64,000 nucleotides of DNA, taken from an uncultured Gammaproteobacteria bacterium. GTDB taxonomy: Bacteria; Pseudomonadota; Gammaproteobacteria; GCA-001735895. Below, piece after piece: positions 1-64,000 of the stretch. The DNA lies in the NCBI GenBank assembly GCA_964651385.1, contig CAZYYM010000005.1, forward strand, positions 13,836 to 77,835. The letters are read 5' to 3'. The notes below the pieces were generated by a model, which worked only from the letters and a program-made list of their open reading frames with translations, was not told where the DNA came from and ran no database searches. How positions within the stretch are numbered: the first letter of the stretch is position 1; each line of letters begins with the position of its first letter. Position numbers and translations under genes: made by a program.

Positions 1-8
1 TAGTATAC

Positions 9-17
9 TTATCCACA
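9..17 (+). promoter_or_regulatory. DnaA box (perfect consensus) upstream of rpmH
   Basis: TTATCCACA at 9-17. It lies upstream of rpmH, where the dnaA promoter/oriC region usually sits; dnaA itself would be outside the window. Confidence 0.75.
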
Positions 18-122
18 GTCTGAGCAAAGGGTTAAAATGCTATTTATTTTAAGCCCAGAAGTTACTAGTCAGGGTCATTTAATAGCACCCGCGATTTTAT
101 TTTGGTAAACGCTTAAAATAGC

Positions 123-131
123 TGTGTATAT
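123..131 (-). promoter_or_regulatory. DnaA-box-like site (1 mismatch)
   Basis: TGTGTATAT versus the TGTGNATAA consensus, in the same intergenic region as the perfect box. Confidence 0.35.
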
Positions 132-221
132 AGGCATTTAACTATTGACGTAAGCAGTCAGTCCAAGTAAATTGTCGCGCCTTGTTGAAATCGACAGGCA
201 GTTTAAGCAGAGAACCCAGAC

Positions 222-356
222 ATGAAACGTACATTCCAACCCAGTAATCTGAAGCGAGCCAGAACGCACGGATTCCGCGCTCGTATGCAAACACGCGGCG
301 GCCGTAGCGTCATTAAGGCGCGTCGTGCCAAAGGCAGGGCTCGTCTGGCACCATAA
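222..356 (+). CDS. rpmH: 50S ribosomal protein L34 (44 aa; below the ORF-track cutoff)
   Basis: Manual translation [44 protein letters not shown]; canonical position before rnpA. Confidence 0.98.
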
Positions 357-359
357 AAC

Positions 360-728
360 GTGCAAACCCGGGATGAGGTGTCATTCCCCAGGCAATTAAG
401 ATTAACGCGTGCGGATGAATTTAGGCAGGTTTTCCAAAATAACTGTCGCCAGGGCGATACCAGTATTACTATACTGGTTGGGAAAAAGCTCGGTCGATCA
501 CCGAGACTAGGATTTGCTATCGCGAAAAAGCAAATTCCTAAAGCGGTTCAACGCAATCGACTGAAAAGAATATTCCGCGAGAGTTTTCGTAAAAATCAGC
601 AAAGACTGCCAATACGAGACATGGTTGTTTTGGTGCGGCGGCCAATTTTAAATCTGGATCGGACGCAACTAAACATTACACTGGAAAATCATTGGAACGG
701 CGTTATCAAACAATGCGAAAAATTCTGA
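360..728 (+). CDS. rnpA: Ribonuclease P protein component
   Basis: FPRQLRL...F..VF and the RNR motif [17 protein letters not shown]; synteny. Confidence 0.96.
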
Positions 729-976
729 TTATACCGATACGCATTTACCAATACCTGCTAAGTCCATGGCTGGGTAACCAGTGTCGATATACACCCAGTT
801 GCTCGCATTACTCAATAGAAGCCATCCAACAGCATGGTGTGTTCAAAGGCTTATTATTAAGCCTGAAACGACTGGCGAGTTGCCACCCCTGGCATACGGG
901 AGGATACGATCCGGTACCCGAGCCTACGCCTACTTCCCCCAAGTTAAACCCTGGACAGAGTAAATTCGATGGATAA
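713..976 (+). CDS. yidD: Membrane protein insertion efficiency factor YidD
   Basis: [23 protein letters not shown]...[13 protein letters not shown]. Start moved to ATG 713 (MRKILI). Confidence 0.93.
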
Positions 977-2645
977 CACGCGATTATTTTTATTTGCAGC
1001 GCTGGTATTCGTCGGCATGTTGTTGTGGCAACAGTGGCAGGCAGACTATGGACCTCAACCGCTTGTCAGCGAGCAGGGCGCCCAGACTCAAGGAATTTCG
1101 TCTGATGAACCCACTGCCAGTCTACCCAATATGGATGACTTACCCGATCAGGCCGAAACGACTGCTAACGCCGGTAGTACGGCTAATATCTTCGACGATA
1201 GTGACAGTGAAGTAACCGCCAGCCAACGAATTATTGTCGAAACTGATGTCATACGAGCCGAAATAGACACGCTCGGTGGCGTTGTTCGGTCATTAAAATT
1301 ATTGAAATTTCCGGTATCTCTCGACCAACCGAACGAGTTTCTGGAAATTGTTCACAGCAACAGCGATTCTGTTTACCTGTTGCAAAGTGGCCTGCGAAAT
1401 AAGGAAAATACGGCACCGACACACCACAGTCTTTATCGGGCCGCGAAAAATGAATATCATCTCGAAGACGGTAGCAACGAACTGATCGTGCCGCTAGTGT
1501 GGCGCGAGAATGGGATCGAAGTTATCAAGAGTTACCATTTTAAACGCGGTGATTATCTGGTTAATGTCAAACACCGTGTTAGCAACCAGTCTGATCAGGT
1601 CTGGCAGGGTGCCGAATATCGACAAATTCAGCGCTCCCGCCCGCTCAAAACATCGCGATTGTTGTACACCTATACCGGTTCCGTGTATTACAACGACCTA
1701 GTGAAGTACGAAAAAGTCAAATTTGATGATATGGAAGAGACTCAATTAAAGACACAATCCACTGGCGGCTGGATTGCGATGTTACAGCATTATTTCCTCT
1801 CGGCCTGGGTGCCGGACCAATCTGAATCCAACCTGGTATATTCGATTGCCAATACTCGTCGTCAACCGGCGACTTATACCATCGGTCTCAGATCAGAGAA
1901 TCTGCAGGCCGTACCCGGTAGCAGTATAGAATTCAACAGCCAAATGTTTGTAGGCCCTAAAATTGTTAATCGGTTGGAGGAAATATCTCCCGGCCTGGAA
2001 TTGACCGTCGATTATGGAGTACTGACATTTATTTCCAAGCCCCTGTACTGGTTATTGTCGTTTTACCATAGTTATGTCGGTAATTGGGGTCTGGCCATCA
2101 TATTATTGACATTGACGGTTAAATCGCTGTTTTATAAATTATCGGAAACCAGTTATCGGTCTATGGCGAGAATGCGAAAAGTAGCCCCGCGCATGAAAAC
2201 CCTGAAAGAACGATTTGGAGATGACCGACAAAAACTCAATCAGGCAATGATGGAGTTATACAAAACCGAAAAAATCAATCCAATGGGTGGATGTCTGCCG
2301 ATTCTGGTTCAAATACCGGTATTCATTGCTCTTTACTGGGCGCTGCTGGAAAGTGTGGATTTACGCCAGGCGCCATTTATATTCTGGATTAAAGATCTGT
2401 CGGTAATGGATCCCTATTATGTGTTACCACTGATTATGGGGATTAGTATGTTTATTCAACAGAAGTTGAATCCACCACCACCCGACCCTATTCAGGCCAA
2501 AGTGATGATGGCCCTGCCCTTTATTTTCACGGTATTTTTTGCCTTCTTTCCGTCCGGGCTGGTGCTCTACTGGGTAATCAATAATACTCTTTCGATTACG
2601 CAACAGTGGATTATTACCAAACGTATCGAAGCCGGGGCCAAGTAG
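969..2645 (+). CDS. yidC: Membrane protein insertase YidC
   Basis: MDNTR..LF N-terminus, large periplasmic domain, [35 protein letters not shown]. Confidence 0.97.
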
Positions 2646-2678
2646 TCGGCCGAAGGGTATTTACCCGGCATTAAAACC

Positions 2679-4013
2679 ATGCCAGGCAAAGAGACTATAG
2701 CCGCTATCGCCACCCCTCCGGGTATTGGCGGTATTGGTGTCATTCGAATCTCCGGTAGCAAGGCCAGGCAGATTGGTGAATTACTCACCGATAGCTCTCT
2801 GGTCGATAAGCGTATTCAGTTTCGCAGGTTTTATGATTCTCAGAAGCAGGTTGTTGACCATGGCATCTGCTTTTATTCGGCAAGGCCACAATCTTTTACC
2901 GGCGAAGATGTTGTCGAGGTTCAGGCGCATGGCGGACCTATTCTGCTCGATATGTTGCTTGAACGTATCTGTGAGCTCGGCGCTCGACTGGCACAGGCAG
3001 GGGAATTTTCTGAACGAGCGTTTACCAATGGTAAGCTCGATCTGGCACAGGCCGAGGCCATAGCGGACTTAATCGAATCCGGCAGTCGTGCCGCTGCGAA
3101 AGCTGCGATGCGTTCACTGCAGGGCGAGTTTTCGAGTCGGATTCACAAGTTGGTTGACGACATTATTAATTTGCGCAGTTATGTCGAAGCGGCACTGGAT
3201 TTTGCCGAGGAAGAAATCGATTTTCTCGGCGACAACAGGATTGTTAGCCAATTACAGAACAGCCAGGAAAATATTTTTCAAGTTTTAAAAAGAGCCGAGC
3301 AGGGCCGAGTTCTCAAGGAAGGTTTAAACCTGGTTCTGGCCGGCCTACCCAATGCGGGAAAATCCAGCTTATTGAATTATCTGGCTGGTTATGAAGCGGC
3401 GATTGTGACTGAAATACCCGGCACGACGCGTGATGTTTTGCGTGAACACATATCACTCAAGGGCATTCCGCTACACATTCACGATACGGCTGGTCTCCAC
3501 GATTCTGACAATCCGGTCGAACAGGAAGGCATAAAGCGGGCCTGGAGGGAAATCCGGCAGGCGGATTCGGTATTGTTGCTGGTTGATGCGACGATCGGCA
3601 TTACCGAATTGGATCGGGTGATCATAGAACAACTCGAATCGGTGAATTATAAATTAATATACAGTAAAGTTGATTTATTGCCGGATACCTGCATACGAGA
3701 GGCAGACAGATTGTATATTTCGACACGAAATGGCGAAGGCTTGTCGGAGCTAATCGAGGCGATAACGAATAAATTATTAGATTTCAATCTGGACGGGCAA
3801 TCCATATTGGCCCGTCGACGCCATATCGATGCGCTGCAACGAGCCGGAGACAGCCTGAACCAGGCCAGTCGGGTATTTCTCGAAACCGGGTCGGCGGAAT
3901 TAATGGCCGAGGATCTTCGGATTACTCAACAATATCTCAGTGAAATTACCGGAGAATTTACTTCCGATGATTTACTCGGGCAGATATTTTCACGATTCTG
4001 TGTCGGTAAATAA
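2679..4013 (+). CDS. mnmE: tRNA modification GTPase MnmE (TrmE)
   Basis: TIAAIATPPG.GGIGVIRISG, GLPNAGKSS, PGTTRD, DTAG, C-terminal FCVGK. Confidence 0.97.
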   Translation: MPGKETIAAIATPPGIGGIGVIRISGSKARQIGELLTDSSLVDKRIQFRRFYDSQKQVVDHGICFYSARPQSFTGEDVVEVQAHGGPILLDMLLERICELGARLAQAGEFSERAFTNGKLDLAQAEAIADLIESGSRAAAKAAMRSLQGEFSSRIHKLVDDIINLRSYVEAALDFAEEEIDFLGDNRIVSQLQNSQENIFQVLKRAEQGRVLKEGLNLVLAGLPNAGKSSLLNYLAGYEAAIVTEIPGTTRDVLREHISLKGIPLHIHDTAGLHDSDNPVEQEGIKRAWREIRQADSVLLLVDATIGITELDRVIIEQLESVNYKLIYSKVDLLPDTCIREADRLYISTRNGEGLSELIEAITNKLLDFNLDGQSILARRRHIDALQRAGDSLNQASRVFLETGSAELMAEDLRITQQYLSEITGEFTSDDLLGQIFSRFCVGK

Positions 4014-4032
4014 AATGGGCATCAGGGTTTGT

Positions 4033-4962
4033 TCAAGATAAAGTACGGCGTAACAGCAAAATATTTTTAAATTCATCCGGATCCTTGGTAAATGTTAAAT
4101 CACCGACCAGAGGAGGGTAAATTTGATCCTGTAAACGCGACAGCCAGAAACGTGTCGCGGCCAGCCGCAACATTAAGGTCAGATTATCTTGTTCAATCGC
4201 CTGCAAGGGTCGCAATGATTCGTAGGCGTCGATGAATGCTCGCACTAAACCGGCATCGAGGTCACCATTTTTCTGTATGCAGCAATCATTCAGGGCAATT
4301 GCTAAATCGTAGAGAAAGACTTCATCGCAAGCATAGTCGAAATCGATAATACCGCCCAATTTGTCGCCATCGAAAAGACAATTGTCATGAAATAAATCGA
4401 GGTGAGTCGGTCCACCGGGCAGGTTCAGGAAATTAAGAGAATGAAAATTATTGATTTCGTCGTCGAGCAATTTCTGATCGTCCATTTTCAGGTGTGCCTG
4501 TAGCTTTCGCGGCATTGATAATATCCAGCATTTACCACGAGGATTAAATCGCGTATACCGATAATTCTTCCCCGCCAAATGAAATTTTGCCAGTTCGGTT
4601 CCAATAAACATGCAGTGTCGAGGTGCCAGATATCGACAGACATGACCTTTTATCCGATTATTTATTGCTGCCGGGCGGTTGTTTAAGGTTGAATAATATC
4701 GTTGTTGGTTATCGATAACCGGGGTTGCACAGGCGACTCCCTGGTTGGCCAGATGATGTTGTAAACCGAGTATATAATCGAGATCCTTCGGCTGGTGGTA
4801 TTCATAAAGCGTCAGCACAAATTTGCCCTGCTCTGTTTCCAGCCAGTAATTGCTGTTGGTTATACCATTTTTGATGCCCGAGTAGGAAAGCAGATCACCG
4901 ATGGTATAACCTGCAAGAAATATCTCGAGTTCGGTGGTTGAAACAGAGGTATAAACTGACAT
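4033..4962 (-). CDS. thrB: Homoserine kinase, type II (aminoglycoside-phosphotransferase fold)
   Basis: MSVYT.VS, GITNSNY, FVLTLYE, HLDLFHDNCLF, GIIDFDYAC, FWLSRL; next to polA as in pseudomonads. Confidence 0.88.
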   Translation of the reverse strand: MSVYTSVSTTELEIFLAGYTIGDLLSYSGIKNGITNSNYWLETEQGKFVLTLYEYHQPKDLDYILGLQHHLANQGVACATPVIDNQQRYYSTLNNRPAAINNRIKGHVCRYLAPRHCMFIGTELAKFHLAGKNYRYTRFNPRGKCWILSMPRKLQAHLKMDDQKLLDDEINNFHSLNFLNLPGGPTHLDLFHDNCLFDGDKLGGIIDFDYACDEVFLYDLAIALNDCCIQKNGDLDAGLVRAFIDAYESLRPLQAIEQDNLTLMLRLAATRFWLSRLQDQIYPPLVGDLTFTKDPDEFKNILLLRRTLS

Positions 4963-5046
4963 AGAAACAGGTTACCGGAAATTCGTAACTACGCCTGTGA
5001 TACTATTTCTAGTCAGGCTAAACGGCAGGCATTGTAACGCAAGCGT

Positions 5047-7743
5047 ATGAATCAGGAAAAACAAAAAAAACTGGTGTTGATCGACGGAAGTTCCTATCTA
5101 TTTCGAGCTTATCATGGATTACCCCCATTGACCTTTAATGGTCATGCTACGGGCGCCTTGTACGGTGTACTTAACATGCTACGTAAACTGGTCAAGGACG
5201 AACAACCCGATAATATTGCTGTGGTATTCGATGCCAAAGGAAAAACTTTTCGCAACGAAATTTATGCCGATTACAAGGCAAACCGGCCGCCGATGCCGGA
5301 TGATTTGCGCGAACAGATTGAACCCTTGCATGAAATCATACGGGCCATGGGGTTTCCGTTGGTCTGTATTGACGGGGTTGAAGCCGACGATGTCATAGGC
5401 ACCTTAAGTGTTAAAGCCAGTGAAAAAGAATTTCAGGTTTTGATATCTACCGGCGACAAGGATATGGCACAACTGGTTAATGATAATGTGCAATTGATTA
5501 ACACCATGAATAATCACCTGATGACGAGTGACACTGTGGTCGAAAAGTTTCAGGTTAAAGCTGATCAGATCATCGACTACCTGGCGTTAATGGGAGACAA
5601 TTCGGACAATATTCCCGGCGTTCCGAAAGTCGGTCCGAAAACGGCGAGCAAGTGGATAGCTCAATACGGCAGTCTGCAGGGCGTAATGGATCATGCCGAG
5701 GAAATCAAAGGTAAAGTCGGTGAAAATCTTCGCGATTCCCTCAATTTTCTGCCGATGTCGTATCAGCTCGCGACCATTAAACTCGATTGTGACACCGGTG
5801 TTGAAATTGATGAGCTCATTCAATCGCAGGCCGATAACAATGTGTTGGGGGAATATTATCAACGATTCGGTTTTACCCGTTGGTACGATGAGCTGGAAGC
5901 CCCGGTTTCTGATACGGAAATGCCTGATCAGATAAAAACCGACTACGAATGTGTGCTTTCTCAGGCAGTATTGAACTATTGGCTCGATGCATTGAAGAAT
6001 TGCGAGATTTTTGCCGTCGATACAGAAACCACCAGTCTTGACTACATGCAGGCGAAACTGGTCGGCATATCTCTATGCGTCGAAGCCGGAAAGGCATGCT
6101 ATATACCATTAGGTCATAGTTATCTGGGTGCCCCGGAGCAACTTGAGCGCAATTCAACTTTGGCGGCTCTAAAGCCGATTTTAGAAAATCCATCGATTGG
6201 CAAAATTGGCCAGAATATTAAATACGATGCGCATATATTTATCAGCGAAGGTATATTTTTAAAAGGTATTCGAGAAGACACCATGTTGCAGTCTTATGTG
6301 CTGAATTCAACGGCAACGAGGCACAACATGGATGCGCTTGCGCAGGTTTATCTTGGCCGGGATACCATACACTTTGAAGAAATCGCTGGAAAGGGTGCTA
6401 AACAAAGCACTTTCGACCAGATTGAGCTCGAAAAGGCCACTGATTATGCGGCCGAAGATGCCGATATTACGCTGCAATTACACGAAAATTTAAGGCCGAG
6501 ATTTGATGAAAATAACAGACTCTACTCGGTATACCGAAACATCGAACTACCATTGGTGGAAATCCTGGTTAAGGTAGAACAAAACGGTGTGCTGGTTGAT
6601 CGGAATCTGCTGCATCAGCAAGGTCTCGAAGTGGGGAAAAAGCTCGACGATATAGAAAAGTCGATTTTTCAGCATGCCGGTGAAGAATTTAACCTGAGCT
6701 CCCCAAAACAGATTCAGTCGATTTTATACGACAAACTCGAACTACCAGTTTTACGCAAGACACCGAAAGGACAGCCATCCACGGCCGAGGATGTACTCGA
6801 AGAACTGGCTTTGAATTATCCGATCCCTGCGTTGTTGCTCGAGCATCGCAGTCTGAATAAATTAAAGTCGACCTATATTGACAAATTACCTAACGAAATT
6901 AATGCAAACAGCGGTCGCGTACATACTTCTTACCAACAGGCGGTCGCGTCAACCGGGCGGTTGTCGTCAACCAGCCCCAATTTGCAGAATATCCCCATTC
7001 GAACTGCCGAGGGCCGACGTATTCGCGAAGCATTCGTGGCACCCAAAGGTAAATGCATACTGGCGCTGGATTACTCGCAGATCGAGCTTCGCATCATGGC
7101 GCATTTATCCACCGACGATAATTTAATCAAGGCTTTTGAGCAAGGCTTGGATGTGCATCGCGCCACTGCAGCAGAAGTATTTGGGTGTAAACTTGAATCG
7201 GTCGAAAACAATCAGCGCCGTGCCGCCAAAGCCATTAATTTCGGCTTGATTTACGGTATGTCCGCTTTCGGTCTCGGTAAACAGCTAAATATTGGTAGAA
7301 AGGAGGCGCAGCGATATGTCGAAACCTATTTCGAGCGTTATCCGGGCGTCAAACGATATATGGAGGAAACCAAACAATTGGCGAGGGATCAGGGTTATGT
7401 CGAAACCGTCTTTGGGCGGCGTTTATACCTGCCTGATATTAACGCCAGAAACACCATGCAACGCCAATATGCGGAGCGCACGGCAATCAATGCGCCCATG
7501 CAGGGCACCGCAGCCGACATTATCAAACGTGCGATGATCGATGTACATCACTGGTTGATCGAAGACGGTGATAATACCCGTATGATTATGCAGGTACACG
7601 ATGAACTGGTGTTTGAAGTTGATCAAAGCGACATCGACCGAAATCGTGATGCAATTGGTCAGTTAATGACTTCTGCGGCGGATTTATCGATAAAACTGGA
7701 GGTCGATGCGGGTGTCGGCGCCAATTGGCACGAAGCCCATTAA
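5047..7743 (+). CDS. polA: DNA polymerase I
   Basis: 5'-3' exonuclease LIDGSSYLFRAYH, 3'-5' exonuclease DTETT, polymerase motifs DYSQIELR, KAINFGLIYG, QVHDEL. Confidence 0.99.
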   Translation: MNQEKQKKLVLIDGSSYLFRAYHGLPPLTFNGHATGALYGVLNMLRKLVKDEQPDNIAVVFDAKGKTFRNEIYADYKANRPPMPDDLREQIEPLHEIIRAMGFPLVCIDGVEADDVIGTLSVKASEKEFQVLISTGDKDMAQLVNDNVQLINTMNNHLMTSDTVVEKFQVKADQIIDYLALMGDNSDNIPGVPKVGPKTASKWIAQYGSLQGVMDHAEEIKGKVGENLRDSLNFLPMSYQLATIKLDCDTGVEIDELIQSQADNNVLGEYYQRFGFTRWYDELEAPVSDTEMPDQIKTDYECVLSQAVLNYWLDALKNCEIFAVDTETTSLDYMQAKLVGISLCVEAGKACYIPLGHSYLGAPEQLERNSTLAALKPILENPSIGKIGQNIKYDAHIFISEGIFLKGIREDTMLQSYVLNSTATRHNMDALAQVYLGRDTIHFEEIAGKGAKQSTFDQIELEKATDYAAEDADITLQLHENLRPRFDENNRLYSVYRNIELPLVEILVKVEQNGVLVDRNLLHQQGLEVGKKLDDIEKSIFQHAGEEFNLSSPKQIQSILYDKLELPVLRKTPKGQPSTAEDVLEELALNYPIPALLLEHRSLNKLKSTYIDKLPNEINANSGRVHTSYQQAVASTGRLSSTSPNLQNIPIRTAEGRRIREAFVAPKGKCILALDYSQIELRIMAHLSTDDNLIKAFEQGLDVHRATAAEVFGCKLESVENNQRRAAKAINFGLIYGMSAFGLGKQLNIGRKEAQRYVETYFERYPGVKRYMEETKQLARDQGYVETVFGRRLYLPDINARNTMQRQYAERTAINAPMQGTAADIIKRAMIDVHHWLIEDGDNTRMIMQVHDELVFEVDQSDIDRNRDAIGQLMTSAADLSIKLEVDAGVGANWHEAH

Positions 7744-7838
7744 GGTCTGAATTTGCCGACTTGAAAAATTTTGATTCGAACCCAAATAATTAAAGAATTT
7801 TCTGGCAGAATAGACTATATATAAAGCATAACCTGTTA

Positions 7839-7865
7839 GAACTTTATAGTTGTGACGATGTCTAT
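7839..7865 (+). promoter_or_regulatory. Candidate sigma-E/AlgU-type promoter
   Basis: GAACTT (7839-7844), 16-nt spacer, TCTAT (7861-7865); fits GAACTT-N16/17-TCnnA except for the last base. Confidence 0.6.
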
Positions 7866-7867
7866 GA

Positions 7868-7985
7868 TTTTGCGCTATAGCCCAGCGCAAAAGTCCGTTC
7901 TTCCTCCTATGAGCGGACATTGATCCGGAAACCCCATCCGGTTCAAACCATTTGACCCTGGTAGTTATCTGCCAGGGCTTTTTTT
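7868..7985 (+). ncRNA. Candidate small RNA between polA and engB (Spot42/ErsA position)
   Basis: Three hairpins followed by an intrinsic terminator, directly after a sigma-E-like promoter; no credible ORF. The 5' end is approximate (~7868-7872). Confidence 0.6.
7956..7985 (+). terminator. Rho-independent terminator
   Basis: CCCTGGTAG-TTAT-CTGCCAGGG stem-loop (one G-U pair) followed by C and a run of 7 T. Confidence 0.85.
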
Positions 7986-8004
7986 GGGTGTTATATCCAG
8001 CCCT

Positions 8005-8595
8005 TTATAGAAAAGCAAGCCACTCGCGGCATCTGGCTTCCAATTGATCGAGACCATTACGGTTGATGACTGAAAGGCTGGACACCGAATGAAGGTCGCT
8101 ATGGAGTATTGTATGCGCCTGCTTGATTGATCTCTGCACAGCAGCTTTTGACAATTTATCGGATTTGGTTAACAAAATATGCAGAGGTAACCTATCGACC
8201 AGCATATCGATCAGCACCTGGTCCGCGTCGCCAAGGCCGCGCCGAATATCTACTACTATAACCAGTCCTTTTAAAGCTTTACGATGCAGAAGATAGGTCG
8301 ATAGTACCAGATCCCAGTGATTGCGCATTTTCCGGGAAACCCTGGCAAAGCCATAACCCGGTAAATCGACCAGATAGCGTTCCCCATTGAGCTTGAAAAA
8401 ATTGATTAGTTGCGTACGCCCCGGGGACTTGCTGGTTTTACAGAGGGCTTTCTGGTCGGTCAGGCAATTGATAGCACTGGATTTACCGGCATTTGATCGC
8501 CCGGCAAATGCAATTTCGTAACCCTGATCGGGAATCAGCTGTGAAAGCTCGAAAGCACTGGTTTGGAAAATTGCGTTACGGAAGAAATTACTCAT
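8005..8595 (-). CDS. engB: Ribosome biogenesis GTP-binding protein EngB/YihA
   Basis: AFAGRSNAGKSS, SKSPGRTQLINFF, DLPGYG, TKSDK. Confidence 0.96.
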   Translation of the reverse strand: MSNFFRNAIFQTSAFELSQLIPDQGYEIAFAGRSNAGKSSAINCLTDQKALCKTSKSPGRTQLINFFKLNGERYLVDLPGYGFARVSRKMRNHWDLVLSTYLLHRKALKGLVIVVDIRRGLGDADQVLIDMLVDRLPLHILLTKSDKLSKAAVQRSIKQAHTILHSDLHSVSSLSVINRNGLDQLEARCREWLAFL

Positions 8596-8689
8596 GCTTT
8601 TAAGTCAAGGTCTGGTTGAATGCAACGGTCGGGTATGATATACATTCTCGCCGAAAATTTCTGTACTTGAATCATCCTCAGGAGACAAC

Positions 8690-9295
8690 ATGAAACCGAG
8701 CCCTATTGGTGCCATTATCATTGGACTTTGCAGTTTAATGTCATTCACACTATTTGCCGCCGACAGCGAAGCTGGTAAGTCCAAGAGCGTTCTATGTGCG
8801 GGCTGTCATGGTGCGGATGGTAATAGCGTTAATGGCCAGTGGCCCAAACTGGCTGGACAGCACGCCACGTATTTAGGTAAGCAAATCAAGGATTTTAAAA
8901 GCGGCTCACGCGCCGATGCAGTGATGAAAGGTATGGTTGCGGCATTGTCTGATGACGATATCGCTAACGTCGCAGCTTATTTCGAAGGGCAGAAAATTAA
9001 AGCCGGGGCCTTTGATAAAGATCGGGTGGCAAAAGGCGAGGCTATTTACCGTGGCGGTATCACCGAAACATCGGTACCTGCTTGTATAGCCTGCCATAGT
9101 CCGACCGGCACGGGCAATGGCCCGGCCTATTTTCCTTCGTTGAAGAATCAACACCCGGAATACATTATATCGCAATTAAAAAAATTCAAGGACGGTACGC
9201 GATCGAATGATCCAGGCAAAATGATGCAAAATGTTGCCGCACGTATGCTGGACAGTGAAATGGCAGCCGTTGCAGCCTATATTGCCGGTTTATGA
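8690..9295 (+). CDS. Di-heme cytochrome c4
   Basis: Signal peptide, two CxxCH motifs (CAGCH, CIACH) with downstream Met ligands; engB/dsbA neighbourhood. Confidence 0.92.
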   Translation: MKPSPIGAIIIGLCSLMSFTLFAADSEAGKSKSVLCAGCHGADGNSVNGQWPKLAGQHATYLGKQIKDFKSGSRADAVMKGMVAALSDDDIANVAAYFEGQKIKAGAFDKDRVAKGEAIYRGGITETSVPACIACHSPTGTGNGPAYFPSLKNQHPEYIISQLKKFKDGTRSNDPGKMMQNVAARMLDSEMAAVAAYIAGL

Positions 9296-9485
9296 TCCGA
9301 ATTCGCTGATGGCTCCCGCATTAGCGGAAGCCATTCTGGGAGGGATTCAGGTCGGTTCCATTAAGCTGGCATTCGAATTAATGCATTAAAATTAAGCCTA
9401 TAGCAAACTATCGATCGAATCTCGAGTTATTAACAGATCATCGAGATAGTGACCCGAAATCAATTAAACCACGAGAGGCAATCAC

Positions 9486-10112
9486 ATGTTAAAAAAATGG
9501 ACACTAGGACTTTTTCTATGCCTGATGTTGAGCAACCAGGTAATGGCGCAACTGGCTTTTAATGAAGGTGTCGATTACAAACTGATAAGTCCGGCTGTAA
9601 AAACGACTAACGCCGAAAAAGTCGTTGTTACCGAGATGTTCTGGTACGGGTGCCCCCATTGTTTTCGTTTCGAGCCGTATATCGAACACTGGGCATCAAA
9701 CCTGCCTGACACGGTGGTTTTTGAACAGATTCCTTCCGTCCTTAATCCGAGATGGGCCGATCACGCTAGAGCTTTTTATAGCCTGAAGTTGATGGGTAAG
9801 CAAAGAATATTACACACTAAATTATTCGATGCCATTCACGTCAAACGCCAACGTCTAAATGGATTCGATTCGATAGCAAAATTTGTTGCTGAGCAAGGGG
9901 TTGATGAAACCAAATTTCGTGAAACCTTCCACTCATTTCCGGTTGATGCCTTATTGCGTAAAAATCTACAGAAAGAAAGTAAATATGGCCACAATGGCGT
10001 ACCTGCAGTAATCATTAATGGTAAATACCTGACTTCGGGATCAATGACTGGCAGTAATGAACGATTGATCCAGGTCATTAATTTTCTAGTCGCTGAGGAG
10101 CTGAATCAGTAA
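9486..10112 (+). CDS. dsbA: Thiol:disulfide interchange protein DsbA
   Basis: Signal peptide, EMFWYGCPHC, cis-Pro loop GVPAVIINGKY. Confidence 0.93.
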   Translation: MLKKWTLGLFLCLMLSNQVMAQLAFNEGVDYKLISPAVKTTNAEKVVVTEMFWYGCPHCFRFEPYIEHWASNLPDTVVFEQIPSVLNPRWADHARAFYSLKLMGKQRILHTKLFDAIHVKRQRLNGFDSIAKFVAEQGVDETKFRETFHSFPVDALLRKNLQKESKYGHNGVPAVIINGKYLTSGSMTGSNERLIQVINFLVAEELNQ

Positions 10113-10145
10113 CCGGTATCGGTTGCTGTCCGAGTATTTGGACAA

Positions 10146-13100
10146 TTATGCAGCGACTTCGGCTAATTCGTTTTCGATCCGCGAAAATTCAGATCTTAAT
10201 TCTTTCATAAATTCCGTTGAATCCGGCAATACACCGGATTTTGCCTGATGTTCCAGTGCGGAGGCAAGGCTCGATAGGTTAAGGCCACCTAGATTAGCAC
10301 TGCTCGATTTCAAGCTATGCGCATGACGCATAAAAACCTCGGTATCGCTTTCGATGAAAGACATTTCGAGTGAATCGATTATTTCACGGGAAGATTCTAT
10401 AAATACCGGGATCAATTCATCGAAATCTTCGCCCATATCCTCTTTTAACTGATTAAGTGTTGGTTGATCGATGGCGCCGGTTGCCTGTACTTGTTGCTCC
10501 TTATCGGAGTTTTCGAGGTTAACTGTTTCTGTATTCATAGATGAGTCTCCACTTACCCAGCGATTAAGCACTTCGAGTAATATTTTGCGTGAAAAGGGTT
10601 TTGGAACAAAATCTACCATTCCGGACGCAAGGCATTGCTCGCGATCAGATTTCATGGCATTTGCAGTTAGAGCGATAATGGGTGTTTTCTTATTCAATTG
10701 TGATTCGAATTCGATTATTTCGGCGGTTGCTTCAAATCCGTCTTTCACGGGCATCTGGCAATCCATTAATATGGCATTATAGGTGCCCTGTTTAACTGCT
10801 TCGACGGCTTCCTGGCCATTACCGGTTACAGTGACTTCGAAGCCCTGTTTTTCCAACAAGGAAACAGCAACTTTTTGATTGATAGGGTTGTCTTCCGCCA
10901 GCAATAATTTGTAGCCATGAAAATCATATTGATCCCGAAAATGCTCCTCCTCAACGACGTGGCGGGTAATCAGGCCGGATGTATTGCTCTCGGACTCAAA
11001 TGCTCCCAAAACGTATTCGAGTGTTTCCCGTAAGATTTCCGAATAAGTCGGTTTTTCCAGGTAACCGCGAAAGCCGATTTCCTCGACCGATTTTGCTTCG
11101 CCTTTACCGGCTGCCGATGAATAGAGCACCAGCGGGCAATCAGGAATAGATTCGTCCTGTAAAATTTTCAGACCAAGCTGTTTGCCATCAAGCTCCGGCA
11201 TTAGATAATCGAGTACAGCAATTTCAAACGGCTCTCCGCGAACGGCGGCTTCTTGCATAAGCTGGATTGCTTCCCGGTGGTCGTTGGCCATTGCTACGAC
11301 CATACCGACATGTTCGAGCTGCCGACTGAGTACCTGTAAATTAACCGCGTGATCATCGACTAACAGAATACGCCGGTTTTGCAGCGAGGCATGGTTTAGT
11401 GCCGGTTGCTGGGCGGGAATCGGCATGTCAAGGCTGAAAAAGAACAGGGCGCCCTCGTCAATCTGGCTTTCAACCTGAATCTGGCCGCCCATCAGGGTGA
11501 TCAGTTGGTTGCAAATTGATAATCCGAGGCCCGTACCGCCATATTTACGAGTCGTTGAGGCGTCGGCCTGAGAAAATGAATCGAATAACATGGCGTGTTT
11601 GTCGGCAGCAATGCCAATACCGGTATCGGTCACAGAAATAGTGATATTAGCGTTTTGAGGGGTTGCTTGGTTACACTGAATTTTTAAAATGACATAACCC
11701 TTCTCTGTAAATTTTAATGCGTTGCCGACCAGGTTCATAAAGATTTGGCGTATCCTTCCTGCATCGCCGAAGACTTGTCGAGGGCAATTGGTATCGTAAT
11801 CCAGAATAAGCTCCAGGCCTTTTTCAGCAAATTTCGGTCTCAATAGACTACATACCTCGTAGGCGGAACGCTCAAAATTAAACTCGACGGGCTCCAGGGT
11901 CATTTGCTTTGCTTCAATCTTGGAAAAGTCGAGTATGTCGTTGATTATGGTTAACAAAGCATTACCGGACAGTTCGATCGTATTGACAAATTTCTTTTGT
12001 TCCGAATCCAGTTTGGTGTCAAGCAGCAATTGTGCCATACCCAGCACGCCGTTCATTGGCGTTCTGATTTCATGGCTCATCGTTGCGAGAAACTGGCTTT
12101 TGGCCTGAACTGCCGCTTCGGCCCCCTCTTTTGCCGCGAGTAGTAAGGCCTCCGCTTTTTTACTCTCGGTAATATCGGACAGGATGGTAGAGAAATATTG
12201 AGTACCATCGAAACTGGCCTGGTGGCGCATGATGATTTGCGAAACCATTATCGTTTTGCCATGATTGATTTTGAGTTTTGATTCGCCCTGCCAGGCATTG
12301 CTCATAAATGCAGTCGGAATAGCGGTATTGAGTAGTAATTCATATTCTTCTTCAGGGATTATTGAGCGTAAATTCAGCGAACCGTCGATTTCACCCTGAA
12401 TACCCAGTAAATTCCGCATGGCCTGATTGAGCGATAAAATGGAACCATCGAACGTGAAGGTTGCGATAAGCTCGGGGCTGGATTCGGTAATTTGTAAGAG
12501 ACGCGATTGTTCCTGTCGTACCCTATATTGTTCAGAAATATCGTTAAAGGAAATAACCAGTCCGGAAATTTCATTTTCGATATAGCGTGGACTACAGGTA
12601 TATTGCACATAGATGAACACGCCATCGGAGCGGATGAAGGTATCGAGATCGATTTCCCGCACATCGCCTTTTTCGAGGCAACTGATTATTGGCGAGTCTT
12701 TCGCGTCATACTTTCCATCAAGCGGTTTTTTCGGCTGTATCCAGTCGTGGAAACTTTCACCGAATATGCTGTCGTCATATTCCAGTATTTCTAGTGCGGA
12801 CCGGTTCATAAAGCTAATTTTTCCACTTTGGTTAAGCTCGACAATACCGGCGTGAATCGAATTTAATAAATCTTTCGATTTTTTATAAGTCTGAGTCAGT
12901 GCTTCCTCCTGACGGAGTTGCTCGGTCATATCATTGATGTGAATGGTGAAAATATTACCATCATGGCTGGCTATGGCGCTGACTGTCAGGCGAGCTGTGA
13001 TCAATTCGCCGTTGCGGGTTGTAATATCGGTGATATAGTCGCGGGGCTTAAAATTACTGTCAGTTATCAACGATTTGATTCCACCAAGTATTTCCGCGTC

Positions 13101-13868
13101 CGACTTTGAATCGGGGGAAATAATTTCGACCAGATCACGTTCGATAACCTGATCACGCCGCCAACCGAAAACAGCTTCTGCGGTATCATTCCAGTCGATT
13201 ATTTTAAATTCGGGATTGATAGTGACAACCGCATTAGTCGAGGTGTTGATGATGTCGCGAATTTGTTTTTCTCTGGCCTCGAATTTGATCGAACGCTCGA
13301 TATTGGAGTTTGTATTTGCCCCCACTTTTAATGCACTGGACACGATAATGAGATAGTAGAGGGCAATTACAATGACCAGCGCTGTGGATTCTTCTATATC
13401 TGAACGCGCTACCGTGAATATTAGCGGCCATAAAGTTAGTGTAATAAATATCGTACTCAATCGCGCCAGGCCATTCATCGAAGTAAGCGCGCCGACGGTT
13501 ACACCCGCGAGAACCAGAACCGAAATAGACATTAAAAAAGGTTTGCCCGGATCGATGAATAAAACAGAGACAGCCCCCCAGCCAAACCCCGACAGAATGA
13601 TATTGGCAGTAAGGTATTTTAAATACTGTTGCTCAGAGAGCATTTCCTTACGCTGATAAAGATAGCCGACGAGCCCACGGCTGAGAAACAGCACGATAAT
13701 AAATCCGGTCCATCCTAAAACCAGCGGGTTTGGAAATTTGCCCAGATAAATGTAACACAGGAAAGAAGATGCAACGATGCCACCAAATACCGAATTCGGT
13801 AAATTGAGATTGAACTGAAGGAGTATGCGCCTTAAAAATGCCGTCTTTTCGAAAGTTGATCCAGACAC
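10146..13868 (-). CDS. Hybrid sensor histidine kinase (multi-TM, 3 PAS, HisKA, HATPase, 2 REC, HPt)
   Basis: H-box [14 protein letters not shown]-box [11 protein letters not shown]-boxes DTGIG and GGTGLGL, REC domains with LDYLMP and MDCQMP, HPt HAHSLKSSS. Confidence 0.93.
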
Positions 13869-13872
13869 TGGG

Positions 13873-15567
13873 TTAACTGGTTATCCACTGAAAACTGGCT
13901 TTGGCAATATTTCCCTGGCCTTCATAGTCGAGTGATTCGCAAAGGTCGTTGATTAATAAAATTCCGCGGCCACATAATATCGTATTGTCATCCCTGGCAC
14001 GTTGATGGTTTTTATAATCGAAGCCCTTACCGCTATCTTCGACACGCAGTAAAATACGCCTCATGTCGGCAGATTGTTCGACTGCCAATTCAAAAACCAC
14101 ATAGCCCGAGTCGAGTACTGCCAGACGCGATTCTCGTTCCTCGAAATAGCGTGCAAAACCAACCGGATCCGATTTCAGCCTGGAATCGAGCCCCAGCACG
14201 CCATGATCGAGCGCATTGACGTATAATTCAGTAATGGCGGTAAATAATGATTGTCGTTCACTTTCGAGATCTTCCATTTCGAGAATCTGATTAACCAGTA
14301 TCGGTACCGGGTTTGTTTCTCGTAAGCGAGCGCCGCTAAAATTTAAAGTCATGCGCCATTCGCCCTGTTTTGCCCTGGATTTTTTGATCACGCCATGCAT
14401 TTCGCTGGCATTGACCTTTGGCAATAGAGAACTAACGCAAGTAAGTTCGACCAGAGTCACGTCATCAACCTGAGTCATGCCTCCACAGAAATCATCGAGC
14501 GCGGTAAATATTTGTTTATAAACTCCACCGATTGGCGCTCCGGTAATGGCCTTTTCAAGGCGCTCGTCACCGAATTCCTCATCGTCGGCATTTCGCGCTT
14601 CAGTGAGCCCATCGCTAAACATCAGAATTTTATCATCAGGTTTGATCGGGACGTATGCTACGACTTCCTTAGGATCGATTTCGGCAATAACGCCGAGGGG
14701 TAATCCTTTCGATTTGAGCCGCTTTTTAATTTTGTTGGTAGTACCTTCGACGACAAGCAAATCAGGCATTCCCGCATTAAAAATTAACGCGTGCTCAAGG
14801 TCGTGGCTGACCACCACAAGCTGTACACCAAAAAACATACCCACCGGTAATAGGGATTTGAGTTTTTTATTGATGCCAGAAAGGATATTTTCCGGGCTGA
14901 AGCCTTTCGATGTCATGGCATGAAATACTTCAGATACCGGCATGGCGCCTAGCGCTGCAGACAGGCCATGCCCGGTGAAGTCTCCGATCAAAAAAAACAA
15001 ATCGCGCGATGGAGAATAAGCCGATAATACCATGTCGCCGCTGAATGTACCTGCAGGGCGAATTTTGCTGTTGATATTCGGGTTATTAATATTGGTACCC
15101 TGAATCGCGTTAATGAAGACCGACTCGGCTATTTCCTGTTCGCGATGGATCATGCTGTACATACCTTGAATTTCCTGGTTCAGGGCGGAAATTCGTTGCA
15201 TGGCGCGGATTTTGCTTTGTAGAATAAACTTGTCGTATGGCTTGACCATGAAGTCGTCGCCACCGGCCTCAATACAGCGACCGAGCGATTCCTCGTCGGT
15301 CATCGCCGTCAGAAAAATAATCGGAATAAAGCGATTACCGGCGCTGGCCTTGATATTTACGGTTGCCTCGTAGCCGTCGACCTCGGGCATCATTACATCC
15401 ATAAAAATAATGCTGGGTCGCTCACTTTTATACAGGTCGATGGCTTCCTGACCATTGACTGCTTCGATGGTTTGGTAGCCTTGTTTTTTTAATAACGACC
15501 TTAAAATGAGCCGATTGGTCATTTCGTCATCTACGATTAATGCTTTGCCGAGGTCTTGAGTAGTCAT
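13873..15567 (-). CDS. Response regulator with REC, PP2C/SpoIIE phosphatase and GHKL-type kinase domains (HsbR-like)
   Basis: ALIVDD...MDVMMP (REC); SGDMV, IGDFTGHG, FSDGLTE, DDVT (PP2C); ELYVNALDHG, DSGKGF, GRG (kinase). Start moved to ATG 15567 (MTTQDLG). Confidence 0.88.
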   Translation of the reverse strand: MTTQDLGKALIVDDEMTNRLILRSLLKKQGYQTIEAVNGQEAIDLYKSERPSIIFMDVMMPEVDGYEATVNIKASAGNRFIPIIFLTAMTDEESLGRCIEAGGDDFMVKPYDKFILQSKIRAMQRISALNQEIQGMYSMIHREQEIAESVFINAIQGTNINNPNINSKIRPAGTFSGDMVLSAYSPSRDLFFLIGDFTGHGLSAALGAMPVSEVFHAMTSKGFSPENILSGINKKLKSLLPVGMFFGVQLVVVSHDLEHALIFNAGMPDLLVVEGTTNKIKKRLKSKGLPLGVIAEIDPKEVVAYVPIKPDDKILMFSDGLTEARNADDEEFGDERLEKAITGAPIGGVYKQIFTALDDFCGGMTQVDDVTLVELTCVSSLLPKVNASEMHGVIKKSRAKQGEWRMTLNFSGARLRETNPVPILVNQILEMEDLESERQSLFTAITELYVNALDHGVLGLDSRLKSDPVGFARYFEERESRLAVLDSGYVVFELAVEQSADMRRILLRVEDSGKGFDYKNHQRARDDNTILCGRGILLINDLCESLDYEGQGNIAKASFQWITS

Positions 15568-15707
15568 AATAGTAAAAATCAGACCACACACAAAAAGCTG
15601 CGACCGGTGATTTTTAGAGTAATCCTTATTACGAAAGAATACTGTCTTTTTAGTACATATGGCCGGTAAATCAAGCCTTAAGCGCTTTACTGATAGTTGT
15701 ATGCCTT

Positions 15708-17552
15708 TCAAATAGCGCTGTCGGGCCAGCCCAGTTTTGCTGCCAATCCGGAATGTCGTCGGCTCGGCTTTCGACAGGCGGTTTCGATGGACTGCTGCGA
15801 TGCGTGTATGGATAAGTAACGTCGTGCCCGGGTAATACCCGTATACAACAGTTCACGCGTCAAACTATGAGGCTGATCGGGGGGTAAAATCAAGGTGACG
15901 TGATCAAATTCAGAGCCTTGCGATTTATGTACGGTCATCGACCAGGCCGGCAGGTTTTCCGGCAGATTGGTGATGGTAATGGCGCGTAGCTGGCCGGCCT
16001 GGTTATCTTTGAAATAGGCTTTGAGCTGGCCGTTTTCGTCGTTCCATAGCAAGCCTGTATCACCGTTAAACAATTCGAGCTCGTAGTCGTTGGCGGTAAT
16101 CAAAATGGCTTGACCCCGGAAGTTCGGTTCCTGGCTAATCCATTGCCTGGTACGCATTAAATCTTCGATGGCACGATTCATCTGTTTAACGCCAAAGGCA
16201 CCGGATTGTACGGCACAAAGCACGCGAAATTGTTCAAATGCCAATAATGCCTGCTCGACAGTTGCGCTGCTTATCACCGCATAATATCGATCAACAATTG
16301 CGCGCAGCGTCGAATCAGGCAGACCGTCAGCCCGGATTGGCAGCCATTCAAGCTGTTCTCCAGAGCGCTTTAAAAGCTCGATGGATTCTTCAGATTGTCC
16401 GCGGTTGATCCGTTGCGCGAGCTGCCCGATACCTTGCTGCGACGCAAAACGATAGCTGTGGGTTAATAGTGCGATCGAGTTGGCAATTTTCGGGGACTGT
16501 GGAGTATAGCCAACAGTAGTGTTCTTGTTAGTGCTGGACTGGTGCGTTATCGGCTCAAGATAATCGGGTAATTTATCTGAATACGGTATGGTCTGGCCCT
16601 GGCCGGTAATATCTCCGAAGACGTTACCGGCGGCGACAGAAGCCAGTTGGTTGCGGTCGCCGAGCAGAATAATACGGGTATGTCCCGGCAACGCATCGAG
16701 CAATCGATACATTAACGGCAAATCGACCATCGAAGCCTCGTCCACCACCAGGCAATCAAGCGGAAGCAGGTATTGCCGGGAATAACGAAACCCGTTTTTC
16801 CGGTAACCCAGTAATCGATGAATGGTCGATGCCTGGTTCGGGAACAAAGCGGCAACCGTGTTATTGGTCTGGTTACGTTCTAGACCGAGCCTAATTGACT
16901 CCATTAATCTGGCTGCAGCTTTGCCGGTAGGTGCCGTGAGTTGAATGCGCAGGTCAGGTTTCTGCGATAATAGTACCGATAAAATATTAACCACAATAGT
17001 GGTTTTTCCGGTACCGGGACCACCGCATATGACGGTGAAACGGCGTTTTACCGAGAGCGCCACGGCGCGTTTCTGATCTTCGAAGAAACCGTCGATTTTG
17101 TCGGGATACAGAACATCGAGCTCGGCATTGAGTTTAGTCTCATTGATGACATCCTTGTCACCCAGACGAGACAAGATAGTATCCGATACAGCGGTTTCGT
17201 AGCGCCAGAAACGGTGTAAATAGAGTCGTCCGTGTTCGAGTATCAGTGGTGAAATATCTCCGGGAAAACCCACCGGACGGGATGCTCGTAAAGTTTCGCA
17301 CCAGTCATTCAGCCCGGGGCCGACAGGCAGGTCAGTTGAGCCCATTCGATCCGATTCAAACAGCACTACGTCGTGATACTGTTCGAGCATAAGGCAAACG
17401 TCACCTTGTTGGCAGACTTCGCTGAGCAGCGCAGCGCTATAGGCTAATAGCGAGTCGATATTCTGATCTGCTGTGTCCGCGATAAAGACAGCAAAGTGAT
17501 AACTTAATGGACTAATTTCCCGACTATCAAGTAATTTTGCGAGCAGATTCAC
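15708..17552 (-). CDS. recD: Exodeoxyribonuclease V alpha subunit
   Basis: GGPGTGKTT, APTGKAAARL, DEASMVD, LGDRNQL, TVHKSQGSEF, YTGITRAR. Start moved to GTG 17552. Confidence 0.95.
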   Translation of the reverse strand: MNLLAKLLDSREISPLSYHFAVFIADTADQNIDSLLAYSAALLSEVCQQGDVCLMLEQYHDVVLFESDRMGSTDLPVGPGLNDWCETLRASRPVGFPGDISPLILEHGRLYLHRFWRYETAVSDTILSRLGDKDVINETKLNAELDVLYPDKIDGFFEDQKRAVALSVKRRFTVICGGPGTGKTTIVVNILSVLLSQKPDLRIQLTAPTGKAAARLMESIRLGLERNQTNNTVAALFPNQASTIHRLLGYRKNGFRYSRQYLLPLDCLVVDEASMVDLPLMYRLLDALPGHTRIILLGDRNQLASVAAGNVFGDITGQGQTIPYSDKLPDYLEPITHQSSTNKNTTVGYTPQSPKIANSIALLTHSYRFASQQGIGQLAQRINRGQSEESIELLKRSGEQLEWLPIRADGLPDSTLRAIVDRYYAVISSATVEQALLAFEQFRVLCAVQSGAFGVKQMNRAIEDLMRTRQWISQEPNFRGQAILITANDYELELFNGDTGLLWNDENGQLKAYFKDNQAGQLRAITITNLPENLPAWSMTVHKSQGSEFDHVTLILPPDQPHSLTRELLYTGITRARRYLSIHASQQSIETACRKPSRRHSGLAAKLGWPDSAI

Positions 17553-17565
17553 GCGCCAGTCAACC

Positions 17566-20500
17566 TCAGCGCCGGGCCAGCAAAAATTGATCCAGCAATT
17601 CAATCTGCGCCAACCCCGGGCGATTGAAGTAAACGCCGAAATCTGTGCCGTGTTGTTCGCGCATGCCCCGTAAAAATAGATAATAACTGCCGCCGAAATG
17701 CTGCTCGAAATTATACTCTTTAAGGCGCTTATGCAGATAACGATGCAGCGCAATCGAATAGATCAGAGACTGCAAATCGTATCTTCGATCTAGCATGGCG
17801 CGTTCTAGTTTAGCCGGCGAATAATCCAGTAATGTGGGTCCGAGATAGTTACTTTTGTAATCGACGATGTAATACTTCCCCTGAAATTCAAACACCAGAT
17901 CGATTACCCCAGTGATTAAACCGCGAAAACTTTGAGCAGTTAAACTTTCTATTGGTTTCCGGGTAAAGCTTGATAAGCATTGGTTCAATGCATCGATATC
18001 GAGTTGCCCGACCGCGAAATCGAATACCAGTTCGTTCAGGCGTTGCTGACTGGAAATGACTGACAGACTGAGGCCCGGCTGCAAGAGTGGTGTCCGTATG
18101 ATTTCCCGGAACCATTCAAGCAGAATAGCTATCTGCGGATCAGTCAGTTCGACACCAAAACGTGGTGCGAACTGCTTCAGTAAGGTTAGACTTTGCTTAT
18201 GGATTTGGCCGGCAAAATCAAGGTGCTCAAAAACCTGGTGTAATAGGAGCCCGACGTGGCTGCCGGCTGGAAAATTAATGATCGGATCACGGCCGATATC
18301 GCGCGACCCCTGATGACTAACCTGGTGGATATCTCGTGTTAATGCGGTGAAACTGGCGATTTTCCACGGGTTCGATTTTCCACCTTGAAAAGTAGCCGGT
18401 TTTAAATGGCACGGCTGTAGCGGGGCGGCCTCGGCGATTGCTATCGGTGAGCCCTCTGGTAAATCCCGGTATTCAATTCCACCCAGAGAGGAATGGCACA
18501 ACGCGTCAATATCGCCGTCGATATCGTGATCGAGATCATAGGCTCGCGGTAAATGCTGATCCAGGTCACTGGCAGATTGTTTCGGGTGCAATAAAAAGCC
18601 CAGAGCGGTTTTTGCCGGCGACGAATTTTTTGAACGCTCGCTAATTTTGCCCCAGACCAGGTAAACCTTAGCACGGGCCCGGGTCAATGCGACATAAACC
18701 AGACGCAGGTCCTCGGCCAGGCGTTCTTTTTCTGATATCAAAGCGTGCTGCTCAAAATTATCCGAGCCGATATCAATGACCGGATTGTTCGCCCGATCAT
18801 GGAACTCAAGTGGACTGGCACCGCTGAGATCACGCGGTTTAGCGGTCCACAGGTAGGGGATAAATACTACGGGATACTCGAGCCCCTTACTCTTGTGAAT
18901 GGTAATGATTTTGACGAGATCGCGATCGCTTTCGAGACGCAATTCAGATTCCTCGATGGAAGGGCCATCAGCCTCCTGCCGAAACCAGTTCAACAGCGCG
19001 TCGATCCCGGTCGAACGTTGGCTGCGTTGTTGTAACAATTCTGCCAGATGCAACAGATTGGTCATGCGACGTTCCGAAGACGGTTGCGCTGCCAGGATTT
19101 CTCCAATTTGTAATTCCTGTAATAAATGCTGGAACATGACGATAAAGCCTTTTTGCAACCACAGATGGTTGAGCTGTTGGAAAACATCGAGCCAGTGTTG
19201 CCAGGCAGTCTCGTCATTCAATCGAGCCGACATCGCCAGGTAATCCAGATTGAGCAGAGAGCTTGCTAGTGCTGCGCGCAAGTAGCGGCGCTCGCCGCAA
19301 TGATTGATTGCCTCGAGCAAGCAGATCAGGCCGGTGGCTTCGTCACTAGCAAATACCTTGTCGCGGCCGATTGTAATGGCCCTAATCCCATAGTCGGCAA
19401 GCACATCGCGTAGTGCATTACCCTCGTAACCGGTGCGTACCAGTACCGCTATATCACCGCTATGCAAGGGTTTCTGATCGAGCAACGCTCGCCCATTATT
19501 ACCTGCCGTTATGAGCTTTGAGATTTCACTTGCTGTGGCGCGATGAACTTTGTCGTAACTGTTTGTTTTACTGTCTAGCTTAGCTTGGCATTGTGCCGGA
19601 ATTTTCCAGATAGTGATCGGCGTTACCGCAGACTTGTCGAGCAGCAGAGATGCCCGGTTATTTCTGTCTGTTGCAAATGCCGGCGAGAACGTGATCGCGT
19701 CACTGTAGATAAAGGGATCGGATCGGAGTGTAAAAATACGATTAACCGCTTCTACCAGGGCCCTATCGGACCGCCAGTTGGTTTGTAATGTATAGATATC
19801 GACACGGCTGTGTTGCCGGGCCTGCATATAAGTGAAAATATCTCCGCCGCGAAAACTGTAAATGGCCTGCTTGGGATCACCGATCATGGTAAAACTAGTG
19901 TCTTCGCCCTCGAAGTAAATACGGTAGAAAATATCATATTGAACGGCGTCGGTATCCTGAAATTCATCAATCATGGCGACAGCGTACTGTCTGCGGATTG
20001 TCTCTGCCAATGCAGTGCCACCGGGCGCATTCAGACCTTCCAACAAACGGTTTAGCAGGTCATCGTAGGCGATCACATCCGAAGCAAGTTTGCTACGCCG
20101 AATATGTTCTCGGGCATAGGCATGGGCCTCAAAATTTGCGCGAGTTTTTAACCGGGTTTCAACCCGCTTTTTTCGAATTAAAAATTCGTCGGTCGAGGTA
20201 AAAAAAGCATGATTTAGATTGTTATCCTCTCCTGCTCTGGACGGTTTAGACTCCTTGTGTAGTTGAGTGCTAGCAAGAAAATGTAAATTGCCGGGAATAT
20301 TTAACAGTTCAGGCTGGTCAAAAAATGCATCGCAGGTATCTAAAAATCCAGCGAAATTGTCTTCGTGATAGGGTAAGGTTTTATTGCGTCTTAAAACTTT
20401 TGAATCCTTCAAAATCAATTTGACGGCAGAACGATTTGAACGCCATTGAAAGGCGAGGTCTTTGAGATTTAGCTGTAGTCCGTGAATATGATCAAACAAT

Positions 20501-21159
20501 GTCGAGAGATCATCCTTTACTTCGGGCATTAATCGATACGGTCGATTGGTATTCAGTACGGCCTGGTATTTTTTTATGCCGGAAAAACCACCGACGCTAC
20601 AATTAAAAATTTGCAGACTGCTTGCATCGAGTCGGTAGCTTTGTCGACGCCACCAGTCTTTCAGCGCTGAATCCCAGAGCTCATGGTCATCGGTTAGTAG
20701 AGAGGTATTAAATGTTTGTCCGCTATAAAGCGCGTTGTCGATCAGGGCGCGCTGGCAAAAACCATGAATAGTATAAATGGCAGCTTCATCCATCGAGCGC
20801 AAAGCCAGTTGCAGGCGTTTAATTGGCAATTGCAGGTTCGAAGCGTTAATCGATTTTGATTGATCCAGCAGTAATTGCAGAAAGTCATCATCTATCGGTT
20901 CAGCTTGACGAAACAATTTCAACGCATCGAACAATCTTGTCCGGATTCGACTGCGTAGTTCGTCGGTTGCAGCATTCGTGAAAGTGACCACCAGAATTTC
21001 ATGCGGCTGGTGCCCTGCCAGAATATGGCGCAAATAAAGATTGGCTATGGTATAGGTCTTGCCTGTTCCGGCACTGGCTTCGATCAGCTTGATGCCGGTC
21101 AGCGGCATTACCAGGCTGGTTCTGGTATCGAGAATTTTTACCGATTGAACTGGTTTCAT
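17566..21159 (-). CDS. recB: Exodeoxyribonuclease V beta subunit
   Basis: EASAGTGKT, DEFQDTD, TIHKSKGLE, YVALTRA; intact nuclease GVIDL...IVDYKSN. Confidence 0.96.
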   Translation of the reverse strand: MKPVQSVKILDTRTSLVMPLTGIKLIEASAGTGKTYTIANLYLRHILAGHQPHEILVVTFTNAATDELRSRIRTRLFDALKLFRQAEPIDDDFLQLLLDQSKSINASNLQLPIKRLQLALRSMDEAAIYTIHGFCQRALIDNALYSGQTFNTSLLTDDHELWDSALKDWWRRQSYRLDASSLQIFNCSVGGFSGIKKYQAVLNTNRPYRLMPEVKDDLSTLFDHIHGLQLNLKDLAFQWRSNRSAVKLILKDSKVLRRNKTLPYHEDNFAGFLDTCDAFFDQPELLNIPGNLHFLASTQLHKESKPSRAGEDNNLNHAFFTSTDEFLIRKKRVETRLKTRANFEAHAYAREHIRRSKLASDVIAYDDLLNRLLEGLNAPGGTALAETIRRQYAVAMIDEFQDTDAVQYDIFYRIYFEGEDTSFTMIGDPKQAIYSFRGGDIFTYMQARQHSRVDIYTLQTNWRSDRALVEAVNRIFTLRSDPFIYSDAITFSPAFATDRNNRASLLLDKSAVTPITIWKIPAQCQAKLDSKTNSYDKVHRATASEISKLITAGNNGRALLDQKPLHSGDIAVLVRTGYEGNALRDVLADYGIRAITIGRDKVFASDEATGLICLLEAINHCGERRYLRAALASSLLNLDYLAMSARLNDETAWQHWLDVFQQLNHLWLQKGFIVMFQHLLQELQIGEILAAQPSSERRMTNLLHLAELLQQRSQRSTGIDALLNWFRQEADGPSIEESELRLESDRDLVKIITIHKSKGLEYPVVFIPYLWTAKPRDLSGASPLEFHDRANNPVIDIGSDNFEQHALISEKERLAEDLRLVYVALTRARAKVYLVWGKISERSKNSSPAKTALGFLLHPKQSASDLDQHLPRAYDLDHDIDGDIDALCHSSLGGIEYRDLPEGSPIAIAEAAPLQPCHLKPATFQGGKSNPWKIASFTALTRDIHQVSHQGSRDIGRDPIINFPAGSHVGLLLHQVFEHLDFAGQIHKQSLTLLKQFAPRFGVELTDPQIAILLEWFREIIRTPLLQPGLSLSVISSQQRLNELVFDFAVGQLDIDALNQCLSSFTRKPIESLTAQSFRGLITGVIDLVFEFQGKYYIVDYKSNYLGPTLLDYSPAKLERAMLDRRYDLQSLIYSIALHRYLHKRLKEYNFEQHFGGSYYLFLRGMREQHGTDFGVYFNRPGLAQIELLDQFLLARR

Positions 21160-24100
21160 AACTCGATTACCTGTCGCAGTGCCGACTGGTAAATTGTCGT
21201 GGCCATTTCGGTAAATTCTGATTCGTCGAGTGGGTGAGCGCTTACACCACGAAGCGCGAGTCGAACATAGTCGTCATCTTTATCACCAGGTATCCCCCGA
21301 GAGACGACGCCTTGCCATTGACTACGGGCGGCAGAATCCGACTTTCCGCCAGAGCATTTTTCGGCCCAGCTAAAACTCGCGCCAGGAAACACCGGTAATG
21401 GGCGAGTCGCACCGATTAAAAACAGGTCGCAATAACGGCCCAATTGCACCAGTGCTGCGCTTTTTTCAACGGCAGTCAATTGGAAATGCCGGTCACCGCA
21501 AATCAGAGTGGTCGTTTCGCTGGATTTTAGCTGCTGGTTTGCGCATAACACCAGATGATCGAGCCATATGGCTAGTAGATATTTACCTTTCATTGACGCG
21601 GTGGTGTAGTGCATTAAACCTTTACCCGGATAATATTGTCCCACTTGCCCGGACAAATCATAACCATTGTCAAACCGATGATAAAAACGAATTACCTGCC
21701 TGCCTGGACTCCGGTAGCTTTCCAGTACCGGCAACAGGCTTTGTAACTGTGATTCGATGGTTTGAAAATTCAGTTCAGCCGCATAACCATGGGGTAATCC
21801 AGCCTCGGCTTTGAGGTTTTCGATGCCGATTTCCTTGTGATCGAGCATGGCATTGGCGATACGTTGTTTAATCGACCACAGATCGAGGGCGTCGAGCTCA
21901 AAAACTTCGTCGTCTTCGACCTGTTCCGCCTGTTCCAGCCGCAGGTTCAGGCTGTGATTAAAGAAAAACCGGATAGGATGAGCAACGAACCGTTTTAACT
22001 GATCAAGGTCGATTTGTGGTTTTTCCGCAGGGACTGGAGTCAGACCTTGACGCGGCCAGACCTTGCCTTCCGGCGCCGACGTCGATGCCTGCAAGGTGGA
22101 CGCGATGTTGCACCAGTATCGATCATAGCCAGGTATCGAGCCCAGATAGTTTTCCGCTGCGAAAGCTTGCATCGGATGTTCTGTAGTGATGGACCGGCTA
22201 ACTGACTCGCAATCCAGGACAGTCAGATTATTATCGATGAATTCGAGCAACTCACCGACCAGTACCGACGGCTGCCGCGGGCTATTGTCTTTCAGACTAC
22301 GGCCACTATAACTAATGTATAAAGTTTGTCGTGTACAAAGCAATGTCTCTAGCATGAGGTAGCGGTCTTCGTCCCCTTTTAACGGGTCTCCCGGTTGCCA
22401 GTGTTTTGCCATCAGATCGAATTCGAGCGCATGCTCACGACGCGGAAAAGCCGGATCGTTCATGCCGATCAGGCAGATCACCTTAAACGGTAGGCTGCGC
22501 ATCGGCCGCATACCACAAACGGTAATGCCACCGGAAAACAGACGACCGAGTACATCGCGACTGGCTAACTGGGTTTCCATCCAGTGGTTAAGCAATGCCG
22601 GCGTTATCAGGTTGCTGTCGGCTATGCTTAGTGCGTCGATGCAGTCTCGGATAGTCTGTAGATTCGATTCCGAGTTATCCTGTGGCAGAAAAAAATCGCT
22701 GAGCAATTGATTTAAGCGGAGCCGCCAATCGCTACCGCGACAATCGCTAGCCAACTGACGACCCCAGTATTCGAGCCGGTCAAAGAAATTCCAGAACTTA
22801 GCCACGCTTTCGGCACGAGATCCTTCTACGTTTTCAAGCGGCGCGATGCCACTCCAAAGTGCATTGTCGCCAAATGCAAAGCCGGCAAATATACGCTGCC
22901 GAGCCTGTTGCCAGGTGTTTTGAATGGTCGCAGGTAAATGCAGGCTCTTCTTATGATTGCCATCGATACCCCAACGCACCGCCGCGTTTTCGAGAATATC
23001 ACGTATTTCCTTGAGCGCCTGATTGTCGATATCGAAGCAGCGCCGGATCTCTTCGACCTGCAATAGCGACACTATGTCCGAGTGGGCAAAGCGGCTGGTT
23101 GGTAATTTCAAAAGTTGTAGAAAGCTCTGTACCAGCGGGTGTTCTTCGGCGACGGTGGTGTCCGACAAATTCCAGGGCAGATAGGGGCGCGTCTGATTTT
23201 CGTCGCATTGGAATACCGCTTCGATATAGGGTGCATAACGGCTGATTTCGGGCGTCATGACCAATATGTCTTCAGGGCTCAGAGCTGGGTCATGATCGAG
23301 CATGGCCAGTAACTGGTTATGCAGAACCTGACATTCACGCATCGGGCTGTGACAAATGTGAAGCGACAGGGACTTATCCAGCCCGGTCACGATAATAGTA
23401 TCACCGCTGATATCGAAAATACTTTGTTGCACTGCATGCAGCAGGGAAGCCGTACCGGGCGCCTGATAGTCATCGAGCGCACAGCTTAATTGCGCATCCT
23501 GGTCGAGTATTAAATCCTGCAAAATCTGACCCTGCCTTCCCCAGGCTGCTAGCAATTCGTTGCCCGTTTCGTAATATTCGGCATGGCTGGGGTTTTTCAG
23601 GCGTAATTTCGACAGAGCCCGCGTGCTTTTTAGATCAGCCCAGTATTGATCGGTGGGACTATGTTGATACAGTCGTATAGAGGTATGTTGTGCGAGAGCA
23701 TGAATGACTTCAATAAATAGCGGTGGCAGATTCGACAGTGCAAACAGACTGATACGCTCGGGCAGATTGGTTGGACTTTTGGCCTGTTTCAGTTTTGTAA
23801 TTAAATTTTCCAGAATGGCGACGCGATGATGCACCGTATCTTCCAGCAATGCCTGCCAGATCTGCGATTGCCAATGATTGTCGGTTTGCCGACTCCAGTC
23901 TCGAATGAGCGCGGGACGGTACAATTGATAGCGATCAAAACAGTCGGCAATATGGTTTGCGAGTTGCCAGCATTTGATATCAGCATCGTCGGCGTTTAAG
24001 TAATGTCGCAAGCGATTGAAAGTTGGCTGGTCGAGCAGATCGGGCAGACAGGCGAAAATTTGCCAACTCATGCTATCCCGGTTTAACGGGTCACTGCCGG

Positions 24101-24344
24101 GGACGTCGTCCATCATTTTCGATGCAATTTCCCATATCCAGTTTGCGGGTAAAGGATATTGTATATTGGCCGCGATCCCCTGCTGCTGTGCGATTTGTAA
24201 ATTCAGCCAACGCGACATCGCATAGCTCGGAACGATAATTGTTTCCGATGACAAAGGACTGGACAGAGGTCGATCGACAAGCTCCTGACTCAGGCTTTGA
24301 TATAATCTTTCAATTCGATTGGAGCTGTAAATCATTAAGGCCAT
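21156..24344 (-). CDS. recC: Exodeoxyribonuclease V gamma subunit
   Basis: SNRIE.L, DCFDRYQLYRP, CHSPMRECQVL, CGMRPMRSLPF; 4-nt overlap with recB. Confidence 0.94.
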   Translation of the reverse strand: MALMIYSSNRIERLYQSLSQELVDRPLSSPLSSETIIVPSYAMSRWLNLQIAQQQGIAANIQYPLPANWIWEIASKMMDDVPGSDPLNRDSMSWQIFACLPDLLDQPTFNRLRHYLNADDADIKCWQLANHIADCFDRYQLYRPALIRDWSRQTDNHWQSQIWQALLEDTVHHRVAILENLITKLKQAKSPTNLPERISLFALSNLPPLFIEVIHALAQHTSIRLYQHSPTDQYWADLKSTRALSKLRLKNPSHAEYYETGNELLAAWGRQGQILQDLILDQDAQLSCALDDYQAPGTASLLHAVQQSIFDISGDTIIVTGLDKSLSLHICHSPMRECQVLHNQLLAMLDHDPALSPEDILVMTPEISRYAPYIEAVFQCDENQTRPYLPWNLSDTTVAEEHPLVQSFLQLLKLPTSRFAHSDIVSLLQVEEIRRCFDIDNQALKEIRDILENAAVRWGIDGNHKKSLHLPATIQNTWQQARQRIFAGFAFGDNALWSGIAPLENVEGSRAESVAKFWNFFDRLEYWGRQLASDCRGSDWRLRLNQLLSDFFLPQDNSESNLQTIRDCIDALSIADSNLITPALLNHWMETQLASRDVLGRLFSGGITVCGMRPMRSLPFKVICLIGMNDPAFPRREHALEFDLMAKHWQPGDPLKGDEDRYLMLETLLCTRQTLYISYSGRSLKDNSPRQPSVLVGELLEFIDNNLTVLDCESVSRSITTEHPMQAFAAENYLGSIPGYDRYWCNIASTLQASTSAPEGKVWPRQGLTPVPAEKPQIDLDQLKRFVAHPIRFFFNHSLNLRLEQAEQVEDDEVFELDALDLWSIKQRIANAMLDHKEIGIENLKAEAGLPHGYAAELNFQTIESQLQSLLPVLESYRSPGRQVIRFYHRFDNGYDLSGQVGQYYPGKGLMHYTTASMKGKYLLAIWLDHLVLCANQQLKSSETTTLICGDRHFQLTAVEKSAALVQLGRYCDLFLIGATRPLPVFPGASFSWAEKCSGGKSDSAARSQWQGVVSRGIPGDKDDDYVRLALRGVSAHPLDESEFTEMATTIYQSALRQVIEL

Positions 24345-24567
24345 TACAAATAGCTTGCTCCTTTGCCGGCAGTGATGATCGAGGGGTCCATTATAGCCAG
24401 ATTATGGCTCACCAAATGAGCCAGCTAATGCGAGGTTTTTTAATCATTCAGATAATTAATTACCAGGGTTCAGACAATTGATGGATGATGTCTGCATTTT
24501 GCACTATTATGCGGGGCATTAACCAGTAATTGCTGGCAAAATAAAACCTCAGGTTTTCCCGGATCAC

Positions 24568-25479
24568 ATGACTGATCAAATAAATCCAGACAATGGCACG
24601 CGACGCGTTATCGATGATGACGAGTATATTTATTTTGATGGATACTGGATACGCTATTACCCACCGTTAGAAGATACGCTCGGTAACCGTAAGCGATTAA
24701 TCGACAGCCTGACCCGCCGTGCTTTCCATCATACCGAAGCGGGCATTAATACTCCCGGACAGAGTCTGGAGCAGGCGCGTGCGGCCTATGAGAAACAATC
24801 TAATCCGCAACGGAAACGCGTCAATGCAGCGATGTTGGCAGGTGCGCTTTTTAACCGAGCGACGGATTTGTTTACTTCAATAGTGGATCTCGGTGAATTG
24901 GGTGTCAAGGTGAGTAAAAGTAATGAACTCATGCGGCAGTGCAGTTCCTGTTTTCAGGAAGCATTAACCCTCGGTCAGCAGGTAAAGCACTATAGCGGCT
25001 GCGAAGGGCTTGATGAAATCTGGGGGGAACCTTTTAAAGCATTTACGCTGTCGCCGGACGATTTTTATAAATCCCGATTCATAAAAATTGCGCAAAGTAA
25101 AAGCGATATTGATTTGATCACCGAGTGCATAATTGAAACTTTTTGCGGCGTTCCAATATTTGCTGAATTACACGCTGTTTTGATCGAGTTCGGCGAAGCC
25201 GCCAAACAGGTGTCGGAGACTATGAAGACAGACCCGATTATTTTTGAAGTATGGCCCAACTTCGTTGCCCTTGCAGAAACGATTATTAGTTTTCAACCTG
25301 ATCTGGCCGATGACTCGGATCAGATGCTGACAATGCGCACGGCTCAGGGGCGGGCCTTGTTACTCGAAGGCAAGCAGCTGCTCGGCTATATCGCCGGTGC
25401 GCGAATTCCCATGCCGCTGAGTACTGCGCGATATATTAAAAAATGTCAGGCGTACGAGGCGCCGTTGACAGATAACTGA
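24568..25479 (+). CDS. Hypothetical protein, 303 aa, probably alpha-helical, function unknown
   Basis: Long standalone ORF with protein-like composition and no overlapping gene; no family motif recognised. Confidence 0.8.
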   Translation: MTDQINPDNGTRRVIDDDEYIYFDGYWIRYYPPLEDTLGNRKRLIDSLTRRAFHHTEAGINTPGQSLEQARAAYEKQSNPQRKRVNAAMLAGALFNRATDLFTSIVDLGELGVKVSKSNELMRQCSSCFQEALTLGQQVKHYSGCEGLDEIWGEPFKAFTLSPDDFYKSRFIKIAQSKSDIDLITECIIETFCGVPIFAELHAVLIEFGEAAKQVSETMKTDPIIFEVWPNFVALAETIISFQPDLADDSDQMLTMRTAQGRALLLEGKQLLGYIAGARIPMPLSTARYIKKCQAYEAPLTDN

Positions 25480-25562
25480 AGGATCGAAACATAAGACTGT
25501 GGCAAAATAGCCGATATTAATTGAGTTAAATACAAAAGCCGAATTTTTCTTATAGAGAGTCG

Positions 25563-27089
25563 TTATCTAAGTACCGGCATAGAAAATTCAGCGCCCACGC
25601 CACTTTCCTGCCAGCGTGCTGTCACGGTTTTGACCTTGGTATAAAATCGCAGTCCTTCCATACCATACTGATTATGATCACCGAATGCCGACGATTTCCA
25701 GCCGCCGAAACTATGGAAAGCCAATGGTACCGGAATCGGTACGTTGATACCGACCATGCCAACTTCTACCTTGTCGGCATAGGTGCGTGCAGCCGCGCCA
25801 TTTTTGGTAAAGATAGAAGTGCCGTTGCCATAAGGGTGGTCGCTAGCCAGTGACAGACCTTCGTCGAATGAAGCGACCCGCATAATCTGCAATACCGGGC
25901 CGAAAATCTCCTCCCGGTAGGAAGTCATTTCGGATTTAACTCCGTCAATCAATGAGCCGCCGAGGAAGAAACCGTCTTCATTACCCTCGCATACATAGCC
26001 TCGACCGTCGACGACCAGTTCGGAGCCTTCGTCCTGCGCCATCTGAATATAACCAATAACTTTCTCCCGGTGTTCTTTAGTAACTAATGGGCCCATTTCC
26101 AGGTTAGTGTCGGTGCTATTGCCAATCCGTAAAGCTTCGACCCGTGGCTTAAGAATATCGATTAATTTATCAGCAACTTCATCGCCGACACAAACGCCCA
26201 CCGATATCGCCATGCACCGCTCGCCTGCAGAGCCGTAAGCCGCGCCCATTAGTGCATTGGCGACATTTTCAAGATCGGCATCGGGTAGAATCAGCATATG
26301 ATTCTTCGCACCGCCCATGGCCTGACATCGTTTTCCATTGGCGGTTGCAGTCGCATAAACGTATTGCGCGATTGCAGTAGAGCCGACAAAACTTACCGCT
26401 TTGATACGCGCGTCATTAAGCAGCGTATCGACCGCTTCCCTGTCACCGTTGATGACGTTGAATACACCCGGTGGCCCACCGGCTTCAATAAATAATTCGG
26501 CCAAACGCAACGGACAGGAGGGGTCCTTTTCCGATGGTTTCAATACCACGGTATTCCCGGTAACCAGCGCCATGCCAGCCATCCACAGCGGAATCATGGC
26601 CGGAAAGTTAAAGGGTGTGATTCCGGCGACAACGCCAAGCGGTTTGCGCATCGAATAAATATCGATACCGGAGGCGACATTGTCAGAAAACTCACCCTTT
26701 TGCTGGTGCGGGGCGCCACAGGCAAATTCCACGACCTCGATACCGCGTAAAACTGAACCCATGGCATCTTCGATGACTTTACCGTGTTCGTTGCAAATCA
26801 GCGTAGCCAGTTCATGCTGGTGATCGTACAATAATTGCACGAATTTGGTCATGATACGCGATCGCGCCAGTATCGAGGTCGATGCCCAGGCCGGGAAAGC
26901 CTGTTGCGCGACAGCAATCGCTGCCTCAACTTCGGTTTGGCAGGCTAATGGCACTTCGCTGGCCTTGATGCCATGACTCGGGTTATAAACATCACCAAAA
27001 CGACCGCTGACACCAGAGATACGCTCACCGTTAACAAAATGGTTTAGCTGAGGGATTCCTGAATTGACGACTTCTGCCGGTTGACTCAT
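25563..27089 (-). CDS. mmsA: CoA-acylating (methyl)malonate-semialdehyde dehydrogenase
   Basis: GITPFNFPAMIP, LKPSEKDP, SFVGST, GGAKNH, catalytic GERCMA, EEIFGPV, GDHNQYG. Start moved to ATG 27089. Confidence 0.9.
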   Translation of the reverse strand: MSQPAEVVNSGIPQLNHFVNGERISGVSGRFGDVYNPSHGIKASEVPLACQTEVEAAIAVAQQAFPAWASTSILARSRIMTKFVQLLYDHQHELATLICNEHGKVIEDAMGSVLRGIEVVEFACGAPHQQKGEFSDNVASGIDIYSMRKPLGVVAGITPFNFPAMIPLWMAGMALVTGNTVVLKPSEKDPSCPLRLAELFIEAGGPPGVFNVINGDREAVDTLLNDARIKAVSFVGSTAIAQYVYATATANGKRCQAMGGAKNHMLILPDADLENVANALMGAAYGSAGERCMAISVGVCVGDEVADKLIDILKPRVEALRIGNSTDTNLEMGPLVTKEHREKVIGYIQMAQDEGSELVVDGRGYVCEGNEDGFFLGGSLIDGVKSEMTSYREEIFGPVLQIMRVASFDEGLSLASDHPYGNGTSIFTKNGAAARTYADKVEVGMVGINVPIPVPLAFHSFGGWKSSAFGDHNQYGMEGLRFYTKVKTVTARWQESGVGAEFSMPVLR

Positions 27090-27255
27090 GGCTGTGCCTA
27101 TAGAATTATACGAAGATGGCATGCAGTATAAAGGAGATATTTCTGTAATCCAATAGTGTAATATTCACAATCATTCTGCATAAGTACACTAATGAATGAT
27201 GGGTTACTGAGGCTACGAATTCACACGCATAATCCCCATGCTGGGGGGAGAATAT

Positions 27256-29130
27256 TCAACGTTTGTCGCCTCTTAAATGGAGCACAGTATTGGTAAGTCT
27301 CTCGAGCGTTGCATCATTGGCTGAAATTAATTCTCCGGCGACAAGATCAATTTTGCTAAACCTGCGACGAGGGGAAAACCGGGTCATCGCATTGCCGTAT
27401 TTACGGCTGAAAAAACTACCCCATAAACCGCTTAAAGCCAAAGGCATAACAGGAACCGGGTCTTGTTCAAGTATACGGCTGACACCCGCCTTGAAATGGT
27501 TCATCTCTCCATTGGCGGTAATTTCTCCTTCCGGAAAGATACAGATGACTTGATCGTTCTGTAATGCATCACTGACCTGTTCGAAAGCCACCCGCATCAG
27601 TTCGGGATCCTCTTTGGCGCCGGCAATGGGAATTGAATTTGCGGTTTTAAATATAAACGATAAAACTGGTATCTGGAAAATTTTGTAGTGCATGACGAAA
27701 CGGATCGGTCTTCGAATGCTACCGATAAGCACCAGCGCATCGATAAAACTAACGTGATTGCAAACCAATACCAAAGGCCCGTTATCGGGAATGTTATCGA
27801 GATTAAATTTGCGCACTCGGTATATGGAATGGACGACTAGCCAGACCAGCAGGCGCATGATAAATTCGGGTACCAGCATAAAGATGATTACCGCGACCGC
27901 TACATTCATCAATGCCATAATTAGAAACAGAGTCGGAATCGTAATACCCACTTTTAATGCGAACAAACCGTACAGCGACGCCACGACCATAAACAAAGCG
28001 TTCATTACATTGTTTGCTGCGATAATGCGCGAGCGTTTGGCGGCATCGCTCCGTTGTTGCACCAGTGCATAAAGCGGTACGATGTAAATGCCGCCTGAGA
28101 CACCTAGCATAAGGATATCGATCATCAGGCGAAAATTGCCAGCGGCGGCAATAAATACAGCCGGTGTCACCAGAACATCGTCGGAAGAGGCCAACGATTG
28201 ATTAAGATAGATATCTACCCCAAACAGCGTCAACCCCAGCGCGCCAATCGGCACCAGACCAATTTCTACCATGCGCCCGGAGAGTTTTTCACAGAGAAAA
28301 GATCCGATACCGATACCAATAGAAAACATCGCCAATAATGTAATATAAACCTGTTCGTCGCCCGCCAGATCGTAGCGCACATAATTTGGTAACTGCGTGA
28401 CGTAGGTAATACCGATAAACCAGAACCAGGATATGCCCATAACCGAATAAAATACGCTAGTGTTCTGGCGAGCGTCGCGCAGAATATTGGCAGTTTGCCT
28501 GAACAGATTAAAACTAATTTGCAACTCAGGCGCGGCAGACGGCAGATAGGGAATCGAACAACTTGCCCAATAACCGAAGCAGGCAATCAGTACCACCGCT
28601 ACAGCGATAGTACCGACACCGAAGCCGATAACAAATACACTGGCGATGAGTCCGAGCAATATGGCGAGAAAGGTTCCGAATTCGACCAGGGCGTTGCCGC
28701 CAACCAGTTCCTGATCTTTTAGCGCCTGTGGCAGTAAACTGTATTTAACGGGCCCAAACAATGCCGATTGCGTACCCATTAAAAACAGGATGCCGATCAA
28801 CATTGCCGTGTTTTCAGTAAAAAAAGCGATGGCGCCCAGAAGCATAATCAGAATTTCGAGTAATTTTAAGCGTCGGATGAGCATAGACTTTTCAAACTTG
28901 TCGGCAAGTTGTCCGGCAATCGGTGAAAACAGAAAGAAGGGCATAATGAACAAACCTGCAGCAATATTAACCAGCATATTGCTCGTTTCCTGGCTGATGC
29001 TGGCGGCCTGAAAAGCAATCAATATAGTCAGGCCGTTTTTGAATAGATTATCGTTAAAGGCGCCGAGTAACTGCGTCACAAAAAATGGCAGAAATCGCCG
29101 ACTGCCGAGTAGTTTCACGGAGTCCGACAT
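27256..29130 (-). CDS. MFS transporter (LplT-like) fused to a PlsC-type acyltransferase
   Basis: FFVTQLLGAFNDNLFK, GQLADKFEK, ALFGPVKYSLLP; C-terminal NHVSFID and FPEG motifs. Confidence 0.88.
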   Translation of the reverse strand: MSDSVKLLGSRRFLPFFVTQLLGAFNDNLFKNGLTILIAFQAASISQETSNMLVNIAAGLFIMPFFLFSPIAGQLADKFEKSMLIRRLKLLEILIMLLGAIAFFTENTAMLIGILFLMGTQSALFGPVKYSLLPQALKDQELVGGNALVEFGTFLAILLGLIASVFVIGFGVGTIAVAVVLIACFGYWASCSIPYLPSAAPELQISFNLFRQTANILRDARQNTSVFYSVMGISWFWFIGITYVTQLPNYVRYDLAGDEQVYITLLAMFSIGIGIGSFLCEKLSGRMVEIGLVPIGALGLTLFGVDIYLNQSLASSDDVLVTPAVFIAAAGNFRLMIDILMLGVSGGIYIVPLYALVQQRSDAAKRSRIIAANNVMNALFMVVASLYGLFALKVGITIPTLFLIMALMNVAVAVIIFMLVPEFIMRLLVWLVVHSIYRVRKFNLDNIPDNGPLVLVCNHVSFIDALVLIGSIRRPIRFVMHYKIFQIPVLSFIFKTANSIPIAGAKEDPELMRVAFEQVSDALQNDQVICIFPEGEITANGEMNHFKAGVSRILEQDPVPVMPLALSGLWGSFFSRKYGNAMTRFSPRRRFSKIDLVAGELISANDATLERLTNTVLHLRGDKR

Positions 29131-29289
29131 ATTGACGTTCCTGTTTTAAATCGGATTATTCTACTACAGGCCCGGGTAGGTGCGAACCAATATGAAAACC
29201 CTTTGGTTTCAATTGCGGGCAGATACCTGGATCTGCCCCTACGGATGATTTCCCGATACACTGCGGGAAATTTTTAGCGGTATCAATTC

Positions 29290-30192
29290 GTGATCATGCA
29301 CTCCGCCAGTCTCTACCTGGCTACTGTTTTAATTTGGGGATCAACCTGGTTTGCTATCAAGTTCCAGCTCGGTGTGGTCGAGCCGGAAGTGTCCCTGGTT
29401 TACCGTTTCGCACTGGCGTCGCTAATGTTATTAATTTTTTGTCTGTTAACCCGACGTCGTCTGGTATTCACACCCGGGCAGCATGGTTTTATTGCTTTGC
29501 AAGGCTTGTTTCTGTTTTCTTGTAACTATCTGATATTTTACTGGGCAACAGGTTTGCTGACTTCAGGAATAGTCGCACTTTTATTTTCGACTGTTATTTT
29601 AATGAATATCATTAATTCAGCTATCTTTCTGCGCGCGCCGGTTAGGCCACAGGTAGTCATTGGCGCATGCATCGGTATCGCCGGTATCGCTACTATTTTC
29701 TGGTCGGAAGTCAGTTCGGTAGAGCAGTCTGGTGATAGCTGGCGTGGTTTATGGATGTGTCTTCTGGCAACCTTTTTTGCATCTATTGGCAATATCCTAT
29801 CCGCGCGTAATCAACTGAACGATATTCCGGTGGTGCAGACCAATGCTTTGGGGATGGCTTACGGTGCGATTATCATGTTGGTTTTTGCACTGATCGGTGG
29901 TGCTAATTTTGATTTCGAAAACACGCTGAGTTACGGTTTGTCGCTGGTCTATTTAAGCGTATTTGGTTCTATATTTGCGTTTGGCAGTTACCTGACGCTG
30001 ATCGGGCGAATCGGTACCGATAAAACCGCTTATGCCGCCGTGCTTTTTCCAGTGATAGCTCTCGGTCTCTCGACTGTATTCGAAAACTATCATTGGACAC
30101 TCGGCGCCTTTGGAGGTTTTGTATTAGTACTGGTTGGAAATTATGTAGTCTTACGCTCTAAATCGATAAGATCGGGTCACCCATCAAATTAG
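29290..30192 (+). CDS. EamA/DMT family transporter
   Basis: IWGSTW, two EamA repeats, ~10 hydrophobic segments. Confidence 0.88.
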   Translation: MIMHSASLYLATVLIWGSTWFAIKFQLGVVEPEVSLVYRFALASLMLLIFCLLTRRRLVFTPGQHGFIALQGLFLFSCNYLIFYWATGLLTSGIVALLFSTVILMNIINSAIFLRAPVRPQVVIGACIGIAGIATIFWSEVSSVEQSGDSWRGLWMCLLATFFASIGNILSARNQLNDIPVVQTNALGMAYGAIIMLVFALIGGANFDFENTLSYGLSLVYLSVFGSIFAFGSYLTLIGRIGTDKTAYAAVLFPVIALGLSTVFENYHWTLGAFGGFVLVLVGNYVVLRSKSIRSGHPSN

Positions 30193-30404
30193 AAACATTG
30201 GGTGCTTGTTGGAGTACCCATATCCATTGGATCAGCCTGGCAGACCGAAAATTATCGGGCGCTATGCCGTCACTAAGGTGGAACTCCTTACGTTATCTAA
30301 ATCAATCGTTCGTGCAGACTTTGGTGATCCTGCTGCCTTTTCCTGGATTATACGTATATTGGCCATCCGGCAAAGGCTCCCAGGTTAAACCGGTAATACC
30401 TGAT

Positions 30405-31151
30405 TTATCGACCACCCGAGACATCGACAAACGAACCCGTGGTATATGCTGAGGCTTCTGTCGAAAGCCACAAAATGGCTTTGGCAACTTCTATCGGTAA
30501 ACCGCCGCGTTTCATGGCGACGCTCGATTTCATACGGTCGACACGACCGGCTTCACCGCTGCTGGCGTGCATGTCAGTATAAATTAAGCCAGGTCGTACT
30601 GCATTGACACGAATACCCTGATCACCGACTTCGTTGGCCAACCCAATAGTCATGGTGTCTATCGCACCTTTACAGGCGGCATAATCGATATACTCGTGCG
30701 CCGAACCTAGAACTGCAGCACGCGAAGACAGGTTGACGATGGTACCGCCATTCCCACCATGTTTATGTGACATGCGCCTGACCGCTTCACGCGCGCAGAG
30801 AAAACTGCCAGCCACATTAGTATCAAAGATACGTTTCAGTCTCTGCAACGAAATGTCCTCGAAATCACTTTGCTGTTCGAGTATGCCGGCATTGTTTACC
30901 AGCGCTGTTATACAGCCGAGCTCTCGGTCGACAGTTTTGAATAAATGCTGTACCTCCGACTCAATGGCGACGTTTGCCTGTATTGCGAAGGCGCGTTGAT
31001 CCTGGGCCGCTATTGCCGATACAACCTCGAGTGCAGCAGTTCGATTATTATTATAATTAACGCAGATATCGAAACCGATTTTTGCAGCGAGTATCGCCGT
31101 TTCAGCACCAATACCACGGCTGGCACCAGTTACCAGCATAATTTTTTTCAC
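30405..31151 (-). CDS. Short-chain dehydrogenase/reductase
   Basis: TGASRGIG, VNNAG, catalytic YAACK, RVNAVRPG. Confidence 0.92.
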   Translation of the reverse strand: MKKIMLVTGASRGIGAETAILAAKIGFDICVNYNNNRTAALEVVSAIAAQDQRAFAIQANVAIESEVQHLFKTVDRELGCITALVNNAGILEQQSDFEDISLQRLKRIFDTNVAGSFLCAREAVRRMSHKHGGNGGTIVNLSSRAAVLGSAHEYIDYAACKGAIDTMTIGLANEVGDQGIRVNAVRPGLIYTDMHASSGEAGRVDRMKSSVAMKRGGLPIEVAKAILWLSTEASAYTTGSFVDVSGGR

Positions 31152-31489
31152 GAATTTTCCTGAAACACCAGTTCGATGAAATCTTCAGGCGCACTACCGG
31201 GAAATCGGGCCTGCAATCCGAGAACGCCGCGTGTTTCCTGGCGGACTTCGATAATTATCTGTTGGTTATCTGCATTCAAAGAATTCACTTTGGTCTGTGC
31301 CTGAGGGTGTTGATTGTAGATAACTGAAGCGCCCGGGTAATGGCTAATAAAAGCCTGCAATGACTGCTGATCGTTTTTCACAATGCAGTCATCGCCATTA
31401 GGGGGCAATACGGCTATGAAAGGTTTATCCCCCGCCGCTAATACCCGGGTAATAATTTTATTTGCACAGGTTCTTTTAATGGTTAACAT
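31148..31489 (-). CDS. Hypothetical protein, probable degenerate JAB/MPN (Mov34) domain
   Basis: LTIKR..ANKI, VIYNQHP (cf. AIYHSHP), ETRGVL (cf. NTKGVL). RBS-like GGGCAGG, and 4-nt coupling to the SDR. Confidence 0.55.
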   Translation of the reverse strand: MLTIKRTCANKIITRVLAAGDKPFIAVLPPNGDDCIVKNDQQSLQAFISHYPGASVIYNQHPQAQTKVNSLNADNQQIIIEVRQETRGVLGLQARFPGSAPEDFIELVFQENS

Positions 31490-31499
31490 CGCCTGCCCG

Positions 31500-32936
31500 T
31501 TATCTTAATTTGTCTCGCAACAATTGATTGACTTGGGCGGGATTTGCCTTCCCCTTTGACAGTTTCATAATCTGGCCGACAAAAAAGCCGAGTACTTTCT
31601 CTTTGCCAGCGCGAAACTGTTCGACCTGATCAGGGTTGGCGGCGATGACTTCGTCAATAATCGATTCGATTGCACCGCTGTCAGTAATCTGCTTCAAACC
31701 GCGCGCATCGATAATATCGTCTGCGCTACCTTCGCCCAGCCACATGGCTTCAAAAACTACTTTGGCAATCTTGCCTGAAATTGTATTATCGACGATACGC
31801 ACAATCATACCGATTAACATAACGGGGGAAACGGGCGACGCCTGAATACCGATATCGTCCCGGTTCAAAGCACCGTTTAAATCACTGAGTATCCAGTTAG
31901 CGATGAGTTTGGCCTGATCGGGTAACAACGCCAGCGCCTGCTCAAAATAATCTGCAGTTTCACGACTGCCGGTGAGCACTTCGGCGTTATATTCCGACAG
32001 ATGCAAATTATCGATATAGCGTTGGCGTTTCTGTTCGGGTAATTCGGGTAAGGATGCCCGGATGCGTTCGATATCGTTTTCGGTGACCTCGACCGGGAGC
32101 AGATCCGGATCAGGGAAATAACGATAATCGTTGGCTTCTTCCTTACTTCGCATGGAGCGAGTTTCGTGTTTGTCGGCATCGTAGAGACGGGTTTCCTGAA
32201 CCACGCTACCGCCGTCTTCGATCAGGTCGATTTGTCGTTCGATTTCATAGTTTATTGCGCGTTCGAGAAAGCGGAAGGAATTAATATTTTTAAGCTCTGC
32301 TCGTGTACCAAGCTCCTGCTGTCCTTTCGGGCGAATGGAAACATTGGCATCGCAGCGGAAAGAGCCTTCCTGCATATTGCCGTCACAGATTTCCAGATAC
32401 TGTACTACCGCATGAACTTTTCGTGCATAGGCAACCGCTTCTTTGGCCGAGCGCATATCGGGCTCGGAGACGATCTCGAGTAGAGGCGTACCGGCTCGAT
32501 TTAAATCGACACCGGTCTGGTCTGGAAATTCTTCGTGTAGCGATTTACCGGCGTCTTCTTCGAGATGCGCACGGGTAACGCCGATGACCTTACTAACGCC
32601 TTCTTCCGGGCTAATACTAATTTGGCCGGTTCCCACAATGGGTAATTCGAATTGTGAAATCTGGTAGCCCTTGGGTAGATCGGGGTAAAAATAATTTTTA
32701 CGCGCGAATACCGACAGTCGCGTTATTTCGGCGTCGATGGCAACGCCGAACTTGACTGCCATGTTGACGGCTTCGGCATTGAGTACCGGCAATACCCCAG
32801 GTAAGCCGAGGTCGACTGCACAAGCCTGGGTATTGGGGTCAGAGCCGAATGCCGTTGAGGCGGCAGAAAATATTTTACTCTTTGTCGCCAGTTGCGCGTG
32901 AATTTCCAGGCCGATAACTGTTTCCCAACCGCTCAC
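31500..32936 (-). CDS. gatB: Asp/Glu-tRNA amidotransferase subunit B
   Basis: [45 protein letters not shown]. Confidence 0.98.
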
Positions 32937-34384
32937 AATTTCACCTCCGGCATTTGCAGGTGGAAGTCATTGGCCAATTGAAATTGATGTGCCGCATTGA
33001 GTAAGCGTGCCTCGTCAAAGTATTTACCGATAAGCTGTAAGCCTACGGGTAATCCCTGGCTAAAACCAGCGGGTATCGACATGCCCGGTAAACCCGCCAG
33101 GTTCAGCGAAATAGTATAAATATCCTGCAGATACATGCTCACCGGATCGTCTGTCTTATCGCCCAGTTTGAACGCCACTTCGGGGGTCGTCGGTCCGGCA
33201 ATGACATCGACCTGTTCGAACGCTTTTTCGAAATCCTGTTTAATTAAACGTCTTACCTGTTGCGCTTTTAGATAGTAAGCGTCGTAATAGCCGGCAGACA
33301 GTGCGTAAGTACCCAGCATGATGCGCCGTTTTACTTCATCTCCGAAACCCTCTCCCCGTGAACGTTTGTAAAGATCCTCGAGATCGACCGGATTGTCACA
33401 CCTGTACCCAAAACGTACTCCGTCAAAGCGCGACAAGTTGGATGAGCATTCGGCCAGGGCCACTACGTAATAGACCGGAATCGAGTGTTGCGTATTGGGC
33501 AGGCTGACTTCGATAATTTCAGCGCCCAGTTTTCGATATCCGTCAATGGCCGACTCGATTACGCGGGCAACGTCGGCATCGAGACCTTCGGCAAAATATT
33601 CTTTCGGCAAGCCGATTTTTAGCCCATTAATAGGTTTTCCGAGTCCCTCGCTGTAATCGGCTACCGGTCGATCGATTGAGGTCGAGTCGCGACAATCAAA
33701 TCCGGCCATGGTCTGTAATAATGTGGCACAATCTTCGGCTGTACGAGCGAATGCGCCACCCTGATCGAGACTGGAACCAAAAGCGATCATACCGTAACGC
33801 GACACACGGCCGTAGGTAGGCTTTATACCCGTCACGCCACAGAGTGCGGCAGGTTGCCGAATTGAACCACCGGTATCGGTGCCGGTAGCTGCTGGCGCAA
33901 GACCTGCGGCAACCGCGGCAGCTGACCCGCCCGAGGAACCACCGGGCACGCGTGTTTTATCCCAGGGATTAGTCACCGGACCGTAATAACTGTTTTCGTT
34001 GGATGAGCCCATGGCAAACTCATCCATATTGGTTTTACCCAACATGACGCAGCCAGTGGCATTGCATTTTTCGATTACCGTGGCGTTGTAGGGTGCGATG
34101 AAGTTATCGAGCATTTTTGAACCGCATGAAGTTTTAACTCCATCGGTACAGAAAATATCCTTGTGTGCGAGGGGTACGCCGGTTAACGTTGTTGCCTCCC
34201 CGTTAGCAATTAATACGTCGGCTTCCCGGGCCTGTCGTAAAGCCTGCTCACCGGTAACGCTGATGTAGCAGTTAAGTGCGGGATTCAGTTGTTTGATCGC
34301 GGTCAGATAATCCTGTGTTATTTCTGCACTGGAAAACTCGCCTTTACTGAGTCCTTGCTGGATCTGTTTAATGGTCAGACTCAT
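32933..34384 (-). CDS. gatA: Asp/Glu-tRNA amidotransferase subunit A
   Basis: [42 protein letters not shown]. Confidence 0.98.
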
Positions 34385-34394
34385 GTTTCAGCGC

Positions 34395-34682
34395 TCACTC
34401 GATTACTTTGGGAACGCGGTACAGGCCATTTTCGACATCGGGTGCGATGCCCTGAAACTTGTCGCGCAGATTGTTTTCTGTAACGACATCTTCGCGTAAA
34501 CGCTGGTATGCATCCATCGGGTGCGCCATCGGGGTGATGCCCCTTGTGTCTAGAGCATTCATTCGCTCGACCAGTTCCAGTATACTGGATAGGTCATTTA
34601 CGGTTTGATCGATGGTCTCATCGTCGATTTGCAAGCGTGCAAGCTGCGCAATATTTCGCACATCTTCCTTTTTTAGGGTCAT
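34395..34682 (-). CDS. gatC: Asp/Glu-tRNA amidotransferase subunit C
   Basis: DVRNIAQLARL, PMAHP, LREDVV, YRVPKVIE. Start moved to ATG 34682. Confidence 0.96.
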   Translation of the reverse strand: MTLKKEDVRNIAQLARLQIDDETIDQTVNDLSSILELVERMNALDTRGITPMAHPMDAYQRLREDVVTENNLRDKFQGIAPDVENGLYRVPKVIE

Positions 34683-34894
34683 TTCGGGAGTTTTCCAAAA
34701 AATGGTGATTGAAAAGCAGGCAAACTTACCATAATTTACCGGGCAGTTTAAGCAAAAGGCCTTGAATTTGGTAGTTTCTTCCTTGCTCAAACGGTTACCC
34801 GTTGCTAGAGTACGCCCAACTGGGTGAAAATGGCGCACCAACAGGAAACTTCCTCAAATCACGTCGCTCATTACACATAAAAAATTCGGGTTAA

Positions 34895-35950
<1,056 letters not shown>

Positions 35951-36036
35951 TCGCTGGCCTCGATGCGCCTGTTCGGCAAACAGGTAATCACAGGATTGTT
36001 GGCAGATAGTTACCAGGCAGTGCCGGAAAAGGCTAG

Positions 36037-36861
36037 ATGAAAAAGGAGCAGAAACATGCCCGTATCGCCACAGTGCGTACTCTGTTACTGATCTGTTTCT
36101 GTATAGCTTTAATGATAGTCGATCATCGATTTAACCATCTCGAGGTAGTGCGATCGAATATTTCCGTGATGTTATTTCCTTTACGCTATCTGGTTAGCTT
36201 GCCGGCTCTAACCGGAAACTGGGCCAGCGAATGGTTTACTTCACACATCGAATTAGTCGCCGAAACCAACCAGTTACATTCTGAGCTACGGTTGCTGAAT
36301 GCGCGGTTGCAAAAAATGCAGGTATTACAGGAAGAGAATGGTCGATTACGCAATTTGTTAGGATCGTCGCGCAAACTAGCCGACCAGGTTATTGTTGCCG
36401 AACTGCTTTCTGTTAACCAGAATCCCTATCGTCAACTCATTGAAATTAACCGGGGAACGAACGATGGTGTCAATATTGGGCAGGCGGTGATCGACGATTT
36501 TGGCGTCATGGGACAGGTGATTCATACCAGCTCCGATTCAGCTACTATTATTCTAATCTCGGATCCTGACCATGCGACGCCGGTGCAATTTATTCGTAGT
36601 GGAGTGCGATCAGTCGCATTCGGTACTGGGAATACCAAACAACTCGAGATCCGTTATTTACCCGCAACCGCAGATATTAAAATTGGTGACGAGCTGGTGA
36701 CTTCAGGGCTGGGTGGTCGGTTTCCGGCTGATTATCCTGTGGCGACTGTGAGTGCTATTCGGGAAGATCTGACTCGTGGATTCATTTCTGTTCTGGCGGT
36801 TCCAAAAGCCCGGCTCAACAGCAGTCGGGAAGTGCTTGTTATCAAAGCCAGGCAACAATAA
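36037..36861 (+). CDS. mreC: Rod shape-determining protein MreC
   Basis: N-terminal TM segment, coiled coil ENGRLRNLL, VTSGLGGRFP. Confidence 0.94.
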   Translation: MKKEQKHARIATVRTLLLICFCIALMIVDHRFNHLEVVRSNISVMLFPLRYLVSLPALTGNWASEWFTSHIELVAETNQLHSELRLLNARLQKMQVLQEENGRLRNLLGSSRKLADQVIVAELLSVNQNPYRQLIEINRGTNDGVNIGQAVIDDFGVMGQVIHTSSDSATIILISDPDHATPVQFIRSGVRSVAFGTGNTKQLEIRYLPATADIKIGDELVTSGLGGRFPADYPVATVSAIREDLTRGFISVLAVPKARLNSSREVLVIKARQQ

Positions 36862-37340
36862 TGCTGAAACTGCGCTACCTAGTCATTTTTCTTAGCCTCA
36901 TAGTCGGCCTGGTATTGATGATCCTGCCGCTACCGGACTGGGCGCAATCTTATCGTCCAAACTGGGTGGCGCTGATCTTAATTTACTGGAATATGGCTTT
37001 ACCGAAACGCGTAGGATTATGGTTCGCGTTGATTACTGGTTTACTGGTGGATACCTTGCAAGGCACCTTGCTGGGTCAACACGCTCTGGCGTTGGTGATT
37101 ATTATGTATTTGAATTTAAATTTCTACCAGCGCATTCGCGTATTGTCACTGCCGCAGCAATCTTTTTATGTATTTAGTTTGCTGTTTATCTATCAAATTA
37201 TGGTTGCCTGGATTGAAGGTATCATGGGTCGACCGACATCGCCTGAGGCATTTTTCGGTGCCCCGGTGGTGGGTATGCTAATTTGGCCCTGGGCGTTTGT
37301 TGTGCTGCGAGATGTTCGACGCAAGGCGATGCTGGGTTAA
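36861..37340 (+). CDS. mreD: Rod shape-determining protein MreD
   Basis: Hydrophobic; RPNWVALILIYW, GTLLGQHALA, LIWPW. Confidence 0.93.
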   Translation: MLKLRYLVIFLSLIVGLVLMILPLPDWAQSYRPNWVALILIYWNMALPKRVGLWFALITGLLVDTLQGTLLGQHALALVIIMYLNLNFYQRIRVLSLPQQSFYVFSLLFIYQIMVAWIEGIMGRPTSPEAFFGAPVVGMLIWPWAFVVLRDVRRKAMLG

Positions 37341-37344
37341 TACG

Positions 37345-38505
37345 ATGGAATATCGATTAATCGTCACCAATGAGATGCTAGCTGAATTTTGTAACGGCAT
37401 TGTCGATGCACGTTATTGCGCTATCGATACCGAATTCGTACGCGAAAAGACCTATTACCCGTTGCTTTCGCTCATCCAGATAGCCACCGAACAAGATATG
37501 GCCTGCATCGACCCACTGGCAATAAGCGATTTTGCTCCACTTTCAGTCTTGCTGCAGAAATCCGGCCTGGTTAAAGTTTTTCATTCGCCGAGCCAGGACC
37601 TGGAAATCCTGTTTCAACAATTCGGTGCTGTACCGACACCGGTATTCGATACTCAACTGGCCGCTGCCGTTCTGGGTTTTAGCCATCAAATAAGCTATGC
37701 CGACCTGGTTTACGAAGTCACCGGCGTTCAATTGGAAAAGAAGCATACCCGCGCAAACTGGAGCCGACGACCGCTAACGAATAATGAACTCGATTATGCG
37801 ATAGACGATGTACGTTATTTATTGCCGGTTTATCGTCAATTAAATCAGGCGCTCGATGATTCCAGGAGGCGAAGTTGGATTGAACAAGATTTGATCAATA
37901 TGAGCGAAGCGTCGAATTATCAAATCGACATGAACAATTTATGGCAGAAACTGAAAGGTGTGCAAAAGCTTAAGGGAGTCGAATTACAAATTGCTAGCCA
38001 GTTCTGCAAATGGCGGGAACATATCGCTCAGCAGAAAAATCGCCCGAGGCGCTGGATTGTCGCTGACGACTTGATAATCGATATCGCGCGGAATAAACCG
38101 ACTGACCGCGACGCGCTGGTTACAATCCGGAGCACGTCGGAAAAGGTAATTGATAGAAATGGTCGCAAGTGGTTGGAAATTGTGAAACAGGCCCTTCAGG
38201 TTGATCGCTCCGAATGGCCGGTACCGAAAAAGATGAAGACACTGGATGTGCAACAACAAGCCCTCGGCGATTGCCTGATGGCGCTTTGCCGAATCATTGC
38301 TGACGAAAATAATATTGCGCTGGCGACATTGGCGACACGCAAGGATATAGATAGTCTGATATTAAATCGTAAAACCAGTCGACTTGCGCAGGGATGGCAT
38401 TTTGAAATGTTGGGCCAGCATTTGCTTGATTTTATTCATGCACAATCCCGACTGGGCGTGGAAGACGGTATCATTCGCAGGTTTCCCGCTACAGCAAATG
38501 AATAA
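37345..38505 (+). CDS. rnd: Ribonuclease D
   Basis: AIDTEFVREKTYYP.L.LIQ, FHSPSQDLE, NWSRRPL, YAIDDV, HRDC region. Start moved to ATG 37345. Confidence 0.94.
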   Translation: MEYRLIVTNEMLAEFCNGIVDARYCAIDTEFVREKTYYPLLSLIQIATEQDMACIDPLAISDFAPLSVLLQKSGLVKVFHSPSQDLEILFQQFGAVPTPVFDTQLAAAVLGFSHQISYADLVYEVTGVQLEKKHTRANWSRRPLTNNELDYAIDDVRYLLPVYRQLNQALDDSRRRSWIEQDLINMSEASNYQIDMNNLWQKLKGVQKLKGVELQIASQFCKWREHIAQQKNRPRRWIVADDLIIDIARNKPTDRDALVTIRSTSEKVIDRNGRKWLEIVKQALQVDRSEWPVPKKMKTLDVQQQALGDCLMALCRIIADENNIALATLATRKDIDSLILNRKTSRLAQGWHFEMLGQHLLDFIHAQSRLGVEDGIIRRFPATANE

Positions 38506-38513
38506 TCAGGCAA

Positions 38514-38933
38514 TTATTGCACCAGAAAACTGGAAAATAGGATTTCGGCAATATCATTGTTTCCAGTTAAATCGGCTATTAACTCTTGAACCTGGGAGGT
38601 GGCAATCTTTCGAATTTCTTCGCGTTTTGCCGGTGATTTCATATCATTGGCTTTTTGCTCGCTGAGAAGCACGATGAGTTTGTGGCGTATGGCCGGAACA
38701 TGGGTTTTGATCAGCGCTTCAGCGCCGGAATCTGCAATGAGCACATCCGCCTTGAGTTGCAGGAAGGTAAGACGATGATTATCGTTGCTTAAATTAAGTA
38801 CCATGGAATCACCAAGCGATACGTAGGCAGAGGTTTTGGCTGGAGCTTTTTCGTTTGGCGCATTTTCAGCCGCTCGGACGCCAGGAAAAGCGAGCACAAT
38901 TAAAAGTGCTAAGGGTAACAATACTTTTTGCAT
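38514..38933 (-). CDS. fliL: FliL family protein, standalone
   Basis: N-terminal hydrophobic segment, YVSLG..MVLNL, HVPAIRHKLIVLLS, ILFSSFLVQ C-terminus. Confidence 0.78.
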   Translation of the reverse strand: MQKVLLPLALLIVLAFPGVRAAENAPNEKAPAKTSAYVSLGDSMVLNLSNDNHRLTFLQLKADVLIADSGAEALIKTHVPAIRHKLIVLLSEQKANDMKSPAKREEIRKIATSQVQELIADLTGNNDIAEILFSSFLVQ

Positions 38934-39000
38934 GGCATTTTTCAGATGGGGATATAGTATTGTTTATAGATCATTATGTAGGAAATTTGGTAATAATTTA

Positions 39001-39234
39001 ATGATAACAACAGAAAATATTCAGCAGTTGATCAAGCAGGGCATGTCGACTGAATCGGTAGCAGTGAGTGGTGGCGAAGGCAAGTACATTGCTGAGGTGG
39101 TGAGTAACGATTTCACCGACTTAAGTCTGATTAAAAGACATAAACTGGTTTATGCCTGTGTTAACGAAGAAATTACATCGGGTGAATTACACGCCCTGAC
39201 CATTGTTGCCAAGACGCCCGCTGAAATGGGCTAA
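39001..39234 (+). CDS. BolA/IbaG family protein
   Basis: GKYIAEVVSNDF..LSLIKRHKLVY, LHALTI.AKTP. Start moved to ATG 39001. Confidence 0.9.
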   Translation: MITTENIQQLIKQGMSTESVAVSGGEGKYIAEVVSNDFTDLSLIKRHKLVYACVNEEITSGELHALTIVAKTPAEMG

Positions 39235-39318
39235 AACTATAAGCAGCTTCCGGGGTCATATGATACGCAGGGTATTTGATTCCCGCTAACCGGCCCATGA
39301 CCAGACTAAACGCCGCCA

Positions 39319-41058
39319 ATGATGGTTCGTGCGATGACTAAACTGACCTTACTAGAGCGACGTTTACGGATTGTCACTGGTTTGATATTGTCGGTTTATA
39401 TCGTTTTTCACCTTTTTAATCATACGCTTGGGTTGGTATCTCTGGACGCTATGGAAGCCATGCGCAAAGCGATCACGCCATTTTGGCGTAGCTGGTTTGG
39501 CGGTTTATTAATATACGGCTCATTGCTTACTCACCTGGCGTTGGCGCTCATGTCCTTATACCGTCGTAGCAGTTTGCGCATGCCGGCCTGGGAAATGGCG
39601 CAATTGATACTCGGGTTATCGATTGTCCCACTCCTCGCCGGGCATATTTCGGCCACCTGGGGCGCCAGGGTTTTATTGAATTTTAATCCGAATTACGATT
39701 TTGCACTCACTGCAATTTTAAGTAGTCCCTGGTTAAGCACCAAACAGTTATTACTGATAATCGTTGTCTGGTTACATGTCGTCGTCGGCCTGCATTTTTA
39801 CTTTCGGCTGTTTAGATTTTATCGTCGCAAGGCGATTCATTTATATCCATTCGTTGTGATATTGCCTGCACTGGTGATATTTTCAATTGTACGAGTAGGT
39901 CTCGATATAGGCGTTTGGAATTCGACACCGTCAAAAGTCGCCAAACATCCTCTGGGGGGCTATGTCGGTGCCGAACCGACTTACCTGGAGGGCACACCGC
40001 TTAATATTATCCTGCACCACGGTATCCTCGTTGTGTTTTTCAGCTTGTTATCGTTAGTACTGATTGCGCGGTTGCTAAGGGCAAAGCGCCAGCTGACCCA
40101 CGGCAATGTAGTTATCAAACATTTAAATGGTCGTGAATTCAAAGGCGTACCGGGACAGACGATTCTGGAGGTGCTGCGCCTGCATTCGATACCACATGCT
40201 TCGTTATGCGGTGGTCGGGGCCGTTGCACCACCTGCCGCGTACGGGTTGGCGCCGGGGCAAAGCTATTGCATAAGCCTTCAGCGCTGGAACAGTTTGCGC
40301 TCGACCGAATCGGTGCCGCGCCCAATGTTCGCCTGGCCTGCCAGACGCGTCCCGGACATCCGTTGCAAATCAGTCCGCTGGTGCCGGCCGATCTCGACAT
40401 CGAAAATAGCTTGAGAAAGGGGGGTGTCAGCGGCGATGAGCGAGAAGTCGTCGCTATGTTTGTCGATTTACGCGGTTCCTCCAGCATTAGTGAGGGGCAT
40501 TTACCTTATGATGTGCTATTTATTTTGAATCAGTTTTTTCTGGAGATGGCGGATGCGTTAAGCGACAGCTTCGGCCATTACGCACAATTCGAAGGCGATG
40601 GCTTATTGGCGCTCTACGGTTTAAAACGGGGCATGAAAACCGGATGTATCGACGCATTGAAAGGAGCGATTGATATGCAACGACGTATGAATCAACTCAA
40701 TGATAAACTCAGCGGTGAGCTGCAAGAACCCCTTAATTTCGGTATCGGCATTCACTGTGGCCAGGCGATTGTAGGCAGTATGGGGCCGCCCACAACACCA
40801 AACTATTCGGCGATTGGCGATTGCATTAATGCCGCTGCCAGACTGGAAAATATGTCAAAGGAACTGGAATGTGTGCTGGTCGTCTCGGATGATGTGATAA
40901 AGCACACGGGCTCCGATTTCAATGTTTTTGAAAGCCAGATTGTGCGTTTGCGAGGAAAGCAACAATCAGTCCTGGTCTATGCCATAGAGAATCCGCTGGA
41001 TATTAAACTGACAGTTGTCGAATCGCTTCAGGATGACCAGTTTTCACCTGCGGTATAA
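39319..41058 (+). CDS. Class III nucleotide cyclase with a His-rich membrane domain and a 2Fe-2S ferredoxin domain (CyaC-like)
   Basis: TM helices carrying His (FHLFNH, LTHL, AGHI, WLHV), CGGRGRCTTC...RLAC, FVDLRGS, GDG, NAAARLE. True start may be ATG 39334. Confidence 0.88.
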   Translation: MMVRAMTKLTLLERRLRIVTGLILSVYIVFHLFNHTLGLVSLDAMEAMRKAITPFWRSWFGGLLIYGSLLTHLALALMSLYRRSSLRMPAWEMAQLILGLSIVPLLAGHISATWGARVLLNFNPNYDFALTAILSSPWLSTKQLLLIIVVWLHVVVGLHFYFRLFRFYRRKAIHLYPFVVILPALVIFSIVRVGLDIGVWNSTPSKVAKHPLGGYVGAEPTYLEGTPLNIILHHGILVVFFSLLSLVLIARLLRAKRQLTHGNVVIKHLNGREFKGVPGQTILEVLRLHSIPHASLCGGRGRCTTCRVRVGAGAKLLHKPSALEQFALDRIGAAPNVRLACQTRPGHPLQISPLVPADLDIENSLRKGGVSGDEREVVAMFVDLRGSSSISEGHLPYDVLFILNQFFLEMADALSDSFGHYAQFEGDGLLALYGLKRGMKTGCIDALKGAIDMQRRMNQLNDKLSGELQEPLNFGIGIHCGQAIVGSMGPPTTPNYSAIGDCINAAARLENMSKELECVLVVSDDVIKHTGSDFNVFESQIVRLRGKQQSVLVYAIENPLDIKLTVVESLQDDQFSPAV

Positions 41059-41594
41059 CGTGTACCGCGATGGCTCCGTTTTGGTACTGGCTTCTTCAGA
41101 TGTACGTCCTCTGCGTTGACAATAATCAGAATCCTGGGTTTCCCCGAATTCGGATCGACTGCACCGGTGATAAACTTCGGAATTTTTAATCGGCCCTGCA
41201 TCAGATCATCGAAAATAGTGTAGACAAAGCCGCCGGTTTTAAGACGGGCAGATTCTTTGCCGGCCATCATTTTGTGATGCCGAATTTTATGTAACTAAAA
41301 TCTCACAATAACTGAATTTTTCAGTATTGAAGTTAAATTCGAAATTCCTGACCGGATAAATAGGGCAATATTGTGGCTTGGGGTAAATTAAAATCGTTAA
41401 CACTGCTGCGATTGGTTGTATTCCCACTTGTTTTAACCGAAACGGCGCACGCCGGCGGCGATCGGGAGCCTGGCATGGAATGGCCTGGCTGTAATAAAAT
41501 GTCCAGGATGCTAGACGAAGAGGATTTTAGCGGTAGTCAGTTCAATCCCGGTTTGAGGAATCTAAAGGCAAGCAATTTTAATTAATTATTCGCC

Positions 41595-41621
41595 TAAAGA
41601 AAATGATTGAGCTACCGAGAT
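41595..41621 (+). promoter_or_regulatory. Candidate sigma-28 (FliA) promoter for the MCP gene
   Basis: TAAA-N15-ACCGAGAT versus TAAA-N15-GCCGATAA, ~30 nt before ATG 41651. Confidence 0.35.
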
Positions 41622-41650
41622 ATACTTATATCTCAATTTTTGGCCAGCCT

Positions 41651-42880
41651 ATGAAGCATATACAACTCGGGCACAATTTTAGATGGGTTTATTTACTGCT
41701 GCTTTTAGCGTTAATAGTTCTTGATGTACTGGATATATTCCCTCCCTATTCAAATTACCTGCTTATTCTTTGCGGTATTCTATTGCTTGTTGAACAATTT
41801 TGGGACGACAGGAAACGCAATCGCATCAAAACGGAAAGTACACAAGTTAAAATGTCCGTCGATTTGCAAATGGACGAATACAAACGTCTGACCGAAGAAG
41901 TTCTTACGGGTAGCAATCGACAGTTTTCCAGGTTACGCGATGACTTGACACAGGCCCAGGGAATCGTCGACAGTGCGGCTTCCAAACTTGGCGGCAGTTT
42001 AACCGGTTTAGAAGCTCAAAGTCATGGACAGAAACAGATGCTTAAAGAACTCGTCGAGGAACTTTTAGATTTGGCGGAAAGTGAGGAGCACGAACTTCAA
42101 ACCATTAACCTGAATCGATTTGCAAACGAAACAAAGCAGGTCATTGATGATTTTGTCGAGACCGTTACCGGATTAAAAAACAGTGGCGAGGTGATTTCCA
42201 CGAAGTTCAGCAAAATGCGAAATCGAGTGGAAGAAGTAACCAAAATACTGGCTGACGTCGACGCGATTACAAGTCAAACAGACTTGTTGGCCCTGAATGC
42301 TGCTATTGAAGCCGCCCGGGCAGGTGAAGCGGGTAGAGGCTTTGCAGTCGTAGCCGACGAAGTAAGGGAGCTCGCAAAAAAAACCAGTAGCTTTAGTAAT
42401 ACCATCGTGTCCTTACTTAAGGATATTAACACTACGATCGAACAGCTGGATGGTGCCGTAGAAGACGCATCTTCTACTGATCTGGACAGGATCAGTGTCT
42501 CGAGCGCTGATGTCGACCTAATGTGGGATGAGATGCGAGGGGTAAACGACAAGGCTGCGGCCCAGTCAGTTCGGATAACGGAAATTTCCGAAACCATGCA
42601 TCGGTTGGTCATGGAAGGTGTTTTATCGTTGCAGTTCGAAGATATCGTTCGCCAACATATTGATAATATAGCGGATCGCTCCCGCTACCTTGAAGAATAT
42701 GTGACCCAGTTCCTTGCTGCCCATATTGAAACTGAATCGAGTGGCCTTAGCCGATTTGAAGATCGTAATAATCATCTTATTGAATTAATTGAAAATGCCG
42801 ATAACAATTTCAATCAGATTTCCTCAAAGGCAATAACGCAAACAGGCGTTGAAGACGGTGGCGGAGCAGAATTTTTTTAA
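41651..42880 (+). CDS. Methyl-accepting chemotaxis protein without an obvious ligand-binding domain
   Basis: Hairpin tip [31 protein letters not shown]; two adjacent N-terminal TM segments. Start moved to ATG 41651 (ORF track gives 41603). Confidence 0.88.
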
Positions 42881-42962
42881 ATTACACGGTAAACCAATAA
42901 AATAGCTTAGGTTGCCCCGCCAGTTTTCAACCCCAAAGCGATTACATTGGGGATTAGATAAC

Positions 42963-43355
42963 TTATAGCAGCGCGAACGACTCGGGTAATTTACAAAAAT
43001 AGGCAATTCGTTCACTTAACACACCAGTGTCGCCAACCTTAATTACTGCACTGCCCTGTAACGGAGTTCCTCTGGCTTGCCACCAGCACCAGACTGTGGC
43101 GGGTAAATCATCGTCCTTAATTATCATATCACTATAGTCCAGAAAGGGATTGGCATTTACTTCACCGCCCATACTAACAGCGACGGCTGTAAAATCATTG
43201 ACAAAATTAACAAACTCGGCACGTTTAATCCTGCCTGTATTCGGATCATCGTAATAAAAGCCTTCGGCGGTGGCGCTCAAACTGAGTTCGCCATCACCGA
43301 TTTTCCAGCCGTTCAAATAGGTTTGGATAGACTTGCTGATCGTTTCAGCTGTCAT
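42963..43355 (-). CDS. NTF2/SnoaL-like protein
   Basis: YLNGW..GDG......AEGFYYDDP and C-terminal SERIAY pattern. Start moved to ATG 43355, overlapping the cupin gene by 11 nt. Confidence 0.65.
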   Translation of the reverse strand: MTAETISKSIQTYLNGWKIGDGELSLSATAEGFYYDDPNTGRIKRAEFVNFVNDFTAVAVSMGGEVNANPFLDYSDMIIKDDDLPATVWCWWQARGTPLQGSAVIKVGDTGVLSERIAYFCKLPESFALL

Positions 43356-43749
43356 AAGGCGCAGGCATTTCATCGGCATCGATACCGGGTACGTGGGTGA
43401 TACCCGCACGTTGTTTCCAGTCTACCGGATAAGCCGAATAAAAAATGACGCATTTATCGTCACACTCGTAAATGACATGATTGTCCTTGGGTACAAACAT
43501 CAAGTCACCGGGATTTAGCTCGTAGTTGACACTGTCAACTACCAGGCGGAAAGTGCCTTTGAGGCAGTAGATGAGTTCGTCGCAGGTTAAATCCCATGGC
43601 ACCGAAATTTTATTCAACGCGTTGATGCCGCCACACATGCTATTACTAATTTCGGTGGTGACAAAAGGTTTGATAAATGTGCCGTTTTCGGGCAGATTGT
43701 CGATTCGATCCTGAATGTCGGCGATTCTAAATACACTGGGTGCTGTCAT
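43345..43749 (-). CDS. EutQ-like cupin
   Basis: SMCGG, WDLTCDELIYCLKG, LNPGDLMFVPK, FYSAYPVDW; RBS GAGG. Confidence 0.8.
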   Translation of the reverse strand: MTAPSVFRIADIQDRIDNLPENGTFIKPFVTTEISNSMCGGINALNKISVPWDLTCDELIYCLKGTFRLVVDSVNYELNPGDLMFVPKDNHVIYECDDKCVIFYSAYPVDWKQRAGITHVPGIDADEMPAPYDS

Positions 43750-43773
43750 GTTTATTCCTCGTTTAGTGGTAGA

Positions 43774-44778
43774 TTATTCAAGTAGTTCCGCGATTGTGCT
43801 ATCGAGGAAATGTTCAAATTCAGGGCTATTGCCAGGCGATGCAACACAGTGCCCCCAGGGTGATTCGAAGACTCGAAGCTCGCCATTATTAATGTGTTCA
43901 ATCTCAATCTGGTTATCTTCGACGCGAAAGTACAGGTCGTGGTTGCAAACAATCACAATGGTTCTGGCTTTAATCGCTTTCAAAGCCGCCTGGAAATCAC
44001 CGCCATAAGCAGGTTGCGCACTGATGTCACCCAGTTGCCAGGTTTTTAATTTGCACAGCAGGTCGTTGGCATCCCAGTCGAGATGATCCTGTTCCCAGTC
44101 CTGTAGCAAAGCCTCCGCAGTATCGAAGCCCTTAAGCTTATACAAATGCTCGCGGTAAAAGGTTTGCGAAAAGGCCCAGCCCGCATAAATTCGCCCGAAA
44201 GCTTTCAGGCCCTTGACCGGTGGTGTCAGGTAATTTCCGTCGTCATAAACGGCGTCCGCCTGCAAAGCCGCTTTGACGCCTTCGAGGAACACTATATTGT
44301 GTTCGGCTGTTTTTGCCGATGCACAGAATGGCAGAATAGCTTTAACCATATCAGGATACTGCGCCGCCCATTGAAACGACTGGCAACCCGCCATTGACCA
44401 GCCCGCCACCAGTGCAATCTGTTCGACACCGAGCTGCTCGGTTAATAGCAGATGCTGCGCTTTGATATTGTCAAATAGCGTTATGTCCGGGAATCGCGGC
44501 CCATCGAAAGGCGCCGGGGTATTGCTTGGCGAAGACGAAATGCCATTGCCGAACAGATTCACCGAGACGATGAAATGCCGATCCGGGTCAATCGCACGAC
44601 CCGGGCCGAAGAAGCCTTCATTGCGGCCATGGCTGCCGGTATAAAACGTCGGCAGGACAACAACATTATCTGCTGCCTGGTTTAAGGCACCATAGGTTTT
44701 GTAGGCCAGCTTCAGCTCGGGCAGGACAATTCCCGACTGAAGCCGAAATTCGTGCAGATTAAAGCTGTCGTAATCCAC
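43774..44778 (-). CDS. Alpha/beta hydrolase of the homoserine-O-acetyltransferase (MetX) fold
   Basis: FRLQSG..L..L.LAYKTYG.LN, NLFGNG.SSSPS, nucleophile GWSMAG, acid HDLYF, His PWGH. Start moved to GTG 44778. Confidence 0.85.
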   Translation of the reverse strand: MDYDSFNLHEFRLQSGIVLPELKLAYKTYGALNQAADNVVVLPTFYTGSHGRNEGFFGPGRAIDPDRHFIVSVNLFGNGISSSPSNTPAPFDGPRFPDITLFDNIKAQHLLLTEQLGVEQIALVAGWSMAGCQSFQWAAQYPDMVKAILPFCASAKTAEHNIVFLEGVKAALQADAVYDDGNYLTPPVKGLKAFGRIYAGWAFSQTFYREHLYKLKGFDTAEALLQDWEQDHLDWDANDLLCKLKTWQLGDISAQPAYGGDFQAALKAIKARTIVIVCNHDLYFRVEDNQIEIEHINNGELRVFESPWGHCVASPGNSPEFEHFLDSTIAELLE

Positions 44779-44786
44779 CGAAAGGC

Positions 44787-46205
44787 CTAGTATAGACGCA
44801 AATATTCCTGCACTTCCCAGTCCGTCACGGTCTGGTGATAACGCTCCCATTCGTCGACTTTATAGGCCAGAAAAGAGCGGTGCATGGCCTCTCCCATGAC
44901 CGCTTTGGCCATCTCGTCGTTTCTCAATGCCTCGGTAGCCACCATCAGGTTTCGTGGCAGCCGACGAATTCCATGTTCTTTCAACTGTTCGTCGGTCATT
45001 TCGTAGAGGTCGAAATCGGTCGGTTTGCCCGGATCGATTTTATTATTAATGCCTTCAATTGAAGCAGTCAGCGTCATCGCCAGACCCAGATAGACATTCA
45101 TACACATATCCGCGGCTCGGTTTTCGATGCAATAGCGGCTTTGTGGCAGGCGGAACTGCGCCGAGCGATTGTTATAGCCATAAGTGATATTGGTCGGCGC
45201 CCAGGTCACCGTACCGCCTTCGAAACCACCGACTTTCGGCACCAGGCCGTTATAGGAATTCACCGTCGAACAGGCAATTGCGGTTATGGCTTCAGAATGT
45301 GCCATTAAACCCCCGACCGCGTGCGCGGATTCGGCGGACCAGCCGTTTTTGTCCGAGCCGAAAATATTCACTCCCGGATTATCTACCGATTGCATTGAAA
45401 AATTAATATGTGCGCCCGAACGCCAGTCTCCGGTAGTCGGTTTCGGCATAAAGGTGATAAACATACCGTGCTCCTTGGCTATTTCTTTCAACAAAATTCG
45501 CAGGAAAACCAGGCGATCGGCCATTTCCAGCAAAGTGGTGTAGTGAAAGTCGAGTTCAAACTGCGAATAGGCACCCTCGGCGACGACATCGTGGATGTTC
45601 CAGCCCAGGTCCTCGAGGATGTCGATCATATCTTTCAGGAATGGCATCGAATCGATCGAGTACTCGACATCATAGCCGAAGGCCTGACGCCGCGGCTTGA
45701 TGCCGTTTTCAGGGTCATCTTCGATCGCCTTGACGGGCTGGCCAGCGTCGTTATAACGCATCGCGATGAATTCCGGTTCGATACCGGCATAACCGACATA
45801 GCCTGCGGCCTCACTATCTCGCATCGCGCGTTTCAACGCCTGCCTGGGGCAAACGTTATAGGGCTTATCCTCCCAGAACAGATCGGCAAAAATAATCGCC
45901 ATCGACTTGTCCCAGGGGCAGATATAAACCGCGTCGAGGTCGGGCACCATGACCTGATCCGAATCGGCTGGCGAGAGTTCCGGCACAAATGAAATCGAAT
46001 GCACTGCGAACTGCGGCCCTTTGCCCATACACAGCAGCTCAAAATCGCTCATCGGCACCGGTTTTGTCTTCGGGATACCGAACAGGTCTATCCAGCTCGA
46101 TAGTACGTATTTGACACCGGCGTCTTCGAGTTCCTTGCGAACTTCGGCTATTCGCTCGGCAGTCGGCAGGGCATCGGCAAAATTTTCATAATAAGTGCTG
46201 CTCAT
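44787..46205 (-). CDS. Glutamine synthetase-like ligase (GmaS/GlnT-related, atypical pocket)
   Basis: WIDLFG, GIEPEF, AEG..SQFE, FMPKP, H of SGAH, NNRSAQFRLP, IENRAAD; strong RBS GGAGG. Confidence 0.9.
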   Translation of the reverse strand: MSSTYYENFADALPTAERIAEVRKELEDAGVKYVLSSWIDLFGIPKTKPVPMSDFELLCMGKGPQFAVHSISFVPELSPADSDQVMVPDLDAVYICPWDKSMAIIFADLFWEDKPYNVCPRQALKRAMRDSEAAGYVGYAGIEPEFIAMRYNDAGQPVKAIEDDPENGIKPRRQAFGYDVEYSIDSMPFLKDMIDILEDLGWNIHDVVAEGAYSQFELDFHYTTLLEMADRLVFLRILLKEIAKEHGMFITFMPKPTTGDWRSGAHINFSMQSVDNPGVNIFGSDKNGWSAESAHAVGGLMAHSEAITAIACSTVNSYNGLVPKVGGFEGGTVTWAPTNITYGYNNRSAQFRLPQSRYCIENRAADMCMNVYLGLAMTLTASIEGINNKIDPGKPTDFDLYEMTDEQLKEHGIRRLPRNLMVATEALRNDEMAKAVMGEAMHRSFLAYKVDEWERYHQTVTDWEVQEYLRLY

Positions 46206-46226
46206 CGGTTTTTTCCTCCCGGGGTT

Positions 46227-46739
46227 TCAGGTGCTCTGCCGCTTCAGCAGAAATTGATTTTTGAACATCTCGATACCGGTCATGACTTCGAGATCGGCAA
46301 TATCGTCACTGCCATAGCAATGCTGTTCCAGAAACCTCTGGAATGATTCGCTGGAATCGCAAACTACCTCAATGAGTAAGTCGTAACGCCCGGAAACCCA
46401 GAGCACATAGACCACCTCGGTATACTGTGAAAGTCTTTCCGCCACCGCACGTGGAGCTGTTGGCGAGGCCACCTTAATACCGATCATCGCATCGGCCTTA
46501 TAACGAATCGCCATCGGATCAGCCAGCGCAACAATCTTCAGCAGGCCGTTTTTTTTCATCGCCTGCACACGATTGCGGATGGTGCCTTCGGATACCTTCA
46601 GGGTTCGTGCGACGTCTTTGTAAGCCATGCGCCCATCGTCCTGAAGCAACTTGATAATCGATTGGTTCAGCTCATCGACCGGGGAATCGATACTGCGCGA
46701 CTTACTGCTGGATATCGAAACCGGGGCATTTACCGTCAT
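46227..46739 (-). CDS. Lrp/AsnC family transcriptional regulator
   Basis: IIKLLQDDGRMAYKDVARTLKVSEGTIRNRV, VSGRYDLLIEV. Confidence 0.92.
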   Translation of the reverse strand: MTVNAPVSISSSKSRSIDSPVDELNQSIIKLLQDDGRMAYKDVARTLKVSEGTIRNRVQAMKKNGLLKIVALADPMAIRYKADAMIGIKVASPTAPRAVAERLSQYTEVVYVLWVSGRYDLLIEVVCDSSESFQRFLEQHCYGSDDIADLEVMTGIEMFKNQFLLKRQST

Positions 46740-46913
46740 AGAGTATTGAGTTTTATGCTTTGTTTTGCCGAATTATTGATGATAATGATAATATTAGCAA
46801 GATTTATTAACGAAAACGCAATCTGCTGCGAAAAAGGCTACGCGATACGAAAATTCTATGATAATTTATCGATACCTAATAAGACCTTCAATCGCTTTAC
46901 GGAATCTATGCTT

Positions 46914-48038
46914 ATGAACCAGATTTTGGATGCGTCCTTATTCAAAGAATTCGATCAGCCCTTCGGGCTCTCCCACGGATTGCCCGGCTCGGCATATACC
47001 AGTCCGACATTCAATCAGCTCGAAAATGAGCGAATATTCTCGCGTAGCTGGGTCTTCGTCGGCTTTGCGCACGAACTGCCCAATAGCGGCGACGTGGTGC
47101 CGATTAACATCGCAGGCCTGCCGCTGTTTTTGCTACGTAATGACAATGGCGAAATAGCGGCGTTTCACAATGTGTGTCGACATCGCAACCTGCAGATCAT
47201 CGATAAACCCGCCAATTGTGGGAAAATTATCCGTTGCCCTTACCATAGCTGGAGTTACGACCTCCGTGGCCAGCTAAAGAATGCGCCCTATTTCGGCGGC
47301 GGTGCGAAAGACCTGCCTGCAGGCTTCAATCTCGAGAATAACGGTTTAATGCCGGTTAACATTGCGGTCTGGCACGACTGGATATTCCTCAACCTCGCCG
47401 AAGAACCTCGCGCCTTCGAGCATTTCATCGCGCCGCTAAAAACTGCACTGGGTGACAACGATGTCAGCCAGTATGTCCCCGTTACCACGGTTCAAATGGG
47501 CACAGTAAAGTGCAACTGGAAGTTACTAATGGAAAACTTTATCGAGCCCTATCACGTGCAGTTCGTGCATAAGACCACCACCGAGCAACCACTGCAAGAT
47601 CACTACCCCGTTATCGAAGGCGACTGCCTCGGCAGTGCCGTCGACCTCAGCGAAGAACAGATGGCGGCAGCAAGGTCTGATACCCTCGGAGTCTCGTCGA
47701 AATACCTGACGCTATTCCCTAACTTCGTCATGGGAACCTATCATCCGGACCAGGTCGGTGTTCATCTGAATACACCGATTGATGGGGAAACAACCCTGCA
47801 ACGTCGTGTTATTTACCTGCACAAAGATGCCGGTTATAGTGACGAACAGATTCAGGGCCTGCACGACCTGTGGCACAGTGTTCACCTCGAAGACCACGAA
47901 ATGTGCCAGCGACTACAGCAGGGCCGCCACTCGCCGCTGGCACAACAGGGCGGTGTGTTATCGCCGCACTGGGAAACCAGCGTACGAAAATTTCAGGAAC
48001 TGGTCGCCAACGCCGTGCGACCGGGCCTAAGTCAATAA
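46914..48038 (+). CDS. Rieske non-heme iron oxygenase alpha subunit (choline/carnitine monooxygenase-like group)
   Basis: CRH...CPYH Rieske motif, ENFIEPYHVQFVH iron ligands, ED..C..LQQG..S. Start moved to ATG 46914 (46908 also possible). Confidence 0.92.
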   Translation: MNQILDASLFKEFDQPFGLSHGLPGSAYTSPTFNQLENERIFSRSWVFVGFAHELPNSGDVVPINIAGLPLFLLRNDNGEIAAFHNVCRHRNLQIIDKPANCGKIIRCPYHSWSYDLRGQLKNAPYFGGGAKDLPAGFNLENNGLMPVNIAVWHDWIFLNLAEEPRAFEHFIAPLKTALGDNDVSQYVPVTTVQMGTVKCNWKLLMENFIEPYHVQFVHKTTTEQPLQDHYPVIEGDCLGSAVDLSEEQMAAARSDTLGVSSKYLTLFPNFVMGTYHPDQVGVHLNTPIDGETTLQRRVIYLHKDAGYSDEQIQGLHDLWHSVHLEDHEMCQRLQQGRHSPLAQQGGVLSPHWETSVRKFQELVANAVRPGLSQ

Positions 48039-48052
48039 ATTGAGGAAAACCA

Positions 48053-48472
48053 ATGAACGAAGCCGCCAGCAAACCCGATTTTCGCCTCGATCACACAATG
48101 ATCCGTGTTTTAGACCAGGGGAAAACTATCGACTTTTACACCCGTATTCTGGGGATGAAAATTTTGCGCCAGAATGAATATCCTGACGGTCGTTATACCA
48201 ATACCTTCGTCGGCTATCAGGGCGAAGACGATGGCACCACCATCGAAATGACCTACAACTGGGATCAGCAAGAACCCTACGACATGGGTAATGCCTGGGG
48301 ACATTTCGCGTTGAAGGTATCGGACGTCTACGCAACGGCGGAATATCTCAAATCGGAAGGTGTCGAGTTCGTGCGAGAAGCAGGGCCGATGAATGCAGGG
48401 ACGCGTATTATTGCGTTCTTCAAAGATCCGAATGGTTATGTCATCGAATTGAATGAGCCGTTGTCGAATTAG
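48053..48472 (+). CDS. gloA: Lactoylglutathione lyase (glyoxalase I)-like VOC protein
   Basis: HTMIRV, FYT.ILGMK, IEMTYNW, GHFAL, FFKDPNGY.IEL. Confidence 0.82.
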   Translation: MNEAASKPDFRLDHTMIRVLDQGKTIDFYTRILGMKILRQNEYPDGRYTNTFVGYQGEDDGTTIEMTYNWDQQEPYDMGNAWGHFALKVSDVYATAEYLKSEGVEFVREAGPMNAGTRIIAFFKDPNGYVIELNEPLSN

Positions 48473-48547
48473 TCTTAGGTCATCGATTTTGAGGTGTAAA
48501 CTGACAGTTCGAAAACACTGATTCTGTCGCGTCAGGTTTGATTATCA

Positions 48548-49012
48548 ATGAATATGAAAATTATACTAACCATTATACCGGGCCTCATGATTATGGCATT
48601 TGCTGGATTATTTTACCTTGGTCGCATATCGCAGTCTGGTGATGCACGGGGGCTGGTCGAGGCAAAACTAGCAAAGTGCCCAGAAAAACCGAACTGTATT
48701 TGTACCGAGTTTCCATCTGATATCAGCCATTACATGACGCCGATAGACTTATCGCAAACGGGTCTCAGGGATGTGCGGGTAAAATTAAAAACTGTTGTAG
48801 ATAAAACGGGTGGCAGCATACGGGCAGAAGATGACAATTATCTGGTCGCAACATTTACATCGTCGATATTCGGCTTTGTCGATGATTTAGAATTCAGGAT
48901 AGATGCCGATCAAAAGCTGATCCAGCTGCGCTCGGCGTCGAGAGTCGGTTATAGCGATCGGGGAGTCAACAGGAAAAGAGTGGCACAAATTAAAATGTTA
49001 TTCAATCAATAG
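48548..49012 (+). CDS. DUF1499 family protein
   Basis: LAKCPEKPNCICT, FGFVDDLEF, IQLRSASRVGYSDRGVNRKRV. Confidence 0.88.
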   Translation: MNMKIILTIIPGLMIMAFAGLFYLGRISQSGDARGLVEAKLAKCPEKPNCICTEFPSDISHYMTPIDLSQTGLRDVRVKLKTVVDKTGGSIRAEDDNYLVATFTSSIFGFVDDLEFRIDADQKLIQLRSASRVGYSDRGVNRKRVAQIKMLFNQ

Positions 49013-49019
49013 CGTTCGA

Positions 49020-49484
49020 TCAAACGTAGTCCAGTGGCAGTACTGTGGTATTTTTCAACTCTTCCATCGCGAAGTGGGAACTGATTTCGAATATGTCTAC
49101 CCTGCTGATCAGTTTCTTGTAAACTGCGTCGAAAGCACCAATCGTAGGTGCTACTATTTTTAACAGGTAATCTACCTCACCACTCATTCGATAATATTCG
49201 ATTATTTCTGGAATGTTGTCGATTACCGAGGTGAATTGCTTCAGCCATTGGGTGTTGTGCTGGTTAGTGCGTATATTCATGAACACAATCACCTGTAAAT
49301 TTAGACGCTTGCGGTCGAGAAGCGCCACTCGGGATCGAATGATGCCTGATTCCTGCATTCTTTGAATTCGACGCCAACAGGGGTTTTTGCTCAAACCTAC
49401 CTGGTCAGCGAGATTAACCAGCGATTGATCTGAGTTTCTCTGGAGATGCTCGAGAATATGTCTGTCAATTTTATCTAGCTTCAT
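49020..49484 (-). CDS. Lrp/AsnC family regulator (DecR/YbaO-like)
   Basis: LDKIDRHIL, VGLSKNPCWRRIQRM, YRMSGEVDYLLKIV, SSHFAME. Confidence 0.9.
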   Translation of the reverse strand: MKLDKIDRHILEHLQRNSDQSLVNLADQVGLSKNPCWRRIQRMQESGIIRSRVALLDRKRLNLQVIVFMNIRTNQHNTQWLKQFTSVIDNIPEIIEYYRMSGEVDYLLKIVAPTIGAFDAVYKKLISRVDIFEISSHFAMEELKNTTVLPLDYV

Positions 49485-49607
49485 TTTCCCATAATATCGG
49501 AATTAATTGGGATAAAATACTAATTTTTATCATAATAAATCAAATTATGGGATAAATTTGCAGGAAAATCTTGTTAAGCTGTGCTCATTGATTCAGGAGA
49601 TATTGAT

Positions 49608-49853
49608 ATGAAAAACTTATTTACCTATCACCCCGCTTCGGTTGGTGAAAATTACTTGCAACATCTGAAAACAGCCCTTGGTTTTAGTGTGGATTTGCTA
49701 TTGGCCGCTCTAGTTTGCCTCGTACATGCCTTGATGCCATTCCTATTCGTTAAAACCGGCAGCATGAAAATAGATGCGCTTTATCAGAGAATGGTGACCC
49801 ATCGCGATCAGCGTACTGGTCTCGCGACCGATGGCCAAACCAGTCGTGGATAA
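49608..49853 (+). CDS. Small membrane protein, DUF6356-like
   Basis: FT.HPASVGENY.QH...A..F, LVHALMPFLF..TGS; RBS AGGAGA. Start moved to ATG 49608. Confidence 0.75.
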   Translation: MKNLFTYHPASVGENYLQHLKTALGFSVDLLLAALVCLVHALMPFLFVKTGSMKIDALYQRMVTHRDQRTGLATDGQTSRG

Positions 49854-50110
49854 TGGGGCTTGAAGTTACCTTCGAGAATCCCAGGGAGCTATTATTCCGG
49901 CATTCCCGTCAAATGTTACTGCAGCCGGGCAGTTGGTGCATGCGAAAATCCCCAGCCAATTTATTCAATTGCCTGGGGGGTTGGTTGGTATAACCGGTTA
50001 TATTTTTTGATTCATTTAGACCCACCAGCTTTACAATACGGGCTACCCTGGCACCGAGCTCACGCTGCTATCGCTTTTTCTGATATGAAGGAAATAGTGG
50101 AGTAAATGCA

Positions 50111-50620
50111 TTGCGCACTACACAGCCCGTAATAACAGAAAACAAAACCATTCTGGTCACTGGTTCTTCAACCGGCATTGGCAAGTGCGTTGCCCATGGG
50201 TTACACCAACGCGGCTACCGAGTCTTCGCGAGTGTCCGCAATGCGGATGATATAGCCGCTAATACAAAGGCAGGGATGGACAGTCTATTGCTCGACTACA
50301 ATGATTCGGCAAGCATCAAGATGGCGGTCGAAAGTCGATTTCGTGAAAATGCTTATCGTGCATTTCAGCAGCACATAGTGGTTGATAACAGCATTCATCG
50401 TCAACGCTATCAAAAAATGATCCAGCGATTTAAAGCCAGCGGGAAGGCACAGCCGTTTACGTTGCCACCGCAAGCCGTACTCAAGTGTGTGGTACACGCG
50501 CTGGAGAGTAAACGACCAAAGATACGCTACCCAGTCACTTTCCCGACTTACCTGTTTGGCTTGTTAAAGCGTGTTATGAGTGATCGGATGCTGGACAGGG
50601 TTCTGAGGAGGGTTGGCTAA
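50111..50620 (+). pseudogene. SDR oxidoreductase (YbbO-like) with a large in-frame internal deletion
   Basis: N-terminal TGSSTGIG and C-terminal RFRENA...RYPVTFPT are present. NNAG, the catalytic Ser, YxxxK and IEPGP are absent. Junction at ~50327-50335. Confidence 0.75.
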
Positions 50621-50867
50621 CAAATTGAAAATTTACTTTGCAAATACAGGGAATTGCTTACATTTACAGGGCTGAATCTGTCTATAGATGGGCAAACCGG
50701 GCCAGATAGGTAACCGCTATGATCCTTCAGGCAACAAATAGTTGTCTCGCCTAAATGATTCTATTTGTTTTGCAGATGCCAAAATCGTTTGTGCTTACCT
50801 TCCATATTCTACAAACGGAGGAGCCAAAAAATAACTCCTCTGCAATATTCAGGCAGCCTTTATACCC

Positions 50868-53432
50868 TCAGGACCGCGGCAATTTATTCTCTGGATCAAA
50901 TAATGGCTTATAACCAACCGACTCGACCTTCATCGTAAATTGCTCGCCGAGATATTCGGTAACCATTTCGCGTCCTTCCTGACAATACTCGTAGGGTAGA
51001 TAGCCCAGCCCGATATTTTTAGCAATGCTCGGGCCGTAGGCGATGCTGCTTAAATACGAACGACGGCCTTTTGAATCAACCGGTACCTCGCCGGTTTCCG
51101 GGTCCATCAATGGGCACTGGCCGACCGGGAAACGTGCAATACCGTTGGAATCAATATTGTCTGTCATCGACAGTGTGCACAGATAGGCTGCCTGATGTTC
51201 GAGTTCACGCTGCTCGAGGTAAGGCGCTTTACCGTGGAAATCCGCTTGCTTGACCACCGGGCGTGCGAGACCGGCTTCGTAAAGGTTGTACTCGGTCAAC
51301 AGGTCGGCATTTTGCAGACGCAGGCTTTTTTCCATGCGTCGGCTGTTGGCGTAAGTTTCGATGCCGACTGGTGTCGCACCCTGTGCGTAGACCAGATCCC
51401 ATAGTGACATGCCGTAACTGAATGGCACATGTAGTTCCCAGCCCTGTTCGCCGACGTAAGAAATGCGGAAAGCTTCGACCGGGATGCCCTTGAGCGTGAG
51501 GTTTCGGGTTGCAGCAAACGGGAAGTTTGCGTCCTCCCACGCGGCAGAGTCGTCAGCAATTGCCTGTATGGTCTTGCGCGCATTCGGTCCCCAGACGCCA
51601 AGGCAGGCCATGTGATCGGAACGGTCATCGATATAGACGTTCCAGCCGTTGTCTTCGGCCATGCGCTTGAGCCAGATAAAATCACGGTTGCCTGCATCGG
51701 CACCATCGATGACGCGGAAGCGGTCCTTGGCGTGACGAATCACCGTGAGGTCTGCGCGTACGCCGCCACGCTTGTCGAGAAAGTGCGTGTAGACGCCTTT
51801 GCCAATCGGTGTGTCTCCACCGACCCTGGCAACACAAGTATATTCCATCAGCGCTTCGGCGTCGGGGCCTAATACATCATAGACGGCGAAATGCGAAAGG
51901 TTGATCATGCCGACGTTTTCAGACATTGCCAATTGCTCGGCGTTGGATACACGCCAGAAATGTCGGTTGTCCCACTCGTGCTCGCGTAGCGGCGCCTTGT
52001 CACCGTATTTTTCCAGTAGGTGTTCGTTGGAGGCGTAGCCGTGCGCGCGTTCCCAGCCCGATAGTTCCATGAAATATCCGCCTAATTCCTGCTCTCGCGC
52101 CCAGAATGGGCTGCGGCGCAAGTTACGCCCTTTGCTATAAGGCTCGCGGTTATGCACGGCCGGGTTGTAAATCTTGAATGCTGATTCGTAGCAGCGATCG
52201 TATATATACGTTGGTGTTTTCTGAATCGGGTAGTGGCGCGCGGTGTCGATACCGAAGAAATCCATCTCGGCGACGCCGTCAGTCATCCAGTCTACCAGTA
52301 CCTTGGCAATGCCCGGTGCGTCTTTGACCCATATTGCGATTGCGTACCAGAGGCCACGGGTTAGCGTCGATTCGCCGACTGATGGACCGCCATCGGTGGT
52401 TACCTGCAGCAGGCCGTTAAACGAATGTTTCTCGTTATAACCGAGTTCACCAAGAATCGGAGTCAGTTCCATGGCACGCTCCAGCGGTTCCATGATCTGT
52501 TCGAGTTCGAGATCGCGCTGTGACGGCGACCAATGGGTTTCGCCCGCTTCGGGAAGATTGCGCGGGTGTAGCAGGCGCGGTTCTTTTTCTTCGTAATAAC
52601 CCCACTCTATTTGACCGCCTTCCGGAGTTTTCGGGTCGCCGGTATCGCGCATATAAGCCGAATTGCCCTGATCCCGCAGCAGTGGATAGCCGATATCCTT
52701 GCCAGTACCCTCGAATTCTGTATAGGGGGCGAAGAATGTGAGTGGATGATCGACTGGCATGACTGGAAGGTCCTCGCCGGCCATCTCAGCGATGGTGCGC
52801 CCCCACAATCCCGTGCAGACGATGACGTAATTGGCAGCGATATAGCCGCGGCTGGTTTCGACACCGACGATACGGCCCTCCTGAATGTCGAGGCCGGTTG
52901 CTGCGGTATTGGCAAAAGACTGTGCTTTGCCGGTTTTAACCGCGTTTTCAACCAGAATGCCGGCGACTGTTTGCGAGCGGGGTTTTACCAGTCCCGCATC
53001 CGGATCCCACATTGCGCCCTGGATCATGTCTTCTTCCAGTAAGGGAAACTTTTCCTTGGCTTGTGCAGCGCTAATCATTTCCACATTGGTGCCAAAGGCT
53101 TTTCCCGAAGCGACCTTGCGCTTGAGTTCCATCATGCGGTCCTCGTCGTCCTTACGCGCCACTTCGAGCCCGCCAACTCGGTCGTAGTGGCCCATCTTGT
53201 CGAAGAATTTGATGCTGTAACCAGTTGTGTAGCAGACGAACTTGCTGTGATCGGTGGCGTAGCAGAAATCGGAGGCGTGCGAAGTGGATCCGACATCGGT
53301 CGGAACTGACGCTTTATCGATACCGACAATATCGTCCCAGCCACGTTCGACCAGGTGATGCATCACCGAGGAGCCGACGATACCACCGAGGCCTATAATA
53401 ACGACGTTGGATTGCTTTGGAAATTGTGCCAT
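50868..53432 (-). CDS. GcvT-family FAD-dependent N-demethylase (dimethylglycine dehydrogenase/oxidase-like)
   Basis: IIGLGGIVG, GSTSHA (position of the covalent-FAD His), THF-binding GcvT domain (ISYVGEQGWELH, RMEK), C-terminal barrel. Start moved to ATG 53432. Confidence 0.88.
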   Translation of the reverse strand: MAQFPKQSNVVIIGLGGIVGSSVMHHLVERGWDDIVGIDKASVPTDVGSTSHASDFCYATDHSKFVCYTTGYSIKFFDKMGHYDRVGGLEVARKDDEDRMMELKRKVASGKAFGTNVEMISAAQAKEKFPLLEEDMIQGAMWDPDAGLVKPRSQTVAGILVENAVKTGKAQSFANTAATGLDIQEGRIVGVETSRGYIAANYVIVCTGLWGRTIAEMAGEDLPVMPVDHPLTFFAPYTEFEGTGKDIGYPLLRDQGNSAYMRDTGDPKTPEGGQIEWGYYEEKEPRLLHPRNLPEAGETHWSPSQRDLELEQIMEPLERAMELTPILGELGYNEKHSFNGLLQVTTDGGPSVGESTLTRGLWYAIAIWVKDAPGIAKVLVDWMTDGVAEMDFFGIDTARHYPIQKTPTYIYDRCYESAFKIYNPAVHNREPYSKGRNLRRSPFWAREQELGGYFMELSGWERAHGYASNEHLLEKYGDKAPLREHEWDNRHFWRVSNAEQLAMSENVGMINLSHFAVYDVLGPDAEALMEYTCVARVGGDTPIGKGVYTHFLDKRGGVRADLTVIRHAKDRFRVIDGADAGNRDFIWLKRMAEDNGWNVYIDDRSDHMACLGVWGPNARKTIQAIADDSAAWEDANFPFAATRNLTLKGIPVEAFRISYVGEQGWELHVPFSYGMSLWDLVYAQGATPVGIETYANSRRMEKSLRLQNADLLTEYNLYEAGLARPVVKQADFHGKAPYLEQRELEHQAAYLCTLSMTDNIDSNGIARFPVGQCPLMDPETGEVPVDSKGRRSYLSSIAYGPSIAKNIGLGYLPYEYCQEGREMVTEYLGEQFTMKVESVGYKPLFDPENKLPRS

Positions 53433-53553
53433 GGTTTTTTCTCCCAATGACCGCCGGTCTCGGCCGACGCGGCTGTATAGGTGTCGAAATTTTGTGAAAA
53501 GGCAGTATAAACACCCCGTTTTAACTTCTCCAATAGATTTAGATCATGAAGTC

Positions 53554-53576
53554 GCGACATCGTTTAATTGTGTCGC
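53554..53576. promoter_or_regulatory. Inverted repeat GCGACA-N11-TGTCGC, candidate operator
   Basis: Perfect 6-bp inverted repeat in the divergent dehydrogenase/etfBA intergenic region. Confidence 0.4.
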
Positions 53577-53750
53577 ATCTGATCAATTGCAAATGCTTGA
53601 TTCCACATGAAATGTCGATAAAATACTCGGCCTCCTTTATATCAGTACGGGATTTTCGGGACCGGGTCGGATTATCGTTTATCCGGTATTTTGAATAGCT
53701 ATAGCGATCTGGATTTTCAGCTGAGATTGCTACTACGAGACATTGCGAGC

Positions 53751-54500
53751 ATGAAAATACTAGTTTGTGTGAAGCGCGTCCTCGACCCCCAGGTCAAGGC
53801 GCGTGTTAAAGCGGATGGGTCTGGAGTCGACCTGGCAAATGCCAAGATGACCATGAACCCGTTTGATGAAAACGCGCTTGAAGAAGCCCTGCGTCTGCGT
53901 GAAGCCGGTACGGGTGATGAAATTGTTGTGGTTTCGATCGGTGCAGGTAAGACCGAAGAGACATTACGACATGGACTTGCCATGGGTGCAGATCGTGCGA
54001 TTAACGTGGTTACCGAGCAAGCGCTCGAGCCATTAGCGATTGCCAAGGTGTTGAAGGCTATCGTTGATCAGGAGCAGCCTGGTCTGGTACTTGCTGGCAA
54101 ACAGGCGATTGACGATGACTCGAACCAAACCGCGCAAATGCTTTCAGCATTACTCGGCTGGTCTCAGAGTACATTTATTTCTGATCTAAAAATCGACGGT
54201 GATACTGCGACCACCATTCGCGAAGTTGACGCCGGCCTAGAAACAATTACCGTAAAAATGCCGACGGTAATCAGCGTCGATTTACGTTTGAACGAACCGC
54301 GTTACGTAAAGTTACCCGACGTAATGAAAGCCAAACGCAAGCCAATGGATAAGATCGATCTTGATAGTCTCGGTCTCGATACTGCCAATCGTATGACAAC
54401 AATTCTGGTTGAAGAGCCGGAAGGTCGGGTTGCCGGCGTTATTGTTGAAAGCGTCAGCGAACTGGTCGATAAACTGCGTAACGAAGCGAAGGTAATTTAG
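53751..54500 (+). CDS. etfB: Electron transfer flavoprotein beta subunit
   Basis: MKILVCVKRV.D, MNPFDE.ALEEA, GKQAIDDD, NEPRY. Start moved to ATG 53751. Confidence 0.95.
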   Translation: MKILVCVKRVLDPQVKARVKADGSGVDLANAKMTMNPFDENALEEALRLREAGTGDEIVVVSIGAGKTEETLRHGLAMGADRAINVVTEQALEPLAIAKVLKAIVDQEQPGLVLAGKQAIDDDSNQTAQMLSALLGWSQSTFISDLKIDGDTATTIREVDAGLETITVKMPTVISVDLRLNEPRYVKLPDVMKAKRKPMDKIDLDSLGLDTANRMTTILVEEPEGRVAGVIVESVSELVDKLRNEAKVI

Positions 54501-54502
54501 TC

Positions 54503-55432
54503 ATGAGTAATTTAGTCATAGTCGAACACGACAATAAAGAAGTCGCCGCTGCTACCCTACACGCTGTCACGGCGGCTCAACAGATTGGCGGAGATATTGA
54601 TTTGCTCGTAGCCGGTGAAAATTGTGGAGCCGTTGCTGACGCCGCTGCAAGGATTGCCGGAGTATCTAAAGTCAGCGTAGCGGACGATGCCAAATTCGGT
54701 CATCACATGGCTGAAAATCTGGCATTGTTGATCGTCGAAGTTGCCGGTGATTACAGTCACGTACTGGCTTCGGCTACTACATTCGGCAAAAACGTCATGC
54801 CGCGCGCATCAGCGTTGCTGGATAAGGCACAGATTTCTGAAATCGTCGAAATTAAATCGCCCGATACTTTTGTCCGCCCGATTTATGCAGGGAACGCACT
54901 AGCCACCGTTCAGTCTTCGGATTCGATCAAAATGATTACCGTTCGCACCATCAAGTTCGAAGCAGCAGCTGCTGAAGGTGGTTCAGCCAGCATCGAAGCA
55001 ATGGGCGGTGGGGCTGACAGCGGATTGTCTAGTTGGATATCAGAAGCCGGTTCCAACACCGACCAGGTTGATCTGACTTCGGCCAAAATCGTTGTGTCCG
55101 GTGGTCGTGGTATGCAAAACGGTGATAACTTTGCCATGCTGCATTCTGTGGCGTCCAAACTGGGTGCAGCAGTCGGTGCCTCACGAGCTGCGGTTGATTC
55201 GGGATTTGTGCCGAACGATTTTCAGGTCGGTCAAACCGGTAAGGTTATCGCGCCTGATTTGTACATCGCGGTCGGTATTTCCGGTGCGATCCAGCATCTG
55301 GCCGGAATGAAAGAATCGAAAGTGATTGTTGCGATCAATAACGACAGCGAAGCACCGATTTTTCAGGTCGCCGATTACGGCCTGGTTGCCGACTTGTTTG
55401 AAGCGGTTCCGGAATTAGACGCTGCGCTTTGA
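54503..55432 (+). CDS. etfA: Electron transfer flavoprotein alpha subunit
   Basis: [42 protein letters not shown]. Confidence 0.96.
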
Positions 55433-55438
55433 TCCAAA

Positions 55439-55508
55439 GGGCGCAATGACCGACAGGGATGGTGGGGATAGGTTAGGATTACAGGAATAAACAATGCACA
55501 TTGCGCCC
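55439..55508. repeat. 10-bp perfect inverted repeat enclosing a 50-nt GGA-rich spacer
   Basis: GGGCGCAATG (55439-55448) and CATTGCGCCC (55499-55508), between the convergent etfA and cyclase genes. Confidence 0.7.
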
Positions 55509-55521
55509 CGATACAAATGGC

Positions 55522-56898
55522 TCAGTTTTTTATTTTCAGGTTGTCCATATCGTCCATTTCGAGAGTGTAAATGCTGATGGGTTTAACAAGACCTCGCACT
55601 GCTACAGCGCCTAAAGCTCTAAAAGGATAGGCATCTTTGGGTAACAAACCAAACGTATTTTCCGAGACGATAATACGCGTGCCATATTCCTTGTTAAGGG
55701 CTTCGAGTCGAGCCGCCATGTTGACATTGTCACCATGTACTGTGTAAGCGACGCGGTCGCCTGAACCAACCAGGCCACCGACCACCATGCCGGAGTTGAT
55801 TCCAATACGTGTATTAAACGGTACATTTTTTCCGAATGTTTTGTTTTTGAGCGTTCGCTGAATGCTGATAGCGGCTCTTATCGCATTATTTGCGTGGTTA
55901 GGGTCTGGTCTCGGTGCATTGAAGGTGGCGAGCACTGCATCACCCTGAAACTGGGTGATAACACCCCCGAATTCCTCTATCGGGCCGGCGATGGCGGTGA
56001 AATATTTGTTCAGTGCTTCAATAAGTTCCACTGGCGACAGCGATTCACTGATCGAAGTAAATCCTTCGATATCGGTAAATAAAATGGTCGTTTCGTTAAC
56101 TTCGCCTTTACCAGTTATCGCGCCTTCTTCGGAGGTTTTGACTTTTTTCGCGACTTCATCGGGTACAAATCGAGACAGATCCCGGGCATGGCTGCCTTCG
56201 ATGACCGACTCAATAAGCAAGTTGCGGGCGCGGGCTAATGCTAGCGCCAACACACCGGTTACCATTAAAATCGATATTATCTTATCGAATTCAGCACCGA
56301 TCAAAATGCTGTTCGAGGTCATATATTCGACGTAATTACGCGTAATCATGTGGTCAGCCGGATCGTAGGTGATGACATATAACACCATCAGGCTCCAGCC
56401 GACCACGGCGCTTGCACCGGTCGCGAGTACAAAACGCGGGTCGAAACGAAGGGCGCGTAATCCGATAAAAATAAACACATACAACAAAGTTGGAGCTTTC
56501 AAATAAAACGAAGCGGGCTGCTGGTATTGCAGATGAAAACTCCAGATCAATCCCATTAATAGGGCGATATCGATAATGGCTGATAAATACAACATCCAGT
56601 CGGGTAGCCTGCGTTTAATGGCCAACCAGAAGCGCAAAATGCTGAATGCCACATATGCGCATAGCGCCCAGGGCACTGGAGTGAAAGTGACGTCCTCCGA
56701 AAAAGTCTTCGGCGAAATAATGTAAAGCAGTCCCAGAATGATAACAATTATGATTTGAATAGAACTGATCAGGATTTCGCTACGTTCCTGCTGGTCGCGG
56801 ATTATATCCTTCAGGCGTTCGGGGAGTACGAATGTTTCTACGGGAGAGCCGAATAGTGACCAGTCTGATATTTTCGTTGAAATGGTATTTTTACGCAT
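55522..56898 (-). CDS. Membrane-anchored class III adenylate/guanylate cyclase family protein
   Basis: ~6 TM segments; ILFTDIEGFT, QFQGDA, RIGINSG, YTVHGDNVNMAARLE. Confidence 0.9.
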   Translation of the reverse strand: MRKNTISTKISDWSLFGSPVETFVLPERLKDIIRDQQERSEILISSIQIIIVIILGLLYIISPKTFSEDVTFTPVPWALCAYVAFSILRFWLAIKRRLPDWMLYLSAIIDIALLMGLIWSFHLQYQQPASFYLKAPTLLYVFIFIGLRALRFDPRFVLATGASAVVGWSLMVLYVITYDPADHMITRNYVEYMTSNSILIGAEFDKIISILMVTGVLALALARARNLLIESVIEGSHARDLSRFVPDEVAKKVKTSEEGAITGKGEVNETTILFTDIEGFTSISESLSPVELIEALNKYFTAIAGPIEEFGGVITQFQGDAVLATFNAPRPDPNHANNAIRAAISIQRTLKNKTFGKNVPFNTRIGINSGMVVGGLVGSGDRVAYTVHGDNVNMAARLEALNKEYGTRIIVSENTFGLLPKDAYPFRALGAVAVRGLVKPISIYTLEMDDMDNLKIKN

Positions 56899-57094
56899 TT
56901 TCTATAAATTAGTCGACAATATGGTTATATTCTCAAAGGAGCGTACCATTTTTGGCCATGACCAGGTTTCGGCCTCGGTGCGGTCGCTTTACGCTGGTTA
57001 TTTAAACATCGCTGGCGTTGGCATATACTAATATTGTACGCTGAATGGTGCATCAAGAGATAAAACAGTTAAAATTCCTGAATAGGAATGGAGG

Positions 57095-57532
57095 GTGAAA
57101 ATGATATTAGGAGAGCTTTTACGTATCAAGGGTACCAAAATGATACTCAAAGTCGGTGAAAACGACAGTGTTGCTCAGGCAGCCACCTTGATGACCGAGA
57201 ACAAGGTGGGTGCATTATTGGTTGAAGGCACGGCCGGGCAAATTGTTGGGATACTTTCCGAGCGTGATATAGTCGGCGGCATGGGGCTACATGGCGCGGA
57301 TTTGCATGATGCCCGGGTATCAACATTAATGACGGCCGATTTAATTCGTTGCAAGCCGACTGATACGGTATTACAAGCTATGGCTATGATGACCGATCGG
57401 CGGTTTCGCCACTTGCCAGTATTTGATGAAAATGAGCTGGTCGGATTTATCAGTATTGGTGACCTGGTGAAATGTCGTATTGCTGAAGTTCAGCTAGAGG
57501 CCGAAGCCATGCGTCAGTACATTGCATCCTGA
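57095..57532 (+). CDS. CBS domain pair protein
   Basis: VGALLV, GILSERD, FRHLPV, GFISIGDLVK. Confidence 0.9.
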   Translation: MKMILGELLRIKGTKMILKVGENDSVAQAATLMTENKVGALLVEGTAGQIVGILSERDIVGGMGLHGADLHDARVSTLMTADLIRCKPTDTVLQAMAMMTDRRFRHLPVFDENELVGFISIGDLVKCRIAEVQLEAEAMRQYIAS

Positions 57533-57666
57533 ACGTGGTTTCGTAGCGCAGAGCAATTTATGCACCGAGGCATAATCGCCCGATACCTGTAAACGCTATT
57601 CGATCTACCGAATAGCTTCTTCTGATACGGTCGATTAACAGGAATCTATACGATAAAAATATCAAT

Positions 57667-57691
57667 AAAAAAGCCCCGCGAAAAACGGGGC
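57667..57691 (-). terminator. Rho-independent terminator downstream of the BCCT gene
   Basis: Minus strand reads GCCCCG-TTTTTCG-CGGGGC-TTTTTT. Confidence 0.7.
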
Positions 57692-57735
57692 CCAAAAACT
57701 GCAAGTTGTTGTGGCGACTTAGTCGCTGATTGTTA

Positions 57736-59334
57736 TTAAATTGCCTTACTGGCTTTGCTGAGTCCAATCCACAGGCTGACGCACATTGCCAGCAGAACAA
57801 TGGTAAAAGGCAGTCCGGTCGAAACCGCCATCGCTTGCAGCGCACCGAGCGCTTCTGCGCCGCCAACCAACAATAAAACTGCAGCGACCAGTCCTTCAAA
57901 CGTACACCAGAATACACGCTGGGAAACTGGTGCGTCGGTTTTACCTCCGGCAGTTATAGTATCGATAACCAGCGAACCTGAATCCGATGAGGTTACGAAA
58001 AAAACCAGTACCAGTACGATTCCGATCAGCGACAACAGACCCGATAGTGGGAATCCGTCCAGCATGTGGAACAGCTTGATCTCCTGTGCTGCAGAACCCA
58101 CCGGAGCCGCGGCATCGGCAATGACCTGTGATAACGCAGTACCACCGAAAGTGGCCATCCACAGTACACAGAGAATAGTCGGTACCAGAATGACGCAGAT
58201 CAGGAATTCGCGAACAGTGCGGCCCCGGGACACGCGGGCAATGAACATACCGACGAACGGTGACCAGGAAATCCACCAGGCCCAGTAGAACGAAGTCCAG
58301 CCTTGTGAAAAGTTGGCGTCCTCGCGTCCAAACGGCATGGATAGTGGTATAAATTCAACCACATAAGCCGCTGCGCCGGAGAACATGGTAGAGACGATGT
58401 CGCCGGTAGGACCGACAAAGAATATAAAGGCCAGTAACAATAACGCCAGGCCCATATTCAACTCGGATAGCAGTTTAACCCCACCGTCGAGACCGCGTAG
58501 TACTGAACCCATTGCTATTGCGGTAATAAATGTAATGAGCACAACTATGGCGACATTGCCGGTACCCCAATCGTAGAGGAAATTGAAGCCGGCCAGCGCC
58601 TGTTGGGTACCGAATCCCAGCGAGGTAGCGAGACCAAACAAGGTCGCAAAAACGGCGATGGTATCGATAACATGACCGGGCCAGCCCCAGACCGATTCAC
58701 CCAGCAAAGGGTAAAATGCCGAACGCAAGGTTAAAGGTAGCTTGTAGTTAAACGAAAAGAATGCCAGTGCCAAACCGACTACTGCGTACATCGCCCAGGG
58801 GTGTAAACCCCAGTGATAAATCGTCGCAGCCATGGCCAGATCTGTCGCGGCTTCGACATCACCAGCCGCTGCGCCCAGTGGTGCCCAGTCGGTACGAATA
58901 CCATTGTCTCCCAACGCGATACCACCCATCGACGAACCAAAGTGAGACATGGGTTCAGAGACCCCGAAGAACATCAGACCTATTCCCATGCCGGCGGCGA
59001 ACAGCATCGAAAACCAGCCGATATAGTTGTAGTCCGGGGTAGCGTTTTGACCACCGAGTCTTACGCGGCCCAGTGGTGAAACACATACCACTAAAGCGAA
59101 TAGTACAAATATATTACCGGCAGACAGGAAAAACCAGTCGAAGGTGCTGGTGATGGCCGGACGTAGCCATGCAAAAAATTCTTCAGCTCCTTCTTGAAAC
59201 ATTAGTGTGACCAGGACAAAAGCAATGATTGTCAAACCTGATATGACAAACACCGGATTATGGATATCAAGGCCAAAGGGTGTGATATTGTCCTGGCCAA
59301 CTTTATATTCGGTCAGGGGACTTTCTTCGTTCAT
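57736..59334 (-). CDS. BCCT family betaine/carnitine/choline transporter
   Basis: WFSMLFAAGMGIGLMFFG, HWGLHPWA, WAWWISWSPFVGMFIARVSRGRT, FFVTSSDSG. Confidence 0.95.
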   Translation of the reverse strand: MNEESPLTEYKVGQDNITPFGLDIHNPVFVISGLTIIAFVLVTLMFQEGAEEFFAWLRPAITSTFDWFFLSAGNIFVLFALVVCVSPLGRVRLGGQNATPDYNYIGWFSMLFAAGMGIGLMFFGVSEPMSHFGSSMGGIALGDNGIRTDWAPLGAAAGDVEAATDLAMAATIYHWGLHPWAMYAVVGLALAFFSFNYKLPLTLRSAFYPLLGESVWGWPGHVIDTIAVFATLFGLATSLGFGTQQALAGFNFLYDWGTGNVAIVVLITFITAIAMGSVLRGLDGGVKLLSELNMGLALLLLAFIFFVGPTGDIVSTMFSGAAAYVVEFIPLSMPFGREDANFSQGWTSFYWAWWISWSPFVGMFIARVSRGRTVREFLICVILVPTILCVLWMATFGGTALSQVIADAAAPVGSAAQEIKLFHMLDGFPLSGLLSLIGIVLVLVFFVTSSDSGSLVIDTITAGGKTDAPVSQRVFWCTFEGLVAAVLLLVGGAEALGALQAMAVSTGLPFTIVLLAMCVSLWIGLSKASKAI

Positions 59335-59646
59335 GGGACCTCCTGTTATTATGGTTATATAGTTATAAAATATTTATCGCGAGAGTATTGGAACAGAGTT
59401 GTTGCCCGTTAAGTATCGCACCTACGACTCTCATTATTGTTATCGCGCCTTGAGGGAATGTCCCGCGTAACGCCAGTAACTTATGTCGCCCGAAACTAAA
59501 TGATTTCGAATCAATAGTCAAATTATCGATCTGGCCGCTAACCGATGCGGTGGTGATCAATAACAAAGATAATTAATATTTGGTTATTTTAAACCGGTCT
59601 ACAATCCGGCTGGGCTTCGGGGCGAAACCTGCTGGGTGAAGACTGC

Positions 59647-60558
59647 TCAGGTAGTGATAGATGCAGGAGAATAGTCTGTGTTACTCATCGCCGATTTCAG
59701 GCATTCTACAAATGCCATGCCGAGTCTTGAAACAGGTTTGTCTTTCACCCGGATAATTGCCAGGTCAAAAGTCACAGCCGGTTCGAACTGGCGCACCACG
59801 ATATTGTTCGGCGCTTGAAAATCGATAGTGAAAGGATCGATCAGGGCAACACCTAATCCCGCCTCAACAAATGTCAGTGCAGTATGAAAAAGTCGCGTCT
59901 GGCAGCGATCATTCCAGACGCACTGCCGCTCGGTGAAAATATCTCGCAAACGATGATAAGTGAGGTGGTAGGGTCCTAGCGTAATCAATGGTTTACCATG
60001 CAGGTCTTGCGGTGAAATAACGAGCCTGGATGCAAGTTCGTGACCCGCTGGCAGGACACAGCAGCATTCGTAAGAGAATCTCTCGGCGGTTAGATTCTCG
60101 TGTTCAATCGGGGCCTCTGCAACACCAATTTCTACCGCATGTGTCGAAACCAGTGTCTGCACCGTGGTGGATGAGCGAGTTTGAAAAGCGATGTTGATAT
60201 CGGGTTTATCGGCAACAAAATCACTGATAATCCGCGGAATGAAAGCCATGGATAACTCCGGCAGAGCGGCAATATTGAGTTTACCGATATCGAGATTGCG
60301 GATCGCAGCAGCCTGTCGATTGACCTGTTCGAATCCGGCCATGACCGATTCTGTGGAACTCGCCAGGCGATAGGCTTCTGGAGTTGGTTGCAGACGACCG
60401 CTAATTCTGCTGAACAGGTTGAAGCCGAGTTCGTGTTCGAGGTTGGCGATAAGGTTGCTAACGCCGGGTTGTGAAATACCGAGGCGACTGGCGGCCTGGG
60501 TGACAGTACCGGTTTCCATGATGGAGTGGAATGCCTGGATTTGTCGAAACTGGAGCAT
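59647..60558 (-). CDS. LysR family transcriptional regulator, divergent from soxB
   Basis: TGTVTQAASRLGISQPGVS..IANLEHELGFNLF.R HTH. Start moved to ATG 60558. Confidence 0.92.
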   Translation of the reverse strand: MLQFRQIQAFHSIMETGTVTQAASRLGISQPGVSNLIANLEHELGFNLFSRISGRLQPTPEAYRLASSTESVMAGFEQVNRQAAAIRNLDIGKLNIAALPELSMAFIPRIISDFVADKPDINIAFQTRSSTTVQTLVSTHAVEIGVAEAPIEHENLTAERFSYECCCVLPAGHELASRLVISPQDLHGKPLITLGPYHLTYHRLRDIFTERQCVWNDRCQTRLFHTALTFVEAGLGVALIDPFTIDFQAPNNIVVRQFEPAVTFDLAIIRVKDKPVSRLGMAFVECLKSAMSNTDYSPASITT

Positions 60559-60562
60559 AGTC

Positions 60563-60586
60563 AGTGATAGTATCACTTTAAGTGAT
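60563..60586. promoter_or_regulatory. LysR-type operator with three alternating half-sites
   Basis: AGTGAT-agt-ATCACT-tta-AGTGAT. The inner TCACTTTAAGTGA is a palindromic T-N11-A motif right in front of the lysR start. Confidence 0.6.
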
Positions 60587-60676
60587 GTAACTCCCAAAAT
60601 ATTATAATAGATCGAATGGTTTGAAAGTTTTATAATGCCGCGCTGTTCCCCGTCAACATAATGGGTAGACGCACCA

Positions 60677-61927
60677 ATGAGTCAATATTCGATTTTCTCG
60701 CTCGCGCGAAATGCGATGAGTTATCACCAGAACTGGTCCGCCGCCTGGCGTAGCCCCGAGCCTAAACAGCAATACGACGCGATTATTATCGGTGGTGGTG
60801 GGCATGGCCTGGCGACTGCCTATTATATGGCGAAAGAGCACGGCATGCGCAATATAGCCGTGCTTGAAAAGGGCTGGATCGGTGGCGGTAATACCGGACG
60901 TAATACCACCATCGTACGCTCCAATTATCTCTGGGACGAGTCAGCGCATCTATACGAAAAATCTATGAAACTCTGGGAAGGCCTGAGTCAGGACCTGAAC
61001 TATAACGTCATGTTCAGCCAACGTGGCGTTTATAATCTTGGTCATACCCTGCAAGACATGCGTGATATCCAGCGCCGGGTGAATGCTAATCGCTTAAACG
61101 GCATCGATGGTCACGTTGTTACAGCGCAGGAAATCAAGGCGGCGATTCCGCATATCAATATCTCGCAAGAGGTCCGTTACCCGATCATGGGCGCTTCTTT
61201 TCAGCCACGTGGTGGTGTCGCGCGGCACGATGCCGTAGCCTGGGGTTTTGCTCGTGGTGCCGATCAATACGGCGTCGATATCATTCAAAACTGCGAAGTG
61301 ACGTCGATTCTGCAGGAAAATAGCGCAGTTACCGGCGTCGAGACCACGCGGGGTAAAATAATGTCCGCGAAGATCGGTGTGGTGGTTGCCGGGCATTGCT
61401 CTGTGCTTGCCGAAATGGCAGGATTCCGTATGCCGATAGAGAGTCATCCGCTGCAGGCACTGGTGTCCGAACCGATTAAACCGATTCTCGATACTGTGGT
61501 CATGTCTAACGCAGTACACGGTTACGTCAGTCAATCCGACAAAGGCGATCTGGTGATCGGCGCCGGTATCGACAGTTATAATGGATATGGACAGCGCGGT
61601 AGCTTTTCCGGCATCGAGCACACGGTGTCGGCTATAGTCGAACTCTTCCCGATTTTCAGCCGCGTGCGCATGAACCGGCAGTGGGGCGGCATCGTCGACA
61701 CCGCGCCGGATGCCTGCCCGATCATCGGTAATGCGCCGCTTAAAGGCTTATATTTTAATTGTGGATGGGGCACCGGCGGTTTCAAGGCGACACCGGGTTC
61801 AGGTTGGGTATTCGCGCACAATGTCGCCACCGGGGAACCACACGAACTCAACCGACCCTTCGCGCTTGACCGCTTTGTGACGGGTTATCTGATCGACGAG
61901 CACGGCGCCGCTGGCGTCGCCCACTAG
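60677..61927 (+). CDS. soxB: Heterotetrameric sarcosine oxidase family beta subunit
   Basis: [53 protein letters not shown]. Confidence 0.95.
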
Positions 61928-61939
61928 GAGTTTAAAGCG

Positions 61940-62224
61940 ATGTTACTAATTCAATGCCCCTATTGTGGCGAGCGTGACGAAACCGAATTTTCCTATGCCG
62001 GTGAAGCGCATATTGCGCGCCCGCAGGAAACTGAAGAACTCAGCGATGACGAATGGGCGGATTATCTGTTCATGCGTAAAAATCCGAAAGGCCTGCATCG
62101 CGAACAGTGGTTGCATGCGGCGGGCTGTCGCCGCTATTTTAATGCCGAGCGTGATACCGTCAGTTATAAAATCAGTTCGACCTATAAAATAGGCGAGCTG
62201 CCACCATCGGAGAGTCAATCATGA
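61940..62224 (+). CDS. soxD: Sarcosine oxidase family delta subunit
   Basis: Zn ligands CPYC...H..GC; EFSYAGEAHIARP. Confidence 0.94.
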   Translation: MLLIQCPYCGERDETEFSYAGEAHIARPQETEELSDDEWADYLFMRKNPKGLHREQWLHAAGCRRYFNAERDTVSYKISSTYKIGELPPSESQS

Positions 62225-64000
62225 GCCAAAAATTTCGACTCTCGGACGGAGGTCGCATCGACCGGGAACAGACTCTGAGCTTTCAGTTCAACGGTAAAAG
62301 TTATTGCGGACTAAAGGGCGATACACTGGCTTCGGCATTACTCGCCAACGGCGTGCATATGGTTGGCCGTAGCTGGAAGTACCATCGGCCACGTGGCATT
62401 TTGAGTGCCGGGGCGGAAGAGCCGAATGCGATTTTTCAGCTTGAAAAAGGTGCCTATACTATTCCCAATGCGCGTGGTACCCAGGTCGAATTATATGCCG
62501 ACCTGAACGCCAGTAGCGTCAACTGCTGGCCCTCGCTCGGTTTCGATTTAATGGCCATCAACAGCAAATTCTCGCGCTTGATGCCCGCCGGTTTTTATTA
62601 CAAAACCTTCATGTGGCCGAGACAAATGTGGATGAAGTACGAACATTTCATTCGTAAGGCTTCAGGGCTTGGCGAATCGCCGCGGCAGGAAGACCCGGAT
62701 CGCTACGAACATGGACATGCACACTGCGATCTACTGGTGATCGGTGGTGGTGTTGGTGGGCTCACTGCAGCACTGGCTGCGGGACGCGCCGGTGCGCGGG
62801 TCATACTGGTGGATGAACAGGCAGAATTTGGGGGTTTGACCTTGAATAGCCATGCCCAAATCGATAGCAAACCAGCGACACAGTGGATCGACCAGGCGGT
62901 GATCGAATTACAGGGCATGAAAGAAGTGACCCTGCTGAAGCGGAGTACGGCTTTCGGCTATCATGACTACAATTTTGTCACGGTTAATCAGCGTTTAAGC
63001 GACCACCTACCATTAGTAGAGCGTAACCGAGGGCGAGAAAAGGTCTGGCAGATTCGGGCGCATCAGGTTGTTCTGGCAACGGGAGCGGCAGAACGTCCAT
63101 TGGTGTTTGCCAATAATGATCGCCCGGGCATGATGCTGGCGTCGGCGGTATCGACCTATATCAATCGATACGCCGTTAAGCCGGGTAACCGGGCGGTAAT
63201 ATTTACCAATAATGACAGTGCTTATCAAACCGCGCTGGACTGTAAGGCCGCAGGAGTCGAAATTGTCGCGGTGGTCGATGTCCGCACGCAGTCGGCTAGT
63301 GAAATTGCCAATACTGTGCGTAGTGCCGGTATCGAAGTGATGAATGGCAGTGTTGTGGTCGATAGCTCGGGGGCGAAGCATTTGCGCTCAATACAGGTTA
63401 TGAATCTGTCGGCCGATGGCCGTTCGCTGAATGGCTCAGTGAAGGAATTGAATTGCGACTTACTCACAGTATCTGGCGGCTGGAGCCCGGTGGTACACCT
63501 CAGTTCACAATCCGGTGCGAAAGCCATCTGGAATGATGAGCAGGGGATGTTCCTGCCCGGTACACCGACTCAGGCCCAGGTGTCTGTGGGTGCTGCGAAT
63601 GGTACGCTGGGTTTAAACGATACGCTGCAACAGGCCACCATTGCAGGAAATGCTGCGGCTAATGCCTGTGGTTTTGATGCATCTATGCCTGCGCCGTCTG
63701 CTCAGTTGGTGATCAATGATGCGATCAGGCCGCTCTGGCTGGTGCCTTCCGGCTATCCGCGCGGAAGAGGCCCCAAAGCCTTCATAGATATGCAAAATGA
63801 TGTCGGTGCCAGCGATATCCAGCTCGCCGCTCGCGAGGGTTTCCATTCGGTTGAGCACGTCAAACGATATACCGCGATGGGTTTCGGTACCGATCAGGGC
63901 AAGTTGGGCAATATTAACGGTATGGCGATACTTGCGGAAACCCTCGGGCAGACCATTGCCGAAACCGGTACAACGACTTATCGACCCAATTATACGCCGG
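62221..64000 (+). CDS. soxA: Sarcosine oxidase family alpha subunit (partial, runs off the window; absent from the ORF track)
   Basis: Manual reading MSQKFRLSDGGRIDR...GDTLASALLANG...KYHRPRG...LVIGGGVGG...KRYTAMGFGTDQGK...TTYRPNYTP; I saw no in-frame stop before 64000. Confidence 0.93.
   Translation, partial: MSQKFRLSDGGRIDREQTLSFQFNGKSYCGLKGDTLASALLANGVHMVGRSWKYHRPRGILSAGAEEPNAIFQLEKGAYTIPNARGTQVELYADLNASSVNCWPSLGFDLMAINSKFSRLMPAGFYYKTFMWPRQMWMKYEHFIRKASGLGESPRQEDPDRYEHGHAHCDLLVIGGGVGGLTAALAAGRAGARVILVDEQAEFGGLTLNSHAQIDSKPATQWIDQAVIELQGMKEVTLLKRSTAFGYHDYNFVTVNQRLSDHLPLVERNRGREKVWQIRAHQVVLATGAAERPLVFANNDRPGMMLASAVSTYINRYAVKPGNRAVIFTNNDSAYQTALDCKAAGVEIVAVVDVRTQSASEIANTVRSAGIEVMNGSVVVDSSGAKHLRSIQVMNLSADGRSLNGSVKELNCDLLTVSGGWSPVVHLSSQSGAKAIWNDEQGMFLPGTPTQAQVSVGAANGTLGLNDTLQQATIAGNAAANACGFDASMPAPSAQLVINDAIRPLWLVPSGYPRGRGPKAFIDMQNDVGASDIQLAAREGFHSVEHVKRYTAMGFGTDQGKLGNINGMAILAETLGQTIAETGTTTYRPNYTP

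Follow-up and report, generated by a model that had tools for sequence, protein, structure and literature searches.

A predicted small RNA gene convergent with engB is, by sequence and fold, a divergent and unannotated relative of ErsA, anti-hemB/ncS04 and sX13

We report that the spacer between polA and engB in an uncultured gammaproteobacterium encodes a structured, conserved RNA which, judged from its sequence, is an unannotated divergent relative of three known bacterial RNAs: ErsA, anti-hemB/ncS04 and sX13. The gene lies in a 64-kb stretch of chromosome, hereafter the window, and all coordinates refer to that stretch. We consider it likely that the RNA is a trans-acting small RNA (sRNA) belonging to an engB-convergent group of beta- and gammaproteobacteria, that it is induced by sigma-E, and that it acts by pairing its loops with mRNAs. 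Whether the four RNAs descend from one ancient engB-convergent, originally sigma-E-driven sRNA gene is a broader proposition, which our comparison supports short of proof and to which we give about an even chance.

Results

A four-hairpin RNA gene lies between polA and engB

The polA-engB spacer is 261 nt long, with the RNA gene inside it. thrB and mnmE flank the pair on one side and cytochrome c4 and dsbA on the other, a gene order that is Pseudomonas-like. The rest of the 64 kb looks like ordinary chromosome (yidC, mnmE, thrB, polA, engB, cytochrome c4 and dsbA, with further genes for a hybrid histidine kinase, a response regulator and recDBC). We saw no rpoE gene in the window, and one open reading frame at 24568-25479 (303 aa) has no NCBIfam match. 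The features of the locus are as follows.

5047-7743, plus strand: polA, the upstream context of the RNA gene
7839-7865, plus strand: sigma-E/AlgU-type promoter read from the sequence, with -35 GAACTT (7839-7844), a 16-nt spacer and -10 TCTAT (7861-7865)
7868-7985, plus strand: small RNA of about 113-118 nt, with its 5' end predicted at 7868-7873 and its 3' end at the U7 tract
7868-7892, plus strand: SL1, a 9-bp stem UUUUGCGCU/AGCGCAAAA with loop AUAGCCC (sequence and fold)
7893-7918, plus strand: SL2, an 8-bp stem GUCCGUUC/GAGCGGAC with loop UUCCUCCUAU at 7901-7910 (sequence and fold)
7925-7941, plus strand: SL3, a 5-bp stem CCGGA/UCCGG with loop AACCCCA, a 4C motif (sequence and fold)
7942-7955, plus strand: A/U-rich single-stranded linker UUCAAACCAUUUGA before the terminator (fold)
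7956-7977, then C and U7 to 7985, plus strand: intrinsic terminator, a 9-bp stem CCCUGGUAG-UUAU-CUGCCAGGG (sequence and terminator scan)
8005-8595, minus strand: engB/yihA, convergent to the RNA and the conserved neighbor of the whole RNA group

A preliminary description of this DNA, made from its letters, had placed the promoter, the hairpins and a terminator ending in T7 at 7985, and we found every element where it had been placed. The 118-nt RNA folds into exactly four hairpins, SL1, SL2, SL3 and the terminator, with a minimum free energy (MFE) of -51 kcal/mol against -25.2 +/- 3.3 for shuffled sequences (z -7.8; 0/200 shuffles equal it). The true 5' end may fall inside SL1, downstream of its outer pairs. 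The SL2 loop includes CCUCCU, the core of the anti-Shine-Dalgarno end of 16S rRNA, and is the probable seed of the predicted sRNA. Among relatives, no part of the RNA varies more than the linker at 7942-7955; by analogy with ncS04 and ErsA only, it is a possible Hfq site.

Only two open reading frames overlap the RNA, one at 7684-7920 on the minus strand and one at 7952-8047 on the plus strand (31 aa). We rejected the first as a gene because non-conserved spacer lies within its span, and the earlier judgment that the region holds no credible open reading frame was upheld.

The promoter motif gains its weight from position and conservation

Taken alone, the promoter motif is unremarkable: GAACTT-N16/17-TCT occurs once in the window where 0.83 occurrences are expected, a chance level. 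What gives it weight is where it lies and that homologues keep it. The window motif, GAACTT-N16-TCTAT, matches the GAACTT-N16/17-TCnnA found upstream of all ErsA loci. A sigma-E-type motif at a fixed distance, ending 1-9 nt before the modelled RNA, precedes 13 of the 15 strong family members described below as well as all ErsA loci. Among metagenome loci linked to engB, 67/72 carry the motif 19-27 nt upstream of SL2, compared with 2.1% of 15,623 background windows, and a sigma-E-type promoter is present in 42/46 engB-linked loci of the beta type. On metagenome contigs, relatives of the window locus differ in the letters of the spacer and yet retain the -35 and the N16 distance. The sigma-E-type promoter of the preliminary description is thus borne out as a conserved motif at its coordinates; the identity of the sigma factor and induction by envelope stress are predictions for the window RNA.

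The motif is absent from two Burkholderia-like loci (L089 and L148) and from L003 and L055, so regulation is not uniform across the RNA group. L089 and L148, which are engB-linked and resemble ncS04, have TATATCAT in place of the sigma-E motif and a sigma-70-like promoter, unlike the window, and some members of the family have apparently changed promoter type. Their lack of the motif fits the report that ncS04 expression was unchanged under the stresses tested (PMC5688073). L003 (3633-3752) and L055 (3682-3809) are related members that also lack the CCUCC loop of SL2; the single-stranded linker that follows their SL2 contains AAUUCCUCCAA.

Two further elements lie upstream in the window. A sigma-70-like TTGAAA-18-AATAAT falls in the non-conserved part of the spacer (7761-7790), and an AT-rich CTATATATAA at 7815-7824, 15-24 nt upstream of the -35, recurs in relatives, perhaps as an UP-like element or as a binding site.

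Family models recover the RNA at the same site in other Gammaproteobacteria

The search for homologues covered 80 species, each represented by the 3' end of polA and a further 2.5 kb, about 0.51 Mb of genome loci in all. Many gammaproteobacterial loci in this set carry GAACTT-N16/17-TCnnA followed by a hairpin-rich RNA. A first family model (R1), built on a MAFFT alignment with the window in its seed, gave 15 matches that were strong (49-89 bits), spread over 12 loci, 4 of them outside the seed. The window scored 82 bits, the single match in its 64 kb. Weaker matches included the sX13 locus L045 (37 bits) and every Pseudomonas, Stutzerimonas and Halopseudomonas ErsA locus (20-34 bits), and all R1 matches lie on the polA strand downstream of polA. 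SL1-SL3 were poorly aligned in the MAFFT alignment, with about 50% of cells paired, and for this reason R1 was replaced by a model of the window sequence alone (R2) and a realignment.

As the window sits in the seeds of R1 and of a later family model, R3, it is R2 that provides an independent membership test. R2 recovered nine other members at E<1 among the genome loci, with matches in L001 (E 2e-4), L011 (4e-4), L028, L030, L037, L066, L004 and L059; these are full-length, occupy the engB-adjacent site and belong to other Gammaproteobacteria. No off-site match at E<1 was found in the 0.51 Mb. R2 also recovered 51/100 metagenome loci, the best being L136 (42 bits, E 2.5e-6). With R3 the window scores 94 bits. 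R3 aligns sX13 over all four helices, L045 scoring 35-37 bits over the four with R1 and R3. For ErsA the R3 alignment takes in SL1, SL3 and the terminator, and a U-rich domain stands in place of SL2; with R1 and R3 all ErsA loci score 20-34 bits.

In more distant polA-engB spacers of Methylococcales (L013, L018 and L071) and of Oceanospirillales and OM182 (L014, L040, L060 and L067), GAACTT-N16/17-TCnnA likewise precedes an RNA that has CCCC(C) loops and ends in a terminator. The family models give these spacers only 15-27 bits, and they may represent lineages of the engB-linked group that have diverged further.

All four helices covary and the loops are kept

Every strong member folds individually into SL1, SL2, SL3 and the terminator. 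The preliminary description had proposed aligning orthologous spacers and testing for covariation, and when this was done the stems proved to be kept. The R2-guided alignment has 95% of its cells in pairs and two-sided changes at 23/31 pairs, with a covariation score of 0.54 against 0.16 for shuffles (0/500 reach 0.54) and <=0.09 for slid partners. For 96 metagenome sequences the proportion of paired cells is 96% and the covariation score 0.52, against 0.14. Compensatory changes occur in all four helices. For the R2-guided alignment and the 96 metagenome sequences respectively, two-sided changes affect 7/9 and 6/6 pairs of SL1 and 3/5 and 4/4 pairs of SL3; the terminator helix is 100% paired, with compensatory changes in 6/9 and 8/9 pairs. 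These numbers are biased towards structure because the alignments were fitted to the model; the individual folds and the control with slid partners point the same way.

Across family members the stems vary and the loops are kept: in the MFE folds, 12/15 have CUCC in the SL2 loop, and 12/15 have CCCC in the SL3 loop. The earlier proposal of a discrete RNA of about 115 nt at a conserved position is sustained, in the form of a structured, conserved RNA gene at the ErsA/Spot 42 position.

The RNA resembles three separately described families

No Rfam family reached its gathering threshold anywhere in the 64-kb window. When 7700-8050 was searched by E-value, the best match was anti-hemB (RF02837), with 24.9 bits and an E-value of 7e-4 for model positions 1-81 over 7892-7985, which is significant and below the gathering score of 49.5. 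Neither ErsA (RF01719) nor sX13 (RF02232), each with a gathering score of 50 bits, gave a match in 7700-8050 even at E<=10. The closest relatives of the window RNA score 27-43 bits with the anti-hemB model, 27-38 bits with sX13 and, in L037, 33 bits with ErsA. The Lysobacteraceae locus L045 reaches the sX13 threshold at 50.8 bits; it has GGAACCT-N17-TCTAT upstream, and no engB was found within 2.5 kb downstream of its polA.

The preliminary description had recognized neither Spot 42 nor ErsA in the sequence, which is correct at the Rfam thresholds of both, and had taken a lack of Rfam hits as support for novelty. The RNA does lack an Rfam annotation; the suggestion that it may found a new family did not survive. 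Its similarity to anti-hemB, the cross-matches to sX13 and to all ErsA loci, and the engB arrangement that it shares with ncS04 make it a divergent member of a known group.

Anti-hemB, known as ncS04 in Burkholderia cenocepacia, is the one of the three with the best Rfam score on the window RNA. Like the window RNA it is convergent with engB, lying between BCAL0264 (hemB) and BCAL0265 (EngB), both on the reverse strand, and pointing at engB (supplement, Sass et al. 2017), and it runs, as the window RNA does, from SL1 through a hairpin with a CU-rich loop and SL3 to a terminator. The window SL2 aligns to the anti-hemB hairpin CCCGCU-UCUCCUCCCUG-AGCGGG. Written in full, the window GUCCGUUC-UUCCUCCUAU-GAGCGGAC and the anti-hemB CCCGCU-(U)CUCCUCCCUG-AGCGGG are alike in position, in the CCUCC core and in the GAGCGG arm, and the two differ in stem and in loop (UUCCUCCUAU in the window, UCUCCUCCCUG in anti-hemB). 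The SL3 loop is AACCCCA in the window and U-rich in anti-hemB. ncS04 is a primary transcript, as established by dRNA-seq, RACE and Northern blot, and it binds Hfq (PMC5688073).

ErsA (Pseudomon-1) of Pseudomonas aeruginosa occupies the same polA-engB interval on the polA strand, with engB convergent, and shares the promoter form given above. Experiments in P. aeruginosa show that its promoter depends on AlgU; the RNA is assisted by Hfq and represses both algC and oprD (PMC8395346). It differs in having an unstructured U-rich domain for target pairing where the window RNA has the SL2 hairpin, and a C-rich stretch in its terminator loop where the window has UUAU. Many relatives also have a C-run in the terminator loop, which the window RNA lacks.

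sX13 of Xanthomonadaceae likewise lies downstream of polA and bears apical C-rich (4C/5C) loops, a trait that the window loops share (AACCCCA in SL3, CCUCC in SL2 and GCCC in SL1). The C-rich loops of sX13 bind G-rich motifs at the ribosome-binding sites of mRNAs and repress these mRNAs, and sX13 is Hfq-independent (PMC3771888); dependence on Hfq varies among the three RNAs. We found no report of sigma-E control in the cited sX13 literature.

The open-access literature that we searched never mentions sX13 and ErsA together, its papers naming anti-hemB do not concern ErsA, and nowhere does it state the idea of a superfamily of ErsA, sX13 and anti-hemB.

The RNA keeps company with engB

All 15 strong genome matches converge on engB, which is followed by cytochrome c4, and the RNA stays at engB even where other genes intervene before polA (L001, L030 and L059). 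Scanning metagenomes with the SL2 pattern CCCGCTN{2,3}CCTCCCTGAGCGGG, which the window SL2 does not match exactly, gave 120 loci, 77 of them with a convergent engB and mostly then cytochrome c4. Loci of the 2-nt-spacer type mostly have polA upstream, the upstream gene of the window and of all gamma-type loci. In the 3-nt-spacer type, which is the anti-hemB consensus, the upstream open reading frame was a divergent gene of about 335 aa in 8/8 loci read, confirmed as hemB in two by PF00490; beta-type loci thus have hemB in place of polA, as at anti-hemB.

Two kinds of additional copy came to light. L066 carries three tandem copies of the RNA within 3647-4276 (3647-3765, 3897-4016 and 4161-4276), each preceded by its own GGAAC..-N16/17-TCTnA motif. 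About 25 of the loci L081-L200 (including L082, L086, L091, L096, L099, L103, L107, L130 and L140) encode the same four-hairpin RNA away from engB, hemB and polA, with a sigma-70-like promoter of the form cTTGa-N17-TAAATT or TAGATT. These unlinked RNAs form a paralogue class of anti-hemB-like RNAs, under what is apparently different control.

The near-universal linkage would make sense if the RNA worked mainly in cis on engB, a ribosome-biogenesis GTPase gene whose expression could be tuned by convergent transcription or by antisense overlap at its 3' end. The window arrangement is suggestive in this respect. The engB stop codon (8005-8007, minus strand) lies just 19 nt from the last U of the RNA, the RNA terminator is not bidirectional, and the sole terminator-like hairpin on the engB strand (8027-8015) is weak and inside the gene end, so engB transcripts may run antisense into the sRNA gene. 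We nevertheless regard a principally cis-acting role as unlikely. The distance from RNA to engB ranges from about 10 to about 500 nt, conservation is centered on the apical loops and not on a region complementary to engB, and the unlinked paralogues keep the same loops away from engB. Both ErsA and sX13 are trans-acting, with many target mRNAs (PMC8395346, PMC3771888), and deletion of ErsA had no polar effect on its flanking genes (PMC8575079).

Selection acts on the promoter and the RNA

The closest genome relative by the polA C-terminus has only 72% identity, so metagenome contigs were needed for covariation among near neighbors; these were aligned to the window at 80% identity and are fragments only. 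In such relatives 7836-7985 is nearly unchanged and the flanks have diverged. A 28.5-kb contig has 21 differences in the last 143 nt of polA and cannot be aligned over 7743-7835, the 93 nt after the polA stop. Within 7866-7985 it has four changes (G7866A, A7890G, U7902C and G7913A), and past 7985 differences are dense again. A7890G turns a U-A pair into U-G, U7902C falls in the SL2 loop, and G7913A turns a U-G pair of the SL2 stem into U-A. In another relative contig U7959C is paired with A7974G in the terminator stem. The promoter and RNA are conserved against the divergence of the remaining spacer, and we conclude that selection acts on them and not on the rest.

This pattern bears on a second alternative, in which no independent sRNA exists and the region is nothing more than a structured polA 3' UTR with its terminator, the hairpins serving to stabilize or terminate the polA mRNA. 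The terminator scan found no intrinsic terminator from the polA stop (7743) to 7956, so polA transcripts must traverse the RNA region, and read-through transcripts probably end at the RNA's terminator. Metatranscriptome contigs of relatives cover the RNA together with DNA upstream of the promoter; as they include that DNA and carry no strand, they define no discrete transcript. Against a mere 3' UTR, the first 93 nt past the polA stop are unconserved where promoter and RNA are conserved, and the RNA keeps to engB in the three loci where it is separated from polA. Beta-type loci lack a co-directional upstream gene, since hemB is divergent there, the L066 copies each have their own promoter, and the homologue ncS04 is a dRNA-seq-proven primary transcript (PMC5688073). 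We find it quite unlikely that the region serves polA alone.

Contigs from four small marine metatranscriptomes are >=99% identical to L066 over 3916-4270. They cover two of the three tandem copies, stop at the last terminator and leave polA and engB uncovered; being strandless and broken at repeats, they indicate abundance and not transcript ends. Among public sequencing runs none contained the exact window sequence and no RNA-seq of the source organism turned up, the best runs having <=12% of the words of a 601-nt region, or 33% of the RNA's words.

Spot 42 is a CRP-repressed, Hfq-dependent regulator of carbon metabolism encoded at the polA-engB locus of enterobacteria and vibrios. The window RNA shares its interval and an intrinsic terminator, and the Rfam Spot 42 model (RF00021) matches weakly at 17.1 bits. 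That match is restricted to the terminator and is far from the gathering score of 80; the two RNAs differ in promoter, sequence, structure and seeds. The window promoter is sigma-E-type and not a sigma-70 promoter with CRP, its C/U-rich loops have no Spot 42 counterpart, and R1 and R3 miss the Spot 42 loci L065 and L077 and give only 14-16 bits (E 0.6-0.9) on L072. Orthology to Spot 42 (spf) is accordingly very unlikely. That the spacer holds a functionless chance cluster of hairpins or a REP-like repeat is barely credible: although the promoter motif alone is at chance level, the fold's z-score, the single copy in the window without any repeat family, and one orthologous site kept across orders and classes with compensatory changes refute it unless the homologues are misassigned.

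Discussion

A trans-acting sRNA remains our favored reading, and a mode of action can be proposed for it by analogy with sX13, ncS04 and ErsA. Under envelope stress, an RpoE/AlgU-type sigma factor would read GAACTT-N16-TCTAT. Transcription would run from near 7870 to the U7 terminator and yield an RNA of about 115 nt, whose four hairpins are shown by folding and covariation. The loops CCUCCU of SL2, CCCC of SL3 and GCCC of SL1 could then pair with G-rich or Shine-Dalgarno regions of mRNAs and block their translation, lowering the amount of an envelope or other protein, possibly with the help of Hfq. When the SL2 and SL3 loops were scanned for duplexes with 46 translation-start regions in the window, a sample of 1-2% of a genome that is uninformative on targets, the best value was -13.4 kcal/mol, at the open reading frame 57095-57532.

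In E. coli, the sRNAs MicA, RybB and MicL each link a sigma-E promoter to a short terminator-ended RNA that represses translation of envelope proteins. The regulatory logic proposed here is alike, with unrelated sequence and position, and MicA, RybB and MicL pair through single-stranded seeds at the 5' end and not through C-rich loops at hairpin tips.

The window genome gains a sigma-E-type sRNA gene that standard Rfam annotation misses, and the RNA sits between three families that have been curated and studied separately. ErsA is relevant to Pseudomonas virulence and carbapenem susceptibility and sX13 to Xanthomonas virulence, while anti-hemB has lately been read as an antisense regulator of haem synthesis. 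Our comparison suggests that the three share a locus, a promoter type and an architecture. If so, knowledge of targets and mechanism could be transferred among them, and the reading of anti-hemB as antisense to hemB would become doubtful. One broader covariance model could annotate the engB-linked sRNA in many beta- and gammaproteobacteria. Should a single origin prove true, three Rfam families and many unannotated lineages would form one superfamily of envelope-stress sRNAs spanning beta- and gammaproteobacteria that would work through conserved, C/U-rich apical loops imitating the anti-Shine-Dalgarno sequence.

Follow-up and report, generated by a model that had tools for sequence, protein, structure and literature searches.

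Positions 42963-48472 of the window, by which the whole stretch of 64,000 nucleotides analysed here is meant, contain seven ORFs, all of which, when read from the sequence, lie at the coordinates given in the first-pass annotation. The features are as follows.

43355..42963, minus strand: small protein of 130 aa with an NTF2/SnoaL fold (AlphaFold2 model, Foldseek matches)
43345..43749, minus strand: EutQ-type cupin, 134 aa (Pfam EutQ)
43774..44778, minus strand: MekB/CgHle-type (MetX-fold) alpha/beta hydrolase (PRK07581; PDB MekB)
44787..46205, minus strand: predicted GS-like glutamate-amine ligase, 472 aa (Gln-synt_C)
46227..46739, minus strand: Lrp/AsnC-family regulator, first gene of the minus arm (HTH_AsnC-type and AsnC_trans_reg)
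46740..46907, no strand: AT-rich control region between the divergent arms (GC 0.32), carrying three conserved blocks
46908..48038, plus strand: predicted alpha-only Rieske non-haem-iron monooxygenase, 376 aa (Rieske and Ring_hydroxyl_A)
48053..48472, plus strand: predicted glyoxalase I (lactoylglutathione lyase), short Ni/Co-type (TIGR00068)

On the minus arm, 21 nt separate the Lrp stop from the start of the GS-like gene, which ends with TAG at 44789-44787. The hydrolase gene most likely starts at GTG 44778, which leaves an 8-nt gap to the GS-like gene and gives a protein of 334 aa (334-343 aa in the orthologues). Its stop is followed after 24 nt by the cupin start. For the small ORF, homologues support ATG 43355 as the start, which makes an 11-nt overlap with the end of the cupin gene (stop 43345). 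The three gaps and the overlap that had been claimed for this arm are all reproduced from the sequence, as is the 14-nt gap between the Rieske gene (stop 48038) and gloA (ATG 48053, with the ribosome-binding site GAGGAAAA upstream). The divergent spacer, which is bounded by Lrp ATG 46739 and Rieske ATG 46908 (or 46914) and had been described as AT-rich and about 175 nt long, measures 168-174 nt. Domain and profile matches verify the family labels Gln-synt_C, Abhydrolase_1 (NCBIfam PRK07581), EutQ cupin, AsnC/Lrp, Rieske + Ring_hydroxyl_A and glyoxalase I.

The GS-like protein matches Gln-synt_C (2.4e-85), but falls below the curated cutoffs for GmaS/type III, GlnA and gamma-glutamylputrescine synthetase. 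Its top PDB matches are GmaS (9qur, 2.7e-70; 7cql, 7e-60). The orthologues (73-92% identity) occur in more than 340 species genomes and form a discrete family, the nearest full-length representatives being 55%, 43% and then less than 40% identical. Ala67 occupies the position of GS Asp50', as in GmaS and unlike in true GS, so the protein reads as an amine ligase and not as a glutamine synthetase, as had been proposed. The ATP, metal and glutamate residues E143, E145, E210, E217, H266, R347 and R352 are invariant. The catalytic Asp177 of GmaS is replaced by Val208, and Asp206 and Asp219 are new acidic residues, which together with E210 and E217 make the predicted amine pocket strongly acidic. 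A67, D206, V208 and D219 are kept in the orthologues and set the pocket apart from those of GS and GmaS (A67 from that of GS). This active site is neither that of GS nor that of GmaS, and the enzyme is classed from its sequence as GmaS-like, but as neither GmaS nor true GS.

The hydrolase exceeds the cutoff of PRK07581 (437.5 bits vs 332), matches MekB in the PDB (5e4y, 2.8e-60; 5d6o, 2.5e-55) and carries a Ser-Asp-His triad; in 67 orthologues, its GWSMAG, DLYF and GH motifs do not vary. It does not qualify as MetX, for which the equivalog score is 155.6 against a cutoff of 500. The Rieske protein matches Stc2 (3vca/4qup, about 1e-28) and CntA (6y8j, 1e-24), and its CXH-X17-CXXH and E-x-Y-H-x4-H motifs and C-terminal Asp align with those of Stc2. 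By these matches it belongs to the alpha-only Stc2/GbcA/CntA/'choline monooxygenase' group, and the JGI annotation of its orthologues is 'choline monooxygenase'. An assignment to GbcA itself fails at the equivalog (143 vs 670). GloA scores 138 bits against the TIGR00068 cutoff of 120 and is the only module protein to exceed the cutoff of an equivalog curated for any known pathway enzyme. It matches E. coli GlxI (1f9z, 1.2e-35) and maize GLX1 (1.1e-57), and its His/Glu/His/Glu ligand positions are all conserved. Judged by these matches it is a bona fide glyoxalase I, which makes it plausible that GloA clears an oxoaldehyde product of the Rieske enzyme, as had been proposed.

The cupin matches EutQ in Pfam (7e-14) and in the PDB (4axo, 6e-12), is 81-93% identical in the gammaproteobacterial loci and about 60% identical in SAR11, and appears to lack the usual metal-binding histidines. 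The small protein has no Pfam match, and every one of its 112 homologues is named 'hypothetical'. The NTF2 label given to it is without Pfam support, but the fold is confirmed by an AlphaFold2 model (pLDDT 92.5) that Foldseek matches with probability 1.0 to SnoaL-like/KSI/NTF2 structures. The protein represents an orphan family with, according to this model, an NTF2/SnoaL fold, and its gene is not an obligatory part of the module.

The same genes are linked in dozens of genomes of Gamma- and Alphaproteobacteria, including SAR11. Co-occurrence in other genomes, which had been expected, is thus found, and the objection that the genes might not co-occur falls away. Among 53 species loci, over which the modules were counted, the conserved core consists of Lrp/AsnC, ligase and hydrolase genes: the hydrolase gene adjoins the GS gene in 47/53 loci, and the GS gene is preceded by an Lrp orthologue in 36/53. 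Rieske orthologues (63-66% identity) invariably lie beside the GS cluster. They are present in 28/53 loci and GloA in 29/53, so that the two are coupled about 1:1. At least three accessory modules are interchangeable. One is this pair, to which cupin and NTF2-fold genes may be added. The second consists of a second Rieske gene and a D-2-hydroxyacid dehydrogenase gene (13/53 loci), and the third of clear orthologues of Ni-dependent dimethylguanidine/metformin hydrolase (DmgH; three alphaproteobacterial loci). Both Rieske genes occur together in 5 loci, and about a third of the loci have the core without a Rieske gene. The seven genes, which had been described as a unit, therefore hold together as regards the Lrp-GS-hydrolase core, but not as regards Rieske and GloA, which only about half of the loci have. 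The cupin gene is found only where the Rieske-GloA pair is present (10/53 loci, each with a Rieske gene). The NTF2-fold gene adjoins the cupin gene in gammaproteobacterial loci and the second Rieske gene in Mesorhizobium L066.

The divergent Lrp-Rieske layout with an AT-rich spacer (GC 0.22-0.37) is found in 32 loci. When 5 of these regions are aligned, the blocks GAATTATTGATGAAAAT, GAAAACGYAAT and TATGATAATTT are invariant; this conserved intergenic region, common to both arms, bears out the linkage claimed across them. The spacer contains promoter-like hexamers at 46765-46792 (+) and 46800-46772 (-), which show no statistical enrichment. In SAR11, the same five enzyme genes form a single operon in an order different from that of the window, Rieske-GloA-cupin-GS-hydrolase (gaps of -8, 1, 17 and 3 nt); the last gene of the operon is, as we take it from its motif, GFA-like. 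The 32 divergent loci with their conserved spacer and the SAR11 operon indicate that this arrangement is far beyond chance. None of the curated families, solved structures and searchable papers describes the gene set, which agrees with the earlier claim that no such pathway had been described, and the module is self-contained, widespread in marine bacteria and apparently uncharacterised.

The preferred reading, which is held tentatively and at less than even confidence, is that these genes, under Lrp/AsnC control, break down a small methylated aliphatic amine and scavenge its nitrogen via γ-glutamylation, with dimethylamine (DMA) as the most likely substrate. The ligase, as its family and active site suggest, would first join the amine to the γ-carboxyl group of glutamate with ATP, giving N5,N5-dimethylglutamine from DMA. 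The alpha-only Rieske monooxygenase, which is related to N-demethylases and enzymes that cleave C-N bonds (Stc2, GbcA and CntA), would then hydroxylate an alkyl carbon adjacent to the amide nitrogen. The carbinolamide would collapse to the next lower amide and an aldehyde, possibly with the aid of the cupin, the NTF2-fold protein or the VOC protein, to give γ-glutamylmethylamide and then glutamine; γ-glutamylmethylamide could also enter the N-methylglutamate pathway where this is encoded next door. The MekB/MetX-fold serine hydrolase would cleave γ-glutamyl amides, either as the release step that had been proposed or, instead, as a safety valve comparable to AtdA2/TdnT in aniline oxidation. 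In the last and least certain step, GloA with glutathione would remove the reactive aldehyde co-product, which may be a true 2-oxoaldehyde or an aldehyde captured as hemithioacetal. The aniline and 1-naphthylamine systems, in which a GS-like ligase and a hydrolase accompany a Rieske oxygenase acting on the γ-glutamyl amide, provide a precedent. Another is MgdH/MgdL, in which a hydroxylase is paired with a hemiaminal lyase of its own to deal with an N-methyl group carried by an electron-poor nitrogen (PMC12508155). If true, a γ-glutamyl route for DMA would close a known gap in ocean methylamine cycling.

The substrate had been left as an unknown small amine, but the context points to a methylated amine, probably DMA. 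In L068, L026 and L033, the GS gene lies among HypA/HypB-type, urease and two tandem ureohydrolase genes, and the two ureohydrolases match metformin/dimethylguanidine hydrolase α and β at 7e-161 and 3e-142. Enzymes of this family release dimethylamine and urea (PMC11399263). In about 12 loci, a NitT/TauT ABC transporter comes between the GS gene and the hydrolase gene; it is 55-60% identical to its counterpart in the DmgH-linked L033 operon. In Arenicellales, the second Rieske and D-2-hydroxyacid dehydrogenase genes diverge from Lrp-GS-hydrolase-regulator-mgsABC-gmaS. The true GmaS encoded there is 31% identical to the new ligase, and because it is already present, the new ligase should accept a different amine. 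dmmDABC is missing from all SAR11 and abundant marine Gammaproteobacteria (PMC5520151), and these groups carry the module. The GFA-like gene at the end of the SAR11 operon also speaks for a methylated amine.

The presence of GS-hydrolase pairs in Paracoccaceae as well, where dmmDABC is common (PMC5520151), is counted against the DMA reading. So is the restriction of the DmgH module to 3/53 loci; these loci have no Rieske genes nearby, as fits accessory modules that all act upstream of the ligase. Some loci are linked to BCCT and true ProX transporters, which normally carry quaternary amines, and in the window the module encodes no reductase or ferredoxin for the Rieske enzyme, nor is there a reductase gene nearby; both observations are likewise counted against DMA. 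No GS-like ligase is known to accept a secondary amine, and the partner enzymes of the second Rieske protein suggest products at the glyoxylate level, not formaldehyde.

The DMA reading also accounts poorly for GloA. A genuine glyoxalase I that occurs about 1:1 with the Rieske gene points to a 2-oxoaldehyde as the product, and demethylation of DMA forms none. The oxoaldehyde version that had been proposed, here made specific, therefore stays a live rival, possible although doubtful. A C2-C3 amine with an oxygenated β-carbon (aminoacetone, 1-aminopropan-2-ol, ethanolamine or aminoacetaldehyde) would be γ-glutamylated. Hydroxylation by the Rieske enzyme, either at the carbon adjacent to the amide nitrogen or, in the manner of choline monooxygenase, at the carbinol carbon, would give glutamine and methylglyoxal or glyoxal. 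GloA would convert these to D-lactate or glycolate for a D-2-hydroxyacid dehydrogenase, and the hydrolase would be a release step or safety valve. The EutQ-like cupin fits this version, as do the D-2-hydroxyacid dehydrogenase (weak D-lactate dehydrogenase and GhrA matches) and, in Mesorhizobium, the tartronate-semialdehyde reductase that accompany the second Rieske protein, and the JGI label, choline monooxygenase being an enzyme that oxidises a 2-aminoethanol carbinol. The SAR11 operon includes a carnitine-dehydrogenase-like gene and adjoins a BKACE gene; the β-keto-acid intermediate of these two would decarboxylate to an aminoacetone-type ketone. However, the links to dimethylguanidine hydrolase, mgsABC-gmaS and betaine-type and NitT/TauT transporters are left unexplained, an alcohol or aldehyde dehydrogenase is not conserved in the module, and the literature search gave no link between aminoacetone and γ-glutamylation.

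It is unlikely that the accessory modules are alternative upper pathways that release one small amine, with GS and hydrolase as a common lower trapping step. Rieske and GloA would then cleave a betaine-type or dimethylamino C-N bond, like CntA, to the amine and glyoxal or methylglyoxal; the second Rieske protein and its dehydrogenase would yield the amine and glyoxylate, for example from dimethylglycine or sarcosine; and DmgH would yield DMA and urea. The three modules do largely alternate beside a constant core, and their partner enzymes fit oxo co-products. Free methylated amines are the substrates of CntA, GbcA and Stc2, the closest Rieske relatives that have been characterised, the linked transporters are of BCCT, true ProX and NitT/TauT types, and DMGDH-like, ETF, BCCT and SoxB-like genes lie 2-13 kb from the module in the window. 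However, no enzyme is left to process the γ-glutamyl amide, so that ligase and hydrolase alone would form a futile cycle; dimethylamino-acetaldehyde and -acetone, on which the Rieske enzyme would have to act, are not known as nutrients in nature; and the two Rieske genes are not mutually exclusive.

There is very little chance that the ligase activates guanidine or a methylated guanidine by ATP-dependent γ-glutamylation, analogous to guanidine carboxylase, and that the hydrolase splits the acylguanidine, for example to glutamine and urea, as a nickel-independent alternative to GdmH/DmgH. The GS gene within Ni-ureohydrolase/urease clusters, the acidic amine pocket and the weak resemblance of the linked transporter to guanidine-associated NitT/TauT systems (TIGR03427, E 3e-14) would agree with this, but no guanidine riboswitch is found in 7 loci, most of the 53 loci lack both ureohydrolase and urease genes, no role is given to Rieske and GloA, and serine hydrolases attack carbonyl carbons, not amidino carbons. 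Equally improbable is that a choline monooxygenase gene and a housekeeping gloA merely lie beside an unrelated GS paralogue operon, or that the module makes a γ-glutamyl compound: GloA could be housekeeping, and the missing reductase and the loci with a Rieske-free core would fit, but the five enzyme genes stay together, in two different orders, in classes that are only distantly related and within unrelated housekeeping contexts, the divergent control region is conserved, importers are inserted within the operon, and the neighbouring genes are catabolic.

The seven ORFs of the module (42963-48472) are all found exactly as the first-pass annotation had described them. The minus-strand arm encodes an Lrp-family regulator, a GS-like ligase, a MekB/MetX-fold hydrolase, an EutQ-type cupin and an NTF2-fold protein, and the plus-strand arm encodes a Rieske enzyme and GloA. 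The landmarks of these genes are as follows.

46908 (or 46914), plus strand: ATG start of the Rieske gene
46739, minus strand: ATG start of the Lrp gene
44789-44787, minus strand: TAG stop of the GS-like ligase gene, read from the DNA
44778, minus strand: most plausible start (GTG) of the hydrolase gene
43355, minus strand: ATG start of the NTF2-fold ORF, common to its homologues

The two arms are separated by a spacer of 168-174 nt with 32% G+C. The gaps are 21 nt between the Lrp and ligase genes, 8 nt between the ligase and hydrolase genes and 24 nt between the hydrolase and cupin genes, and the NTF2-fold ORF overlaps the cupin stop by 11 nt. GTG 44778 is preferred as the hydrolase start because the resulting protein of 334 aa has the length of its orthologues. 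The gloA gene lies 14 nt 3' of the Rieske gene and is preceded by a ribosome-binding site, GAGGAAAA. A scan for promoter and terminator consensus sequences gives 13 matches, which is not above the shuffled expectation of 7.9±3.4, and is not used as evidence. Outside the module, the window contains ordinary chromosomal genes (YidC, MnmE, PolA, RecBCD, GatAB, MreBC). These surroundings and the similar G+C content indicate that the module region is not a mobile island.

The GS-like ligase shows 83-92% identity to more than 120 database clusters, and two heptapeptides of this protein alone retrieve relatives in 344 species genomes. The assembly index has no entry for the exact protein. The carriers of the ligase family include SAR11, Arenicellales, Granulosicoccaceae, Thiotrichales, Rhodospirillales and roseobacters. 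A tblastn search was used to survey the neighbours of the ligase gene at 53 species loci, each extending 4 kb or more to either side of it.

Module genes found beside the ligase gene in the tblastn survey
Hydrolase: 47/53 loci
Lrp: 36/53 loci
GloA: 29/53 loci
Rieske: 28/53 loci
Cupin: 10/53 loci
NTF2-fold gene: 3/53 loci

GloA is tied 1:1 to the Rieske gene (29 vs 28 of 53 loci). Rieske orthologues that are only 63-66% identical, retrieved by an independent search, all lie in the same seven-gene layout within unrelated housekeeping surroundings, one of them in Cocleimonas. The divergent arrangement of the Lrp and Rieske genes is present at 32 loci, with spacers of 22-37% G+C, and alignment of five diverged spacers reveals the invariant blocks GAATTATTGATGAAAAT, GAAAACGYAAT and TATGATAATTT. 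SAR11 single-cell genomes carry the five enzyme genes in another order and as a single operon (Rieske-GloA-cupin-GS-hydrolase; gaps of -8, 1, 17 and 3 nt). Linkage that is kept through a rearrangement between classes is strong evidence for a shared function. The arrangement of the module is beyond chance, and the expectation that its genes co-occur in other genomes is borne out by the 53-locus survey, the SAR11 operon and the independent Rieske search. The module is also carried by MAGs labelled Haliangium, Acidimicrobiia and Polaribacter (loci L008, L023 and L025), in which the ligase is 81-84% identical to the gammaproteobacterial version. This identity suggests binning contamination or recent horizontal transfer.

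Clustering of all ORFs of 80 loci defines a constant core, Lrp-GS-hydrolase, and interchangeable additions. Addition A, the version in the window, consists of the Rieske and GloA genes with or without the cupin and NTF2-fold genes. Addition B consists of a second Rieske enzyme (Rieske2) of the phthalate-dioxygenase/LigXa type (PDB 7fjl, 8e-40) and a D-2-hydroxyacid dehydrogenase (2HADH). It is present at 13 of the 53 loci, five of which also carry addition A. In Mesorhizobium sp. Root552, addition B is accompanied by a ferredoxin reductase, an NTF2-fold homologue, a genuine ProVWX transporter and a tartronate-semialdehyde reductase that scores above its own equivalog cutoff. Addition C is a NitT/TauT-type ABC importer encoded between the ligase and hydrolase genes at about a dozen loci; in Ruegeria sp. 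EL01 this interval is occupied by a BCCT carrier. Addition D is present at three alphaproteobacterial loci, L068 (7225-15979), L026 (1985-7973) and L033 (9389-18751), and consists of HypA/HypB-type genes, urease and two tandem ureohydrolase genes. The two ureohydrolases match the α and β subunits of metformin/dimethylguanidine hydrolase (DmgH) at 7e-161 and 3e-142 and are 58-84% identical among the three loci, whose carriers are marine Rhodospirillales and Hyphomicrobiales MAGs. At L068, the ligase gene lies directly 3' of the β-subunit gene. In Arenicellales, the genes that come after the core are a regulator gene, mgsABC and a true gmaS, the product of which is ~31% identical to the new ligase. 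Homologues of Rieske2, 2HADH, ABC transporters, agmatinase-like proteins, CDH and BKACE were searched for in the window, and none is found there. Where Paracoccaceae and other carriers have a GS-hydrolase pair on its own, the genes upstream of the pair are unrelated or could not be annotated.

Several loci carry further genes around the core. L026 and L009 contain a third, single ureohydrolase gene with a NicO-like nickel transporter. In the SAR11 SAG locus L083 (2464-21020), the module lies inside an island of quaternary-amine genes, which encode a GMC oxidoreductase and an aldehyde dehydrogenase (BetA/BetB-like), an HD-domain protein, a TauD-family protein, a BBOX/TmpA-like dioxygenase, BKACE, a thioesterase, a carnitine-dehydrogenase-like protein and ProVWX; the carnitine-dehydrogenase-like gene and a GFA-like gene share the operon of the module. 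A TRAP transporter-Usp-M24 (creatinase/ectoine-hydrolase-like) set lies near the core in Pelagibius (L010, 478-4960), and Amidase_2 and M24 genes lie 3' of gmaS in Arenicellales (L006, 17560-19298). A link to ectoine or creatine, considered from these M24 and TRAP-Usp genes, is too sporadic and was dropped. A link to taurine or sulfonates, considered from the NitT/TauT-type importer, was also rejected: its binding protein matches the SsuA and TauA models weakly, and no desulfonation genes are linked.

The Gln-synt_C domain of the ligase is intact (PF00120, 2.4e-85), and residues E143, E145, E210, E217, H266, R347, R352 and R363 do not vary among 81 sequences. The protein thus has the metal, ATP and glutamate ligands of a general GS-like carboxylate-amine ligase. 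It scores below the cutoffs of the models for GlnA (TIGR00653, 300.5 bits vs 429.15), GmaS/type III (TIGR03105, 355.8 vs 469.6) and the γ-glutamylputrescine synthetase equivalog (196.9 vs 650). Its closest structures are GmaS enzymes (2.7e-70 and 7e-60). The pocket residues described for RhGmaS (PMC7948447) were transferred through a HMMER alignment, after correction for the tag of 20 residues on chain 7cql. The position of the ammonium-binding Asp50' of GS is Ala67 in the ligase, as in GmaS, and this Ala is kept in orthologues. The ligase retains Tyr178, Glu210, Glu217 (Glu186 of GmaS), Lys48', Trp335 and Arg347 (Arg312 of GmaS). In contrast, Asp177, the catalytic base that is strictly conserved in GmaS, is replaced by Val208, and Gln175 and Asn188 of GmaS are replaced by Asp206 and Asp219. 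All mapped pocket residues are conserved in orthologues. The family is discrete: in a library clustered at 50% identity, the full-length representatives closest to it share 55%, then 43% and after that less than 40% identity. The retained and changed pocket residues, the scores below the GlnA and GmaS cutoffs and the discreteness of the family indicate, at the level of sequence, an amine ligase with a pocket different from that of GmaS.

The family labels of the first-pass annotation hold as sequence-family assignments for six of the seven genes. The hydrolase scores 437.5 bits against PRK07581 (MekB/CgHle-like esterases; cutoff 332), but only 155.6 bits against MetX (TIGR01392; cutoff 500). 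It resembles the acetyl esterases MekB (PDB 5e4y, 2.8e-60) and CgHle, and its Ser-Asp-His triad motifs are invariant. The proposal that an alpha/beta-hydrolase takes the place of a GATase agrees with the presence of this Abhydrolase_1/PRK07581 protein beside the ligase and with the lack of a GATase domain in the module. The likeness of the cupin to EutQ is at the domain level only (PF06249, 52.3 vs a cutoff of 21; EutQ equivalog NF012001, 37.4 vs 193) and does not imply a function. The seventh protein has no Pfam match even at E 10. Its NTF2 label is nevertheless right at the fold level: its AlphaFold2 model (pLDDT 92.5) matches SnoaL-like, KSI and NTF2-like structures with a Foldseek probability of 1.0 and a TM-score of about 0.6. 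This protein shares the fold class of Rieske β subunits, but none of these is among its best 50 Foldseek matches.

The Rieske protein contains a CXH-X17-CXXH cluster motif and an iron site composed of E-x-Y-H-x4-H plus Asp, and aligns with the stachydrine demethylase Stc2. Its earlier designation as a CMO/CntA-type oxygenase is in line with its best PDB matches, Stc2 and CntA, and with the JGI label 'choline monooxygenase' of its orthologues. Only its N-terminal half aligns with the GbcA model (NF058607, 143.3 bits vs a cutoff of 670), and its C-terminal catalytic half aligns poorly with Stc2/CntA-type relatives. Ring_hydroxyl_B is not found among the Pfam-scanned module proteins, so that the enzyme is α-only. 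No homologue of an HcaD-type reductase or Fer2 ferredoxin is found in or beside the module, and a search of the window for a Rieske reductase or ferredoxin gives a single weak match within an unrelated cyclase fusion protein. Such partners are present only at some alphaproteobacterial loci. GloA scores 138 bits against glyoxalase I (TIGR00068; cutoff 120), matches E. coli GlxI at 1.2e-35 and keeps the His/Glu/His/Glu metal-ligand positions of maize GLX1 in a residue-by-residue comparison. GloA is thus a bona fide glyoxalase I.

The module shares with the aniline/1-naphthylamine systems (AtdA1-A5, TdnQTA1A2B, NpaA1-A5) the three-part logic of a GS-like ligase, an adjacent hydrolase and a Rieske enzyme; in those systems, the hydrolase can reverse the ligation and the Rieske enzyme acts on the γ-glutamyl amide. 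However, their hydrolase has the class-I glutamine-amidotransferase fold, whereas the hydrolase of the module has the MekB/MetX-type α/β fold. Their Rieske enzyme, a ring-hydroxylating dioxygenase, has two subunits and a reductase of its own, whereas that of the module is α-only, of the Stc2/GbcA/CntA type and reductase-less. Their substrates are aromatic amines, whereas the module is found in contexts of methylamine, betaine and guanidine catabolism. The GloA, cupin and NTF2-fold genes are absent from aniline-type systems. GmaS of the N-methylglutamate pathway (gmaS-mgsABC-mgdABCD) is the nearest solved relative of the ligase; both lack Asp50' and share the Tyr, Glu, Glu, Lys' and Trp pocket residues, but GmaS is partnered by NMG synthase and NMG dehydrogenase, and the module ligase by a hydrolase and Rieske enzymes. 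The Puu (PuuABCD), Ipu (IpuABCDFGHI) and ethanolamine γ-glutamylation pathways have a GS-like ligase, a terminal γ-glutamyl-amide hydrolase and a protect-oxidise-release logic, which the module would share. Unlike the module, they use a flavin oxidase, P450 or dehydrogenases as oxidisers and GATase-type hydrolases. An aldehyde dehydrogenase is not conserved in the module according to the ORF clustering. Stc2, GbcAB, CntAB and plant choline monooxygenase resemble the module Rieske enzyme in domain architecture, Rieske and mononuclear-iron motifs and the Glu of E-x-Y-H, but the module enzyme, unlike GbcAB and CntAB, lacks a cognate GbcB/CntB-type reductase and is always linked to the GS-like ligase. 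DmgH/MefH αβ with HypA/HypB is linked to orthologous ligase genes at three loci, limited to Rhodospirillales and Hyphomicrobiales, but not in the window. MgdH/MgdL provides a precedent for a hydroxylase with a dedicated hemiaminal lyase. The module probably works like the γ-glutamylation pathways, especially the aniline/naphthylamine systems, but is a member of none of them, because of its hydrolase fold, its α-only Rieske enzyme of the quaternary-amine/N-methyl clade, the low scores of its ligase against the known models and the lack of counterparts of GloA, the cupin and the NTF2-fold protein. The claim that no described pathway has this gene set stands for open-access full text, most subscription journals being outside the scope of the search, and for curated NCBIfam and the PDB. 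The module is real, widespread and, as far as can be told, uncharacterised.

To our knowledge, all characterised Gln-synt_C enzymes of this kind join an amine to the γ-carboxyl group of glutamate. Because of this shared chemistry, the first step would be the γ-glutamylation of a small amine by the ligase; for dimethylamine (DMA), the product would be N5,N5-dimethylglutamine. Four independent contexts point to an amine of the methylated-amine series. First, three loci encode, immediately 5' of the ligase, a dimethylguanidine hydrolase, which yields dimethylamine and urea (PMC11399263). Second, mgsABC-gmaS lies beside the ligase gene in Arenicellales. Because the true GmaS already serves MMA there, DMA, the next amine up the series, is the obvious candidate. 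Third, the ligase is GmaS-like, with a hydrophobic Val in place of an MMA-contacting residue. Fourth, the carriers of the module are SAR11 and marine Gammaproteobacteria, which are reported to have tmm, tdm and gmaS but to lack dmmDABC (PMC5520151). Among oxygenases, α-only Rieske enzymes related to N-demethylases are alone in having a consistent link to the ligase, and for this reason the Rieske enzyme is proposed to hydroxylate an N-alkyl carbon of the γ-glutamyl amide in the second step, by analogy with aniline systems, in which γ-glutamylanilide is the substrate of the Rieske dioxygenase. With DMA, this step would yield γ-glutamylmethylamide and then glutamine. The carbinolamides formed in this way are expected to be relatively stable. 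The cupin, NTF2-fold protein or VOC protein could be a carbinolamide lyase; in the bacterial MgdH/MgdL system, a dedicated lyase acts on a similar hemiaminal (PMC12508155). The γ-glutamyl amides would be the substrates of the hydrolase, which may carry out the release step or act as a safety valve. The general γ-glutamylation mechanism, every step of which we infer, is reasonably supported, and DMA as its substrate is a reasoned guess.

Two observations fit DMA poorly. The canonical GloA tied 1:1 to the Rieske gene is expected if the Rieske enzyme yields methylglyoxal or glyoxal, neither of which can arise from DMA, and the partners of Rieske2 (2HADH and tartronate-semialdehyde reductase) suggest glyoxylate-level products. 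In view of these misfits, there are two less probable rival explanations. The amine may be a C2-C3 amine, such as aminoacetone or ethanolamine, which makes concrete the earlier idea of a glyoxalase clearing an oxoaldehyde and fits the pairing of GloA with the Rieske enzyme. Alternatively, Rieske+GloA, Rieske2+2HADH and DmgH may be alternative upstream modules that release the same amine for the ligase; this funnel accounts for the alternation of the modules and for the betaine-type transporters, but not for the fate of the γ-glutamyl amide. Activation of a guanidine by the ligase is a weaker explanation, since a riboswitch test of seven loci found none. Chance adjacency of the two arms, or a biosynthetic role, is unlikely in view of the conservation of the module, the embedded importers and the catabolic neighbours.

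A more far-reaching form of γ-glutamylation of DMA, which we offer tentatively and regard as rather doubtful, is that the module is the missing Dmm-independent DMA pathway of SAR11 and abundant marine Gammaproteobacteria, composed of a GmaS-related ligase, an α-only Rieske amide N-demethylase and a glutathione-linked VOC/GFA aldehyde capture. DMA would then arise from TMAO demethylation or dimethylguanidine, the Rieske enzyme would strip the methyl groups singly, and nitrogen would be passed on directly in the form of γ-glutamylmethylamide or glutamine. Methylated amines constitute a major pool of dissolved organic nitrogen in the sea and act as aerosol precursors, and the ligase family is highly conserved and reaches very high abundance in marine metagenomes. 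According to the accepted view, SAR11 and many Gammaproteobacteria cannot degrade dimethylamine, as they lack dmmDABC (PMC5520151). A γ-glutamylation route, if true, would change this picture and supply a new marker gene; if the module is indeed the missing DMA pathway, the proposed 'DMA bottleneck' of the marine methylated-amine cycle would be overturned, and part of the surveyed 'gmaS' would be a different enzyme. Metagenome surveys counted gmaS by BLAST at e-50 (method in PMC5520151), and these counts may include the ligase paralogue, because it matches GmaS structures at about 1e-70. Even with another amine, the module would extend the γ-glutamylation pathways by a hydrolase and a Rieske enzyme of new types, and would give the PRK07581 'hypothetical' hydrolases and the orphan NTF2-fold family a first functional context. 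A positive result would re-annotate a very abundant marine gene family.

In the window, a DMGDH/SARDH-like gene, etfBA, a BCCT carrier and a SoxB-like oxidase gene are located 2-13 kb downstream of the module. The regions flanking the module are as follows.

39319-41058: 579-aa membrane protein, with a stretch weakly similar to 2Fe-2S ferredoxin and, by eye, a nucleotide-cyclase-like C-terminus
48548-49484: DUF1499 gene and second Lrp-family regulator, directly 3' of gloA; neither is kept beside the module elsewhere
50111-50620: SDR-like ORF, 169 aa
50868-61927: betaine/dimethylglycine/sarcosine-type catabolic neighbourhood, from 2.4 kb past gloA
within 50868-61927, minus strand: DMGDH/SARDH-like FAD and GcvT protein, 859 aa
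55522-56898: soluble protein with an adenylate/guanylate cyclase domain confirmed by Pfam

The catabolic neighbourhood also contains etfB and etfA, an adenylate/guanylate cyclase, a BCCT carrier, a LysR regulator and a DAO/SoxB-like oxidase. The SDR-like ORF has an N-terminal TGSSTGIG nucleotide-binding motif and apparently no catalytic core, and resembles the remnant of a short-chain dehydrogenase gene that has decayed or lost an internal part. On the other side, an MCP-like gene (41603-42880) is convergent with the module.

Follow-up and report, generated by a model that had tools for sequence, protein, structure and literature searches.

Which acid and which amine are joined by a glutamine synthetase (GS)-fold enzyme whose catalytic core is intact but whose substrate-site motifs have changed? 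Paralogues of the GS family are commonly given the annotation 'glutamine synthetase', on the assumption that their acid site is fixed. The enzyme considered here is encoded in a 64,000-nucleotide stretch of an uncultured gammaproteobacterial genome (the window) by an open, intact reading frame of 472 residues (44787..46205, minus strand). Its match to Gln-synt_C (PF00120; E-value 2.4e-85, 287 bits against a cut-off of 24) covers all 344 profile positions, and the metal, ATP, and phosphate ligands are present, placing the ligase in the Glutamine synthetase superfamily. The metal residues Glu143, Glu145, Glu210, Glu217, His266, and Glu361 and the phosphate or γ-carboxylate residues Arg347, Arg352, and Arg363 are invariant in a 95-sequence alignment, as is Tyr178. 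The core motifs are GIEPEF (residues 141–146), AEGAYSQFE (209–217), NNRSAQFR (345–352), and ENR (361–363). Structure prediction, proposed as a check when the sequence was first described, yielded an AF2 model (pLDDT 92.3) with the GS/GmaS fold. Superposed on transition-state complexes of GmaS and GS, the model gives TM scores of 0.85–0.95, and its top structural match is GmaS 9QUR (TM 0.89/0.95).

Three motifs depart from those of GS: FDGSS is replaced by FAVHS (residues 66–70), GDNGSGMH by GDWRSGAH (residues 259–266; 45408..45431, minus strand), and NSYKRL by NSYNGL (residues 316–321; 45243..45260, minus strand). The original prediction had described an intact core with these three altered motifs, and our recomputed coordinates agree with it throughout. 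In the same genome, the bona fide GlnA carries FDGSS, GDNGNGMH, and NSYKRL. The number of residues from MPKP to the metal-ligand His is equal in the ligase and in this GlnA (MPKPIVGDNGNGMH versus MPKPTTGDWRSGAH), NSY is common to both, and the alignment contains no indel. Arg262 therefore corresponds to Gly265 (RhGmaS Gly231) and Gly320 to Arg321 (RhGmaS Arg288), with Trp261, His266, and Asn319 at the positions of Asn264, the metal ligand His269, and Lys320. The register is unambiguous, and the mis-registration that would have undone the prediction is not seen. A pattern scan of a species-representative genome set returned 529 stretches encoding a relative of the ligase, of which only the best 80 were examined for the motifs. 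Since 76/76 FAVHS-family copies in these 80 genome loci keep both GDWRSGAH and NSYNGL, the changes, judged by their conservation, are neither chance nor decay.

Arg321 (Salmonella GS numbering) anchors the α-carboxylate of glutamate. Among 319 full-length homologues, 211 combine Arg262 with Gly320, 108 combine a non-Arg residue at 262 with Arg320, and none is mixed. Both residues are invariant in all 211 proteins of the former group, the RG clade, and Arg occupies position 320 in 108/108 of the others; in a second, metagenomic RG subclade, 66/66 further copies keep the pair. The swap marks a group reaching down to about 35% identity and wider than the FAVHS family; by sequence, this group is a previously unnamed deep clade of GmaS-like enzymes. 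Positions 262 and 320 are its only absolute discriminators, those at Val68, Arg357, and Asn362 being partial, and the acid pocket therefore appears not to be otherwise rebuilt. The fixation of glycine at 320, beyond the mere loss of arginine, suggests a steric or backbone requirement imposed by the new Arg. This perfect 262/320 coupling, as read from the alignment, is new relative to the earlier observation of changed motifs.

In the RhGmaS–MetSox complex, the ligands of the glutamate analogue are Glu124, Glu179, Gly231, His235, Arg288, and Arg327, and Gly231 and Arg288 touch one and the same end of it (PMC7948447). Four of these six ligands are retained in our enzyme; the other two are the swapped pair. 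The perfect coupling, the small number of clade-wide differences, the shared ligand end, and the retention of the four other ligands favor the view that the carboxylate anchor has been relocated in a compensatory swap, a reading drawn from the covariation and from the contacts published for an enzyme of 30% identity. L-Glutamate would still be the likeliest acyl donor, with a changed donor possible. The tree needs two changes for the swap, and the AU test does not reject a single origin (p = 0.45). Independent origins by convergence are not claimed, because a single origin fits too; statistically, the covariation may amount to one event that was then retained. A canonical (GR) sister group (P0295–P0305) shows actinobacterial contexts like those of some RG members (AsnC, AA_permease, FmdA, AllG).

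The original prediction had left the choice between a compensatory swap and a different acyl donor. The swap is now favored, and a different donor is less so: we consider it unlikely, yet far from negligible. The RG clade would then activate an acid other than L-glutamate, for instance D-glutamate, β-glutamate, aspartate, 2-aminoadipate, an amino acid of the N-substituted or betaine type, or a dicarboxylate that lacks an amino group, and would be the first such ligase of the GS family. The changes do sit exactly at the α-end of the pocket (Trp261/Arg262 and Asn319/Gly320) and remove an arginine that is otherwise universal, and the branch of the FAVHS family is long, with 25 invariant residues private to it. 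However, Glu145, a ligand of both the α-amino group and the metal, is kept together with Glu210, His266, and Arg363. Two absolute clade-specific positions are the signature of a like-for-like swap, not of a redesigned pocket, and aromatic or hydrophobic residues at 261 also occur in canonical relatives (e.g., DNFGSGAH). The partner hydrolases described below, of MetX-fold or creatininase type, lend this alternative further weight: a tblastn search with one Peptidase_C26 query, of limited sensitivity, gave 0 matches to a PuuD or class-I GAT hydrolase in 160 RG-type loci, and Peptidase_C26 was present in one of two canonical sister loci. With such non-PuuD/GAT partners, the amide product could perhaps be no ordinary γ-glutamyl amide, but the hydrolase type may instead reflect lineage history.

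The ligase stays below the cut-offs of the named family models. It scores 300.5 bits with TIGR00653 (GS type I, GlnA; cut-off 429.15), 355.8 bits with TIGR03105 (GmaS/type III glutamate-ammonia ligase; 469.6), and 196.9 bits with NF045547 (gamma-glutamylputrescine synthetase PuuA; 650). The GlnA signature of FDGSS, Asn264-Gly265, and Arg321 reads FAVHS, Trp261-Arg262, and Gly320. The genome carries both GlnA and a GmaS-like paralogue, each with canonical motifs. NSYKR, which the original prediction had ascribed to GmaS, is indeed present in 9QUR, 7CQL, and this paralogue.

The absence of Asp50 had been taken to point to an organic amine as acceptor. This is true, but every GmaS-like relative sampled lacks Asp50, and the loss is, across these sequences, generic to GmaS-like enzymes and not distinctive. 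More telling is the position of the GmaS-specific base. GmaS has the strictly conserved catalytic residues Arg312, Asp177, and Glu186 and the glutamate ligands Gly231 and Arg288 (PMC7948447). The ligase keeps Arg312 (Arg347) and Glu186 (Glu217), and has Val208, Arg262, and Gly320 in place of Asp177, Gly231, and Arg288. Tyr178, Lys48′, Glu210, and Glu217 are kept in the amine pocket, which is further lined by the new acids Asp206, Asp219, and the flap-like Glu329 and by Arg172/Arg173; a five-residue RRQAF insertion precedes Tyr178. Given these family-specific pocket residues, and given that this genome encodes a bona fide GmaS-like enzyme separately, the new amide-ligase specificity originally proposed is a reasonable supposition for the amine acceptor. 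For the acyl donor it is a more speculative one.

The ligase belongs to a minus-strand unit. Directly upstream lies an Lrp/AsnC-family regulator (46227..46739, minus strand), found in 58–62 of the best 80 loci. On the other side, a MetX-fold α/β hydrolase (abH; 43774..44850, minus strand) of the NCBIfam NF005757/PRK07581 subfamily (437.5 bits against a cut-off of 332) starts either at ATG 44850, overlapping the ligase by 64 nt, or at GTG 44778, 8 nt past the ligase stop, and is translationally coupled to the ligase. It has the GWSMAG nucleophile motif and the C-terminal His, but Cys replaces the Asp that follows the catalytic His in MetX. A small EutQ-like cupin (43345..43749, minus strand; PF06249, 7e-14) occurs in 17–21 of the best 80 loci. 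The last gene of the unit (42963..43355, minus strand), which comes after the cupin in 7–8 of the best 80 loci, encodes a small protein for which family profile searches gave 0 matches; by eye only, it looks NTF2-like. Divergent from the regulator, a plus-strand gene (46908..48038) encodes a GbcA-like Rieske non-haem-iron oxygenase α subunit, which scores 143 bits with the GbcA model, below the cut-off, and is present in 38–39 of the best 80 loci. Its longest reading frame begins at 46662, with the likely start at 46908/46914. Glyoxalase I (lactoylglutathione lyase; 48053..48472, plus strand; TIGR00068, 138 bits against a cut-off of 120) follows directly and is found in 28–36 of the best 80 loci at a median identity of 83%. 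Methylated-amine genes, DMGDH-like and ETF, also lie nearby in the window.

These partnerships recur elsewhere. FAVHS-family members from Gamma- and Alphaproteobacteria, Pelagibacterales among them, share 76–92% identity, and carriers range over SAR11, Arenicellales associated with sponges, and plasmids of roseobacters. Cultured strains also carry the system: Leisingera thetidis BMJM1 (plasmid pBMJM1_1), Pelagibius sp. Alg239-R121, Mesorhizobium sp. Root552, and Hoeflea sp. TYP-13. The abH gene adjoins the ligase in 65 of the best 80 loci and in 20 loci of the second RG subclade, where a ~37%-identical ligase is accompanied by a 50%-identical abH and an adjacent Rieske counterpart (34% identical). 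Rieske2 and a 2-hydroxyacid dehydrogenase occur in 22–23 of the best 80 loci, and Leisingera has Rieske-gloA-cupin-ligase-ABC-abH in one operon. RG ligases often occur with a NitT/TauT ABC importer whose binding protein is SsuA/TauA-like, and gmaS-mgsABC adjoins the ligase in four Arenicellales loci. RG ligases pair with either a MetX-like or a creatininase-type hydrolase, the two being mutually exclusive, and are often translationally coupled to the creatininase type. NCBIfam scans of the sister-subclade partners returned generic names only (creatininase/MftE-like, agmatinase-like, FGE-sulfatase-like).

The frequent coupling to creatininase-family (cyclic-amide) hydrolases, and otherwise to a MetX-fold protein with acyltransferase relatives, speaks for an enzyme that makes no intermolecular amide. 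The acyl phosphate would instead serve a cyclization, forming a lactam or pulling a ring-opening equilibrium, or the acyl group would be handed to the MetX-fold protein as an acyltransferase. The lack of both the GS base Asp50 and the GmaS base Asp177 is consistent with this proposal, but we judge it very unlikely: the charged amine pocket is retained, the GS family offers no precedent, and the mutual exclusion of creatininase and abH is a better fit to interchangeable hydrolases. An ordinary GmaS or glutamine synthetase, accepting methylamine or ammonia and altered by neutral drift in a paralogue, is the least probable reading and is rejected, for although GmaS is the top sequence and fold match and the Arenicellales mgsABC-gmaS loci and the DMGDH-like and ETF genes are in its favor, the ligase combines sub-cut-off GmaS and GlnA scores, an altered base with Gln175 and Asn188 changed to Asp, the coexistence with a canonical GmaS-like gene in one genome and sometimes in one operon, 76–92% conservation with invariant novel residues, and a hydrolase, oxygenase, and importer of its own.

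The best explanation overall, to which we give slightly better than even credence, is an active carboxylate-amine ligase of GS fold that depends on ATP and metal, has a relocated Arg anchor, and works in an amide-tag operon. The anchor Arg would have left the mobile NSYKR loop (Arg321/Arg288) for the rigid loop before the metal-ligand His (Gly265/Gly231), with Gly at the old site. The ligase would phosphorylate the side-chain carboxylate of an α-amino dicarboxylate, most probably L-glutamate, and pass the acyl group to an organic amine other than methylamine, and not to ammonia. We infer that this reaction is a single step in a conserved operon, for catabolism or for nitrogen scavenging, with the Lrp regulator, the ligase, the MetX-fold hydrolase, the GbcA-like Rieske protein and glyoxalase I, the cupin, and often the NitT/TauT ABC importer. 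By analogy with the aniline/naphthylamine dioxygenase and Puu/Ipu pathways, amide formation would tag the amine. The Rieske enzyme(s) would oxidize the tagged amine, possibly freeing a 2-oxoaldehyde for glyoxalase I, and the hydrolase would cut the amide bond, as a final step or a safety valve. The substrate candidates considered from the gene context are dimethylamine, aminoacetone/1-amino-2-propanol, carnitine-derived trimethylaminoacetone, omega-amino acids, creatinine-like cyclic amides, and, in view of the SsuA/TauA-like binding protein, taurine-type aminosulfonates; none has enough support to be preferred.

A large clade is now defined by the perfectly coupled, apparent relocation of a substrate-anchoring arginine, with partner hydrolases of its own, and full-text literature searches found no paper on the ligase family or operon. 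The sequence marker xxxR[SN]GxH plus NSYxG may serve to recognize a functionally distinct group, and the swap would be a model example of how an active site is rewired by compensation. The gene cluster occurs widely among marine bacteria, SAR11 among them, and the ligase, the binding protein, and cultured carriers offer a way into a so far uncharacterised pathway for nitrogen compounds in bacteria that are abundant in the ocean. A bolder reading, offered tentatively and on balance improbable, is that the swap marks a clade with a non-GS acid substrate or binding mode and that, with the MetX-fold or creatininase-fold hydrolase, the GbcA-like Rieske enzyme, and glyoxalase I, it forms a new and very abundant marine route for a small nitrogen compound, carried by SAR11, Arenicellales, and roseobacters. 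The compound could, as one possibility, be a methylated or C3 amine, its nitrogen passed on as an amide and its carbon leaving as a 2-oxoaldehyde.

Compared with GS type I (GlnA), the ligase has the equivalents of Glu129/131/212/220/357, His269, and Arg339/344/359 and an LVP..FE flap-like segment, but differs in the Asp50 loop (FAVHS), with Trp-Arg for Asn264-Gly265 and Asn-Gly for Lys320-Arg321. GmaS (RhGmaS 7CQL–7CQX; Methylovorus mays GmaS 9QUR; 'type III GlnT' TIGR03105) resembles it in fold and length and is its top sequence match (9QUR, 2.7e-70; 7CQL, 7e-60). The two share the metal, ATP, and phosphate residues, the absence of Asp50, and the equivalents of Tyr147, Lys30′, Glu179, and Glu186, whereas the changes Arg288 to Gly, Gly231 to Arg, Asp177 to Val, and Gln175 and Asn188 to Asp, the RRQAF insertion, and the GS-I-like FE flap motif distinguish the ligase. 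At the level of gene content, the locus falls into the gamma-glutamyl-amine tagging class, in which a ligase is coupled to an amide hydrolase and oxidizing enzymes. There is a precedent for a GS-like ligase, a hydrolase, and a Rieske oxygenase acting together, with the γ-glutamyl amide as the oxygenase substrate (PMC11335346). As in the aniline/1-naphthylamine dioxygenase (AtdA1/NpaA1), Puu (PuuA–PuuD), and Ipu systems, a GS-like ligase is genetically tied here to a hydrolase, Rieske oxygenase(s), a regulator, and an importer. The hydrolase, however, is of MetX fold (creatininase fold in sister subclades) where those systems have a GAT/PuuD enzyme, and a GbcA-like single Rieske α subunit with glyoxalase I stands in place of the aromatic dioxygenase with its small subunit in the aniline/naphthylamine systems. 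Unlike the ligases of all these systems, the enzyme described here carries the relocated Arg.

The ligase is encoded by an open reading frame of 472 residues at 44787-46205 (-), which in a profile search covers the full length of the glutamine synthetase (GS) catalytic domain (PF00120, E 2.4e-85) and gives only a weak match to the beta-grasp N-domain. Its AlphaFold2 model is confident (pLDDT 92.3, pTM 0.93), and the best PDB matches are GmaS of Methylovorus mays (9QUR, TM 0.89/0.95), several GS transition-state complexes, and RhGmaS. All the motifs quoted in the original prediction were located where it had placed them, including GDWRSGAH (45408-45431 (-); residues 259-266) and NSYNGL (45243-45260 (-); residues 316-321). 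The bona fide GlnA of the same genome reads MPKPIVGDNGNGMH and NSYKRL, which align without an indel with MPKPTTGDWRSGAH and NSYNGL of the ligase; the register is sound, and the motifs are not misaligned. Accordingly, W261, R262, H266, N319, and G320 correspond to Asn264, Gly265, His269, Lys320, and Arg321 in Salmonella GS numbering, which we take from the original prediction and the established GS literature. Across a 95-sequence alignment (34-87% identity), no variation occurs at the residues for metal, ATP, and phosphate: E143, E145, E210, E217, H266, R347, R352, E361, and R363. The sequence observation behind the prediction is thereby confirmed. The ligase falls under the curated cut-off of every named NCBIfam model, scoring 355.8 against 469.6 for type III/GmaS (TIGR03105), 300.5 against 429 for GlnA (TIGR00653), and 197 against 650 for PuuA.

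The exchange of residues at positions 262 and 320 is strictly coupled. Three sets supplied the 319 full-length homologues that we aligned: the 120 nearest clusters, 150 sequences representing clusters at 50% identity, and 105 sequences related to a member that is 43% identical. Arg occupies position 262 in 211 homologues, every one of which has Gly at 320 (the RG proteins), while the other 108 have Gly, Ala, Asn, Ser, or Thr at 262 and invariably Arg at 320. Neither the R+R nor the G+G combination occurs among the 319. Both swapped states were also found in 76/76 family copies from 80 genome loci and in 66/66 swapped-type copies from another 80 loci, of metagenomic origin. In the maximum-likelihood tree, the RG proteins split into several subfamilies, named FAVHS, YGVHA, YTVQA, and F/YTVGA after their motifs; the FAVHS family, to which the window ligase belongs, lies on a long branch, and the other groups extend to about 35% identity. 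A canonical group (P0295-P0305) is nested in, or sister to, the RG proteins. The tree implies that the state changed twice, yet the AU test does not reject a single origin (p = 0.45). We therefore count the covarying pattern as one or two evolutionary events, with strict retention of both states afterwards. A scan for clade-discriminating positions found absolute differences at 262 and 320 only, with V68, R357, and N362 partial. Since position 320 is always Gly in RG proteins, rather than any non-Arg residue, and since only these two positions discriminate absolutely, functional coupling is favored over a plain loss of Arg.

In RhGmaS, the glutamate analogue methionine sulfoximine contacts Glu124, Glu179, Gly231, His235, Arg288, and Arg327; the loop that carries Arg288 is flexible and closes once ATP has bound (PMC7948447). 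In a HMMER alignment to 7CQL, whose chain carries a 20-residue tag, these residues map to E145, E210, R262, H266, G320, and R363 of the window ligase. Four of the six contacts are thus unaltered, and the two altered ones (Gly231 to R262, Arg288 to G320) both meet this ligand at its alpha-amino-acid end. The simplest account of these sequences is that the guanidinium has shifted between the walls of the alpha-end sub-site, with the glycine making room. If so, acid binding would no longer depend on ATP-induced loop closure. The original interpretation is borne out in part. Of the two explanations that it offered, the compensatory swap is favored by the coupling, the constant Gly320, and the discriminating scan. 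A change of the acyl donor itself is possible but rather unlikely; the main reason to consider it is the unusual hydrolase partners of the RG ligases.

The amine site has also diverged. The predicted loss of Asp50 is real, but not distinctive, because every GmaS-like relative sampled lacks this residue, the loop reading FAGFA, FTGAA, YTVGA, and others. Methylamine is deprotonated in GmaS by Asp177 (PMC7948447), which is Val208 in the window ligase; Gln175 and Asn188 are likewise replaced by Asp206 and Asp219, while the equivalents of Tyr147, Lys30', Glu179, and Glu186 are kept. Invariant residues private to the FAVHS family number 25, among them W261 and Y213, the pair R172 and R173 within an insertion of five residues that immediately precedes Tyr178, and E329 in an 'LVP..GFE' segment resembling the GS-I Glu327 flap (compare GlnA 'LVPGFEAP'). 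The base replacement and these private residues indicate that the nucleophile pocket has been rebuilt and is both acidic and basic. Such a pocket would fit a small zwitterionic or polar amine, and a new amine specificity is likely.

Members of the FAVHS family are abundant and strongly conserved, sharing 76-92% identity over both Gammaproteobacteria (Arenicellales, Granulosicoccaceae) and Alphaproteobacteria (including Rhodospirillales, Hyphomicrobiales, Pelagibacterales, and roseobacter plasmids). The sources name its members only 'glutamine synthetase (family protein)', and a full-text search found no paper on the family or its operon. Among 80 genome loci, a MetX-fold hydrolase directly follows the ligase in 65 and an Lrp/AsnC regulator precedes it in about 60; a GbcA-like Rieske oxygenase (39), glyoxalase I (28-36), a second Rieske oxygenase with a D-2-hydroxyacid dehydrogenase (22-23), a NitT/TauT ABC importer (15-22), and an EutQ-like cupin (17-21) also recur. 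The hydrolase belongs to NF005757/PRK07581, a family of unknown function, and in the window (43774-44850 (-)) is translationally coupled to the ligase via a 64-nt overlap or an 8-nt gap. A Leisingera thetidis plasmid carries one co-directional operon, Rieske-gloA-cupin-ligase-ABC-hydrolase. SAR11 single-cell genomes (Pelagibacteraceae, L076-L080) have a divergent dehydrogenase-second Rieske pair, then Rieske-gloA-cupin-ligase-hydrolase, followed by ORFs resembling, by eye only, a luciferase-like monooxygenase, a ThDP enzyme, and another alpha/beta hydrolase.

A second RG subclade, whose ligase is only about 37% identical to the window ligase, adjoins the same type of MetX-fold hydrolase (50% identical) in 20 loci and a hydrolase of the creatininase family in 22, where translational coupling is frequent; the two types never share a locus. 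Rieske oxygenases like the first type (23 loci) and NitT/TauT importers (11-12 loci) are further neighbors. The ligase-hydrolase-oxygenase-importer partnership predates the FAVHS family. A tblastn search of 160 RG loci found no PuuD/Peptidase_C26 homologue; of the two canonical sister-group loci, one does carry Peptidase_C26. In metagenomic loci of the second subclade (L134, L136, L139, L145, L147, L151), the neighbors of the ligase and Rieske oxygenase repeatedly include a protein of about 247 aa that is FGE-sulfatase/EgtB-C-terminal-like. In actinobacterial-type loci (L092-L095), swapped and canonical relatives alike accompany an APC-family amino-acid permease, FmdA/AmdA-type amidases, AllG (DUF1116), and arginase-family genes, which together form an uncharacterised nitrogen-compound island.

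The genome itself holds six GS-family genes (contigs C66, C125, C166, C26, and C154; loci L081-L086): besides the window ligase and GlnA, these encode one GmaS-like and two PuuA-like proteins and a 489-aa paralogue with NSYRRL/GVSASGCH. All five others keep Gly at 265 and NSY[KR]R. In some Arenicellales (L003, L011, L012), the ligase-hydrolase pair is directly followed on the same strand by a trio that by eye resembles mgsABC (N-methylglutamate synthase) and by a canonical gmaS. The window ligase is thus not a redundant GmaS, and the arrangement hints at a pathway feeding or accompanying methylamine assimilation. Methylated-amine oxidation genes also lie about 5 kb from the window cluster: a dimethylglycine/sarcosine-dehydrogenase-like protein (DAO, FAO_M, and GCV_T domains) beside two ORFs resembling, by eye, electron-transfer-flavoprotein beta/alpha (50868-53447 (-) and 53691-55432 (+)). 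A 169-aa ORF (50111-50620 (+)) matches short-chain dehydrogenases over residues 12-74 only, as if such a gene had been truncated or had lost an internal segment. A 579-aa ORF (39319-41058 (+)) appears by eye to combine an N-terminal membrane domain, a CGGRGRC-type 2Fe-2S ferredoxin motif, and a nucleotide-cyclase-like C-terminus.

In the pathway that we propose, the NitT/TauT system would bring an amine in and the RG ligase would join it to glutamate; we infer every later step. One or two Rieske oxygenases and the dehydrogenase would oxidize the tagged amine, a 2-oxoaldehyde may come free and pass to glyoxalase I, and the MetX-fold hydrolase would cut the amide bond. The Puu and Ipu pathways share the tagging logic of aniline/1-naphthylamine dioxygenase, whose scheme our proposal follows. 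In that system, a GS-like ligase forms a gamma-glutamyl amide, a step that a hydrolase can reverse, and the amine so tagged is the substrate of a Rieske oxygenase (PMC11335346).
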